From: Mobula hypostoma
Lineage: Eukaryota
Reading direction: 5' to 3'
Assembly: GCF_963921235.1 (NCBI RefSeq)
Contig: NC_086098.1
Location: 240,064,001 to 240,128,000 of the forward strand
DNA: 64,000 nt
Part shown: positions 1-64,000 of the stretch, piece after piece
Layout of the letters: each line of letters begins with the position of its first letter
Position numbering within the stretch: the first letter of the stretch is position 1
Position numbers and translations under genes: made by a program
Notes under the pieces: model-generated
The model's input: only the letters and a program-made list of their open reading frames with translations
What the model was told of the DNA's origin: nothing
Databases searched by the model: none

Positions 1-56
1 GAGAGTGACTTGTGCAAATACTTAGTTTAAACTGAGAAAGAGCTGCACAGCATCAA

Positions 57-278
57 GCAACATACATCAAAGTTGCTGGTGAACGCAGCAGGCCAAGCAG
101 CATCAATAGGAAGAGGTGCAGTCGACGTTTCAGGCCGAGACCCTACGTCAGGACGAAGGGTCTCGGCCTGAAACGTCGACTGCACCTCTTCCTATAGATG
201 CTGCTTGGCCTGCTGCGTTCACCAGCAACTTTGATGTATGTTGCTTGAATTTCCAGCATCTGCAGAATTCCTGTTGTT
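57..278. mobile_element. Fold-back Penelope-derived short element
   Basis: 97-bp inverted arms (53-149 and 152-248, 2 mismatches, 2-nt loop). Flanking direct repeat TGCACAGCATCAA at 44-56 and 279-291. Same family as 3717-4185. Confidence 0.8.
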
Positions 279-317
279 TGCACAGCATCAACCTCACTCA
301 CTTGTCTGAGACCATCT

Positions 318-1040
318 GATTGTAGACTCCAAGAGAGGGAAACCGGAGGTCTATGAGCCAGTAATCATAGGAGGATTAGAGGTGGTAAGTAAATTTGAAC
401 TCCAAGGTGTCACTATCTCAGAGCACCTGTCCTGGACCCATCATATTAGTGTAATTGCAAAGAAAGCACAACAGCACCTCTACTTCCTCAGGAGTCTGCG
501 GAGATTCAGCATGTCAACATAAACCTTGGCAAACTTCTATAGACATTTGGTGGAAAGTGTGCTGACTGGCTGCATTACAGCCTAGTATGGAATCACCAAT
601 GCCTTTTGAGTGGAAAATCCTACAAAAAGTAGTGGATTCAGCCCAGTACGTCATGAGTAAAGCCCTCCCAACCATTGAGGACATCTACATGAAATGTTGC
701 TGTAAAAAAGCAGCATCCATCATCAAAATTCCTCACCACCCAGGCCACACTCTTTCTTACTGCTGCTTCAAGTAGAACATACAGGTGCCTCAGGAATCGC
801 ACTACCAGGTTCAAGAACTGTTACCACTGCTCAACCATCAGGCTCTTGAACAAAAGGGGATAACCACACTCATTTAAAGATTCTTTTATCTTGTTATTTG
901 ATGCTCGTTATTTATTGTCATTTATTCATATCTGCATTTTCAAATTGTTGTCCATTGATTCTGTTTACAGTTACCGTTCTACAGATTTGCTAAGTATGCC
1001 TGTAGAAAAAGAATTGCAGGGTTGTACGTGGTGACATGTA
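318..1040 (+). mobile_element. Rex1/Babar-like LINE 3' fragment (decayed RT C-terminus and 3' UTR)
   Basis: LIVD..., GVTISEHLSW...AKKAQQHLYFLRSLRRF motifs. Close paralogue of 20185-21010. (ACTTTGA)-type tail. Confidence 0.8.
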
Positions 1041-1094
1041 TATACTCAAACTTTGAACTGTATCCGGTGGTAAGACAGAATCAAGACAGCTGCA

Positions 1095-1444
1095 GAGAGA
1101 GTCAGATGCAGTGGATGATCATGACATCCTTAATGCCATGACATCTATCATGCTCTAAGCACTCCACAGTTTCTTGGTGGGTCCGCCATTGAGCCACACT
1201 AGTGGGTTCCTCCACACAGTCTTTGCCAGCTTGGGTAGGCAAGCCCAAACTCACCGAGGGTTTAAGACCCATTGATTACCCTCACCTGGTTTAGCCTGAT
1301 CATCGAAGCACTGTTGCTAGTAAACAGCTGCTTGGAGTCACAGATGTGAGCTAAGTGCCAAGTGGGGACTGGACCATTGGTGGTCGAACTTCTCCCAAGG
1401 GGGCATCAGAAGTGCTACTCTTCCCTGACACCTCATACGGACCT
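1095..1444 (-). mobile_element. Old decayed copy of the RTE-type non-autonomous retroposon at 38328/42090
   Basis: Minus strand reads GTCCCCACTTGGCACTTAGCTC...GGCTAAACCAGGTGAGGGTAA, colinear with the full copies but with internal deletions. Confidence 0.7.
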
Positions 1445-1519
1445 TGATGTACTTATATATGGAATGTTCTGCCCAGATGTGGCACTGTCTTCTCACCACC
1501 ATTCTAGCATGCAGAGGTC

Positions 1520-1870
1520 CCACTCACTGCACAGCTCCCTTCTCACTGCCGCTCTTACAACATGGTGACCTCTCCTCACTGTCCCTCTCACAGTGCTGAG
1601 CTCCCTCCCTCTTCACAGTACCTCCCTCCATCCTCACCGCAACTCCTACAGCCCAGCGCTCCATCTTCACCACCTCTCCCACAACACAGCACACCCTCCT
1701 TACCACAACTCCCACAATGCAGATATCCCTCCTCACTGCCCCTGCCACAGCATGGCATCCCTCCTCACTTCCCCTCATGCTGTGCGGTGGTTCCTCCTCA
1801 CAGCCCTCCCACAGTGCTGAGCTCCCTCCTCACAGTGTAGGCACTCTCTCAGCTCTACACTGAACTGCCC
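1520..1870. repeat. Degenerate ~33-bp C-rich tandem repeat
   Basis: Recurrent CACAGTGCTGAGCTCCCTCCTCAC-like units, related to the 31170-33520 array. Confidence 0.65.
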
Positions 1871-2579
1871 AGATTTGACCACGTCTTCCAGATTGGAACA
1901 AGATCCCTTGAGCAGGTGTCCTTATAGGTAAGGGCATGTACCAACAAGCCCAAGAGGAGACTTGGTCATTTTCTACAGTATTCTCAGCTGCAGGCTAGTT
2001 GAATGCACACTTCAAACTAAACCATAAACACCCATAACTAAAGATACCTTAGAGTTTACTAGGACAGCTGGCAAATTAAACAGAGATACCAAGGACTGAG
2101 ACTGCGGGCAGACCTGTAGCTTATTTGGGTCAACTGTTATCTGATATTATGGAAAACCTCTGAGTCTGAACCACCACCCAACAGTGACCTGTCTTCCCGC
2201 AATGTTATGCTACCCCGCACCTGAGTTTCACTGGGTTTCCTTTGCATTATATTGAGAAGGTTAATTTCAGCCCTGCGGTGCTGAGGGATCACCTTGCTGC
2301 GGCAGGACTGGCCACTATGAATATCACAGATTCGGAGGTCTCAATCCTCCCCTCTGAGAAATAAATGTTCATGTTCTCCTCACTGGTCTTAAGGGATGTG
2401 GGGACCTCATAGGAATGGTTTATGTAAGAACGCACCGTACATTACTCTGACCCTGGACTTACAAGCAGGGACCCCTTTGGTACATCCTGAGGCCCACACA
2501 TGATGCAGGAGGAGCAGCTAACACAACTGTTACCCCACACAGCAAGGAAAATCTGTGGGTGTTGGACTGTGGATTACGA

Positions 2580-2900
2580 TGAGAGGGGAGGAGAGAAAGA
2601 GGGGGGTGAGAGAGAGAGAGTGGGGGGGACGAGAGAGGGGGGAGAGAGAGAGGCAGGTGAGAGACAGGGGGGACAGAGGGGGGAGACAGGGGGAGAGGGA
2701 GGGGGGGTGAGAGCGAGGGTGTAAGGGGAAGAGAATGAGAGTAAGAGAGAGAGAAAACGAATGAAAAAGAAAGTGAGAGAAAGAGAATGAGGGAGACAGA
2801 GAGAGTGAGAGGGAGAAAGTGCAACTGAAAATGAAAGGTAGAAAATTAATCTAAATGAGATGAGAGGAAAAAAGAGTAAGATAGAGGGAGAGAGTGATCG
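2580..2900. repeat. Polypurine (GA-rich) low-complexity tract; a second tract at ~3350-3690
   Basis: Almost pure G/A runs. Source of the S/L/P- and G/E/R-rich spurious ORFs. Confidence 0.9.
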
Positions 2901-3716
2901 AGAACCAGAGGCAGTGAGAACCTTGGACAGGTGGAGATGGAACGGATCATCAGACAAGAGCACGGTGCACAAGTTGTGGTTCCAGACTGCATCTGCGGGC
3001 TGCTCTCAGTGCTTTTCAGATGACCACACAATGGAAACACGGTGCAACCTGGCCACAGTGGGATGGAAAACCAAGACTTTTGCAACCGAGGCCAAGAGCT
3101 GAGTACAAGGGAAAATCTATCAGCCACGCTGCTGTGTGACCTAGTTAATGAGCGTCTGTTAGTCAGCATTTTGCCTTCACAAGGAGGGTTAGCTGGGGAC
3201 AGGCAGTTAACTCATTGGAACCCACACAAACTGGGAGCCTGAGCACTGGCTGTGCACTGGGCCTCCAATAATGGACTGTTGGGTTTAGGAATAAATCTGT
3301 GTGGGCTGTGGTGCCAAAGCCAACAGAAAGTCAAGGCTGTCTGATAGGAGTATTGAGACAGGGAGAGAATGGGAGAGGAAAGGGACAAGAAGGAAAGGAG
3401 AGCAAAAAATTAAATAGAGGGAGAGAGGACAGCTCAGAGAGGGAGAAGGAGAGAGTGAGAGACAGAGGATAGGAGAGAGAAAGGGGGATGGGGAGAGAGA
3501 GAGAGTGAGAGGGGATAGGATACGGGGGGATAGGAGAGAGAGGAGGATGAGAGAGAGCGAGGGGGTAGGAGAGAGAGGAGATAGGGAGAGAGAGAGATGG
3601 AATAGAAGAGAAGAGGCACAAAGGGGCAGAGGAGAGGGAGAGAAAAGAAGAATGAGGGGACAGATGACAGACAGAATGAGGAGCGAGAGGCTAGAACCTT
3701 TGACAGGTTATTAAGA

Positions 3717-4185
3717 TTCAAAAACACGAGGAATTCTGCAGATGCTGGAAATTCAAGCAACACACATCAAAGTTGCTGGTGAATGCAGCAGGCCAGGCAG
3801 CATCTCTAGGAAGAGATACAGTCGACGTTTCGGGCCGAGACCCTTCGTCAGGACTAACTGAAGGAAGAGTTAGTAAGAGATTTGAAAGTGGGAGGGGGAG
3901 GGGGAGATCCAAAATGATAGGGGAAGACAGGAGGGGGAGGGATGGAGCCAAGAGCTGGACAGGTGATAGGCAAAGGGGATATGAGAGGATCATGGGACAG
4001 GAGGTCCGGGGAGAAGGAAAGGGGGGGGGAACCCAGAGGATGGACAAGGGGTATAGTGAGAGGGACAGAGGGAGAAAAAGGAGAGAGAGAGAGAAAGAAT
4101 GTGTGTATATAAATAACGTATGGGGTACGAGGGGCAGGTGGGGCATTAGCGGAAGTTAGAGAAGTCAATGTTCATGCCATCAGGA
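3717..4185 (-). mobile_element. Penelope-like element 3' end/pLTR with minimal hammerhead motif
   Basis: Minus strand: CCTGATGGCATGAACATTGACTTCTCTAACTTC (PDGMNIDFSNF, PLE C-terminus), pyrimidine tract, CTGACGAAGGGTCTCGGCCCGAAACGTCGAC, ...TTGAATTTCCAGCATCTGCAG. Confidence 0.8.
3820..3855 (-). ncRNA. Minimal type I hammerhead ribozyme motif (PLE-associated)
   Basis: AGUC-CUGACGA-AGGGUCUCGGCCC-GAAAC-GUC^-GACU. Core boxes intact, stem I AGUC/GACU, stem II GGG/CCC, palindromic ACGU for intermolecular stem III. Confidence 0.6.
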
Positions 4186-6544
4186 TAAGATTCAAGTTTA
4201 TTTATCACTGGTATATCAAAACATATAGTGAAATGCCTAGTTTGCATGAATGACCAACACAACTTCAGGATGTTCTGTAGACAGCTGACAAGTGTCGCCA
4301 CACATTCTGGCACCAATATATCCTGTCCACAATGCTCAGCAGAATAACACAGAACACAACAAGCAACAAAACAACGACGATAAAACAAGCCTCTGCCTCC
4401 CTCCCACCAACACACATAGTCCTCTAATTCCAAGGCAGTCCATATTCTTTGGCCTCGAGACTTCAGCCGCAGATTTGGATGCGGGCATGCGGCTTTTAAC
4501 TACCTCAGAAAACTTGCAGAGATTTGCAGAGCTAGCTCTCCAGCCAGCAACAATCTTCGACTTGCAGACTTTTGATTCGAGCCTCGGCATCAAGCAAAGG
4601 ACTCACTGATCACCGAACACTAGGCATCAAACATAAAGTCATAAAACAAGGAAACAGGCCCTTTGGCCCCACTGGTACATGCTGAGCAAAATGTCCATCC
4701 AAGCTAGTCCCATTTTCCCATATTTGGCTCTAAACTTTTCCTGCCCTCATACCTGCCCAAATGTCTTTCAAAAGTTGTTATTGTACCAGCTTCAACTATT
4801 TCCTCTGGCAGCTTCCTCCATACACCTACCACCCTCTGTGTAAAAAGCCTGTCCTTCAAATCACTCATCAATTTGTTTTGTTCTGTATTTGCAAAACCAG
4901 TTGTCTTTTGCACATTGGTTGTTTGTCCATCCTTTAGGGTGCGGTCCTTCATTGATTCTGTTGTGCTACTTGGACTTACTGTATGACGTGTGTATTTTGA
5001 AAAGAAACTTACTCTGAACTCTGAACTTTGAACATCATTCATGAACCACAACTAGAGGGAGAGAATTAGTTTCCCTCTAAGTCTTGACCACTTCATGTCA
5101 GTGTGGTTTTGGTTAGATGAGTGGTCAGGAGCAGGAGGTGGAGACTATTCTCTCCAGAGACTGCAGTTGGGTGTGAAATTAATTTCCCAAGCAGTCAAAG
5201 CCACTTGTCAGAACACATCACCACCAGAACTTTCAGACAAGCACAGGATATCGTATTTTTACATTTTAGGTAAGAGGGATTGAGTTTCAGACCTTATTTC
5301 TGAGATCTTGCTTGTCCAGTGGTGAGAAAGGCCCTCTCCATTGGTTCCTTTTTGCATGGCTAGCGTCTCAGCATCACCTCATGCTGCCTCTAAGGTAGTG
5401 TGTTGGGGATACATTCTCCCTTTCCTGTTAGGAAAGCACATCTGCCCAAGAGGCGCCGTGGTCTCCGTCAAGCTTACTTCCTAATGTAGTCAGCATCACT
5501 ACCTTCAGGAAGGGGGCCCAGAAGCCTAAGGATGCACAATCAATGTTTTAGGAACAGTTTCTTCCCTCTGCCATCAGATTCCTGAATGGTCCATGAACCC
5601 ATGAACACTCTTTTTGCATTTTATATAATGTATTACACTGTTGTGCTGCTGCAAAATAACAAATTTCATGTGACAGGTGGAACAGTACAACACAGTACAG
5701 ACCCTTCAGCCCACAATGTTGTGCCAACCTTTTAACTTACTCATACATCAATCTCTCCCTTCCCTCCCCCATAGCCTTTCACTTTCCTTTCATCTTTGTG
5801 CCTATCTGCTTCTACCAGCACTCCTGATAGGGCGTTCTACACATCTACCACTTTATGTTAAGAATTTACCTCTTACATCCCCCTATACTTTCCTGCTATC
5901 ACCTTAAAATTATGCCCTTTTCATTAGCCATTTCTGCCCTGGGAAAATGTCTCTGGCTATCCACGTTAACCATGCTTCTGATCATATTGTACACCTCTAT
6001 CAAATCACCTTGCACCGTCCTGCACTCGAGAGAGAAAAGCCCAGCACGCTCAACCTATCTTCATAAGACGTTCTCATCCTGACAAATCTCCTCCGCACTC
6101 TCTCAGTGATACGTCAGTGATAATAAACCTGATTCTGATTCCCCCAAACAGCTGCATGACGTGGACTCTAGTCTCCAGCAGCAAAGGCAAACACTGACTG
6201 CCCACTGGCAGATCACCAGCTTAGGAAGAGATGCACTATTACGTTGCCCCAGAAGCAGGGGCAGGGAACTCACCAGCCTGATGCAGTTCAGTCTCCAAGA
6301 TTCAGTGCTGAAGCTCGGAGCAGCCTCTTGTGAAGACCGTTATGGAGGAAAGGCTGGGGTGTACGGCCAACTTGCGCACAGAGGAGCAGGAACTCATGCA
6401 AAACCCCTCATGTATCACTTATGGAATATATACAAAAAGACAACCAACATCATGCTGATGCACTGTAAATCTTGAAAGCAAATGTAATGTATTGTGTCCC
6501 AAACTTTGAGGTGTGAAAGCACTGCAATGTATAGTTAATGAATA

Positions 6545-6890
6545 AGAAAGCTTGTCTCAAGAACAAAGGTACCATTAATGACAACTAACAAAAGGAATGT
6601 GGTGTACAGGATCACCTGTGGAGACTGAAACAAGAACTATGTAGGCCGGACAAGACGTAAACTCTCAATTCATTTATGGGAACACAAACTTGGTGTTACA
6701 GAGACATGATCCATTGTCACTGACATGAAGACCAAGAAAGACACCATTTTGACTTTGGACACCAAGAGTTCTGGTGCAGGCAAACACGAGGCAGGCACGA
6801 GAATTTTTAGGAGCATGGCTCCCTTCTGATAACTCCCTAAACAAACATATCGAAATAGATGCCAACTACGAACCCCTAAGAGCCAAAGAA
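6545..6890 (+). mobile_element. Penelope-like element GIY-YIG endonuclease remnant
   Basis: NVVYRITCGD*NKNYVGRTRRKLSIHLWEHK ... QANTRQAREFLGAW...NSLNKHIEIDANYEPLR, with stops and frameshifts. Confidence 0.8.
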
Positions 6891-7624
6891 ATGTGTGTCA
6901 ATGGATTCCTTACAGATAATGTCAGAATTGAACTCTGTTGCCCTGAGCTGCAATAGCATCATACTGCTACCAGTTCACATAACCTAATGCTGCAACATAC
7001 ATTGCCAATACAGCATACAACACAAAAAAGGGCCTTTTGGCTCATAGAGTCCATGCCAACCACTGACCACTAACCTTATTCTTTTTATTCTCTCCACACT
7101 CCCATCAACTCCCCCTAGATTCTACGCCTCACACCCACACACTGTGGTCAACTTACAACAGTCAATTAATCCACCAAACTGTACGTTGCTGCCATGTGGG
7201 AGGAAATGGGGGCGGGGGGGTAAGAGGGGGAAACCCAGACAGTCACAGGTATGTGTGAACTACACACACACACACACACACACAGAGGGTGGAGGATAAG
7301 GATAAGATCAAATCTGAACCTTTGGGCGAGTTCACCCTGGTATCCTGAAGCCAAAGTTCACCACCCTTGGGGTTCGTTGCTACAACTGAATGGGTCTCCT
7401 CAGCGGGCTAGGAATCAACCAAATTGTGGGTCTAATGTCCAAAAGACAAAAGATGAGAGTGGGGTGAGGGGGAAATTTCATTCCAGGACAATGTGCAAAG
7501 CTTCACAAGCATTGATGGGATGATAGGGCAGACTGCTTGCTCAGTAGAGCGACAATAGTGCCTTTTAGACCACTGTGCAGATGTTGTTGGGGGGTCACCA
7601 GAGCATGCTTGGAGTAGGGGAATT

Positions 7625-8480
7625 TGAAGGATGAGTTCATAAAGATTTATAAAGTTACAAGGGGCATAGATAAGGTGAACGGTCATAGTCTTTTCACTTC
7701 GGTAGGGGAGTCCAAAACTAGAGGACATAGGTTTAATTTTTCCACAACAAGGGTGGTGAGCTCTGAGGCTATATAAGGCATTGGTCAGACCGCATTTGAA
7801 GTATTGTGATCAGTTTTGGGGCCCATTCGCAAAGAAAGGACACGCTGGTATTAGTGTGGCGCCAGAGGTGGTTTACAAGAATTATCCCAGGGAGAAAAGA
7901 GTTAATGTATGATGGCCTTCAACATATACTCACTGGAGTTATAAGAATATAAGGAGGTCATCTCATTAAAGCCTACTGAATAATGAAGGCCTAGAAAGAG
8001 TGGAGGTGAAGAGGAGATTTCCAATATTGAGAGAGTCTAGCACCAGAGGGTACAGCCTCAGAATAGAGGGATGTCCATTTAGAACTGAGATGAGGAGGAA
8101 CTCCTTTAGCCGGAGAGTGGTGAATTTGTGAAATTCATTGCCACAGATGGGTTGTAGAAGTCAAATCAATGGAAATAAAGCAAAGGTTGATAGATAATTG
8201 GTAAGGACTTCAAAGGTTAGAGGAGAAGGCAGGAGAATGGGGTTGAAAAGGAAACTAGATCAGCCATGATCAAATGGTGGAGAAAACTTTATAGGCAGAA
8301 TGGCCTAATTCTTCACCTGTTTTAAGGTCTTAGGCATATATGGAATGAGCTGCCCGAGGAGGTAGTAATGGCGGGTACAATTATAACATTTAAAAATAAT
8401 TTAGACAGGGACATAGCTAGGCAAGGTTTTGAGGGATATTGGACTAATGGGACCAGCCTATGTAAATACCTTGGTCAGCA
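7625..8480 (+). mobile_element. Decayed CR1 LINE 3' fragments
   Basis: LYKALVRPHLKYCDQFW, RESSTRGYSLRI motifs and CR1 3' UTR. Confidence 0.8.
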
Positions 8481-8819
8481 CGGATGTCTTGAGCCAAGTG
8501 GCCTGTTTCTGCCAGCTCTGCCCTGCTGGCATATCTACCAATCTTCATTTTTAAAAATTAGAGTCACTGGCCTTCATTTCAAAATAATGTTTCCTTCCAT
8601 TTTTAATTAATTACCACTAGCTTAAAGACTTTTTGAATACCCTTTGATCATCTTAAATTGATTTGAACTCATCGTTTTAAAATGAATCTGGTTCTCACAG
8701 ACATTCAGCTACAGTGAAAGAGGTCACTGACCACTTCAGGATGCACTACGATGTCACCAGTTGCGGTGTGTTCTGCTTGCAACAGAGACAGAGATTGGGC
8801 ATTGTGGTCATTGGGAGCT

Positions 8820-9420
8820 GTGGGTATCAAGGATAATGCTGAGGCTTTATAAAGCATTGATCAGACTGCACTTGGAGTCTGATGTGCAGTTTTGGGTCCC
8901 TTACCTAAGGAAGAATGTGCTGGCATTGGAAATTGTCCAGAGGAGGTTCATGAGAATGATCTCAAGAATAAAAGGGTTAATGTATGAGCAGTGTTTGATA
9001 ACTCTGGGTCTGTACTCACTGGAGTTTAGTAAAATGGAGGGGGGCAACCTCATTGAGACCAATCAAATATTGAAAGGCATAGATATGGACATAGAGAGGA
9101 TGTTTCCAATAGTGAGAGAGTCTAGGACCAGAGGGCACAGCCACAGAATACAAGGACACCTCTTTGGAACAGAGAAGAGGAATAATTTCTTTAGCCAGAA
9201 GGTGATGAATCTGTGGAATTCATTGCCACAGACAGCTATGGAGGCCAAGTCATTGGTATATTTAAAGCGGAGGTTGATAGGTTCTTGATTAGTCAGGGGG
9301 AGGGAGAGAGAGTGTGGTTGAGAGAGATAAAAGTATTGGCAGTGATCAGTGACGGAACGGTGGACTGGATTTGGTGGGCCAAGTGGCCTAATTCTGCTCC
9401 TGTGTCTTATGGTCTTAAAA
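8820..9420 (+). mobile_element. CR1 LINE 3' fragment
   Basis: ORF 8761-9288: LRLYKALIRLHLE..VQFWVPYLRK...ESRTRGH...NLWNSLP, followed by the CR1 3' tail. Confidence 0.85.
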
Positions 9421-10371
9421 CATTAGTGGGATAACGGGAGTTGAGTGAAACCCAGCCCAACATTTCAGTTGGTTGAGGGAATTTATTCCTAGGAAGAGAA
9501 TCCTGGCTCTTGGGATCATGAGAATTATCCTGGCAACAGCTTTGGTGCTTGGTGCCTCTGACTGAGCTGCATTCCCTCAGTATCATCACTAAATTTTTGA
9601 GTTCAAGCCTCTGTAGTGAGGCTGTGTCCCACAAACCACCTGAAGCAGAGGTGAATCACCTTTCCCCCACCTCATTCCAACCCCACGGATGGTATCTGAC
9701 TTCACAGACATTCCACTGGGCTCTTGCCGTGCAGCCGGAGAGCATAGGAGACGGAACTCCTGACGCAGGCTGCCGGTGCATAGCTCCGGAAGGCATCGCG
9801 GGTGGAGCGTAACTTTTTGTTTCTATGGGATGCTGTGAGCGCTATAAACTTCAGATCAAGTACGGTAACTGTACCCAAGGTGACATCAGAGGGACTCTGA
9901 AGGGAAATGGAGAAAAGATTTACCAGAAAGGTTGACAATAAGATGTTGACATCAGTGATTTATAGAGAGGAAACTGTTTTTCCATTTACTAATCACACAG
10001 CTTTGACCTTTAAAGAGCTTCTTGTCTGACGGTGCAGGGGATATAAGAAATGAATTATCACATAAGCAGAGCCTGACCACTCAGCTACACAAATTACCGT
10101 AACTCAGGGTAAACGCCCCTTTCCTTCCGATACCATGACCCTGTCCATCTTCCGTAAGGTGACCCCTCTGCAGACCGCTATGTACTTCCTGAATGGTTTG
10201 CCTTGCGGGGGCTGCCCAGGACTCAGGGAATGAATTGGAGGTGCACAGTGGATACCATTCTGGTCACTGTGCCCCTGTGTCTTCAGATTTTTTAAAGATT
10301 TGATTTCACATTGGTGCCTCAGGTAGTGCTTCTGCCTCACAGCTCCTGAGACCGGCTTCCGTCTTGTATGT

Positions 10372-10375
<4 letters not shown>

Positions 10376-10412
<37 letters not shown>

Positions 10413-10415
10413 CGC
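10376..10415. repeat. (TG)n(CG)n microsatellite
   Basis: Alternating purine-pyrimidine run. Other (CA)/(TG) runs at ~7262-7283 and ~41087-41105. Confidence 0.95.
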
Positions 10416-11899
10416 AGCCTGTGGGTCCTCTCCGTAACTGCATGGGGTTCCTCTCACACAACCCAGCCATATAATGTTAAGTATAGTGGCCTCTGGTGTT
10501 CTGAGGTGGCAAAAGGACCAAAGGGGTACTGACAGGAACATGGGGCTTCAGGGGATACAGAGGATAGGGACTGCTTTGCCACCTAGGCCAGATAGTTTAT
10601 GTCATAATATGGACATTGTGTAGGCAGAGGGGATTAGTTAGGTTGACCATTTGATTACTAATTTGATTGGATCAGCCCAACATTGTGGGCCAAATGACCT
10701 CTTCCTGAGCTGTACTGTTCTATTTATTTATTTTATTTAGAGATACGGCACAGAAAAGGTCCCTCTGGCCCTTCGAGCCATGCCCACCCAGCACGCCTGA
10801 CCACCTCAATGTAACCCTAATCTAATCACAGGACAATTTACAATAACCAATTAACCTACCCGCTACAGCTTTGGACTGTGAAAGGGAACTGGAACACCTG
10901 GATAAAACCCACAGATTCCACAGGGAGCAGTGCAGACTCCTTACAGATGACCATAAGACCTGTTCTATGTTCTATAATTGTATAGCATAGAAACAGGCCC
11001 TTCAGCCCTCTGTGTACTTACTGACAATGTGTCCTAATGTGCTGGCAGATTTAAAACTGGTTTAACTAATTGAAAATAAAATTCCCAGTGTGATGAGAAT
11101 TGAATACAAGACTCAGGATCAATACACTCCCCCATCCCCAAGGCTGTGGAATAACACGCATCCGACAGACAGGTGACACCTTAATAAAAAATCAAGGAGG
11201 ATGTCTCTGGGCTCAACTTATCCACTCCTTACTTCTGAGAGGAATAACCTCTTAACCTCTTCTTCAGCCTCAGCCCTCTCTTCCACAAACCACGTGTGAA
11301 GAGAGCTGGGAATTAAGTTCCTCAGCTCTGCCCTCAAACCCCCCCCCCCCCACTTTGCCTAGGTACTTACCAACAGTAAAACAGCCTGCTATTTCCCTGA
11401 CGTATTTTAAGGGATGCTTTAATTACCAACACTAACACCCACCTTTCCACATCTCTTACTGTAATAGTTCCTGTCTGTTTGTTTTTCGTTGACAATTTTA
11501 AGTACATGTGCAATATATATTACTGGAACAATGTGTTTGCCTCTGAATATTACTTCTATCTGAGATTATGATCTCTTCTACTGGCACATCCTCCCTGCGC
11601 TTGCGATAGCAATCTCCTTGTTCGAATGGTGATTTTTAATTATCTTTTTTTTCTGTTTCGTGCAAACCACGAAACCACAATTTTTCACACATTTAAAAAA
11701 AGAATCTCACTCTCCAACTTGAGATGAGCTACTGCTCTCTGGCGACAAGGGAATAACCAGCGCAGAGCAGGTGAAGAAGCTGTTTTGCCAGCTGAGTGTG
11801 TGAGCTCTGCTGCCAGGGTTATCAAAACTGCCACTTGCCACTCTCTGCCTCCCCACAGACCCACAGCTCTTTGCCTACCAGAGTGCTAATCTCACATCT

Positions 11900-12805
11900 T
11901 ACAATGACAATACAAAGATTTGTACAGATGACTGTATTGCAAACGATACAGAGATTTGTACAGACAACTGTACTGCAAAAGATATAGAGATTTGTACAGA
12001 CAACTGTATCATAGACAATACAAAGATGGCTAAAGACAACTGTATCATGAACGATATGAAGATTGTTACAGATGACTGTATCCAAGATGATACCAAGACT
12101 CTGTGTCATGGATGATACAAAAATTTGTAGATGACTGCATTACAGACAATACCAAGAGCCCTTTGTATAATGGACAATACAAAAATTTGTAGATGATTGT
12201 CACGTACCATACAAAAATTGCTACAGATGGCTGTATTGCAGACAATACAAAGATTGTTACAGATGATTGTATCACATATACAAAGATTGCTAAGACAACT
12301 ATATTACAGACAATATAAAGTGTTACTAACGAATGTATCACAGATAATACAAAGAGTGCTACTGACGACTTTATCACAGGCAATACAGGGTGCTACAGAT
12401 GACTGTATCACAGTTGATACAAAGAGTGCTACAAACGATTGTATCACAGGTGATAAAGTGCTACAGATGACTGTAGCACAGGCAATACAGTGCTGCAGAT
12501 GACTATCACAGCTGATACAAAGAGTGCTACAGACGACTGTATCACAGGCAATACAAAGAGTGCTACAGACCACCTTATCACAGACGATACAAAGAGTGCT
12601 ACAGGTGACTATATCATGGATGATACAAAAATTGTTACAGATGACTGTAACGTAGACGATACAATAATAATTACAGAGGACTGTAATTACTGATGATACA
12701 AAGATTAGTACTGATGTTTGTATCGCAAACAATACAAATATTTGTACAGATGAATGCATGACGGACAATACAAAATTTGTAGAGGGCTATATCTTAGACA
12801 TTATA
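11900..12805. repeat. Degenerate 36-bp minisatellite (~25 units)
   Basis: Unit ~GATACAAAGAGTGCTACAGATGACTGTATCACAGAC. GATTTGTACAGA recurs at 11917, 11953, 11989. 12-aa periodic ORFs (TDDCITGNTKSA). Confidence 0.85.
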
Positions 12806-12809
12806 GAGA

Positions 12810-13240
12810 CTGGCGGCAAACCCAGGGGAGGTGCCTTTTTGCAGGAATCCTCCCCCATTACTTTGGGAACTTGTGGTGGAGAGTATTGCACAGAGGAGTA
12901 CCGTGAAGTCAGTTCATGGACTCCCCAAGCTGTTTGCCATTGCTGGGGCTGGGAGGAGTTCGTGCATGTGTATATGGAGTGAGAGAGGCTGCAGCCTCTA
13001 TATGAGTATCCTCAAGATTTGGCTGGACTTCATCCCTACACTCCAAATCTACAGTCACCATAAAGAAGGGTTTGGGCCACCCAGGGGAATCTTCTAGTCG
13101 ATTGCTCCTAGGCCTGGCCAAAGTGGCCATTCGCAGGTCCAAGCAGCAGGCAGTCAAGGGATCTGCCTGAGACTATTGCCTGCTCCTCTTCTAAAGTTAC
13201 ATCTGAACCTGTGCGTCTCCAGAAAAAGAGCACACTCCTT
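12810..13240 (+). mobile_element. Tx1/L1-clade LINE ORF2 C-terminal remnant
   Basis: WRVLHRGVP..., CHCWGWEEFVHVYME*ERLQPL (zinc-knuckle region), LLLGLAKVAIRRSKQQAV. Confidence 0.65.
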
Positions 13241-13274
13241 CTATGGATACAAGCTTACAATGGTCACTATTACA

Positions 13275-13500
13275 GCAGCAGCAACCCAAGCTGAATTCTG
13301 CTGCTGTCTGCAGGGAGTTTGTACCTTCTCCCTGTGACCATGTGGGTTTCCTCCCGGTGCCCCAGTTTCCTCCCACATTCCAAAGTCATATGGGTTAGTA
13401 GATTAATTGTTAATCCGCGGGTTAGTAGGTTAATTGGTCACATGGGCACTGGACCATTGGGCCGGATAGGCCTGTTTCCATGATGTATCTCTAAATAAAA
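13275..13500 (+). mobile_element. V-SINE/HE1-like SINE; other copies ~7100-7250(-), 10730-10950(-), 21760-21965(-), 23790-24050(-), 28550-28850(+)
   Basis: Core GGAGTTTGTACCTTCTCCCTGTGACCATGTGGGTTTCCTCCCGGTGCCCCAGTTTCCTCCCACATTCCAAAG plus a CR1-like tail. Confidence 0.75.
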
Positions 13501-14045
13501 AAAAATATAAATGGGGGACTTTTGCGGTATGTTCAATGGGGATGTGAGGGGTAATTTTTTTTTAACTCAGAGAATGGCAGATACCTAGAATGCACTGCCT
13601 GGTGTGATGGTGAGGCAGATACATTAGAGGCTTTCTAAGAGACATACAGATAGGCACATGGATACAAGGAAGATGGAGGGATATGGACATTGTGTAGGTG
13701 GGAGGGAATAGTGTTTGGGTGTGTTTGATTTGCTTTTTAGCTGGTTCAGCACAACAAGTGGCCTGTGCCTGTGCTGTACTGCTGTTCTATGACTGGTGGC
13801 TACCAAAGAGACACAAGTATGTTCTGGATGGAGGCGACTGTTGTCATTTGAAGCTACTGATTGTTAATCATTGAATATTGAAGTGTACTGTAATAAAGTG
13901 ATGCTGGATTCACTAAATAAACCTCATTTGAAAAAAGTATAAAGAAGATCAGAGGGGTTATGGATAGTGTAGAAGACTACCATCCGTTGCTGATATGGGT
14001 GGACAAATAGCAGATGGAGTTTAATCTAGACAAGCCTGAGGTGTT

Positions 14046-14467
14046 CCTCCAAGAGGACCTCAACCTTGTCTTAAGATTTGGAGATTTGCGTGCCTCAATA
14101 ACCCAAGAGCTATACTGGCTGGAGTCAGGGCTTTATGATTTGGCTCTTGGTAGGGTCACCCATGGCAGACAGATCAAAGGGTAGGGGCCAGACTAAGAGC
14201 GGTCCACCAGTCCTCCAGGTTCAGGAGTTCACCACAGGGCTAACAAACCTGACTGGTAAAACAAAATTGTTACAGAAACAGCAATAAAGAATCCTTTTAC
14301 ATTTAAGTGTGATGGTATTCCTGAGTCTCCACCTGGGACTTGCATAGCTGACAGTAGTAAAAACAGAAAGGAAGTTACTGACACGATGAAGGAAGTCCTG
14401 AACGGTACCAGAGATGGAAGGCTTCTGTTGCTGCCCTAAATGGCAACGGCATAATGGGCAGTAAGTG
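14046..14467 (+). mobile_element. RTE-derived non-autonomous (bipartite) element inserted in a CR1 fragment
   Basis: RTE/Expander-like 5' UTR (ACCTTGTC...TAGGGTCACCCATGGCAGACAGATCAAAGGG...CCAGACTAAGAGCGGTCC) joined to an RTE-like 3' end (GCTGCCCTAAATG...GGGCAGTAAGT). TSD TGAGGTGTT 14037-14045 and 14468-14476. Confidence 0.65.
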
Positions 14468-17019
14468 TGAGGTGTTGCACTTTGAGAGATCAAATGTAAA
14501 TGGACAGGACCTTGTTAATGGCAAGATCTTTAACCATGTGGATGTACAAAGGTCCAAATCCACCTGCCCAATAAGATGGCTGCCAGCGAGACGTATGACT
14601 CGCTGCCTCGTGCCTTGTTAGCTGGTTTAGTATCTTCAGCCCCACTCTTGCACCCACTCATAGCTCACAGGAAATCGAGTCCTGCTATGGAGTGTGAAAT
14701 CTAGGAAACTGTTCCTCCCACATAGTGGCAGGGGGTGGGCACCGCACCATCGCAGAGGCAATGAAGGGGTGCAACAGTGCTAAGAGTAGTGCTAAGGAGC
14801 AGTGAGGAGATCCCAAAGATGTACACTTAATGTTTCAGGAACAGCTTCCCTTTCATCACCAAATTTCTGACTGGCCATGAACCCATGCCTTGCTGTTTCT
14901 CTTGTGCTCTCTATATTTTTGTAACTTATAGTAATTCTTATGTCCTGCTGTTGTAGAGTGGCATGCACTCTGGCAGCATGCATTGCCATCTGGTGTGGAG
15001 GCTCCAAAGCACAGCATCATAAAGAGGCTTCAGAGGGTCGTACACACAGCCAGCTCTATCACGGGCACAAGCCTCCCCACCATCAAGGACATCTTCCAAA
15101 GGCAATGCCTCACGAGGGCAGCATCCATCATGAAGAAACTTCACGGCCCAGGTCTTGCCCTCTTCTCATTCATACCATCAGGGAGATGGTACAATTTAAT
15201 TTCTTATTGTAACCAGAGTAGGTTTTTATGTTGTGCTGCAAAACAACACACTCCACATGTCAGTGATAATAACTGATTCTAATGGTGCTCCATGGTTGCC
15301 ATACTGTTGGAGAGAACACCACACTTTCATAGGTGCTGTCAATGGCCATGTCTGTTCTCAACCTTGGCAAAGTTTCTCTGTGTTCATCAACAATGAAGGA
15401 GCTCACTATATCCTACAGCCAATGGTAATCCAACAAAGCCACCACATCAAACTAGATGGTCATTAATATGTTGCTCCTTGAGGGAGTGTGTTGTATGAGT
15501 GCCGATTTCCTGCTACCACTGTGTTATTTTCAGGGAACATCCCATCAAATGTGGCATTCTCCCCTCTCACAGCGCGATACTTCTGCCTCACCATCACTCT
15601 GCGTCCAGCATTTCCTTCTCACCCTCACTCCAATGGTGCAGCGTTCCCTCCTCACTACCACTCCCACATCCCTCAGCACTGCACAGAGATGCCAGTTAGA
15701 GTGCTTAACTCTCTGGAGGGGCCACATTGACCCAGATTGTAAGGGAAAACCCTCAATGTGTCTGGGGCCAACAAAATTCTCTGTCCCAGGACTAAGGCAA
15801 TGAGACTCAAACTCAAGAACTTTTCCTTGTGACACTATTTGTCAGGCAAGACCCTCCCCTTTGGATCCCGCTGGCATCAGCCTTACCAGGGCTACTGAGC
15901 ATGAAATCTTCCACCACTTTCCTAGACCTGGGTGATGCCGCACCGATCTGCCTGGATACAGAAGCCAGTACGTCAATGCAAATCCTTCCTTGCTGAAAGC
16001 AGGAGGAGGTAATCCCTCTGGAAATGCTAAATCTGTATTTTAATCCCCAGCTTGAGAAACATTTACACTGACACTGTGCTTCAAACCTAGAGGAACATGC
16101 TGACTGGAAGTAAATGAATAATTTTAACTCCTTGTGACACCAGTTTCTGACGCACTGTTGGATTAAGATGCCTGTAGGAACATTAGGATGGAAAATTGTG
16201 AGCTCAAATGCTAACCTTGCAACTTCTCCCCATAAAGGTCGACACAGTAGCGTAGCAGTTAGCATTGCGCTATAACAGCTGGCACAGCTTGGTGGGCCAG
16301 AAAGGCCTGTTCCATGCTGTATCTCTAAATAAATAAATATTTGGGGACTGGGCGAGCTGATCCACAGACTGGTCAAGTCACCCTCTCAGAGTCAGAACTA
16401 CAATGTTTTCCACCACATCTCTGGATACGCACTGTGCCATTAGCAGATCAGACCTATTACAGGCACAAGGGACAGCCCTTGGAGTATTCAACATTGACCA
16501 ACCCCCATCAAGCTAAACATGGGCAAGGAAACCTCCTCCAGACTCCTACCTCCCAGCCATCCACTTCTGGTGAACCAGTGCCCCTCCAGATTGTAGCAGC
16601 AAACAATCAACTGGAGGTACTCAGGAGGTCAAGAAGCATCTGTTGGAGAAAAGGAATTGCTGACATTTGGTTCAGTCCTGATGCAGGGCCTCAAACTGAG
16701 ATGACTGCAGCTTCTCTCCTTCTATGGTTGCTGCTTGATCTGTGGAGCTCCTCCATCAGGTTATTTGCTGCTCCTCGGCAGTCTCTTGTGTCTCCTCCAA
16801 GCTGGAAGAAGCAGTGGGAGTGGTAAGGGTACAGAATGTCATCTGGTTGAGGACTTCAATGTCCATCACCAGGAATGGCTTGTTAACACCACCACCACTG
16901 AGTTGGTCAGTCCTGAAGGATAGACAGGGTCTGTGGTAGACAGTGATTACTCAATACCATGGACCTTTATCCTCACCATTCTACCCATCACGGATGTACA
17001 GTGCCTCCCCATGACAGTA

Positions 17020-18755
17020 TAAAACAGAGGCGAGAGTGGGTATCCGAAAACGATGCTGGAGAGGTAGTAATGGGGGCCAAGGAAATGACAGATGGACTGA
17101 ATAAGTATTTTACATCAGTCTTCAATGTGGAAGACACTAGCAGCATGGTGGAAGTTCCATGTGTCAGGAGGTAAGAAGTGTGTAAAGATACCATTACTAG
17201 AGGGAAGGTTCTTGGGAAACTGAAAGGTCTGAAGGTGGAGAAGTCACCTGGTGTACACCCCAGGGTTCTGAAAGAGGTGGCTGAAGAGATTGTGGAGGCA
17301 TTAGTAATGATCTTTCAAGAATCACTAGATTCTGGAAGGCTGGAAAATTGCACATGTCACTCCAATTTTCAAGAAGGGGGAGAGGCAGAAGAAAGGAAAT
17401 AACAGGCCAGTTACTCTGACCTCAGTGGCTGGGAAGATGTTGAAGTCCATTGTTAAGGATTAGTTTCAGGGTACTTGGAGGCACATGATAAAATAGCCCA
17501 TAGTCAGCATGGCTTCCTCCAGGGAAAATCTTGGCTGACAAATCTGTTGTAATTCTTTGAAGAAGTAACATTCAGGATAGACAAAGGAGAATCGGTTGTT
17601 GTGTAGTTGGATTTTCAGAAGGCCTTAGACAAGGTGCCACACATGGCTGTTTAACAAGCTACAAGCCCATGATATTACTGAAAAGATTCATGCTTGGATA
17701 AGCAGTGGTTGATTGGCAAGAGGCAAAGAGTGGGAATAAAGGGAGCCTTTTCTGGTTGGCTGCCAGTCACTAATGGTGTTCCACAGGGGTCTGTGTTGGG
17801 ACCAATTCTTTTTATGTTATATGCCAATGATTTGGATGATCGAATTAATGGCTTGTTGTAAAGTTTGTAGATAATACGAAGATAGGCAGAGGGGCAGGTA
17901 GTCTTGAGGAAGTAGAGAGGCTGCAGGAGGACAGACAGATTAGGAAAATGGGCAAAGAACTGGCTGATGGAATACAGTCTCGGGAAGTGTATGGTCATGC
18001 ACTTTGGTAGAAGAAATGAAAGGGTTGACTATTTTCTAAATGGAGAGAAACTGCAAATAATGACAAAGGGACTTAAGAGTCCTTGTGCAGGATTCCCTAA
18101 AGGTTAATTGGCAGGTTGAGTCTGTGGTGAGCAAGGAAATGTGATGTTAGCATTCATTTCAAGAAGACTAGAACATAAAAGCAAGGATGTAATGTTGAGA
18201 CTTTACAAAACACTAGTGAGGCCTCACGGGAGTATCGAGAACAGTTTGGGGCCCCTTATCATAGAAAGGATGTGCTGAAACTGGAGAGAGTTCAAAGGAG
18301 GTTCATGAATATGTTTCCAGGATTAAACAGATTGTCATATCAAGAGTATTTGATGGTTCTGCATTCACTGGAATTTAAAAGAATGAGGAGTGACCACATT
18401 GAAGCTATCGGATGGTGAAATGGATAGAGTGGATATGGAGAGGACGGTGGGAGTATCCAAGACCAGAGGACACAGCCTCAAAATAGAAGGGCGTCCGTTA
18501 GAACAGAGATGAAGAGGCATTTCTTTAGCCAGAGAGTGGTGAATCAGTTGCCACAGGCATCTGAGGAGGCCACGTCTTTACGTATATTTAACGCAGAGGC
18601 TGATAGAGTCTTCATTGGTCAGGACACGAAGGGATACAGGGGAAAGGCAGGAAATTGAGGCTGAAAGGAAAAATAGATCAGCCATGATGAAATGGCGGAG
18701 TATGCTTGATGGGCCAAATGGCCTAATTCTGCTCCTATATCTTGTGGTCTTATGG
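17020..18755 (+). mobile_element. CR1 LINE, 5'-truncated, decayed RT
   Basis: LNKYFTSVF, KSPGVHPRVLKE, DFQKALDKVPH, GVPQGSVLGP motifs with stops. CR1 tail at ~18700-18755. Confidence 0.88.
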
Positions 18756-20184
18756 ATAAGTGCAACTCCAATAACCCTCAAGAATCATGACACCATTGCG
18801 ATGAAGCAGCCACCACCCTCCATGCATCCTTCCACCACTGCAATGTGTACTGCCTACAAAATAGACTGAGGTTACTTGCCCAGGCTTCCCCAACAGCACC
18901 TGCTCACCAACAAGGATAAAGGCAGCAGGGCAGGATAACACCATCACCTGCAGGTTCCCCTCCAAGTCATACACCAACATGGGAAGATATTATTTCTCCA
19001 TCACTATCAATCGCAGAATTGCCTCCTCAGAAGCACCATGGGAGGACATCCACCACATGGACTGCAGTGGTTCAAGGGATGGGAGGGGGTGCTTCACCTC
19101 CACTTTCTCAAAGGGAAGAAAGGAATGGGAAATAAATGCCCTAGTTTCCAAAATGTTTAAATAAAGTTAGAAAGGTGAGTGGGGTACCCAACTATTCACT
19201 GCATTATCGATCTATTTATGAAGCATCCTTACCTCAACTCCATTTGCTCTACATTTGTTCAAAATCTTGCACGAAAGGGTCAAAACCTTTCAACCCTGAC
19301 AGTCATACAAAGCAGAAACAGGTCCTTTGGCCAAACTGGTCCTTGCCAACCAAGATTCACATCTACATTAGTCCCATTTGCTTGCATTTGGCCATGTCCC
19401 TCTAATTCTTCCTATGCATATACCGTTCAAATTAAATTATTTGCCTCAAGCACTTCCTCTGGCAGCTTGATCTATCTACTGACCATCCACCGGGTGAACA
19501 AGTTACCCCTCAGGTTCCTGGTAATTCTCTCCCCTCTCACCTAACCCTGTGCCCTCTAGTTCTTGATTCCTCAACCATGGGGAAAGAAAGACTGCAACCT
19601 TTATGCCCCTTTTGATTTTATATATCTTGATAAGGCTATCCATCATTCTCCTATGATCCAATGAAAGAAAGATCCAACCAATTCAACCTCTCTTCATACC
19701 TCATTTATTTTTTTCCCTTATTCAAAGGAATTCACTAAATGGTTACAAACACCGCACAGACCACTGGTGAACCCCACGAGAACCACTGCATGGTCACAGA
19801 ACATACAGCATTACAGCACAGTACAGGTCCTTTAGCCCACAATATTGTGCTGACCTTTTAACCTACTCCAAGATCAATCTAACTCTTCCTCTCACATAAC
19901 CCTTCATTTTTCTTTTATGTGCCTATCTAAGAGTTTCTTAAATGTCTCTAATGTATCTGCGTCTAACACCAACCCTGGCAGGGCACTCCACACATCCACC
20001 ACTCACTGTAAAAAACCTACCTCTGACGTTTCCCCTATACTTTCCTCCAGTCACCTGAAAATTATGCTCTGTTGCATTAGCCATGTCTGCCCTGCGAAAA
20101 AGGTGCTGGTTGTCCACATCTATCTCTGCCTTTTATCATCTTGTACACCTCTATCAAGTCACCTCTCACTCCTCCTTCACTCCA

Positions 20185-21010
20185 AGAATGTCAGCAAGAC
20201 CAAGGAACTGATTGTAGATTTCAGGAGAGGGAAACCAAAGGTCCATGAATCAGTAATCATTGGAGGATCAGAGGTGGAGAGGGTCAGTAACTTTAAATTC
20301 CTGGGTGTCACTATCTCAGAGGACCTGTCCAGGACACATCATATAAATGTAATTGCAAAGAAAGCACAACAGCACCTCTACTTTCTCAGGAGTCTGCGGA
20401 GATTTGGCATGACATCAAAAATCTTGACAAACTTCTATAGATGTGTAGTGGAAAGTGTACTGACTGGCTGCATTGCAGCCTAGTATGGAAACACCAATGC
20501 CTTTGAGCAGAAAATTCTACAAAAGATAGTGGATTTGGCCCAGTACATCACAGATAAAGCCCTCCCAACATTTAGCACATCTACATGAAACGCTGTTGTA
20601 GGAAAGCAGCAATCATCAAAAATCCTCACCACCCACTAGGCCATGCTCTTTGCTCACTGCTGCCATCAGGTAGAAGATACAAGTGCCTCAGGACTCGCAC
20701 CACCAGGTTCAAAAACAGTTACTACCCTCAAACCATCAGGCTCTTGAACAAAAGAGGATAACTCCCATCATCTATTGAGATATTCCCACAACTAATAATC
20801 TCACTTTAAGGACTTTATCTTGCTATTTCATGCTCTCATTGTTTATTGCTATTTATTTATTTATATTTGCATTTGCAGTTTGTTTACATTTTACTTGTTA
20901 TATTTACTATTCTATAGATTTGCTGTGTATGCCTGCAGGAAAATGAATCTCAGGGTTGGATGTGGTGACATGTATGCACTCTTGATAATAAATTTGACTT
21001 TGAACTTTGA
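20185..21010 (+). mobile_element. Rex1/Babar-like LINE 3' part inserted in a minus-strand CR1 tail (~19800-21090)
   Basis: NVSKTKELIVDFRR...FKFLGVTISEDLS...AQQHLYFLRSL...FYRCVVESVL. (ACTTTGA)n tail. CR1 sequence resumes on both sides. Confidence 0.85.
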
Positions 21011-21097
21011 AGAAGAAAAGCCCTAACTCACTCAACCTGTCTTTATAAGACATGCACTATAATCCATGCAGCATTATGGTAAATCTCTACACCCTCA

Positions 21098-21535
21098 GGA
21101 TGAGGCTTTTCATTCCAGAACTACTAAGATGTCCTCCTTCTTCGAAGAAAGGGGCATCCCTTCCTCACCATCAATGCTGCCCTCACCCACATGTCTTCCA
21201 TTTTGCGCATGACTGCCTTCAACCCATCCTCCCGCTATCACACCAGGAATAGGGTCCCTCTTCTCCTCACCACCAGCCTCCGCGACCAGCACATAATTCT
21301 CCACAACTTCCGCTATCTCCAACAGGATCCCACATCTTTCCCCACCACTTCTTCCACTCCTCCCTCCACCTTCTTACTCTGACTTCTCTTTCTTTTCAGA
21401 CCTGATGAATGGTCTTGGCCCAAAACATCAACTGTTTACTCTTTTCCATAGATCCTGCCTGGCCTGTTGAATTCCTCCAGCATTTTGTGTGCGTTGCTTT
21501 GGATTTCCAGCATCTGCAGATTTTCTCATGTTTGG
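21098..21535 (+). mobile_element. Penelope-like element internal-deletion derivative
   Basis: FEERGIPSSPSMLP../RNRVPL..TSLRDQHIILHNFRYLQQDPT (PLE RT-EN linker) fused to a pLTR with degenerate CTGATGA...AAAAC. Confidence 0.7.
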
Positions 21536-22174
21536 GAGCCCCCTCCTATCCACCTTTTCTCCTGTGGAAGAATACCCACACCAGGTTCCAACGTTTATCC
21601 CTTGATCCAAGATGGAAAAGGTGGGTGGAAGGAGACAAGTGTTGTGCCAATGATTACTTGTGAAATGTGAAGATAGATGCAAAATGGAAACAGGTTCTTT
21701 GGAGAACTGGTCTGTAGTGATTTGTTTATTCTCCCCATATCCCCAACAGTACTTTTTCCCCCACTTATTTCTCCCTCATATTCCCACTAACTCCCCCCAC
21801 CTTTGGATTCTACCCCTCACTGGGAGGGCAATCTATAGCAGCCAACTATCCCACCAACCCAGTGTTGGGGAAACCCACATGGTTACAGGGAGAACAGACA
21901 GATAGCACTGGAATTCAGGACTGAACCTGGGTCTCTGGCGCTGTGAGACAGCAGCTCTACCTGTGTCGTTGTATGTGCTTATCCTCTGTATTATACTTCC
22001 CAAATTGGGGCGGGGGGTGTGAGTTTGCCACTTTACAGAAGGAATCACTAACGAGCTCAGGCAGAATAGTGTACAGTATCATTTCACATTTACTTAATAT
22101 CTAGAAGGCAGGACTGTTGGGTTGGGGAAGGAGAAACCTTTTGGGGGTGGGCGGGTTGGCAAGAGGCTCAGGTT

Positions 22175-22695
22175 TCAGAAGTGGCACAGCTTCAGGATGC
22201 TCTCTACCCCTCGGCTGGGGCTGAAGAACGGGGCAACAGGGCAGCGGAAATTGGTCCTGAAGGTGCAGAGGAGATCCATGCAGCAGGCATCATAGAAGGA
22301 GACCTGGCCAGCTTCAAAGTCCAAGTAGACACCTACCCTGGAGAGCTTGGAGGTCACCTCCAGGGGCTGACGGCGCTTGTTGTTCATCCAGTAGTCCAGC
22401 AGCCTGCAGATGCTCCAGTAACCGTTGGATGGTGCCAGCTTGATGTAGCCCTTGCGGGCACTGTGGATGCAGGTCACACCCAGGTACCAGGCCTGCGAGT
22501 CTCCTACCTCCACCTCCCAGTAGTGCCGTCCTGATTTGAAGTGGGTCGTGGCCAGCACCCCGTGGAATGAGCTGAAACGTTTGGGGTCATCGGAGGTTTG
22601 ACCCCGTGAGCCAGAGGACTCCACCATGGTGCAGTCTCTATTGAAGCGGAGGCTGGGGTGGGCGGTCAGGGGGTTGAAGTAGAGATTCTCCGGCC
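22175..22695 (-). CDS. TRIM exon 7: PRY/SPRY (B30.2) domain and stop
   Basis: aatttcag|GG CCG GAG. FNPLTAHPSL...DDPKRF...SGRHYWEVEVG...WYLGV...NGYW...RVGVYLDFEAGQVSFY...PFFSP. TGA at 22177-22175. 521 nt. Confidence 0.96.
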
Positions 22696-24102
22696 CTGAA
22701 ATTGTTTAACAAATAATAAATTATTCAGCAACAACAGGTGTCAAGTTCCATCTTTTTCCTTCCCTCCTGTCTCCCACCAGCTCAAAGTTCAAAGTAAAAT
22801 TATTATCAAATTTATGTATTCCATAACTTTGAGATTCAATTTCTTACGGGCACCCACAAAACAAAGAAATACAATAGAATCCACAAAAATAACACACACA
22901 CCACACACACAAAGACCAACAAACATCCTATGTGCAAAGGAGGACAAATCCCCTAAACAATAAAAAGTAAACAACTAATACATCAAACGTGAGCTGCGGA
23001 GTTCAGTGCTGAGGTGAGTGAAGGTGGTCCAGGAGCCTAATTGCTTCAGGGCAACAACCGCTTCCGAACCTGGCAGTGTGGGACCCAAGACTCCTCCACC
23101 TCCTGCCTGATGGTAGCAGGAAGAAGAGAGGAAGAAGAGTCAAATGCAGGCAGATAGTGCTTAACACTGGTTCATTTTCAGCTCTTAGATTTTGATGCTT
23201 TAATCTGGCTCAACACATTAATCAATGCAGAGTAGTGGAGGTGTACATTGGTTATACCCCAACACATCACATCATGAGAGGAGGTCATTCAACCTATCCT
23301 ACCCCTGTGCTGCCTCCCCTGCCCTAAAAGGGCAACCACTGTAATTATTAGCTTCCTTCTTTCAGGATCTTAATGCATTAGAAGCAGCTCTGAGAAGTTT
23401 TACTGCATTGATACGTGGACCAAGTGGGGTACAGTGTTAATAATGGTTGGATATTTTGGGTTTAGAAGAGAGAGAGAGAACTTAATTGAACCATGCAAGA
23501 GATGTCAGACATGACAGATGTGGAGAGGATACTTCCTCTTAAGGAAGAATAGAACTAAGAGGTCATCTTAAACCAGAGGCAAGGTGAATTCTTGAAGCCA
23601 CTGCCTCAAATCTCCAGTTTACCCAGTTTCAATCCTGATATCAGTTTTGCCTGTGTGGACTTTGCAGTTCTCCTTGTGTCTGCACTCTGAGTGTTACAGT
23701 TTCTCCTAAATCTCAAGGACTTGTGTAGCGAGGAAATGGTTTATTACTGACACAGTGTCCTTCAGCCCATCAAGTCTATACAGACCATTTACACCGATCC
23801 CATTATATTCTCCCCATATTACCCATCAACTCTCCCCAGATTCTACCCTCATCCTCACATCGAGGGAGCAAATGGCAGCTGATTAACCCACTGACCCCGC
23901 ACATCATGGGATGTGGGAGGAAACTGGAAAATCTGGGGAAAACACACACCAGTGCAGGGTGAAGGTACAAATTCCATACATTCAATGCCCAAGACTGGGA
24001 ATGAACTTGGATTCCTGGCTCTGTGAGACAGCGGCTCTATCTGAACCCTCCTCCAGTAACCGTGACATGGGTCTGGCAAAGAATTCACGAACATGGAGGA
24101 TT

Positions 24103-24403
24103 GTCTTATTTCAAAAGGCAGTCTGTTCTCCTCACCTTCTCAACAGGCGATCTGGGATGGGCAGAAAATACTTGCTTTGTGGCAATGCCCTGTCCCTTAA
24201 ATGATTAAATATGACCTTGAAGTTGTGCAGAGAAGCCACTGAATTCAGTATGCGCAACACAGGACCAGGTCCTTCTCTGTCTTAGTGTTTCTGTCTCAAA
24301 CCAGCCTCCTCCTGCGCTTCTCCTAAACCCATCTTCCTGTGTTGCCCATCCCAGATCGCCTGTTGAGAAGGTGAGGAGAACAGACTGCCTTTTTAAATAA
24401 GAC
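24103..24403. repeat. 61-bp inverted repeat with 179-bp spacer
   Basis: 24103-24163 is the reverse complement of 24343-24403 with 1 mismatch. Confidence 0.9.
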
Positions 24404-24750
24404 CATAAGACATGGGAACAGAATTAGGCCATTTGGCCCATTGAGGCTTCTTCACCTTCGATCATGGCTGATTTATTTTCCCTCTCAACCCCATTCTCCT
24501 GCCTTCTCCCAAAAGGCTTTGAAACCCTTATTAATTATGTACCTATCAAACTTTACTTTAAATATACCCAATAACTTAGCCATCTGTGGCAATGAATTCA
24601 ACAGATTCACCAACTTCTGGCTAAGTAAATTCCACCTCATCTCCAGTCTAGAGGGATGTCCTTCTATTTTGAGGCCATGTCCTCTGGTCCTAGACTCTTC
24701 CATTATCAGAAACATCTTCTCTATGTCTACTCTATCTGGGCCTTTCAACT
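24404..24750 (-). mobile_element. CR1 LINE 3' fragment
   Basis: ORF 24485-24748: ESRTRGHGLKI...VNLLNSLPQ. (TCTTATG)-type tail. Confidence 0.8.
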
Positions 24751-25529
24751 CATCCCGTCTGTAGGGTGACAGTGTCTCTGAGGAGGGGTTTGCAGGGTTT
24801 AGAGAGAGCGAGAGGGAGAAGCAATTTGGTTATGGCAGTCTTCACAGCAGAGTCAGAATGTTCACCCTTCTTAGAGTACTGAAACTGACTAATGATATAA
24901 TTTTCCATGAATCCTTCCCTATCTCTGTAATTCCCTCCACCTCTACTCCCCTGTCTAACACTCCCTCCATCACTTACTCCCCTCCCTATCTTTGCAACTC
25001 CCTCCAGCCCTATACCCCTTAATATCTCTATAGCCCCCAGTTCTATCCCTTACACCCTTCCTATCTCCAAAACTCCTTCTGGTTCCTACACCCCTCTTCA
25101 TCTCCATAACTATCCTCTGTCCCTTACACCCTCCCTATCTCTGTAACTCACTTTGGCTTCAATAGCTCTATTTCTATAATCCCCACCAGACCACTACACC
25201 ACTCCTTACCTTTGTAATTTCCTCCAGCCCCTATATCACCACACTCTTCCAATTCTAGACCCTTGATTGTCCCCTAATTCTCATTGCTCCACCACTGGAG
25301 AGGGGAGAAAGGGGGCATGGGCTCTGAACTCCAGAATGCCCTTCAGAACCTGCACTCCTTTAAAACCCTTAGAGCCATACTCACAAAACACTACAGCATA
25401 AAAACAAGCCCTTCAGCCCATCTAACCCATGCTGAACTATTATTCTGCCCATGCCATAGACTCGCAACTGGACCATAGCCCTTCATACCCCTCCCATCCA
25501 TGTACTTATCCAAACACCTCCTAAAACGT

Positions 25530-27593
25530 GTCCGGGACACCTCAAGTGGCAACTCGTGTGGCAACAGAACTCTCAATGGATACGGTTAAGTATTCTCGTT
25601 TCAGCCTGATACAGCTAGAAAACACAACTGCTTCTAAGGTCAGTACAGTTAACAAAGATATCTTAATGCGATGAAATAAACTGTCGCTGCTTAAAACTGA
25701 TGGAAACAATGCCGATTGTGGATGTATTCCTTGCTGGATTCCACGCAGGAAAAGTGGCTGCAGGTCAGGGGTACAAGTGCGTTTAAGGAAACAGGCTTTT
25801 AAGCTCTCATTACCACTATCTTGCTGGTAAATGTGCAGTCTCTGGTGAATAAAATTGAAGATCTCAGAGCTAGAGTGCTGAATCAGAGGGACATTATGAC
25901 CATGTGTGTCCTTTGTCTCATGGAATCTTGGTTAACCCCTTCTGTACCGGATGCAGCGATTCAGATCGATGGGTTTACTATACACTGTCAGGATAGATCT
26001 ATAGTCTCTCAAAAGCAGAGGTGGAGGAGTATGCCTCATGATCAACTCCTCTTGGTGCACAAATATATCAATGCTGTCCCAATTCTGCTCTCCAAACCTG
26101 GAATATCTCACAGTTAAGTGCCATCAATTTTACCTACCATGGGAGATTTCCATGATCATTTTGGTAGCAAACTACATTTCACCTCAGGCCAATATCAATT
26201 ACGCTTTAGATGATCTGAGCAATGGGATCAACATGCATGAGATAGCACACCCTAATGTCTTCACCACTGTCTTGGGGGATTTTAACTAGGCCAGTCTGAA
26301 AAAAAAATCACTAAACAATTACCATCAACAGATCACTTGCAATACCAGAGGAAACAACACACTGGACCATTGCTACACCACCACCAAGAATGCCTACTAT
26401 ACTATTCCATGCCCTCACTTCAGGAAACTGATCACATGGCTGTACTTCTACTCCCTGAGTATAGGCAGAGACTGAAGACTACAGCACCAGTAGTGAGGAC
26501 CAAGAAGGTATGGACAAGGGAAGCACAGAAGCGCTTACAGGACTGCTTTGAATCGGTGGTCTGGACCATATTCAGGGATTCATCTTCAAATCTGGATGAG
26601 TATGCTGCAGTTGTTACTGATTTCATTAAAACTTCCGTGGATGAGTATGTGCTTACAAAGACTTGCTGTTCATTCCCAAACCAAAAGCTGTGGATGAACC
26701 AGGAGGTACGTCGTCTGCTGAAGACTAGATCGGTAGCATTCAAGTCTGGCAACCCAGGCCTGTACCAGAAAACCATGTATGATTTGTGGAGGGCTATTTC
26801 AAGGGCGAAGAGACAATTTCAGACGAGGTTGGAAACGACATCGGATGCATGGCAACTCTGGCAGGGTCTGCAAGGCATTACTTCCTGCAAAGCGAAACCC
26901 AATAGCATGAATGGCAGCAATGCTTCACTAACAGATGAACTCAACACCTTCTATGCCTGCTTTGAAAGAGAGAATATAACTACAGCTGTGAAGATCCCTG
27001 CTTCACCTGGTGACCCCATGATCTCTGTCTCAGAGGCCAATGTTATGCTGTCTTTAAAGAGAATGAACCCTTGCAAGGCGGAAAGTCCTGACAGAGTACC
27101 TGGTAAGGCTCTGAAAACTTGTAACAACCAACTGGCAGGAGTATTCAAGGACATTTTAACCTCTCACTGTTACAGGCGGAAGTTCCCACTTGCTTCAAGA
27201 AGGCAACAATTATACCAATGCCTAAGAATAATGTGAGCTGCCTTAATAACCATCGCCCTGTAGCACTCACATTTACAGTGATGAAATACTTTTGAGAGGT
27301 TGGTCATGACTAGACCTGTCTCAGTGAGGACCTGGACCCATTGTGTCTTGCCTATCGCCACAATAGGTCAATGGCAGACGCAACCTCAGTGGGTCTTCAC
27401 ATGGCCTTAGACCACCTGGACAATACAAACACCCATGTCAGGATGCTGTTCATTGACTATAGCTCAGCATTTAACGCCATCATTCCCACAATTTTGATTG
27501 AGAAGTTACAGAACCTGGGCCTCTGCACTTCAACTGCTGATGCTAAGTTAACAAATTTCATGACATATGCTGGTGGTAATTAGCTCAATTCTG
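25530..27593 (+). mobile_element. Rex1/Babar-like LINE with APE endonuclease and N-terminal RT, internally deleted, inserted in a CR1 tail
   Basis: LVNVQSLVNKIEDL...[43 protein letters not shown] jumps to the 3' tail at ~27527. Confidence 0.88.
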
Positions 27594-28036
27594 AAATGTT
27601 GCAATCAAACCAATATCGACCACTTCCCCAGCAGCTTGTTCAAAATTCTGAGTGAAGAAGTTCCCCCTCAGATTCCCCTTAAATAATTCACCTTTCAACC
27701 TTTCATGTACTGGAGCTACAGCCTCCAGTACAAATCTCACCCAACTTCAGTGAAAATTACACCCCACATATCTCTCTATACTTAGCCCTATCTATACTCC
27801 ACATAACTCTGTATACTTAGCCTTATCTGTACCCTTTCTTGACTTTCTTGTCTGACTCTCAGGTTATCAGTCCTGATATCTCATAAGGTCAAATTCTGCT
27901 TCACAATGTGGTCTGTTGGCCTCAACACAGGGAGAGCTTGTGCTGCTGCAATCCGCCATGGCCTAGATCTCTCCTTGGGGTAACGTATTTACCCCAAGCT
28001 AGGGTACTGGGAGGGGAGGGGCATGGTTTTAGTTAC

Positions 28037-28152
28037 CTGGACTGATAAAATCCTGCATCCGTTTCCAGGCGATGAGCTGTAGGGGTCCAGTGAACAGGTC
28101 CCAACGTGCGTACAGCTTCTGTCTTGCGAGCTTCTCCAGCTGGGGAATTGGC
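28037..28152 (-). CDS. TRIM exon 6: linker before PRY
   Basis: ctcctgcccttttgcag|G. PIPQLEKLARQKLYARWDLFTGPLQLIAWKRMQDFISP, with the GPLQxxxWKxM motif of TRIM35/62/69/xnf7-like proteins. Donor G|GTAACT. 116 nt. Confidence 0.92.
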
Positions 28153-29194
28153 CTGCAAAAGGGCAGGAGAAGAAGACAATTGAGAATTAAACCCCAGCAT
28201 TGCAGGCTGAGCCTGCCATGGATGGATCTGTTCCATCCCACTCTCTCTCTCTCTCTCTCTTCAAATGGACTCGATGACACACAGGGAGGTGACGGAGTGA
28301 GTGCTGCACTGTCGGAGGGTGATGTTACACTGAGGCGTCTATTGTCCTCATGAGGGACGGCGGAAGAACATCAGAGGTGGACAGGGAATGTAGTCCACTC
28401 ACGGTTCTCAGAACCAGCTGTGTCGTGCCGGGAAGCTTGACTGCTGTGAGATCCTGCTAAGCACAAAATGCCTCACAAACTAAAAGAGGGCACCCACGGT
28501 GGAGTGAACTCCTTGGGTCTCATTCCTTCGTTATTAAAGGGAGGAATCCCTGGGCAGCTCTCATAGCTCCAAGGACCCGGCTTCAATCCTAACCTCGGAT
28601 GGGAAGTTCGCATGGTCTCCCTATGACCGTGTGGGTTCTCACCAGGTGTTTGTTTCCTCCCATGTAGCAAAGGAAGTGCAGGGTCGGTGGGTTAATTGCC
28701 TCCCTAGTGTGTGGGTAGGCAACAGGACAGGGGGTAACTGATAAACATATGAGCTTGAAGGAGAATAACTGAGGGAATAGGCTGAGGATGATGTAGTCTG
28801 CAAGCTGGCAGAGACTCGATGGGTCAAGTGACCTCCTGCTCTGCAAGAATGTGACACAAAGCCCCAACTCCTTCCCAAGAGGCTCTGTGAGCAACTAAGG
28901 GAAATTGTGATGCAGGATCACTGATAGATCACATCTGGAATTCAGGAGAAACCTCCTCTCCCGAAGTTTCTTTGAAACAAAGGGAAGATTCCACAAGGAG
29001 AGAGAAGGGGAGACTGAAACCAGAAGCTGTCCAGACAAAATGTTTGCCAGTTAATTTGAGCAAGAATCAGGGAAGAAACTGCCTGCCTGAAGAGTTGGTT
29101 TCCAGCCCAATACCTTCACCCATCAGATACTGTTGCCTTGATTGGGAATGTCAGAATCCGTAGGTTAAAGAAGGAAACAGGAGTGTTGACTTAC

Positions 29195-29217
29195 TGAGAA
29201 ATAGTGTCCAGCATTTC
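29195..29217 (-). CDS. TRIM exon 5: 23-nt microexon
   Basis: tttccttgttttacag|GAAATGCTGGACACTATTTCTCA|GTAAGT, encoding EMLDTIS(Q). A 23-nt phase 0-to-2 exon is characteristic of class IV TRIM genes. Confidence 0.9.
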
Positions 29218-30239
29218 CTGTAAAACAAGGAAAAGAAAAATAATAGCATTAATATCTCTAAGCTCATAAAGTATCTCAAGCTAAAACAGCCAGAACCTCA
29301 TCCAGTGAAGGGCCTCCCTCAGGGGCATTCAACTTTATCTCATTACTTAACCCCCCAGGGCAGAGTCATATTTGGTCATCCAGTAAGGAGGGGGCCAGAG
29401 GGAGTAGGCTGTCCTAGTGAACCTGTTCCTGGTGTTGGCAAAGATAGCTATCCGTGGGTTCTTGAGGCGGGTAGCAGAGCCCGGGCTGAACAGCTATCAA
29501 TGAGCAATGTGCTGGCTGTATAGTATGTCGTGCAGAGGTAAACATGGAGAAAGAACTGGGAACCACAAGGAATAAACGGCATCCCAGAGAGGGAGGAACA
29601 CTTTAATTTAGTTTGTAATAGACACTGTTATTGCCTCTGTGTTTGTGTCGTGTTGCAGAACTGTAAATTGGCAATATATGTACTTTTGTAATAAAAAAGG
29701 GCAAGTCAACATGGGTTAGACACAGATTAAAGCTTTCTCTACACTGGTGGCAGCAACAGTGTGAGTTAGATGTAGTGTAAAGTGTACACTGTCCCAAAAA
29801 AAAATAAAGGAACAAGGTACAAGTTTTAGCAACACACAAAAAGTGCTGGTGAACGCAGCAGGCCAGGCAGCATCTATAGGAAGAGGCACAGTCGACGTTT
29901 TGGGCCGAGACCCTTCGTCAGGTACAAGTACAAGATTTCTTGCCTTCTATTTCAAACCACCTCCACTAATCCTGATGTAACTGCCCTTTCATGCAGTCAT
30001 AGTGAAAGGAGTGAGTGAGCCCCAGAAAGAGAGAGGGAGAAAAGTATGAAAGAAGTGTGTGATCAAGATGGAAAGAGGAAAAATAAATAGTGGAGGGGGA
30101 GGGGGAGAATGAGAATCTAAGAATATACTTGGGCCTGAACCGAAGTGAGAAGCAAGGTAACGTCAAACCTCCCACCCAGAGTCCCAGCTCTGCATAACCA
30201 CCACCACCAGGACCCTCCAACCAAAGCATAGAGCCTCAC

Positions 30240-30464
30240 CTCCAGTGAGACGGACTGGCTGAGCTTGCTCTGGATGTTGGTGATGGACTTCTCCAGCTCT
30301 ACGATGGTGGCCGTCAGGTCCATTTCCCCTGCTTCCGTCTCCTTCAGAGCCACCTGCTCCTCCTCCTCCAGCTGTACTAAAAATATCTCCCTTTCTTCAA
30401 TTAGAAACTCCATCATTTTAGCAAAATCTTTTTCAATTTTCTCCTTTAACTCTTTTCTTCTCTT
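30240..30464 (-). CDS. TRIM exon 4: coiled-coil
   Basis: cag|AAG AGA: KRRKELKEKIEKDFAKMMEFLIEEREIFLVQLEEEEQVALKE...KLSQSVSLE. Donor GAG|GTGAGG. 225 nt, phase 0/0, matching the ~231-nt coiled-coil exon of class IV TRIMs. Confidence 0.9.
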
Positions 30465-31169
30465 CTGTTTGGTGTCAGATCCCAGGGTGGCAAGAGAGAA
30501 GGGGTTTCAAAGAGACAGATAGTGCCAGGTAAGTGCAAAAGAAAAACATTTCCTCTTTGAGATAATTAATTCTATAGGATCTGGTTACTGGTGGTCAGTT
30601 CGGCATTTATTGGTCATCCCCAGCTGCCCCTTGGGTGGCTTGCTGGGCCATTTAGGAAACATGGTTAACAGTCAAGCACAACATTGTGGGATCAGAAGAC
30701 AAATGGTAGAACCTAGAGCATCAAACAACCTGCTAAATGGTAGATTTTCTTCCCTAAAGGACCTCAGTGACCCGCATGGGTTTCCATAATGGTCCTGCGG
30801 ACTTACAGCCACAGTTGTTGATCTGAGACATTAGCTGTGGATTTATTTGGCTAACTGATCTACAGGTGTCAGTCAAACTGTGTGGTGGGATTTGAACTCA
30901 CGGCTCTGGATTAATGGCCTAGTTGACATGAATCATACAGCACAGAAATAGGACCACTGGCCCATTGAGCCTTTGTCGACCATCAACTACATTGATCCCA
31001 TTTTATTCTCCCCATGTTCTCAACAATTACACCCCTCCCGTCAAAACTCCAAACTTCACCCACACCTTAGGGGTCAAATTCCGCACCACCCCTCCCACAG
31101 CACGGCTGTCCCTTCTTACTGCCCCTCTCATAGCACAGCTCTCCCTCCTCATCACTCCTCTCACAGCTT

Positions 31170-33520
31170 GACGTTTCCTCACCACCACCCTTCCCATTGT
31201 ACAGAACTCCCTCCTCACCATCCTTCCCATTGTACAGAACACCCTCCTTACCATCCTTCCCATTGTACAAAACTCCTTCCTCACCACCCTTCCCATAGTA
31301 CAGAACTCCCTCCTCACCATCCTTCCCATTGAACAGAACTCCCTCCTCACCATCCTTCCCATTGTACAGAACTCCCTCCTCACCACACCTCCCATAATAC
31401 AGAACTCCCTCCTCACCATCCTTCCCATTCTACAGAACTACCACCTCACCACCCTTCCCATTATACAGAACTCCCTCCTCACCACTCTTCCCATAGTAAA
31501 GAACTCCCTCCTCACCATCCTTCCCATTGAACAGAACTCCCTCCTCACCATCCTTCCCATTGTACAGAACTCCCTCCTCACCATCCTTCCCATTGTACAG
31601 AACTCCCTCCTCACCACCCTTCCCACAGTACAGAACTCCCTCCTCACCACCCTTCCCACAGTACAGAACTACCTCCTCACCACCCTTCCCATAGTACAGA
31701 ACTCCCTCCTCACCATCCTTCCCATTGTACAGAACTCCCTCCTCATCACCCTTCCCATTGTACAGAACTCCCTCCTCACCATCCTTCCCATTGTACAGAA
31801 CTCCCTCCTCACCACCCTTCCCATTGTACAGAACTCCCTCCTCACCACCCTTCCCACAGTACAGAACTACCTCCTCACCACACCTCCCATAATACAGAAC
31901 TCCCTCCTCACCATCCTTCCCATTCTACAGAACTACCACCTCACCACCCTTCCCATTATACAGAACTCCCTCCTCACCACCCTTCCCATAGTACAGAACT
32001 CCCTCCTCACCACCCTTCCCATTGTACAGAACTCCCTCCTCACCCTTCCCACAGTACAGAACTGCCTCCTCACCACCCCCACCACAGTACAGAACTCCCT
32101 CCTCACCACCTTTCCCACAGTACAGAACTACCTCCTCACCACCCTTCTAATTGTACAGAACTCCTCCTCACCATCCTTCCCATTGTACAAAACTCCTTCC
32201 TCACCACCCTTCCCATAGTACAGAACTCCCTCCTCACCATCCTTCCCATTGAACAGAACTCCCTCCTCACCATCCTTCCCATTGTACAGAACTCCCTCCT
32301 CACCATCCTTCCCATTGTACAGAACTCCCTCCTCACCACCCTTCCCATAGTACAGAACTCCCTCCTCACCACCCTTCCCACAGTACAGAACTACCTCCTC
32401 ACCACACCTCCCATAATACAGAACTCCCTCCTCACCATCCTTCCCATTCTACAGAACTACCACCTCACCACCCTTCCCATTATACAGAACTCCCTCCTCA
32501 CCACCCTTCCCATAGTACAGAACTCCCTCCTCACCACCCTTCCCATTGTACAGAACTCCCTCCTCACCCTTCCCACAGTACAGAACTGCCTCCTCACCAC
32601 CCCCACCACAGTACAGAACTCCCTCCTCACCACCTTTCCCACAGTACAGAACTACCTCCTCACCACCCTTCCAATTGTACAGAACTCCTCCTCACCATCC
32701 TTCCCACTGAACAGAACTCCCTCCTCACCATCCTTCCCATTGAACAGAACTCCCTCCTCACCATCCTTCCCATTGTACAGAACTCCCTCCTCACCATCCT
32801 TCCCATTGTACAGAACTACCTCCTCACCATCCTTCCCATTGTACAGAACTCCCTCCTCACCACCCTTCCCATAGTACAGAACTCCCTCCTCATCACCCTT
32901 CCCATTGTACAGAACTCCCTCCTCACCACCCTTCCCATAGTACAGAACTACCTCCTCACCATCCTTCCCATTGTACAGAACTCCCTCCTCACCCTTCCCA
33001 TTGTACAGAACTACCTCCTCACCATCCTTCCCATTGTACAGAACTCCCTCCTCACCCTTCCCATTGTACAGAACTCCCCCCTCACCACCCTTCCCATAGT
33101 ACAGAACTCCCTCCTCACCATCCTTCCCATTGTACAGAACTACCTCCTCACCGCCCTTCCCATTGTACAGAACTCCCTCCTCACCACCCTTCCCATAGTA
33201 CAGAACTACCTCCTCACCACACTTCCCATAGTACAGAACTCCCTCCTCATCACCCTTCCCATTGTACAGAACTACCACCTCACCACCCTTCCCATAGTAC
33301 AGAACTCCCTCCTCACCATCCTTCCCACAGTACAGAACTCCCTCCTCACCACACTTCCCACAGTACAGAACTCCCTCCTCACCACCCTTCCCATAGTACA
33401 GAACTCCCTCCTCACCATCCTTCCCATTGTACAGAACTCCCTCCTCACCACCCTTCCCATAGTACAGAACTACCTCCTCACCACCCCCACCACAGTACAG
33501 AACTCCCTCCTCATCGCCCC
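31170..33520. repeat. 33-bp minisatellite (~70 units) in TRIM intron 3
   Basis: Unit TACAGAACTCCCTCCTCACCATCCTTCCCATTG. 11-aa periodic ORFs (MGRVVRREFCT). Confidence 0.95.
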
Positions 33521-34558
33521 CCGCCCACCCCCCCCCGACAGTGCAGTGCTCCCTCAGCATTGTGTTTCTGTGCTGAGCTTCTGGAATCTAGCGCACAGCT
33601 CCCTGACTCAGGAGTGAAAGAACCAACCGATGGGCCACAGCTGACAATGCAGACAAGATATTTACTGGCAGGGTGACTCTTGGTGGAGTTTACGGAAAGA
33701 ATCAAGCTCTACAGGAATGAATCGGCTGTAGATGGTTTTGCTCTCCTTACACACTGAGAGTATGCTGCCGTCTCATGGCCACAGCTAGTAACAGATGACC
33801 TATTTTCAACAACCACACAGTTGCATATTGCACCTTTCCCTGCCTCAGAACCTCCTGGCGGCCTTCTGCTGTGCAAAAAGATGGTACTGAGGAGGTAGCA
33901 CCGCACAGCATGAAGAGCAATAAGGAGAGACCATTGTACTGCAGAAGAGATGGCGCCAAGCCTGTGGGATGGGCACAGCAAGACTCCACCAGCAGTCCAC
34001 ATCATCTATCTCTCTATTTAAGAATACAATGAACAGGAGCAGAAGGCTATATTGTTCCTGCTGCATCATTCAGTAAAACAACAATTGATCTCAGTTTCAT
34101 CATCAATTTCCTGCGCAATCCCCATTCCTCTCTGTGGTCCACGTCCATAGAACATGGACCAGTCCACGGAAGGTGAATGGAAATGAGACCAGGATCTGCC
34201 TGTCTTCACAAATTATTCAGCAACTCTGTCACCCAGCTTAACGCAAACACTCTGCAACACTCTAAAACAAGCCTATTTATCCCACCTAAATAAAGGGACC
34301 TATGGTATATGCAGTGCTTCAGGTGTGGTCTCACCAATACCCTGCAAAGTTGCATCTAACATTTGCACTCCATACCCTTTTCAAAGTAGGCTGTGGGATA
34401 AACCCCGTCCCCAGAGTCTGGCAGATATCCTTATAACTGGCAAGACTGAGATAGGGCACTATCAATCTGTTGCTGAGGGAAGAACAATGGCCAAGAACTC
34501 AGAGACGTATGGCACCAAAACAGTCCCTTTGGCCCACCATGTCCATACTGACCATCTA

Positions 34559-34995
34559 GTATCCGCCACACTAAACTCATTTACCAACGTATCCAGTATC
34601 TGCCACACCAATCTCATTTACCAACGTATCGAGTATCTGCCACACCAAACTCATTTACCAACGTATCGAGTATCTGCCACACCAAACTCATTTACCAACG
34701 TATCAAGTATCTGCCACACCAAACTCATTTACCATCGTATCCAGTATCTGCCACAACAAACTCATTTACCAACGTATTGAGTATCTGCCACACCAAACTC
34801 ATTTACCAACGTATCGAGTATCTGCCACACCAATCTCATTTACCAACGTATTGAGTATCTGCCACACCAAACTCATTTACCAACGTATCGAGTATCTGCC
34901 ACACCAATCTCATTTACCAACGTATCCAGTATCTGCCACACCAATCTCATTTACTAATGGATCGAGTATATGCCACACTATTCCTGTTTACCAAT
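34559..34995. repeat. 37-bp minisatellite (~11-12 units)
   Basis: Unit GTATCTGCCACACCAAACTCATTTACCAACGTATCGA at 34596, 34633, 34670, 34707, 34744 and onward. Confidence 0.93.
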
Positions 34996-35084
34996 GCAGA
35001 CAGCTTTTGTCAGGTTTTACAAAAACATGGAGGATTTGACTTCCAGCCACAGGAAACATCCAACTGGTAGCTACAAACTGGGAC

Positions 35085-35945
35085 CTATCCCTGTAATACC
35101 CTCCCTCCTCCAACACACAAACTCCTCCCTATCTCTATAACCTCCTCTGGTCCATACACCCCTCTGACCTGTGCACCCCTCTCTACCACTGTAACCCCCT
35201 CTGGTTCCCACACTTCTTCCTATATCCATAAACACCTCTGGCATGTACACTCCTTCCTATCTCTGTAACTCCCTCCTCCAGCCTATACACCCCTCCCTAA
35301 CTCTGTAACCCCCACTCTGGCCCCCACACCCTCTCCATCTCTGTAACCCAACCCCCCCCCCCCCGGCTTCCACACCCATCTCTATCTTAGTAAACTCCTT
35401 CAACCCATACACCCCTCCCTATTGCTGTAACCTCCTCTGGTCCGTACACCCCTCCCTATCTCAGTAACTTCCTCCGTCCCCCATCTCCGTAACTTCTTCA
35501 GCCACCAGACTCCTCTGTGTCTCCGGCCCTCATACTGTAAACCCCTGCAGCCTCACACCCATCCTTATCTTAGTAAACTCCTTCAACCCATACACACCTA
35601 CCCATCTCCGTAACCTCCTCTGGTCCTCACACCCCTCCCTATCTCTGCAACTTCTTCCAGCACTCACATAACCCATTACAGAAAACTCCTTCAGCCCTAT
35701 TGCTGTAACCTTCTCTGACCCGTATACCCCTCCCTATCGCTGTAACCACATACAGCCTGTACACCCCATCCATCTCTGTAACCCCTCCCACGCCCACATC
35801 CATCCCCAACTCCATCAGTGTAACCCTCTCCAAACTATATCCCTGCTTCTGTAATATCCAGCAGTAAGTCCTCCCTTTTTCTCTGATCACTATATTCCTC
35901 CAACATCGGTCTCTAAGCATCCTCCAACTCCCTACACCCTACCCT
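35085..35945. repeat. Degenerate ~36-37-bp C-rich tandem repeat; second patch ~24915-25250
   Basis: Recurrent ACACCCCTCCCTATCTCTGTAACCTCCTC units. Confidence 0.75.
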
Positions 35946-36116
35946 CAGCAAATGAGCTTTCCACTGCCTGGGACATAAAGCCATGAAATTCCCTCCCTAC
36001 ACTGTCCTGGTGACTTGCCGTCTGGGGACCAGAGGTTACTTAACGATAAGTCTGTCCTGTTTTATTTTAGATATACTTTGGCAATTACCACAGTAATTTA
36101 GGAACATTCTGCTTAC

Positions 36117-36162
36117 CAGAAACTCTTCTGTTAATTCATGAACTAGTAGAATATCACAAGTC
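36117..36162 (-). CDS. TRIM exon 3: end of B-box 2 and start of coiled-coil
   Basis: Acceptor ttctcgttttgtctag|G. (R)TCDILLVHELTEEFL. Donor CTG|GTAAGC. 46 nt, phase 2 to 0, which restores frame between exons 2 and 4. Confidence 0.8.
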
Positions 36163-38327
36163 CTAGACAAAACGAGAATATATCGAGAATTCACTCCACA
36201 ATAGATAAAATACAGTCCACCATCTGCTCATACGCTAAATTTTTCATTTGGAGATCATGGAGGAGGTTACTGTTTTTGTAACTCCAAAAACTAATCAAAT
36301 AAGACATGGGAACTCAGGAAAATATGCTTACTTTGTTTTATACTTTAGTGAGGTGTGCACATATGATATGGTGGTGTAACGATGCATGCCATTCATGTAC
36401 TTTTTATACAACCTGTAATTAATCTGGAGCCAGAACAGAGTTCTGGGCTGAGGTTTGAAACTGACAGATGTTGAAGTTTATAAAATTACGAGAACCACAG
36501 ATGGAATAGACAGAATCATTTTTTCCTAGGTTGAAATGTCAATTAATAGAGAGTATAGCTTTAAGGTGGGAAGGAGGAAGTTTAGAGGAGGTTTGGGCGG
36601 CAGATTTGTTTATATATACAGAGAGTGCTGGTTGTCCAGAACAAGCTTCCAGGGAAGGTGATATAATAGATGTTTAAGAGAAATTTGGAAAGACACATCA
36701 ATATGCAGGAAATGGAGGCATACGGACCAATTAGGACTAGAAGGGATTAGTTTGGCATCATGAGTCAAAGGGCCTGTTTCTGTGCTGTAATATTCTACGT
36801 TCTATGGACCACAGGGTAGTGGAAGGCAACGGGGAGAGTGCGAGAAAGCGATGACATGGCTGAGAATGATCAGCCATTGTCTTACTAAATGACAGAGCAG
36901 CTCGATGGGCTGAGTACCTCCCACTCCCGTTCATTTCCTGCTGCCTGGGAACTTAGTCCATAGTCGCATTTCTAATGGGTTATGGATGCATCACAAGAAC
37001 AAAAACATGGGAACGTCATATATAGAAAATTACGAAAGGTACGGTAACCAGCAGGAAACATTCTCCCATATCAGAGCCAAGACTACAGGAGACATGGATT
37101 TAGATGAGGGTCAAATTGGAAAGGTAGGGTACGGACTGAATTGAGCAGTGGGGCCAGGGCCCGAGAGCACAGTGAAGTGGCAGGGCCTGGGTCTGCGAGT
37201 GAGAAATGACCCGGGGTTCGGACGATTTAAGTGTCGGGCCAGATTGAAAAGGTCAGGATGCCGGGGCTGGAGGTGAGAAATGTGCTGGTTCAGCTCACTG
37301 CTTTGCAAGGTTTACCCATCTCTGCACTGAACTGAGGCAGTGGCCTGCAACTAACAGGCTACCAGATCAGCCACAGTGATGACTGGCTTCATGGCGGTGG
37401 ACTCACTTTGGTGAACTTCAGTTGTTTGCTTGCTTTTTGCTCTTTGTACAATGTGTGCTTGATGGTCTTTTTTAAAATGAGTTCCATTGGGTCTCTTTGT
37501 TTTGGTGGCTACCGGTAAAGAAACTAATCTCACGGTTGTACATAGTATACATTGATAATAAGTGTACTTGGAAGAGATTTAGAGGCAGGACCTTTTTCGC
37601 TCAGACACTGGGCGAGTACGTGGAACAGTGCCTGTGAGCAAGAAGGAAGCAGAGTTGAACAAGTTCCCAAATAAGCACATGAATCACTGAATCACTGAGG
37701 CTCTGGGCCAATGCTGGAAAATGAAACTAATGTGGATAGGGGTGCTGCAAGCTGAGTTGGCAATGTACCTTCCACTCTTCTGACAATGGTTGAACAAGCA
37801 ACCTCACGGTTCATTAGGTGGGACAGGGTCATCAGGTGAGTGACTCAAGGTAAAAGTGCAAGGGGAAACAAATGAGCATGTAAATCATGGAGGCGTAGAA
37901 GGCTCTGGGCCAATGGAACTGCTTTAACACTAAGTCTCAGTGGAGAGATGGGAGGCTTAGTAATGAATAAACATAAAAATGTGCCAATCGTATATTGGGT
38001 AGGAATTATAATGAGGTAACAATAGTGTAAACTAGGGGTCTAAAGGGATTCATTCATTGCTACAGATGGCAGTGGAGGCCAAGTCATTGGATATATTTAA
38101 AGCAGAGGTTGAAAGGTTCTCAATCAATAATGGCATCAAAGGTTACAGGGCGAAGGCAGGAGAATGGGGTTGTGAAGAAAAATAAATTAGTCATGATCAA
38201 ATGGCAGAGCAGACTCAAGGGGCCAATGGCCTAATTCTATTACTAGGTCTTGTTTCTTGAGTACCAAAATACAGTGATTCAGGAATAGCTTCTTTCCCTC
38301 TGCCATCTGATTCCTAAATGGACATTG

Positions 38328-38519
38328 GGGGTGCATGGGGTATCAGGGAGGGGTAGCACCTCTGGTGGGGGAACATGTCACGTCCTTTTCAAGGCGGTTA
38401 GTCCACCTTTGGTCCCCACCTGGCACTCAGCTCTCACCTGTGGCTCCCTGTAGCTGTTTGCATGCGATAGCAGCCACACTCCGGGCAACGGCTTCGACAA
38501 GCCGGGTAAACCAGGTGAG
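38328..38519 (+). ncRNA. HDV-like ribozyme fold with the catalytic-C position as G
   Basis: P1 GGGGTG 38328-33/CACTCC 38477-82. P2 CTCACCTG 38433-40/CAGGTGAG 38512-19. P3 GGC 38442-44/GCC 38473-75. L3 TCCCTG. P1.1 CC/GG 38483-84. GCAA. P4 CGGCTT/AAGCCG. J4/2 G-G-TAA. Confidence 0.6.
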
Positions 38520-38859
38520 GGTAGCCGACGGGTCTCAGACCCTCGGTGAGATAGGGAGTTGTCTATCCCAGCATGTGAAGACAGACTCCGGCGGATTGAG
38601 TGGACGAGACCAATGGAAGGTCCAACGGTCAAGAAGGCGGTCTCTGCAAGCGTCGTGGAATGTGTAGAGCAGGACAAGACACAGAAGACATCCTGGTCAT
38701 CCACTGCGCCTGATCCCATCTCCAGCCGTCTCGACTCTGTCTTGCCACTGGATCCAGATGGGAATTGGGAATAGAGAGTGAGGCTGACGCTACGCAACCC
38801 TCCCTCACTTTAATCCAAATCACACGCGGTCCTGATCGACGTCGATGATGGATGAACAC
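38328..38859 (+). mobile_element. Full-length RTE-type non-autonomous retroposon with 5' HDV-like ribozyme fold (copy 1)
   Basis: 12-bp TSD AAATGGACATTG 38316-38327 and 38860-38871. Non-coding. Short AC-rich tail. Homologous to 42090-42640. Confidence 0.85.
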
Positions 38860-39604
38860 AAATGGACATTGACTCTTTGGACACTACCTCACTTTTTTTT
38901 TATATACAGTATTTCTGTTTTTGCACTTTTAAAAATCTATTCAACATATGCAATTGATTTACTTGATTATTATTTTTCATTTTATTTATTTTTTTCTCTC
39001 TGCTAGATTATGTATTGCATTGAACTGCAGTACATAAATTTCACGTCACATGCCGGTGATAATAAACCTGATTCTGAAAGCTGTTGTGCCATCTAGACAG
39101 ATCGCGCCATACACATTGAGGTAGTAAAAAGGATACAGAATCCAGAATATAGTGTTACAGTTAAAGAGAAAGTGCAATGCAGCAGAACTAATAAATTGCA
39201 AAGGCCATGATGCAGTAGACCCTGAGATTAAGAGCTCCTCTTATATAAATCATGATGTATATGTGATAAATAAATGGGAATCTGAATTTGAATGTGAACT
39301 TGTAGGTAGCAACAGGATTAACAAAGTACAAGCACAATTCTGGAGCTGACTTTTGCTAAATTAGAACCACAATGCAATTAATGTGTTTGCTGACTGAACT
39401 ATCTCATAAAGTCAATTGTTCTGCTGACACAATGGTTGCGCTCTGAGCTGCTTGTTTAATATATCATCATTCAACCATTTACATGTATAGCACCAATGTG
39501 ACGTTTACCAGGAGGTTTGTAGACAAAGGGCTCAAAGCATTGTTGAGGATCTCTACCATCCATCCCACAATCTTTTTGACCCACTACCATCAGGAAAGTG
39601 ATAC

Positions 39605-40868
39605 ATAGAAACATAGAAACATAGAAAATAGGTGCAGGAGTAGGCCATTCGGCCCTTCGAGCCTGCACCGCCATTTATTATGATCATGGCTGATCATCCA
39701 ACTCAGAACCCTGCACCAGCCTTCCCTCCATACCCCCTGATCCCCGTAGCCACAAGGGCCATATCTAACTCCCTCTTAAATATAGCCAATGAACTGGCCT
39801 CAACTGTTTCCTGTGGCAGAGAATTCCACAGATTCACCACTCTCTGTGTGAAGAAGTTTTTCCTAATCTCGGTCCTGAAAGGCTTCCCCTTTATCCTCAA
39901 ACTGTGACCCCTCGTTCTGGACTTCCCCAACATCGGGAACAATCTTCCTGCATCTAGCCTGTCCAATCCCTTTAGGATTTTATACGTTTCAATCAGATCC
40001 CCCCTCAATCTTCTAAATTCCAACGAGTACAAGCCCAGTTCATCCAGTCTTTCTTCATTTGAAAGTCCTGCCATCCCAGGAATCAATCTGGTGAACCTTC
40101 TTTGTACTCCCTCTATGGCAAGGATGTCTTTCCTCAGATTAGGGGACCAAAACTGCACACAATACTCCAGGTGTGGTCTCACCAAGGCCTTGTACAACTG
40201 CAGTAGTACCTCCCTGCTCCTGTACTCGAATCCTCTCGCTATAAATGCCAGCATACCATCCGCCTTTTTCACCGCCTGCTGTACCTGCATGCCCACTTTC
40301 AATGACTGGTGTATAATGACACCCAGGTCTCGTTGCACCTCCCCTTTTCCTAATCGGCCACCATTCAGATAATAATCTGTTTTCCTATTTTTGCCACCAA
40401 AGTGGATAACTTCACATTTATCCACATTAAATTGCATCTGCCATGAATTTGCCCACTCACCCAACCTATCCAAGTCACCCTGCATCCTCTTAGCATCCTC
40501 CTCACAGCTAACACTGCCGCCCAGCTTCGTGTCATCCGCAAACTTGGAGATGCTGCTTTTAATTCCCTCATCCAAGTCATTAATATATATTGTAAACAAC
40601 TGGGGTCCCAGCACTGAGCCTTGCGGTACCCCACTAGTCACTGCCTGCCATTCTGAAAAGGTCCCGTTTATTCCCACTCTTTGCTTCCTGTCTGCTAACC
40701 AATTCTCTATCCACATCAATACAATCAATACCTTACCCCCAATACCCTGTGCTTTAAGTTTGCACACTAATCTCCTGTGTGGGACCTTGTCAAAAGCCTT
40801 TTGAAAATCCAAATATACCACATCCACTGGTTCTCCCCTATCCACTCTACCAGTTACATCCTCAAAAA
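39605..40868 (-). mobile_element. Young 5'-truncated CR1 LINE with an open RT frame
   Basis: ORF 39703-40914: YLDFQKAFDKVPH, GVPQGSVLGP, KFADDTKL, no stops. (TTTCTATG)n tail at 39605-39625. Splits a Rex-like 3' region. Confidence 0.93.
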
Positions 40869-41103
40869 ATACGGGAGCATCGAGCATCGGGACTAGGATT
40901 GCCAGACTGGGCAACAGCTTCTTCCCTCAGGCTGTGAAATTAATGAATACTCTGCCACATCCAAGGTCTTGTCACTAGGACAGCAAGCTGTTTACCTGTT
41001 CTGCATACTGTTTATGTGCTGTGTGCAATATAGATTTTGTGGGTGTACCTTAGTCCAAGGGAATGCTGTTTCATTTTGGGTGGGTGGGTGTGTGTGTGTG
41101 TGT

Positions 41104-42030
41104 GTCAGTCATAGTCATACTTTTTTGGTCCTGGGGGAAATTGGTTTTCGTTACAGTTGCACCATAAATAATAAATAGTAATAGAAACAGAAATAGTTAA
41201 ATAGTAATATGTAAATTATGCCAGTAAATTACGAAATAAGAAATAAATCCAGGACCAGCCTATTGGCTCAGGGTGTCTGACCCTCCAAGGAAGGAGTTGT
41301 AAAGTTTGATGGCCACAGGCAGGAATGACTTCCTATGACGCTCTGTGTTGCATCTCGGTGGAATGAGTCTCTGGCTGAATGTACTCCTGTGCCCACCCAG
41401 TACATTATGTCGTGGATGGGAGACATTGACCAAGATGGCATGCAACTTAGACAGCATCCTCTTTTCAGACACCACCGTGAGAGAGTCCAGTTCCATCCCC
41501 ACAACATCACTGGCCTTACGAATTAGTTTGTTGATTCTGTTGGTGTCTGCTACCCTCAGCCTGCTGCCCCAGCACACAACACGCCCAGGTGGGCGTAGAC
41601 AGGGTTCAGCAGGTAGACAATGGCATCCTCAACTCCTAGTCAGGACTGGTAGGCGAACTGGAGGGGACCTAAGTGTGGCCTGACCATAGACTGGAGCAGC
41701 TCCAGAACAAGTCTCTCCAGGGTCTTCATGATGTGGGAGGTCAATGCCACCGGTCTGTAGTCATTGAGGCCGCTGGGGCGCGGCGTCTTCGGCACAGGGA
41801 CGAGGCAGGACGTCTTCCACAGTACAGGAACCCTCCGGATCCTCAAGCTCAGGTTGAATACATGGCGAAGTACTCCACATAGCTGAGGGGCACAGACTTT
41901 GAGCACCCTGGTACTGACACCATCCGGTCCTGCAGCCTTGCTTGGATTGAGACGTTTCAGCTGCCTTCTCACCTGTTCAGCTGTGAAGCCCACCGTGGTG
42001 GTTTCATGTGAGGAAGGGGTATAGTCATGA
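41104..42030 (-). mobile_element. Rex1/Babar-like LINE, internally deleted, (GACTAT)n tail; near-identical 3' end also at 62563-62840
   Basis: KAAGPDGV...DYRPVALTSHIMKTLERL joined to INKLIRKASDVVG...RHRKSFLPVAIKLYN. Confidence 0.85.
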
Positions 42031-42089
42031 GAGATATAGACACAGACAGATGACAGTGAAATTGAACTTGAACACACAACACATAAAGT

Positions 42090-42640
42090 TGTTGTTCGTC
42101 CATCGTCGACGTCGATGAGAACCTCAACACCATTATGATGATGTCGAGACTAGCGCGTGATTTGGATTTAAGTGAGGAAGAGTTGCAAAGTGTCAGCCTC
42201 ACTCTCTGCTCCTAATTCCCATCTGGATCCAGTGGCAAGACAGAGTCGAGACGGCCGGAGATGGGACTAGGCGCAGTGGATGACCAGGACATCGTCTGTG
42301 TCTTGTCCTGCTCCACACATTCCACAATGCTTGAAGAGACCGCCTTCTTGACCATTGGACCTTCCATTGGTCTCATCCACTCAATCTGCCAGAGTCTACC
42401 TTCACATGCTGGGATAGACAACTCCCTATCTCACCGAGGGTTTGAGACCCGTCGGCTAACCTCACCTGGTTTACCCGGCTTGACGAAGCTATTGCCCGGG
42501 GTGTGGCCACTGTCGCATGCAAACAGCTACGGGGAGCCACAGGTGAGAGCTGAGTGCCAGCTGGGGACCAAAGGTAGACTAACCGCCTTGAAAAGGACAC
42601 GACATGTTCCCCCACCAGAGGCGCTACCCCATACACCCCA
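42090..42640 (-). mobile_element. Full-length RTE-type non-autonomous retroposon with 5' HDV-like ribozyme fold (copy 2)
   Basis: 14-bp TSD ACAACACATAAAGT 42076-42089 and 42641-42654. 5' GGGGTGT pairs 7/7 with ACACCCC. (AAC)n tail. Confidence 0.85.
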
Positions 42641-43721
42641 ACAACACATAAAGTAATATTACCACAAATAAATTAACAAATACTAGAATATATTCTAGAA
42701 GACTGACATTTGGCTTCGGGTGCCTTTACAACATGAGGTAAAAAGTAAATAGTGCAATGCTACTAGCTCTTCATACATGATGAGACCTGGGTGGTGGCAG
42801 AGATTCAATAGTCTCACGGCGGGGGTGGGGGGTAAGAAGCTCTTTCCATCCTAAATGTCCTTGTCCTAATGCTACAGTACCTCCTGCCTGATGGTAGGGG
42901 TCAAAGTGTGACTGCTGGATAGATGGGAGAGACCATTGACAATGCTAAAGGTGCTGTGTGCTCAGCACTCCTGGAAAATATCTCTGATGGGTAGAAGAAG
43001 GATCCGAATGATCCTCTCAGCAATCCTCACAATCCTTTGCGGGGTCTTGCCTGGCAACTCCCCTACCAGACAGTGATGCTGACATCACATTCTGAGCTTG
43101 CCTGTTCTCAAAAGCAAGAGGATTGGTTAGTGGGTGGGGGGTTAATGCGCCACTGTTAATTGCCCCCCCTAGTTTATGCATACATAGTGAAACAAATCAA
43201 ACAGATGTGCAAGAGAGATTAATTTGCAGGGGTCAGTAAGATAAAGAACAGGGATGGGAATGGGACTGATGGGGTGGCTCTGCGAGGAGCCAGTGTGGAT
43301 CCAATGTTGAATCAGTAAATCAGTATATAACAATGACGCACATCTGGAGGAAGCAACCCCTAAGAGACTGACCCCTAAACAACTGGAGAGAGCATACACA
43401 CTTCTGGGCAGTGACCCCACTAACATCTGGGGAAATTAATCCATACACACATCTAGAAACTAATCTTCAATCATTTGGAGACAGGGATGTCACACGTTTA
43501 CACACGGACACAGACACATACATCTGGACAGTGCTTTCCCCACCCCCCAACGGCTGGAGACAACAGACCCACACACACCTAGAGTCATTGAACTAACCCT
43601 CTCCCTATCATTTGGAGACCGTGGCCAAAAGCTTGTCCAGTTATTAAAACAGGCAGGGAGTGGGTGAGTAGGTGGAGAGATTTAAGGAGGGGAATGCCCA
43701 ACCTCAGGCCAGCTCTCTTAC

Positions 43722-43921
43722 CTATGTGCTTCTGACAGTCTACATACGTTGCAGAGGATTGTTTGGTCAGTGGCACAGTACAGGGTCATTGGCTTTTGAT
43801 GCTTCTTGCACTGCTTTGGGCCCAAGTTACCAGGAGAGTGGGAGACAGACTTCGATTCCTGCAGCCTCTCGACCAAGTTTGCTGCCAAGAAGTTCTTGGT
43901 AAAGTTTTTAGACAAGGATAT
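43722..43921 (-). CDS. TRIM exon 2: RING-Bbox linker and most of B-box 2
   Basis: Acceptor ctatctcttggccgcag|ATA. ISLSKNFTKNFLAANLVERLQ...CKKHQKPMTLYCATDQTILCNVCRLSEAH(R). Donor AG|GTAAGA. 200 nt, phase 0 to 2. Confidence 0.92.
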
Positions 43922-45124
43922 CTGCGGCCAAGAGATAGGGAAATTAATTTTTGAAGTGTGCCTGATATTTTGCACTAGTATGGCTGAGGTGCAGTGTTTA
44001 GCTTACACACCTTTTTTTAAAATATTCAGTATTTCTGTTTTTGCACGTGTTTTAATCTACTCAATATATGTAATTGATTTACTTATTAAATATTTTTTGT
44101 ATTTTTTTCTCTCTGCTAGATTATGTATTGCATTGAACTGCTGCTGCTAAGTTAACAAATTTCAAGTCACATGTTGGCGATAATAAACCTGATTCTGATT
44201 CTGACACACTGTGATTCAGAGGTCCGGATTAACATTCCAGACCCGGGGTTTGAATCATTCCTCAGCGCATACAAGACAGCTGAAAACACATATGGGTTAG
44301 TGTTAGTGAGTTGTGGGTATGCTTGATGCAAATAACACATTTCAGTGTACAATCCGACGTATATGTGACGAATAAAGCTAATCTTTATCTCTTTAACCTT
44401 TAAATCTAGTTCACAATCTGGAACCGGAAACCAAGCGAGGAATCAAACCCAACCAGTTCACCAAGTTTTGGCCCAAAACCTTGACCCTCCCCAGGCTGTG
44501 GCAGGTTCCTGTGCATTGTAACCCAGACAGTTCGCCAGTCAAAGATGTGGCCACAAACCAAGTTCCCACCTGACAGAAGATGCCAGTAGCCTTGCAACAG
44601 CCAGCAAATCCACCCCACCAGTTTCCCAAACATTTTCTCAGTTGTTGCAATGTCCAGCATTCGTAAGCTGGGGAGGACTAGTACATCCCTTCCCACTGAA
44701 GCCATCTCACCCACTGAAAGTTTTCTGTGAGGGGTACAGACAGGGGATACTTGCAGGGGAAACATCTACGCTCAAGAGGATGAGAGTGTGGACCGAGCTG
44801 CCAGTGGAAGTGGTGTATGCAGGTTCGACTGTAATATTTAAGAGAAGTTTGGATAAGTAAATGGGTGGGAGAAGTTTAGCGAGATATGGACTGGTGCAGA
44901 TAGATGAGACTAGGCAGAATAAGTTTGGCACAGACCAGGCAGGCCAAAGAGCCTGTTTCTGTGCTGCAGTGCTCTATGGCTCTATGGCACTTGTAGTTTG
45001 TTTCTATTTCCAATTGCTTCTCCAACATTGTTGAAAGTAGGAAGTGTTTATTTCTAAAAGCCACGCATTGGATGCATGGGAATGAAACAGTCGGAATGTT
45101 CAGCCCCTTGAATCTGCCGTTCTA

Positions 45125-45435
45125 CCATGGCCATTCCAACACTGATAACATGGGACAGAGGGTGTGGTCCCATCATGGCCATTCCAATACTAATGATATG
45201 GGACAGAGGGTGTGGTCCCATCATGGCCATTCCAATACTGATGATATGGGACAGTGGGTGTAATCCCATCATGCCACTCCAATACTGATGATATGGGGCT
45301 GAGGGTGTCGTCCCATCAAGGCTGTTCCATTACTAGTGATATGGAATAGAGGGTGTGGTCCCATCATGGCCATTCCAATACTGATGGGACAGAAGGTGTG
45401 GTCCCATCATGGCTGTTCCATTACTTGTGATGTAA
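45125..45435. repeat. Diverged units of the 48-bp minisatellite, cut off from the main array by a CR1
   Basis: GATATGGGACAGAGGGTGTGGTCCCATCATGGCCATTCCAATACTGAT units. Confidence 0.85.
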
Positions 45436-48375
45436 GGCCATGGACATAGGAGCAGAATTAGGCCTTCTGGCCCATCGAGTCTGCTCTGCCATTCGACCTT
45501 GGGTGATCCTTTTTTTCTATCTCCTCCTCAATCCCAGTTCCCAGCCATCTCCCCGTCACCTTTGATGCCATGTCCAATTAAAAACCTATCAATCTCTGCC
45601 TTAAATACACCCAACGACCTGGCCTCCACTGCCACATGTGACAACAAATTCCACAAATTCACCACACTTTGGCTAAAGAAACTTCTCCACATCTCTGTTT
45701 TGAAAGGGCGCCCCTCTATCCTGAGGCTGTGCTCTCTTGTCCTAGACTCTCCCACCATGGGAAATATCCTTTCCACATCTACTCGTCCTGGCCTTTCAAC
45801 ATTCAAAAGTTTCAATGAGATCCCCCCTCATCCTTCTGAATTCCAGCAAGTACAGATCTAGAGCCATCAAATATTCCACGTGTGATAACCTTTTCATTCC
45901 TGGAATCATCTTTGTGAACCTCCTCTGGACCTTCTCCAATGCCAGCACATTTTTTCTAAGATAAAGGGCCCAAAACTGTTCACAATGCTCCAGATGAGGC
46001 CTCATCAGTGCCTTATAAAGCCTTAGCAATACATCCTTGTTCTTATATTCTAGACCTCTTGAAATGAATGCTAACATGGGATTTGCCTTCCTCACCACCG
46101 AATCAACCTGCAAGGGTGTTCTGCACAAGGACTCCCAAGTCCATCTGCATCTCAGATTCCTGGATTTTCTCCCCGTTCAGAAAATAGTCCACTCATTTAT
46201 TTCTGTTACCAAAGTGCATGACCGTGTATTTTCCAAAATTGCATTTCATTTGCCACATTCTTGCCCATTCTCCTAATCTATCTAAGTCCTTCTGCATCCT
46301 ACCTGTTTCCTCAACACTACCTGCCCCTCCACCAGTCTTTGTATCATCTGCAAATTTGGCAACAAAGTCATCTATTCCATCCTTTAAATCATTGATATAC
46401 AGCATAAAAAGAAGTGGTCCCAACACAGACCCCTGCGGAACACCACTAGTCACTGGCAGCCAACCAGAAAAGGATCATTTTATTCCCATTCGCTGCATCC
46501 TACTAATCAGCCAATGCTCTAACCACGTTAGCAATTTTCCTGTAATACCATGGGCTCTTATCTTGGTAAGCAGCCTCACGTGTGGCCCCTTGTCAAAGGC
46601 CTTCTGAAAGTCCAAATATACAACATCCACTACATCCCCTTTATCTATCCAACTTGAAATCTCCTCAAAGAATTCCAACAGGTTCGTCAGGCAGGATTTT
46701 TCCTGAAGGAAACCTTGCTGACTTTGTACTATCTTGTCCTGTGTCACCAAGTACTCAATCACCTCATCCTTAACAGATGACTCAATCTTCCCAACCACTA
46801 TGGTCAGGCTAACTGGTCTATAATTTCCTTTCTGCTACCTTCTTCCTTTCTTAAAGAGTGGAGTAACATGGGTAATTTTCCAGTCCTCTGGCACCAACAC
46901 TGGAGCCAAATGATTTTTGAAAGATAATTTCTAATGCCATCACAATCTCTAACGCTACCTCTTTCAGACTCCAAGGGTGCAGTTCCTCTGGTCCGGGTGA
47001 CTTAAGTACCTTTAAGTTTTTCAGCTTTTTGTGCAACTTCTCTTCTGTAATGGTAACCGCACCCACTTCTCTTCCTTCAAACACAACACCACCAGGCATA
47101 CTGCTAGTGTCTTCCACAGTACAGACTGACGCAAAATACTTATTTAGTTCACCAGCCACCTCCTTTCCCTCGTAATTATTTCTCCTGCCTCATTTTCTAG
47201 TGGTCCTATATCCACTCTCATTTCTCTTTTATTTTTAACATACTTGAATAAACTTTTTCTATCCACTTTGATATTATTCACTAGCTTGGTTTCATATTTC
47301 ATCTATTCCCTTCTAATGATTTTTCAGTCTCTATCTAAAGTTTTTAAAAACTTCTCAATCCTCTTTCTTCTCACTAATTTTTACTTTGTTGAATGCCCTT
47401 TCTTTTGCTTTTATAATAGCTTTGACTTCCCTTGTCAGCCACAGTTGTACTATTTTACCATTTGAGTGCTTCTTCATTTTTGGAATACACATGTCCTGCA
47501 CCTTGCTCATTTTTCCCAGAAACGCACGCCGTTGCTACTCTGCTGACATTGCTGCCAGCAGCTCCTTCCAATTTACTTTGGCCAACTCCTCTCTCATGCC
47601 ACTGTAATTTCCCTTACTTCACTGAAATACTGCTAGATCTCTTTACTTTCTCCCTATCAAATTTCAAGTTGAACACAATCATGTTGTGATCACTGGTTCC
47701 TAAGGGTTCTTTTACCTTAAGCTCCCTAATCACCTCCGGTTCATTACATAACACCCAATCCAGTATACCTGATCCCCCTGTAGGCTCAATGAGAAACAGC
47801 CATAAAAAGCTACCTCTTAGGCATTCAACAACCTCACTCTCTTGGGATTCATTAGCAACCTGATTTTCCCAATCAACCTGCATGTTAAAATCTCCCATGA
47901 TTACCATAACATTGCCCTTTTGACTCGCCTTTTTTACTTCCTATTGTAACCAGTGGTCCACCTCTTCCAATCCTATGTCATATCTTTCTACTGATTTGAT
48001 GCCATTCTTTACCAGTAGAGCCACACCACCCCCTCTGCCTACCTTCCTATTCCTCCAATAAAACGTGTAAACTTGGACATTCAGTTTCCAACTACAGCCA
48101 TCCTTCAGCCACGATTCAGTGATGGCTACAACATCGTACCTGGCAATATGTAATATTGCAACAAGATCATCCATCTTATTTCTTATACTATGCGCATTTA
48201 GATACAACACCTTGAGTACCGTATTTGTTATCCTTTCTGACTCTGCATCCCTAATGATTTGATACTCAGCCTGTTGGCTGCAACTAAGTCCCATCACCTG
48301 CCTGCCCTTCCTAACAATCACACTGCACGCTATCTTTACTTTTTTACCATCCATCCTTTCCTGAGTCCCTTCACT
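45436..48375 (-). mobile_element. CR1 LINE with APE endonuclease and RT (decayed)
   Basis: VLYLNAHSIRNK...AITESWL, IMGDFN, LGTSDHNMI, LDFQKAFDK, GVPQGSVLGP, KFADDTK, ESRTREHSLRI, with frameshifts. Confidence 0.9.
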
Positions 48376-48379
48376 CAAT

Positions 48380-51300
48380 CCCTTCGATATGGGACAGAGA
48401 GTGTGGTCCTGTCATGGCCGTTCCATTCCTGGTGATATAGGACAGAGAGTGTGGTCTCAATGTGGCCGTTCCAATACTGACAAGAGATAGCAGGTAAGGT
48501 CCCATTACTGACGATATGGGACAGAAGGTGAGGTCCCGTTGTGGCCGTCCAGTCACTGACGATATGGGACAGAGTGTGAGATCCCGTCGAAGCCGTCCAG
48601 TTACTGACGATATGGGACAGAGGGTGAGATCCCGTTGTGGCCGTCCAGTCACCGACAATATGGGACAGAGGGTGAGATCTCACTGTGGCCGTCCAGTCAC
48701 TGACGACATGGGACAGAGGGTGAGATCCCGTTGTGGCCGTCCAGTCACTGACGATATGGGACAGAGGGTGAGATCTCACTGTGGCCGTCCAGTCACTGAC
48801 GATATGGGACAGAGGGTGAGATCTCACTGTGGCCGTCCAGTTACTGACGATATGGGACAGAGGGTGAGATCCCGTTGTGGCCGTCCAGTCACTGACGATA
48901 TGGGACAAAGGGTGAGATCTCACTGTGGCTGTCCAGTCACCGACGATATGGGACAGAGGGTGAGATCTCACTGTGGCCGTCCAGTCACTGACGATATGGG
49001 ACAGAGGGTGAAATCTCACTGTGGCCGACCAGTCACTGACGATATGGGACAGAGGGTGAGATCCCGTTATGGCCGTCCAGTCACTGACGATATGGGACAG
49101 AGGGTCAGATCTCACTGTGGTCGTCCAGTCACTGATGATATGGGACAGAGGGTGAGATCTCACTGTGGCCGTCCAGTCACCGACGACATGGGACAGAGGG
49201 TGAGATCTCACTGTGGCCGTCCAGTCACCGACGACATGGGACAGAGGGTGAGATCTCACTGTGGCCGTCCAGTCACCGACGATATGGGACAGAGAGTGAG
49301 ATCTCACTGTGGCCGTCCAGTCACTGACGACATGGGACAGAGGGTGAGATCCTGTTGTGGCCGTCCAGTCACTGACGACATGGGACAGAGGGTGAGATCC
49401 CATTGTGGCCGTCCAGTCACCAACGATATGGGACAGAGGGTGAAATCTCACTGTGGCCGACCAGTCACTGACGATATGGGACAGAGGGTGAGATCCTGTT
49501 GTGGCCGTCCAGTCACTGACGATATGGGACAGAGGGTGAGATCTCACTGTGGCCGTCCAGTCACTGATGATATGGGACAGAGGGTGAGATCCCGTTGTGG
49601 CCGTCCAGTCACCGACGATATGGGACAGAGGGTGAGATCGCACTGTGGCCGTCCAGTCACCAACGATATGGGACGGAGGGTGAGATCTCACTGTGGCCGT
49701 CCAGTCACTGACGATATGGGACAGAGGGTGAGATCTCACTGTGGCCGTCCAGTCACCAACGATTTGGGACAGAGTGTGAGATCTCACTGTGGCCATCCAG
49801 TCACCGACGATATGGGATAGAGTGTGAGATCTCACTGTGGCCGTCCAGTCACTGATGATATGGGACAGAGGGTGAGATCTCACTGTGGCCGTCCAGTCAC
49901 CGACGACATGGGACAGAGGGTGAGATCTCACTGTGGCCGTCCAGTCACCGACGACATGGGACAGAGGGTGAGATCTCACTGTGGCCGTCCAGTCACCGAC
50001 GATATGGGACAGAGAGTGAGATCTCACTGTGGCCGTCCAGTCACTGACGACATGGGACAGAGGGTGAGATCCTGTTGTGGCCGTCCAGTCACTGACGACA
50101 TGGGACAGAGGGTGAGATCCCGTTGTGGCCGTCCAGTCACCAACGATATGGGACAGAGGGTGAGATCTCACTGTGGCCGTCCAGTCACTGATGATATGGG
50201 ACAGAGGGTGAGATCTCACTGTGGCCGTCCAGTCACCGACGATATGGGACAGAGGGTGAAATCTCACTGTGGCCGACCAGTCACTGACGATATGGGACAG
50301 AGGGTGAGATCCCGTTATGGCCGTCCAGTCACTGACGATATGGGACAGAGGGTCAGATCTCACTGTGGTCGTCCAGTCACTGATGATATGGGACAGAGGG
50401 TGAGATCTCACTGTGGCCGTCCAGTCACCGACGACATGGGACAGAGGGTGAGATCTCACTGTGGCCGTCCAGTCACCGACGACATGGGACAGAGGGTGAG
50501 ATCTCACTGTGGCCGTCCAGTCACCGACGATATGGGACAGAGAGTGAGATCTCACTGTGGCCGTCCAGTCACTGACGACATGGGACAGAGGGTGAGATCC
50601 TGTTGTGGCCGTCCAGTCACTGACGACATGGGACAGAGGGTGAGATCCCATTGTGGCCGTCCAGTCACCAACGATATGGGACAGAGGGTGAGATCTCACT
50701 GTGGCCGTCCAGTCACCTACGATATGGGACAGAGGGTGAAATCTCACTGTGGCCGACCAGTCACTGACGATATGGGACAGAGGGTGAGATCCCGTTGTGG
50801 CCGTCCAGTCACTGACGATATGGGACAGAGGGTGAGATCTCACTGTGGCCGTCCAGTCACTGATGATATGGGACAGAGGGTGAGATCCCGTTGTGGCCGT
50901 CCAGTCACCGACGATATGGGACAGAGGGTGAGATCGCACTGTGGCCGTCCAGTCACCAACGATATGGGACGGAGGGTGAGATCTCACTGTGGCCGTCCAG
51001 TCACTGACGATATGGGACAGAGGGTGAGATCTCACTGTGGCCGTCCAGTCACCAACGATTTGGGACAGAGTGTGAGATCTCACTGTGGCCATCCAGTCAC
51101 CGACGATATGGGATAGAGTGTGAGATCTCACTGTGGCCGTCCAGTCACTGATGATATGGGACAGAGGGTGAGATCTCACTGTGGCCGTCCAGTCACCGAC
51201 GACATGGGACAGAGGGTGAGATCTCACTGTGGCCGTCCAGTCACCGACGACATGGGACAGAGGGTGAGATCTCACTGTGGCCGTCCAGTCACCAACGATA

Positions 51301-53690
51301 TGGGACAGAGAGTGAGATCTCACTGTGGCCGTCCAGTCACTGACGACATGGGACAGAGGGTGAGATCCTGTTGTGGCCGTCCAGTCACTGACGACATGGG
51401 ACAGAGGGTGAGATCCCGTTGTGGCCGTCCAGTCACCAACGATATGGGACAGAGGGTGAGATCTCACTGTGGCCGTCCAGTCACTGATGATATGGGACAG
51501 AGGGTGAGATCTCACTGTGGCCGTCCAGTCACCGACGATATGGGACAGAGAGTGAGATGTCACTGTGGCCGTCCAGTCACTGACGATATGGGACAGAGGG
51601 TGAGATCTCACTGTGGCCGTCCAGTCACCGACGACATGGGACAGAGGGTGAGATCTCACTGTGGCCGTCCAGTCACCGACGATATGGGACAGAGAGTGAG
51701 ATCTCACTGTGGCCGTCCAGTCACCGACGACATGGGACAGAGGGTGAGATCTCACTGTGGCCGTCCAGTCACCGACGATATGGGACAGAGAGTGAGATCT
51801 CACTGTGGCCGTCCAGTCACCGACGACATGGGACAGAGGGTGAGATCTCACTGTGGCCGTCCAGTCACTGACGATATGGGACAGAGGGTGAGATCCCGTT
51901 GTGGCCGTCCAGTCACTGACGATATGGGACAGAGGGTGAGATCCCGTTGTGGCCGTCCAGTCACTGACGATATGGGACAGAGGGTGAGATCCCGTTGTGG
52001 CCGTCCAGTCACTGACGACATCGGACAGAGGGTGAGATCCCGTTTCGGCCGTCCAGTCACCAACGATATGGGACAGAGTGTGAGATCTCACTGTGGCCGT
52101 CCAGTCACTGACGATATGGGACAGAGGGTGAGATCCCGTTGTGGCCGTCCAGTCACCGACGATATGGGACAGAGGGTGAGATCTCACTGTGGCCGTCCAG
52201 TCACCGATGATATGGGACGGAGGGTGAGATCTCACTGTGGCCGTCTAGTCACCGACGATATGGGACGGAGGGTGAGATCTCACTGTGGTCGTCCAGTCAC
52301 TGGTGATATGGGACGGAGGGTGAGATCTCACTGTGGCCGTCCAGTCACTGACGATATGGGACAGAGGGTGAGATCCCGTTGTGGCCGTCCAGTCACCGAC
52401 GATATGGGGCAGAGGGTGAGATCTCACTGTGGCCGTCCAGTCACCGATGATATGGGACGGAGGGTGAGATCTCACTGTGGCCGTCTAGTCACCGACGATA
52501 TGGGACGGAGGGTGAGATCTCACTGTGGTCGTCCAGTCACTGGTGATATGGGACGGAGGGTGAGATCTCACTGTGGCCGTCCAGTCACTGACGATATGGG
52601 ATAGAGTGTGAGATCTCACTGTGGCCGTCCAGTCACTGACGATATGGGACAGAGAGTGAGATGTCACTGTGGCCGTCCAGTCACCGACGATATGGGACAG
52701 AGGGTGAGATCCCGTTGTGGCCGTCCAGTCACTGACGACATGGGACAGAGGGTGAGATCTCACTGTGGCCGTCCAGTCACTGACGATATGGGACAGAGGG
52801 TGAGATCCCGTTGTGGCCGTCCAGTCACCGACGACATGGGATGGAGGGTGAGATCTCACTGTGGCCGTTCAGCCACTGGTGATATGGGACGGAGGGTGAG
52901 ATCTCACTGTGGCCGTCCAGTCACCGATGCTATGGGACGGAGGGTGAGATCTCACTGTGGCCGTCTAGTCACCGACGATATGGGACAGAGTGTGAGATCT
53001 CACTGTGGCCGTCCAGTCACCGACGATATGGGACGGAGGGTGAGATCGCACTGTGGCCGTCCAGTCACCGACGACATGGGACGGAGGGTGAGATCTCACT
53101 GTGGCCGTCCAGTCACCGACGACATGGGACAGAGGGTGGGATCCCATTGTGGCTGTCCAGTCACCGACGATATGGGACAGAGGGTGAGATCTCACTGTGG
53201 CCGTCCAGTCACCGACGAAATGGGACAGAGGGTGAGATCTCACTGTGGCCGTCCAGTCACTGACGATATGGGACGGAGGGTGAGATCTCACTGTGGCCGT
53301 TCTGTCACCGACGATATGGGACAGAGGGTGAGATCTCACTGTGGCCGTCCAGTCACCGACGACATGGGATAGAGGGTGAGATCTCACTGTGGCCGTCCAG
53401 TCACCGACGATATGGGACGGAGGGTGGGATCCCATTGTGGCCGTCCAGTCACCGACGATATGGGACAGAGGGTGAGATCTCACTGTGGCCGTCCAGTCAC
53501 CGACGATATGGGACGGAGGGTGAGATCTCACTGTGGCCGTCCAGTCACCGACGATATGGGATAGAGGGTGAGATCTCACTGTGGCCGTCCAGTCACCGAC
53601 GATATGGGACGGAGGATGAGATCTCACTGTGGCCGTCCAGTCACCAACGATATGGGACAGAGGGTGAGATCTCACTGTGGCCGTTCTGAC
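48380..53690. repeat. 48-bp minisatellite, ~5.3 kb (~110 units), TRIM intron 1
   Basis: Unit GATATGGGACAGAGGGTGAGATCTCACTGTGGCCGTCCAGTCACTGAC. 16-aa periodic ORFs on both strands. Confidence 0.97.
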
Positions 53691-54075
53691 ACAGGTGAGG
53701 AAGCAGGCAGCGCGAGGGAGCGCCCACGTGACGCGGGTACGGCGGGAAGCGCGAGGGACTACACGCGGGGTGGGACGGGAAGCGCGAGGGAATGCCCACG
53801 TGACGCGGGTGGGGGACAGGGAGCGCGATGCAGCTTCCCACGCGATACGGAAGGCTCACTGCCCGGGAGGGCGGTAAGCGTGAAGGAGCGCCAAACCAGA
53901 AACACAAGAGGTTCTGTAAACCCAGAGCGACACACACAGAATGCTAGAGGAACTCAGCGAGTCCTGATGGAAAGTCTCGGCCCGAAACATCGAGTCTTTA
54001 TTTCTTTACTGAGTCGCCCGGCATTTTGTGAAGGGGTATCCACGTGAGGCGGACCGTGAAGGCGGGGCCGCTCAC

Positions 54076-54324
54076 CTCTCTACAGTGCGGACACGAGTAG
54101 GTGTTGTCCGGACCCCCGGCCGAGGCCTCGTCCTCGTCCTCGTCCTGTCCCGCCGCCAGCCTCTGCTGCCGCTCGCGGCTCTCCCACACGCGCACGATGC
54201 AGGCGCGGCAGAAGTTGTGGCCGCAGCCCAAGGTGACGGGCTCGCGGAAAAGCTCGAGGCAGATGGAGCAGGTCAGTTCCCGCTGGAGGGCGCTCGCTAC
54301 GGCGTAGCCGCTCTCCGCCGTCAT
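54076..54324 (-). CDS. TRIM (RING-Bbox-CC-PRY/SPRY) gene, coding exon 1: start codon and C3HC4 RING
   Basis: ATG at 54324 (context GGCAAG-ATG). MTAESG...[26 protein letters not shown]...YSCPHCRE, 83 codons. Donor GAG|GTGAGC at 54076/54075, phase 0. CpG-rich. Confidence 0.93.
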
Positions 54325-54620
54325 CTTGCCGACGGGGCCGCGCTGCGTATGTCTGGCTTGCGGGCAGGAATCCTGGGTAGGTGCAATCTCGGTGGCGCAT
54401 GCGTTATGATCGCCCGATTTGGCCAACGGCAGGTAATAGAGGGCTTGCACTGACGTCATACGCTTGCGTGGGGGCGTGGTTAGCGCCATCTTTGACATGT
54501 GGTTTTCCCATGATGGGCCAAATAAATTGTAAACAAGGATTAATTATCTTTAATTTTCTAGTTTCAAACAATTTTAATAAATTCACCCATGAAATCTATT
54601 TATTAGAAAAGTGAAAAAAA
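54325..54620 (-). promoter_or_regulatory. CpG-rich TATA-less promoter/5' UTR of the TRIM gene
   Basis: NRF1-like GCGCATGCG 54395-54403, CRE palindrome TGACGTCA 54451-54458, GC box GGGGGCGTGG 54470-54479, YY1-like CGCCATCTTT 54484-54493, IRF-E-like GAAAAGTGAAA 54606-54616. CpG-dense from ~53690 to ~54490. Confidence 0.7.
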
Positions 54621-55382
54621 AAGAACGGGCCATCCTGGTCAGCATGAGAATTCAAAACAATCTTGTCTTCTCCAGTACCTGGTTTCAACTTGTTTTCTCT
54701 AGTCTTTCTGGAAATCTGCAGCTCTTTTGAATATATTGAGCGACTTGGTATTGGTTTATTACTTGATATGGTAACAGCCAGTATGCTTCCAGGACAGTTA
54801 CCTGGAGAGTAGTCATACAGCCCCACCTGCCCTGATTGAGGAGTCCAGGCCTGAAACATTAATGTTTTTTCTTCCCCTCCATAGATGCTGCCTGACCTGC
54901 TGAGTTCCTCCAGCATCTTGTGTGTGTTACTTTGGATTTTCAGCATCTGCCGAATCTCTTCTGTCTGTATCCCCAGCTTCCATTTCTTACCCTAAAGTCC
55001 TCTAAATTGGTTATCGCAACAGCTTCTCTAATTCTCAACTAAAACCACTTGTTGTTTATTGTTTCCATCCAGACAGATCATTCCATACATAAGAACATGG
55101 AGGCAGTAAGAATAAAGTCCTGTCAGATGGCTAGCAGGTGGCAAGGGTGGGCTCCCTGACCTCTGCCCTGCAACGCAGGAGCCCCTCAGGGCTGTGTCCT
55201 AAGCCCCTCCTTCACTCTCTGTATACCCATGACTGTGTTGCCATCCGCAGCTCCAATCTGCTCCAATTAAATTTGCTGACGACATTACACTGATTGACCT
55301 AACCTCCAATAATAATGAGGCACCCTGGAGAAGAAGTCATCACCCTGACACATTGGTGTGAAAAAAACAACCTCTCCCTCAA

Positions 55383-57074
55383 TGTCATGGTCGAGATCGG
55401 GGTCCCTTTAAATCTAGCTTGTTTATGTTACGATCCGGACCGTTGATTCCCTGTTTTCCTGTATCCCTCGACTTCGGTGATTAGAGGCAATTAACACTCG
55501 GCTGAACCGGTAGATTATAGTCTCCGGCTTTCAGCTGTTCGGTGCGGGAGCATCTGCAAAGTCATCCAAGGTACGGTGTGCCGATGTCATCTGGCCGGAG
55601 CAAGCCTAGTCTCTGCCGAAGCGAGTGCCGGGAATTCGCCTCTCCGCACCGGAGCAACCCAGTCCAGTTCCCTCGCCGAAGCGAGCCTGCAAAGTTTCCT
55701 CACTGAAGTGGGTCCGTCAGTTAACCCGCTGGAGGGAATCAAGAACCACTGTCTACTGTTCCCAGGCCGAGTCGAGAGCTCGCCCCTACCCGGAGGCTCC
55801 AAGTCAAGTCCTGGCTCCGGCGGCATTCAAGCACCAAGTCGAGTCCTGGCCCTGGCAGTATTCAAGCACCAAGTCGAGTCCTGGTCCTGGCGGCATTCAA
55901 GCATCAAGTCGAGTCCTGGTCCTGGTGGCATTCAAGTACCAAGTCGAGTCCTGGCCTGCCAGCATTCAAGCACCAAGTCGAGTCCTGGCCCTGGTGGCAT
56001 TCAAGTACCAAGTCGAGTCCTGGCCCTGGTGGCATTCAAGTACCAAGTCGAGTCCTGGCCCTGGCGGCATTCAAGCACCAAGTCGAGTCCTGGTCCTGGT
56101 GGCATTCAAGTACCAAGTCGAGTCCTGGCCTGGCAGCATTCAAGCACCAAGTCGAGTCCTGGCCTGGCGGCGTTCAAGCACCAAGTCAAGTCCTGTCCCT
56201 AGCAGCATTCAAGCACCAAGTCAAGTCCTGTCCCTGGCGGCTTCCCAGTTCTGAGTCAAGTCCTGGCCCTGGTGGTCTGTGATTCCTGTCCTACCCCCTT
56301 GTCTGAATCCCTTCTCTGCCCCTCTTGCCTCTAGCCCTCGTCTGCAGCCCCTGCCTGCACTTCGGTCTAGTTCGATCGCCGGAGCTAGTTAGTTACTGTC
56401 TGGTGTTCATTCGTGTTGGTCTTGTCTTGTCTTGTCCTCGCCTCCGTGGGGTAAGTCAGGCTGTCTTGCCGTTGCCCCGCGTGGGGGGTCACGTCTTGTC
56501 TGGTCCTCGCCTCCATGGGGTAAGTCTGGCCGTCTTGCTGTTGCCCCGCGGAGAGTCATGTCTTGTCTCGTCCTCGCCTCCGTCGGGTAAGACAGGCTGT
56601 CTTGCCGTTGCCCCGCAGAGGGTCATGAGTCCTGGCCCTACGTCCTGTACCCAAGGAGGGGTTCCGGCTCTCTGTTCTGTGTATGTGTCCATGGTTCCAT
56701 GTACCTGCTCTCCCGAGACCGAGGCTTTGTGTTCCCATGTTCCTCCTCTCCCTAGCCCATGTCATGTCCATGCCTGGTTCTGGGGTCCGAGCCCGAGGCA
56801 AGACCCAGGTACTGGGTCCTTGCCCAGTCTCTGGCTCGGAGTCCATACCTTAGCCTCTTCATGTCTCCTCTAGTTCTGGGAGCCGATTCCGAGTCCTAGC
56901 CCAAACCCTTGGTCCCAGCCTAGTCGTAGTCCTCAGTCCTTGTCCAGTTCGCTATTCCTACTCCTGCCTTGCTCTCCTGGTTTCAAACAATAAACTAAAT
57001 TTAATTAACCTCACAAGATGTGTCTTGCATTTGGGTCCACCCTTGCTCCCTATGCCCCCCCCCCCATTGTGACA
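55383..57074 (+). mobile_element. Solo LTR (1692 bp; Gypsy- or BEL-type) inserted in a Rex1/Babar RT fragment
   Basis: TGTCA...TGACA termini. 5-bp TSD CTCAA 55378-55382 and 57075-57079. AATAAA 56989-56994. Host reads NLSLN|VAKTKELVVDYR across the insertion. Confidence 0.85.
55795..56275. repeat. 34-35-bp tandem repeat (~12-13 units) inside the solo LTR
   Basis: GGCATTCAAGCACCAAGTCGAGTCCTGGCCCTGGT. ATTCAAG recurs at 55825, 55860, 55895, 55930 and onward. Confidence 0.9.
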
Positions 57075-58489
57075 CTCAATGTCGCAAAAACAAAGGAGCT
57101 GGTTGTGGACTACAGGAGGAATGGAGACAGGCTATCCTCTACTGACATCAATGGATCTGGGACTGAGAGGGTGAATAGCTTCTTCCACCAGGCCATCAGA
57201 CTGATTAATTCACGCTGGTACAGTTGTATTTCTATGTTATATTGACTGTCCTGTTGTGCATACTATTTATTATAAATTACTATAAATTGCACATTTAGAT
57301 GGTGTTCCACAAAAACTGATACCCAAATAAGTAAAACCGTAACAAGTGGATGCTGCAACTATTTGGTTTCGCTTGAACAAATGGATCCAGACTTGTTAGT
57401 TCCTCCGAGACTCACTTTATTGTTAATACAGAGAAGAAAAAAATAGAAAGTTGTGAGAAATGCTTTATATTGTACACTACCTACACCACTAATAGGTAGG
57501 GCTAACTTAAACAACACCTAGTAGTCTACACCGCCGAGTATACTTAGCAACGTCTGCCTGGTCCCTGAGGCAGGCGACCGACCGTGGACTGGCTAGGGTG
57601 AAGGTCCTTGGCGCCTGTTCAGCTGCTCGGCCCGAAGCTGGGATCCAGGCAAGTGGTCTGCCCAAGAAAGAACTTGCCCACCTTTATAGCACTATCGCCA
57701 CCTCCCAGTCCAGCTGGAAGGGGCCAAGCATCCAGTCCGATGCTTACACGACTCTTAACCTCTGGGTCAGGAGACCTTCAACAATCGGCCTCTGCCTCCT
57801 CAGAGACAATGCGTTCTATTAATCTTACAACCTCACAATGAGAAAAAAACATTCCTTAGAGATAAGGTGATTAATTACCTTTACACAAAACAGCACTTTT
57901 AGTTTTTCAGGCCATGTTAACAGGTAGACTGAAGTCACATTGTTGTCCCCTTATCTAGTATCTTCAAAACAAGACAGACCCATGTTAACCATTTCCTTGC
58001 TGTATCCATTTTTCAGACCCACACATCTCACCCATACACTTACCTATACAGATGAAGACGTAACAAAAAATGTTTACTCCTCGTGTATATGAAGCATGTA
58101 AGTAATAAAGTCAGTTGAATTCAGTTCAGTGCAAGGGCCACAGTGATCATGAGTTCACCTTTAGCGTACGAAAGCTCCATTCAAAAACATGATAACAATA
58201 GAAGCTATCCCTCAGCCTGGTGGTTACTGTTCTTAAGTTTTTCTGTCTTCTTCCTGATGGGAAGGGTGTGACCAGGACAGTGGCGGCCCTTGATTACGTT
58301 GTCTGCTTTCCTGAGGCAGCTTCCTCTGCCCTGCGTAGTAGAGTCTGAGTGTTGCCAGCGTTTTTAGTTTTTATTTTAGTGAGCTTCTTTTCTTCCTCTC
58401 CATTCTTCCTCCATAAAAATCCAATTTATTTCTAAAGAAGTGAATGTACTTCGAATTTTAATTAGAATCAGATTTATCACTTACTTTGA

Positions 58490-58985
58490 TACACTGAAAG
58501 AGTGCAGAGAAAATTTACAAGAATGTTGCCAGGACTTGATTTATAGGGAAGGGTTGAATAGGTTAAGACTTTATTCCGTAGAACGTTGAAGACACTGGGG
58601 AGATTTGATAGAGATATACAAAATTGTGAGGGGTGTAAATAGGGTAAATACAAGCATTCTTTTTCCACTGAGGTTGGATGGGACTACAACTAGATTTAGT
58701 CAAGGGTGAAAGGTGCAATTTTTAAGGGGATTATGAGGGGGAACTTCTTCACTCAGAGGGTGGTGAGAGTGTGGACTGAGCTGCCAGCACAAATGATGAA
58801 TGCAAGGTAGAATTCAACATTTAAGAATTAATTTAAGAATAAATATTAAGATTAATAGCTGCATTTAAGGGAGGGGAATGGGCTATGGTTCGGTTGCAGG
58901 TCAATGGGACTAGGCGCGTCAATGGTTCAGTACAGACTAGATGGGTTGAAGGGCCTGTTTCTGTGCTATAGGGTTCTGTGACTAT
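58490..58985 (+). mobile_element. CR1 LINE 3' fragment
   Basis: RVQRKFTRMLPGL..., FFTQRVVRVWTELP and CR1 tail. Confidence 0.75.
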
Positions 58986-59867
58986 TACGCCATGAGGGAG
59001 CAGAGCTGAGCAAGGATGTGAAATTACCATAATGAATAGCGTGCAAGGAATAGTGAGGTGGTGTTCATGGACCGTGCAGAAACCTGGTGGTGGAGGTGAA
59101 GAACATTGTTCCTGAACTGTTGTGTGGGTCTCCAGGAATAGTGAGGTGGTGTTCATGGACCATGCAGAAACCTGGTGGTGAAGGGGCAAAGGCTGATCCT
59201 GAACTGTTGTGTGGGTCTTCAGGAATAGTGAGGGCATGTCCCAGATGGTGAGGTCCTCAGCAATAGATGACCATCTCTTGAAGACGTTCTCGATGATGGG
59301 GAAGGTTGTGATCGTCACAGAGCTACAACCCTCTGCAACCTTTTGCAATCTTGTGCATTGCAGGTTTCCATACTGGGCTGCAAAGCAACCACTCAGAATG
59401 CTCTCTAGTGTACATGTGGAGAAATTTCTGACAGTCTTTTTAGTCACACAGTAAATCTCCTCAAACTCCTAATGAAGTAAAACCACTGGCATCCCTCAAT
59501 CTTTGGTTTACTTCAAAGAATTCTCAAATTGTTTAACTATATTTGTATATATAAAGATTCATATTTGCAGATCTACTTATAAGAATTACTTATTTCCTGC
59601 TAACTTCTCTAATTTGCTTTGAATCATCAGAAATATTTAACCTTTAACCTAAAACTCGCACTCATCTACAGATGTACTGCATCACCCTCTGTTATGGGTG
59701 GGGGGATCTACTTCAGAGGTGCAGAGAGTTGTAAACGTAGTCAGCTCCATCATTGGCACTAGCCATGGTAGAATACAGAACATCTCCAAAGAGCGATGCC
59801 TCAAGGTGGTGGCATCTGCCATGAAAAACCCCCTCACCCAAGTCATGCCCTCTTCTCATTGCTACCA

Positions 59868-60473
59868 GCGCCTTTACTTCCTGAGGAAACTGAAGAAATT
59901 TGGCCTGTCCCCTAAAACCCTCACTAATTTTTATAGATGCACCGTAGAAAGCATTCTTCTAGGGTGCATCACAACCTGGTATGGAAATTGTCCTGTCCAA
60001 GAACGGAAGAAGCTGCAGAAGATCGTGAACACGGCGCAGCACATCACGCAAACCAATCTTCCGTCCTTGGACTCACTTTACACGACATACTGTCAGAGCA
60101 GTGCTGCCAGGATAATCAAGGACACGACCCACCCAGCCAACACACTTTTCGTCCCTCTTCCCTCCGGGAGAAGGCTCAGGAGCTTGAAGACTCGTACGAC
60201 CAGATTTGGGAACAGCTTCTTTCCAACTGTGATAAGACTGCTGAACGGATCCTGACCCGGATCTGGCCGTACCCTCCAAATATCCGGACCTGCCTCTCAG
60301 TTTTTTTGCACTACCTTGCTTTCCATTTTTCTATTTTCTATTTATGATTTATAATTTAAATTTTTACTATTTACTATCAATTTGTAATCCAGGGAGTGTG
60401 AAGCGCAGAATCAAATATCGCTGTGATGATTGTACGTTCTAGTATCAATTGTTTGGCGACAATAAAGTATAAG
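59868..60473 (+). mobile_element. Young Rex1/Babar-like 3' fragment nested in an older Rex-like element
   Basis: QRLYFLRKLKKF...FYRCTVESILLGCITTWYG...NSFFPTVIRLLN. AATAAAGTATAAG end. TACCA repeated at 59863-59867 and 60474-60478. Confidence 0.8.
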
Positions 60474-60625
60474 TACCATCGGGGGGAGGTACAGGAGCCT
60501 GAAGACACACACTCAACAATTCAGGAACAGCTTCTTCTCTGCCATTTGATTTCTGGATGGATATTGAACCAATGAACACCACCTCACTACTTTTTTAATT
60601 CTGTATTTACAATAACTATTATATA

Positions 60626-62229
60626 CAGTGCCTATAAAAAGTATCCCCCCCCCCCCCGGAAGTTTTCATGCTTTATTGTTTTACAACGTCAAATCACTGG
60701 ATTTAATTTGGCTTTTTTTGACACTGATCAACAGAAAAAGACTTTCATGGATTGTATCATGTCAAAATGAAAACCAATCTCTACAAAGTGACCTAAATTA
60801 ATTACAAAAATATAAAACACAAAATAATTGATTGCATAAGTATTTGCAATATGAGACACCATATCATCACTGGTGCAGCCAATTGGTTTTAGAAATCACA
60901 TAACTGGTTAAATGGAGATCACCTGTGTGCAGTCAGGGTGTTTCAATTGACTAGTAAAAATACACCTGTATCTGGAAGGTTCAACTGCTGGTCAGTCAGT
61001 ATCCTAGCAAAAACTACAACATGAAGAGAAAAGAACACTCCAAGCAATTCTGTGAAAAGATTATTGAAAAGCACAAGTCAGGAGATGGATACAAGAAAAT
61101 TTCCAAGTCACAGAATACCCTTTGGAGTACAGTTTAGTCAATCATCAAGAAATGGAAAGAATATTACACAGCTGTAAATCTGCCTAGAGCAGGCTGTCCT
61201 TAAAAAAATGAGTGACTGTACAAAAAAGGGACTAGTGAGGGAGGCCACCAGGAGACCTATGACAACTCTGGAGGAGTTAGAAGCTTCAGTGGCTGAGTTG
61301 GGAGAAACTGTACACACAACAACTGTTGCCCGGGTGCTTCACCAATCGCAGCTTTAAAGGGGAGAGGCAAAGAGATAGCCTCTGTGGGAAAAAATTCCCA
61401 TGAAATCTCATCTCGAATTTGCCAGAAGGCATGTGGGAGACCAAAGCCAGCTGAAATTGAGCTTTTTGGCCATCAGACTAAATGCTATGTCTGACACAAG
61501 CCAAACACCGCACATCATCAAAAGCACATCATCCCTACTGTGAAGCATAGTGGTAGCTGCATCATGCTGTAGGGATGCTTCACTGCAGCAGGCCCTGAAA
61601 GGCTTGTGAAGGTAGAGGGTAAAATGAATGCAGCAAAATACAGGGAGATCCTGGAGGAAAACGTGATGTAGTCTGCAAGAGAACTGTGCCTTGGGAAAAG
61701 ATTTGTTATCCAGCAAGACAATGACCCCAAACATAAAGCCAAAGCTACATAAGAATGGCTTAAAACAACAAAGTTAGTGTCCTGGAGTGGCCAAGTCAGA
61801 GTCCAAACTTTAATCCAATTGAGAATTTGTGGCTGGACATGCAAAGGGCTGTTCATTCACGATCCCCATGCAATCTGACAAAGCTTGAGCAGTTTTGTAA
61901 AGAAGAATGGGGAAAAATTGCAGTGTCCAGTTGTACAAAGCTGATAGAAACCTATCCACACAGACTCAAAGCTGTAATTGCTGCCAAAGGTGCATCTACT
62001 GAATACTGACTTGCAGGGGGTGAATACTTGTGCAATCAATTAATTTGTGTTTTATAGTTGTAATAAATTTAGACCAATTTGTAGAAATCTGTTTTCAGTT
62101 TGACACCAAATGGTCTTTTTCTGTTGATCGGTGTAAAAAAAAAGTAAAATTAAATCCTCTGTGATTCAATGTTGTAAAACAATAAAACATGAAAACTTCC
62201 AAGGGGGTGGATACTTTTTATAGGCACTG
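60626..62229 (+). mobile_element. Tc1-family DNA transposon (1604 bp, long IR/DR-type TIRs, pseudogenised DD34E transposase 61021-62009)
   Basis: TA|CAGTGCCTATAAAAAGTATCC...GGATACTTTTTATAGGCACTG. ~220-bp TIRs. MKRKEHSKQFCEKIIEKHKSGDGYKKISK, QQDNDPKH...WPSQSPNFNPIENLW, ...AKGASTEY*. Several stops and frameshifts. Confidence 0.95.
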
Positions 62230-62934
62230 TCTGTGTACTTACTGTAAATCATTTTCATTATGTTTTGCATTGTTCTGCTGCAAAGTCAATAAATTTCACA
62301 ACATTTGCCAGTGATATTAAACCTGATTCTGATTGTAATATATAATTATATATCTCCTTCATAAAAACATTCCCAATGTATAGTGTAAGGAAGCTTTGCT
62401 TGGGTGATTCTAAATAGAAAAAGAATAAAAATTGAAAATCAGCTCTTTCACAGTCAAGAGTATTCATCTGCACCCAATTTTGATCATCACCGTCCCTGAG
62501 CAATGTGGACTCAACACTACAGAAATAATTCAGCACTTCTGGAACCCACAGTCTGACAGATTAGTCATAGTCATAGTCATAGTCATAGTCATACTTTATT
62601 GATCCCGGGGGAAATTGGTTTTCGTTACAGTTGCACCATAAATAATAAATAGTAATAGAACCATAAATAGTTAAATAGTAATATGTAAATTATGCCAGTA
62701 AATTATGAAATAAGAAATAAGTCCAGGACCAGCCTATTGGCTCAAGGTGTCTGACCCTCCAAGGGAGGAGTTGTAAAGTTTGATGGCCACAGGCAGGAAT
62801 GACTTCCTATGACGCTCTGTGCTGCATCTCGGTGGAATACTGATTAAAGACAAATTAACATCTCAGGGTTGACTATTTAAAATAGAGAACAAGGCAAAAA
62901 GTCTTTCTCTTAGGAAGTTATAGAGTCACAATAC

Positions 62935-63720
62935 TGGAGCAGTCACTCGAGCCGAGTGTGATGTTCTCCTAAGGAATTGTCTATTGGTGGGTTGTCAGGT
63001 TGCTGTAGAGGCCGATCCAGCATCACGCTGACAGGGAGCGTCTGTGTGTGACTTTGTTTACCGTGGGGAGACTGATGCACGGCAGCCACCACATGGTCCT
63101 TGACAGAGCAGGGTCAAGGTCCGATGGCATGGAATGCAAACCCACTCAGGACCCTTCGCGACTGCAGCCTTCCTGCACCTTCACTGACATAGTGACGTGT
63201 CATCGTTTTCTGCCAGCTCAGTCGTTGAGGTCTTGATTAGATTGCTCTTTGTCCGGAACCCCTCCCTTGGCCTTACTGCCATGGGTGACCCTACCAGGAG
63301 CTAAACTCCACACAGCGTCGCTCTTCAGATCTCAGGAACTTACAAACCTCTCCACCACGACAGAATGACAATCCTTGGAGAAGGTTGTGTGATCACTCCA
63401 GTGGAGTATGATGGTCTCCTAAGGGGTTGTCTATTCGTGGGTCCTCGGATGGCTGTAGAGGCTGATCAAGGCACACATATTCCGGTGCAGTGTGGGCAAG
63501 GGTAGGTGGTGACTGTGGTTCGTGGTTGGGTTTTTGGTTGTTCAGTCTCTTTCACAGCTGCCACTTGTTCTCTGCGACACAGTGGAGTCGCTCTTATGTA
63601 GCGCAGCTCCCTCGAACAGATTTCCCCCAGGTGTCTCTATTGAGTGCAATGTCTTCCCAGTTTTTAGATGTCATGTTGAATTTCCTCAGGCCAATTTTGA
63701 TGATATCTTTGAAGCATTTC
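62935..63720 (-). mobile_element. RTE-derived non-autonomous element (~62935-63385) next to an RTE 3' coding fragment (~63390-63720)
   Basis: Minus-strand RTE-like 5' UTR (TCGTGGTGGAGAGGTTTG...TAGGGTCACCCATGGCAG). KCFKDIIK...WEDIALNRDTW...YPCPHC C-terminus. The 3' end is shared between the two. Confidence 0.6.
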
Positions 63721-64000
63721 TTAATGTTAAAGGTATTTATTTAATATAATTTATATTTTTAATTGATTGTCATGTCAGATTAGTCATAGGACACTACATC
63801 ACAGAAACAGGCCCTTCAGCCCATCTAGTCTGTGTCATACCATTAATCTGCCCAGTCCCATCGATCTGCACCAGGACCAAACCCCTCCCATCCATGTACC
63901 AATCCAAATTTTTCTTTATTGGTGAAATCAACCCCACTCCACCACTTGTGCTGGCAGCTCATTCCACACTCTCACCACCCTCTCAGTGATGAAGTTCCTC

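What the first reader, a model, noticed from the sequence alone, without database searches (positions are those of the whole stretch)
38328..38519. Non-coding retroposon headed by an HDV-like ribozyme fold with an L3 hairpin insertion and a C75G-type substitution
Seen in both full copies: the element 5' end (GGGGTG[C/T], at or 1 nt from the TSD) pairs with ACAC[T/C]CC ~150 nt downstream (P1; 7/7 in copy 2). In HDV order follow P2 CTCACCTG/CAGGTGAG, P3 GGC/GCC, L3 TCCCYG (U20/G25 equivalents), P1.1 CC/GG, the GGGCAA[C/T] junction as in genomic HDV, hairpin P4 and J4/2 G-N-TAA. Unusual: a ~100-nt J1/2, a ~19-nt hairpin (GCTGTTTGCATGCGATAGC) at the end of L3, and G at the catalytic position in both copies (38506; 42474). 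Known: RTE/R2-type retrotransposons use HDV-like ribozymes to set their 5' ends, and C75G inactivates HDV. Inference: a SINE-like family that still inserts full-length from the predicted cleavage site despite an apparently dead active site. The fold may be kept for RT recognition or 5' protection, or the 5' end may be made another way.
Basis: partly seen in the sequence, partly recalled or inferred. Interest (0 to 1): 0.85.

Follow-up and report, generated by a model that had tools for sequence, protein, structure and literature searches.

The report
Ribozyme-headed ray retroposon, two disabled copies
Two copies of a very abundant short ray retroposon begin exactly where a hepatitis-delta-like self-cleaving RNA fold would cut; the "dead" G at the catalytic site is private to these two copies, and the family carries the normal C.

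Summary
Copy 1 (38328-38859, +, 12-nt TSD) and copy 2 (42090-42639, -, 12-14-nt TSD) start at GGGGTG. This pairs with ACAC[T/C]CC about 150 nt downstream, in HDV order with P2, P3, L3, P1.1, P4 and J4/2. Both copies have G at the catalytic position (38506; 42474).

A relaxed HDV descriptor anchored at nt 1 was met by 1-2 of 20,000 dinucleotide shuffles.

Contigs from eight coded organisms show C at 38506 in 95.6-99.8% of laid depth. The old copy 3 in the window and both heads of an unrelated contig (L001) also have C. So the family active site is intact, and G is a rare state shared by these two neighbours.

Family majority letters also repair P1 to 7/7. Contigs stop matching exactly at 38328. 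Variation falls in J1/2, L3 positions 4-5, loops, and compensatory changes in P4.

Best reading (about 0.7): a real HDV-like 5'-processing ribozyme with a hairpin inserted in L3, heading a non-coding retroposon moved by a LINE. P1-P3 do not vary, Rfam gives no hit, and cleavage is untested.

The scan already noted this family many times elsewhere in the same genome (66 first-reader notes).

The parts
38316..38327 (+). 5' target-site duplication of copy 1 (AAATGGACATTG)
   Evidence: Repeated at 38860-71. The empty-site joint 38315>38860 has 12 ambiguous letters in contigs of 4 organisms.
38328..38859 (+). Copy 1 of the retroposon (532 nt, non-coding, no poly(A), ends ...GATGAACAC)
   Evidence: The ORFs in it are not kept in copy 2 or L001.
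38328..38334 (+). P1 5' strand (GGGGTGC). G38328 is the predicted first nucleotide after cleavage.
   Evidence: It pairs with 38476-82. Contigs that run on for 36-378 nt upstream stop matching exactly at 38328 in X2, X3, X11, X12, X31 and X38 (table 8).
38335..38430 (+). J1/2, about 96 nt, predicted to form a long imperfect hairpin. It contains a T4 run (38387-90) and an alternative partner for the 5' strand (38423-28).
   Evidence: MFE and centroid. This is the most variable part between the ray and L001 heads. 38423 G>A reaches 6-49%.
38431..38440 (+). P2 5' strand
   Evidence: 10 bp with 38512-21 (-15.8 kcal/mol).
38442..38444 (+). P3 5' strand (GGC)
   Evidence: It pairs with 38473-75 and does not vary in the ray young copies or L001.
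38445..38472 (+). L3: core U-C-C-N-N-G (38445-50) followed by the inserted hairpin 38453-71
   Evidence: Positions 38448-49 vary (CT, CC, AA). No change of 10% or more is listed for 38445-47 or 38450 (some rows were hidden). The stem is kept with G.U/G-C changes and the loop varies.
38473..38484 (+). P3 3' strand (GCC), P1 3' strand (ACACTCC; family ACACCCC) and the two G of P1.1
   Evidence: 38480 T>C in about 98-99.8% of depth in seven organisms, 82% in X31. This stretch is absent from old copy 3, which has a 19-nt gap here.
38489..38504 (+). P4 hairpin (C-GGCTT CGAC AAGCC-G)
   Evidence: Two pairs change on both sides between the ray and L001 heads: G-C>C-G, and U-A>U.G>C-G. The same variant is seen as loose ends in all organisms.
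38505..38511 (+). J4/2. Position 38506 is the catalytic position: G in this copy, C in the family.
   Evidence: C in 95.6-99.8% of depth.
38512..38521 (+). P2 3' strand
   Evidence: identical in all five aligned heads.
38524..38545 (+). Hairpin just after the ribozyme fold. It is kept, with a different sequence, in the L001 heads.
   Evidence: Read directly from the alignment (ray CCGACGGGT...ACCCTCGG; L001 CCAAGGGC CTAG GTCTTTGG). Inference, not scored.
38860..38871 (+). 3' target-site duplication of copy 1
42090..42639 (-). Copy 2 of the retroposon. It is 91% identical to copy 1 over 478 nt, has a 13-nt deletion in J1/2, P1 7/7, and G at the catalytic position 42474.
   Evidence: (I1). TSD ACAACACATAAAGT (+ strand) at 42076-89 and 42641-54, with one extra base at 42640.
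1058..1443 (-). Old, about 70%-identical relative (copy 3). It keeps L3 TCCAAG, the L3 hairpin, GGCTAAACC (C at the catalytic site) and P2 3', but lacks 19 nt covering P3 3', P1 3' and P1.1.

Best explanation
The first ~194 nt of the element are a module of the HDV-like self-cleaving ribozyme kind.

Proposed mechanism:
- In source copies, which carry C at the position of 38506, the element is transcribed as part of a longer RNA.
- The nested double pseudoknot forms and the RNA cuts itself just 5' of G1. This gives the retroposon RNA a defined 5' end.
- A LINE reverse transcriptase, probably of the RTE or another 'stringent' type, recognises the non-poly(A) 3' tail. It copies the RNA into a staggered nick and makes 12-14-nt TSDs.

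The fold has a structured J1/2 of about 96 nt and an extra hairpin placed between the conserved G of L3 and the 3' strand of P3.

The two window copies are relics in which the catalytic C is G, so they should not cleave. The G most likely arose after insertion and spread between the two neighbouring inverted copies by gene conversion. Less likely, it came from a rare G-bearing source.

Shown: the anatomy, the exact 5' boundary, the family letters, and conservation of the module.
Inferred: catalysis, read-through transcription, the identity of the partner LINE, and the origin of the G.
For: - Fold anchored at nt 1 in both copies; 1-2 of 20,000 shuffles pass.
- The 5' boundary of the family lies exactly at G38328 in six organisms, and empty-site joints agree.
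- The catalytic position is C in 95.6-99.8% of depth in eight organisms, in copy 3 and in both L001 heads.
- The family majority restores P1 to 7/7 (38480 T>C) and a G-C pair in the L3 hairpin (38468 T>C). P1 duplex energy is -11.8 kcal/mol, against -7.6 for the alternative partner.
- The same ~190-nt head sits on a different body in contig L001. There J1/2 is strongly diverged, but P1, P3, P1.1, J4/2 and the 3' strand of P2 are identical (the 5' strand of P2 has one pair-keeping C>T), and P4 has two compensatory pairs.
- L3 varies only at positions 4-5 (CT, CC, AA), while U, CC and G stay. A G in L3 and the catalytic C are among the few fixed positions of R2 ribozymes (PMC3774820).
- The six substitutions of 10% or more that fall in helices all keep pairing (38454, 38468, 38471, 38480, 38489, 38500).
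- Long structured J1/2 regions and ribozyme-headed non-LTR elements, including non-autonomous ones, are established (PMC3774820, PMC4908430, PMC6765202, PMC3383444).
Against: - No match to any Rfam HDV-type model, even at E up to 10.
- A 28-nt L3 with a hairpin is, to my knowledge, not described for this class.
- J4/2 has two more nucleotides after C-N-A-A than HDV (recalled from memory).
- P1, P2, P3 and P1.1 show no covariation because they hardly vary. The whole-structure statistics on five sequences are not significant (42/500 and 107/500 shuffles reach the observed values).
- The nested fold is no more stable than shuffles (z = -0.5).
- The 5' strand has a second conserved partner (38423-28), which the MFE prefers.
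- Copy 3 and a few low-depth variant contigs lack the P1 3' strand.
- No cleavage assay, and no RNA reads that could show 5' ends (contigs only).
Confidence: 0.7

Rival explanations
1. The head is a conserved structured RNA without catalysis. It would form two hairpin domains, as in the MFE fold (5' strand with 38423-28; P2 closing the 3' domain). It would serve as an internal promoter, a site recognised by the reverse transcriptase or for second-strand synthesis, or a 5' protection element. The likeness to HDV would be coincidence.
For: The MFE and centroid folds use the alternative pairing. The alternative partner is conserved in L001, and 38423 G>A (6-49%) would turn U.G into U-A with nt 7. 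Rfam gives no hit. Two G-bearing copies still have exact 5' ends. L1Tc's first 77 nt are both promoter and ribozyme (PMC3383444).
Against: This reading does not explain several things: the block P3'-P1'-GG stays fixed next to variable loops; L3 keeps U-CC-..-G; the J4/2 C is kept in more than 95% of depth; and the full HDV strand order is met at nt 1 with a shuffle rate near 1e-4.
Confidence: 0.17
2. The element is a pol III SINE with a degenerate tRNA-like head, and its 5' end is a pol III start site.
For: There is a weak A-box-like TAGC...TGG near nt 27-40 and a B-box-like GGTTAGTCC near nt 69-77 (read).
Against: ARAGORN finds no tRNA-like gene. Rfam finds no small-RNA family. A T4 run at 38387-90 would stop pol III about 60 nt in. 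The B-box-like motif varies within the family (38400 A>T or C) and is not kept in L001.
Confidence: 0.03
3. One reading: the G-bearing version is itself a working source. It would still make full-length copies from the predicted site, either because G can do the chemistry in this scaffold or because the 5' end is set some other way.
For: Both window copies have G, have exact or +1 5' ends, and are independent insertions with different TSDs. Two independent C>G changes at one site are very unlikely, given a family frequency of 0.6% or less.
Against: G plus other non-C letters make up only 0.2-0.6% of depth in five organisms, which is the background level for a specific transversion. The only other shared departures from the majority letters shown are two CpG>TpG sites (38601, 38661), about what independent CpG decay predicts. 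The copies lie 3.3 kb apart in inverted orientation, a setting that favours gene conversion (I1). C75G-type changes abolish HDV activity (own knowledge, not tested here).
Confidence: 0.1

Closest known systems
[quoted passage not shown] 2011, as cited in PMC6765202 and PMC4908430)
   Same: The ribozyme begins at the first nucleotide of a promoter-less non-LTR element. The long structured J1/2 resembles the P1.2 peripheral domain. The presumed role is release from a co-transcript.
   Different: Here the host element is a 532-nt non-coding, very high-copy element of rays. L3 carries an inserted hairpin.
R2 retrotransposon ribozymes (PMC3774820)
   Same: Same strand order. P1 is 6-7 bp and tolerates a mismatch at the top. 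J1/2 is very long. P4 is variable. The catalytic C and an L3 G are among the few fixed positions. Inactive copies with active-site changes are known.
   Different: R2 is autonomous and rDNA-specific, and often cleaves upstream in the 28S sequence. This element inserts at varied sites and cleavage would be exactly at its own first base.
L1TcRz / Pr77 of L1Tc and its non-autonomous partner NARTc (PMC3383444, PMC3185411, PMC4035085)
   Same: An HDV-like ribozyme module is shared by autonomous and non-autonomous retroposons as a portable 5' head. Here, likewise, the head occurs on different bodies (ray element, L001 A and B).
   Different: The L1Tc module is a trypanosomatid 77-nt minimal ribozyme that is also a promoter. 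No promoter function has been shown here.
Genomic HDV ribozyme
   Same: L3 U-C-C-N-N-G, the junction GGGCAAC after P1, and G-C-N-A-A in J4/2 (family letters). The HDV sequence used for this comparison is recalled from memory.
   Different: J1/2 is about 96 nt against 3 nt. L3 is 28 nt against 8 nt. There are two extra nucleotides before P2 3'. The two window copies have G in place of C75.

Membership tests
HDV-like self-cleaving ribozymes | Nested double-pseudoknot strand order: P1-(J1/2)-P2-P3-L3-P3'-P1'-(J1/4)-P4-(J4/2)-P2' | tested here: met
   met by copy 1, copy 2, the majority-letter head and L001 head B.
HDV-like self-cleaving ribozymes | P1 of 6-7 bp starting at the cleavage-site nucleotide, with P1' directly after P3' | tested here: met
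   6/7 in copy 1; 7/7 in copy 2, the family majority and L001. G1 is the element's first base.
HDV-like self-cleaving ribozymes | 3-bp P3, 2-bp P1.1 between L3 and J1/4, and the conserved U and G in L3 | tested here: met
   GGC/GCC, CC/GG and U38445...G38450 in the two young window copies, the full L001 head B and the partial L001 head A as far as it reaches; old copy 3 departs (GAC for P3 5', and P3'/P1.1 G's deleted). The importance of the L3 G/U comes from PMC3774820 and PMC3386971.
HDV-like self-cleaving ribozymes | Short L3 (about 7-8 nt) | tested here: not met
   L3 is 28 nt with a 5-bp hairpin (38453-71) between the conserved G and P3'. This is a departure from described members.
HDV-like self-cleaving ribozymes | Catalytic cytosine in J4/2 | tested here: not met
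   The two window copies have G at 38506 and 42474. The family has C: 95.6-99.8% of depth in eight organisms, plus copy 3 and L001. The family passes and these two copies fail.
HDV-like self-cleaving ribozymes | Covariation supporting P1, P2 and P3 | tested here: inconclusive
   The pairs are almost invariant. Only P4 has changes on both sides. The statistics are not significant on 5 rows.
HDV-like self-cleaving ribozymes | Match to curated covariance models (Rfam HDV, CPEB3, drz families) | tested here: not met
   No hit at gathering score or at E up to 10. The long J1/2 and the L3 insert would be expected to depress scores.
HDV-like self-cleaving ribozymes | Site-specific self-cleavage giving a 5'-OH at G1 | not testable with these tools
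   No raw RNA reads were available; all runs are contigs.
Non-autonomous non-LTR retroposon | Target-site duplications, a defined 3' tail, no coding capacity, many dispersed copies | tested here: met
   TSDs of 12 and 12-14 nt. The tail is ...GAACAC / ...GAACAACA with no poly(A). ORFs are not conserved. Thousands of contigs per run were laid in 8 organisms.
RTE-mobilised element | 3' end shared with an RTE-clade LINE of the same genome | not tested
   No RTE LINE sequence was available in the window. The only RT ORF nearby (39703-40914, -) was not classified beyond RVT_1. Scan notes s1-141875 and s1-144259 are unchecked leads.
SINE in the strict sense (pol III head) | tRNA-, 7SL- or 5S-derived head with a pol III promoter | tested here: not met
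   No ARAGORN or Rfam hit. There is an internal T4 run at 38387-90.

The most novel reading that the evidence does not exclude
The two G-bearing copies were reverse-transcribed from a G-bearing RNA. In that case, in this scaffold, either guanine at the catalytic position still supports cleavage, or the exact G1 5' end does not depend on catalysis. The fold itself might direct where the reverse transcriptase or second-strand synthesis stops, or the element might have a start site at G1.
Probability: 0.1. Interest if true: 0.8.

Novelty: new variant of a known kind. Interest (0 to 1): 0.55.

Why it matters
If the head cleaves, rays carry a very high-copy, SINE-like vertebrate retroposon whose 5' end is made by an HDV-like ribozyme rather than by a pol III promoter. 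That would extend the R2/RTE/L1Tc principle to an abundant non-coding family.

It would also give the ribozyme field a natural variant with a hairpin inserted in L3, next to the active site, and a structured J1/2 of about 96 nt.

The many genomic copies form a natural mutation series. The two G copies here are ready-made active-site controls.

Tried and rejected
- Rfam at gathering score over the whole window, and at E up to 10 over 38200-38950: only a meaningless NiCo hit at E 6.4.
- ARAGORN: nothing.
- MFE stability against shuffles: z = -0.5, uninformative for a pseudoknot.
- Search for raw-read RNA runs to see 5' ends: one busy error, then only Logan contigs. No 5'-end test was possible.
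- Exact-pattern scans of genome contigs and viral contigs for the J4/2-P2' block: 0 hits.
- Attempt to get more L001-like heads through its Peptidase_M16 ORF: only the same contig and no relatives.
- Formal covariation count on 5 heads: not significant.
- The second descriptor hit near 11.6-11.84 kb on the minus strand is a weak chance match.
- The RTE insertion signature of PMC6007223 cannot be judged from two copies.
- Colinearity with marsupial RTE-derived SINEs (scan note s1-144259) could not be tested, because no repeat library was available.
- Library search for HDV-like ribozymes in sharks, skates or rays: no paper held both topics.

Full report
**Anatomy**

The window holds two young copies of one element in inverted orientation. 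They are 91% identical over 478 nt (I1).

- Copy 1 is 38328-38859 (+), flanked by AAATGGACATTG at 38316-27 and 38860-71.
- Copy 2 is 42090-42639 (-), flanked by (AC)TTTATGTGTTGT, with one extra T before its first G.
- Neither copy has a poly(A) tail. They end ...GAACAC and ...GAACAACA.
- The ORFs inside copy 1 are not kept in copy 2, so the element is non-coding.
- A third relative, about 70% identical, lies at about 1058-1443 (-).
- Copy 1 sits inside another very abundant repeat. Contigs of that repeat without the insertion give the empty site, with 12 ambiguous letters at the joint (joint 38315>38860).

**The fold**

- P1: 38328-34 with 38476-82, 6/7 in copy 1 and 7/7 in copy 2.
- P2: 38431-40 with 38512-21, 10 bp.
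- P3: GGC with GCC.
- L3: U-C-C-C-Y-G, followed by a 5-bp hairpin at 38453-71.
- P1.1: CC with GG.
- J1/4: GGGCAAC.
- P4: 38489-38504.
- J4/2: G-G-U-A-A-A-C, with G at 38506 and at 42474 in copy 2.

I wrote a relaxed descriptor for this architecture. It allowed J1/2 up to 120 nt, L3 up to 35 nt, C or G at the catalytic site, and 0-2 nt between C-N-A-A and P2'.

- Anchored at nucleotide 1, it was met by 2 of 20,000 full dinucleotide shuffles. It was met by 1 of 20,000 when the first 7 nt were kept.
- Over both strands of the window it found only copy 1 and one weak chance core near 11.7 kb.
- Copy 2 passes once the P4 rule is loosened.
- The descriptor was written after seeing the fold, so these rates are a bound, not a clean p-value.

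Rfam has no match, even at E up to 10. ARAGORN finds no tRNA-like head.

**What the family looks like**

I laid Logan contigs from eight coded organisms on the element at 80% likeness or more. Thousands of contigs were laid per run. Four results matter.

1. Position 38506 is C, not G. The shares of laid depth are:
   - 99.5% (X1), 99.7% (X2), 99.7% (X3), 99.4% (X7);
   - 99.8% (X11), 98.3% (X12), 98.5% (X38);
   - 95.6% in the most distant organism (X31).
   Each figure rests on 37-123 contigs.
2. The majority letters repair the fold. 38480 T>C (98-99.8% in seven organisms, 82% in X31) makes the P1 3' strand ACACCCC. 38468 T>C turns a G.U in the L3 hairpin into G-C.
3. Contigs that continue 36-378 nt further upstream stop matching exactly at 38328 in six organisms (table 8). 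In X7, 121 contigs have heterogeneous loose ends before 38328 (agreement 0.37).
4. Variation at 10% or more falls in a restricted set of places:
   - J1/2;
   - L3 positions 4-5 (CT, CC or AA; AA is the majority in X12, X38 and X31);
   - hairpin loops;
   - J1/4 (38485);
   - pair-keeping transitions within helices (38454, 38468, 38471, 38480, 38489, 38500).
   Some table rows were hidden, so absence of other rows is not proof.

**An independent head**

One exact-pattern scan of metagenome contigs returned L001 (WLWI01056178.1, from assembly GCA_012271395.1). It carries a partial head at 1-80 and a full head starting at 1795.

- The full head is 190 nt from G1 to the end of P2'.
- It has P1 GGGGTGT with ACACCCC (7/7), P3 GGC with GCC, L3 UCCAAG plus a hairpin, P1.1 CC with GG, and J4/2 G-C-U-A-A-A-C with the C.
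- P2 has one C>U change that keeps a U.G pair.
- Its J1/2 is strongly diverged from the ray sequence.
- Its P4 differs by two changes on both sides: G-C>C-G, and U-A>U.G>C-G.
- The sequence downstream is unrelated to the ray element. It holds a Peptidase_M16 fragment and an OTU-like ORF. The bodies behind the two L001 heads also differ from each other.

So the head behaves as a portable 5' module. Its core is held fixed while J1/2, the loops and P4 drift. The same P4 variant occurs as a ray subfamily (loose ends ...CCYGGTACACCGCTTCGACAGGCGGGCTAA in all organisms).

**Limits**

- P1, P2, P3 and P1.1 hardly vary, so covariation cannot confirm them. The formal count on five heads is not significant.
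- The pseudoknot-free MFE is no better than shuffles.
- The MFE pairs nt 2-7 with 38423-28 instead of P1'. That partner is conserved in L001, and 38423 G>A (6-49%) would pair with U7.
- With family letters, P1 is the stronger duplex: -11.8 against -7.6 kcal/mol. In copy 1 the two are about equal. The alternative helix may be a competing or post-cleavage conformer.
- Copy 3 lacks the 19 nt that hold P3', P1' and P1.1, although it keeps the catalytic C.
- No raw RNA reads were available, so 5' ends in RNA could not be seen.

**The G**

G at the catalytic position is not a family trait.

- Non-C letters at 38506 make up 0.2-0.6% of depth in five organisms. This is similar to other rare transversions in the same tables.
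- Chance co-occurrence in two copies is about 1e-5, so the two G share an origin.
- Among the majority letters shown (25 rows were not shown), the copies share only two other departures. Both are CpG>TpG (38601, 38661). I estimate about 1.5 such shared changes from independent CpG decay alone. So nothing else marks a G subfamily.
- The copies lie 3.3 kb apart in inverted orientation. This makes one post-insertion mutation spread by gene conversion a simple explanation.
- A rare G-bearing source cannot be excluded. I give it about 0.1.

**Comparison with known systems**

- HDV-like ribozymes head R2, RTE, Baggins and L1Tc elements. Non-autonomous partners such as NARTc carry them too, and they release the element from co-transcripts (PMC6765202, PMC3774820, PMC3383444).
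- J1/2 loops of 216-498 nt, and P1-P1' distances from 23 to more than 700 nt, are documented in R2 (PMC3774820).
- A structured J1/2 activates large HDV-like ribozymes (PMC4908430). The long J1/2 is therefore ordinary.
- I could not find, in memory or in the papers read, a precedent for a hairpin inside L3. The two extra nucleotides in J4/2 are also unusual.
- No paper in the library links HDV-like ribozymes with sharks, skates or rays.
- The pol III SINE reading is unlikely. There is no tRNA-like head, there is an internal T4 run, and the B-box-like motif is not conserved.
- The RTE partner is only a lead from unchecked scan notes.

**Earlier notes and verdict**

The scan's index holds 66 first-reader notes from the same genome on HDV-like ribozyme-headed retroposons. 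Several mention the L3 hairpin, and the listed notes show no follow-up.

The ribozyme-head reading is well supported at family level (about 0.7) but untested biochemically. The "dead active site yet mobile" inference is not supported.

Noticed in passing
window 38274-38327 and 38860-38921: Copy 1 is inserted into another repeat that is even more abundant in the contigs than the element itself. Many contigs show that repeat without the insertion.
   Followed up: partly
window 38329-38334 with 38423-38428: There is an alternative helix for the 5' strand (GGGUGY with GCACUC or ACACUC). The MFE prefers it and it is conserved in L001. 38423 G>A at 6-49% would pair with U7. It may be a competing or post-cleavage conformer.
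   Followed up: partly
L001 1-2056 (WLWI01056178.1, GCA_012271395.1): Two ribozyme-like heads lie 1.8 kb apart in direct orientation. The first is followed by a frameshifted Peptidase_M16 (insulinase-like) fragment, an acidic stretch and an OTU-like protease ORF. The second is followed by a different sequence. The source organism is unknown. This may be a ribozyme-headed retroposon carrying captured gene pieces.
   Followed up: partly
window 39703-40914 (-): A 403-aa ORF with a reverse-transcriptase domain (RVT_1, E 1e-21) lies between the two copies. It is a LINE fragment, and its clade and any relation to the element were not determined.
   Followed up: no
window 19917-20483 (+) and 59698-60255 (+): These ORFs match Pfam ALKBH8_N (PF09004). 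They are probably further LINE remnants.
   Followed up: no
window 30979-33xxx, 34484-35790, 45080-45424 and 48403-50000+: Large tandem arrays with periods of 33, 37 and 48 nt and strong GC skew. The long ORFs at 48375-53675 fall in and next to the 48-nt array (48403-50000+) and are probably artefacts of it.
   Followed up: no
window 38335-38667 (+): A 110-aa ATG ORF starts right after the P1 5' strand in copy 1. It is broken by the 13-nt deletion in copy 2 and by a stop in L001, so it is not a gene.
   Followed up: yes
window 11600-11841 (-): This is the only other hit of the relaxed HDV descriptor in the window. It is an AT-rich, weak match with many alternative P1 strands, and I judged it chance.
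   Followed up: yes
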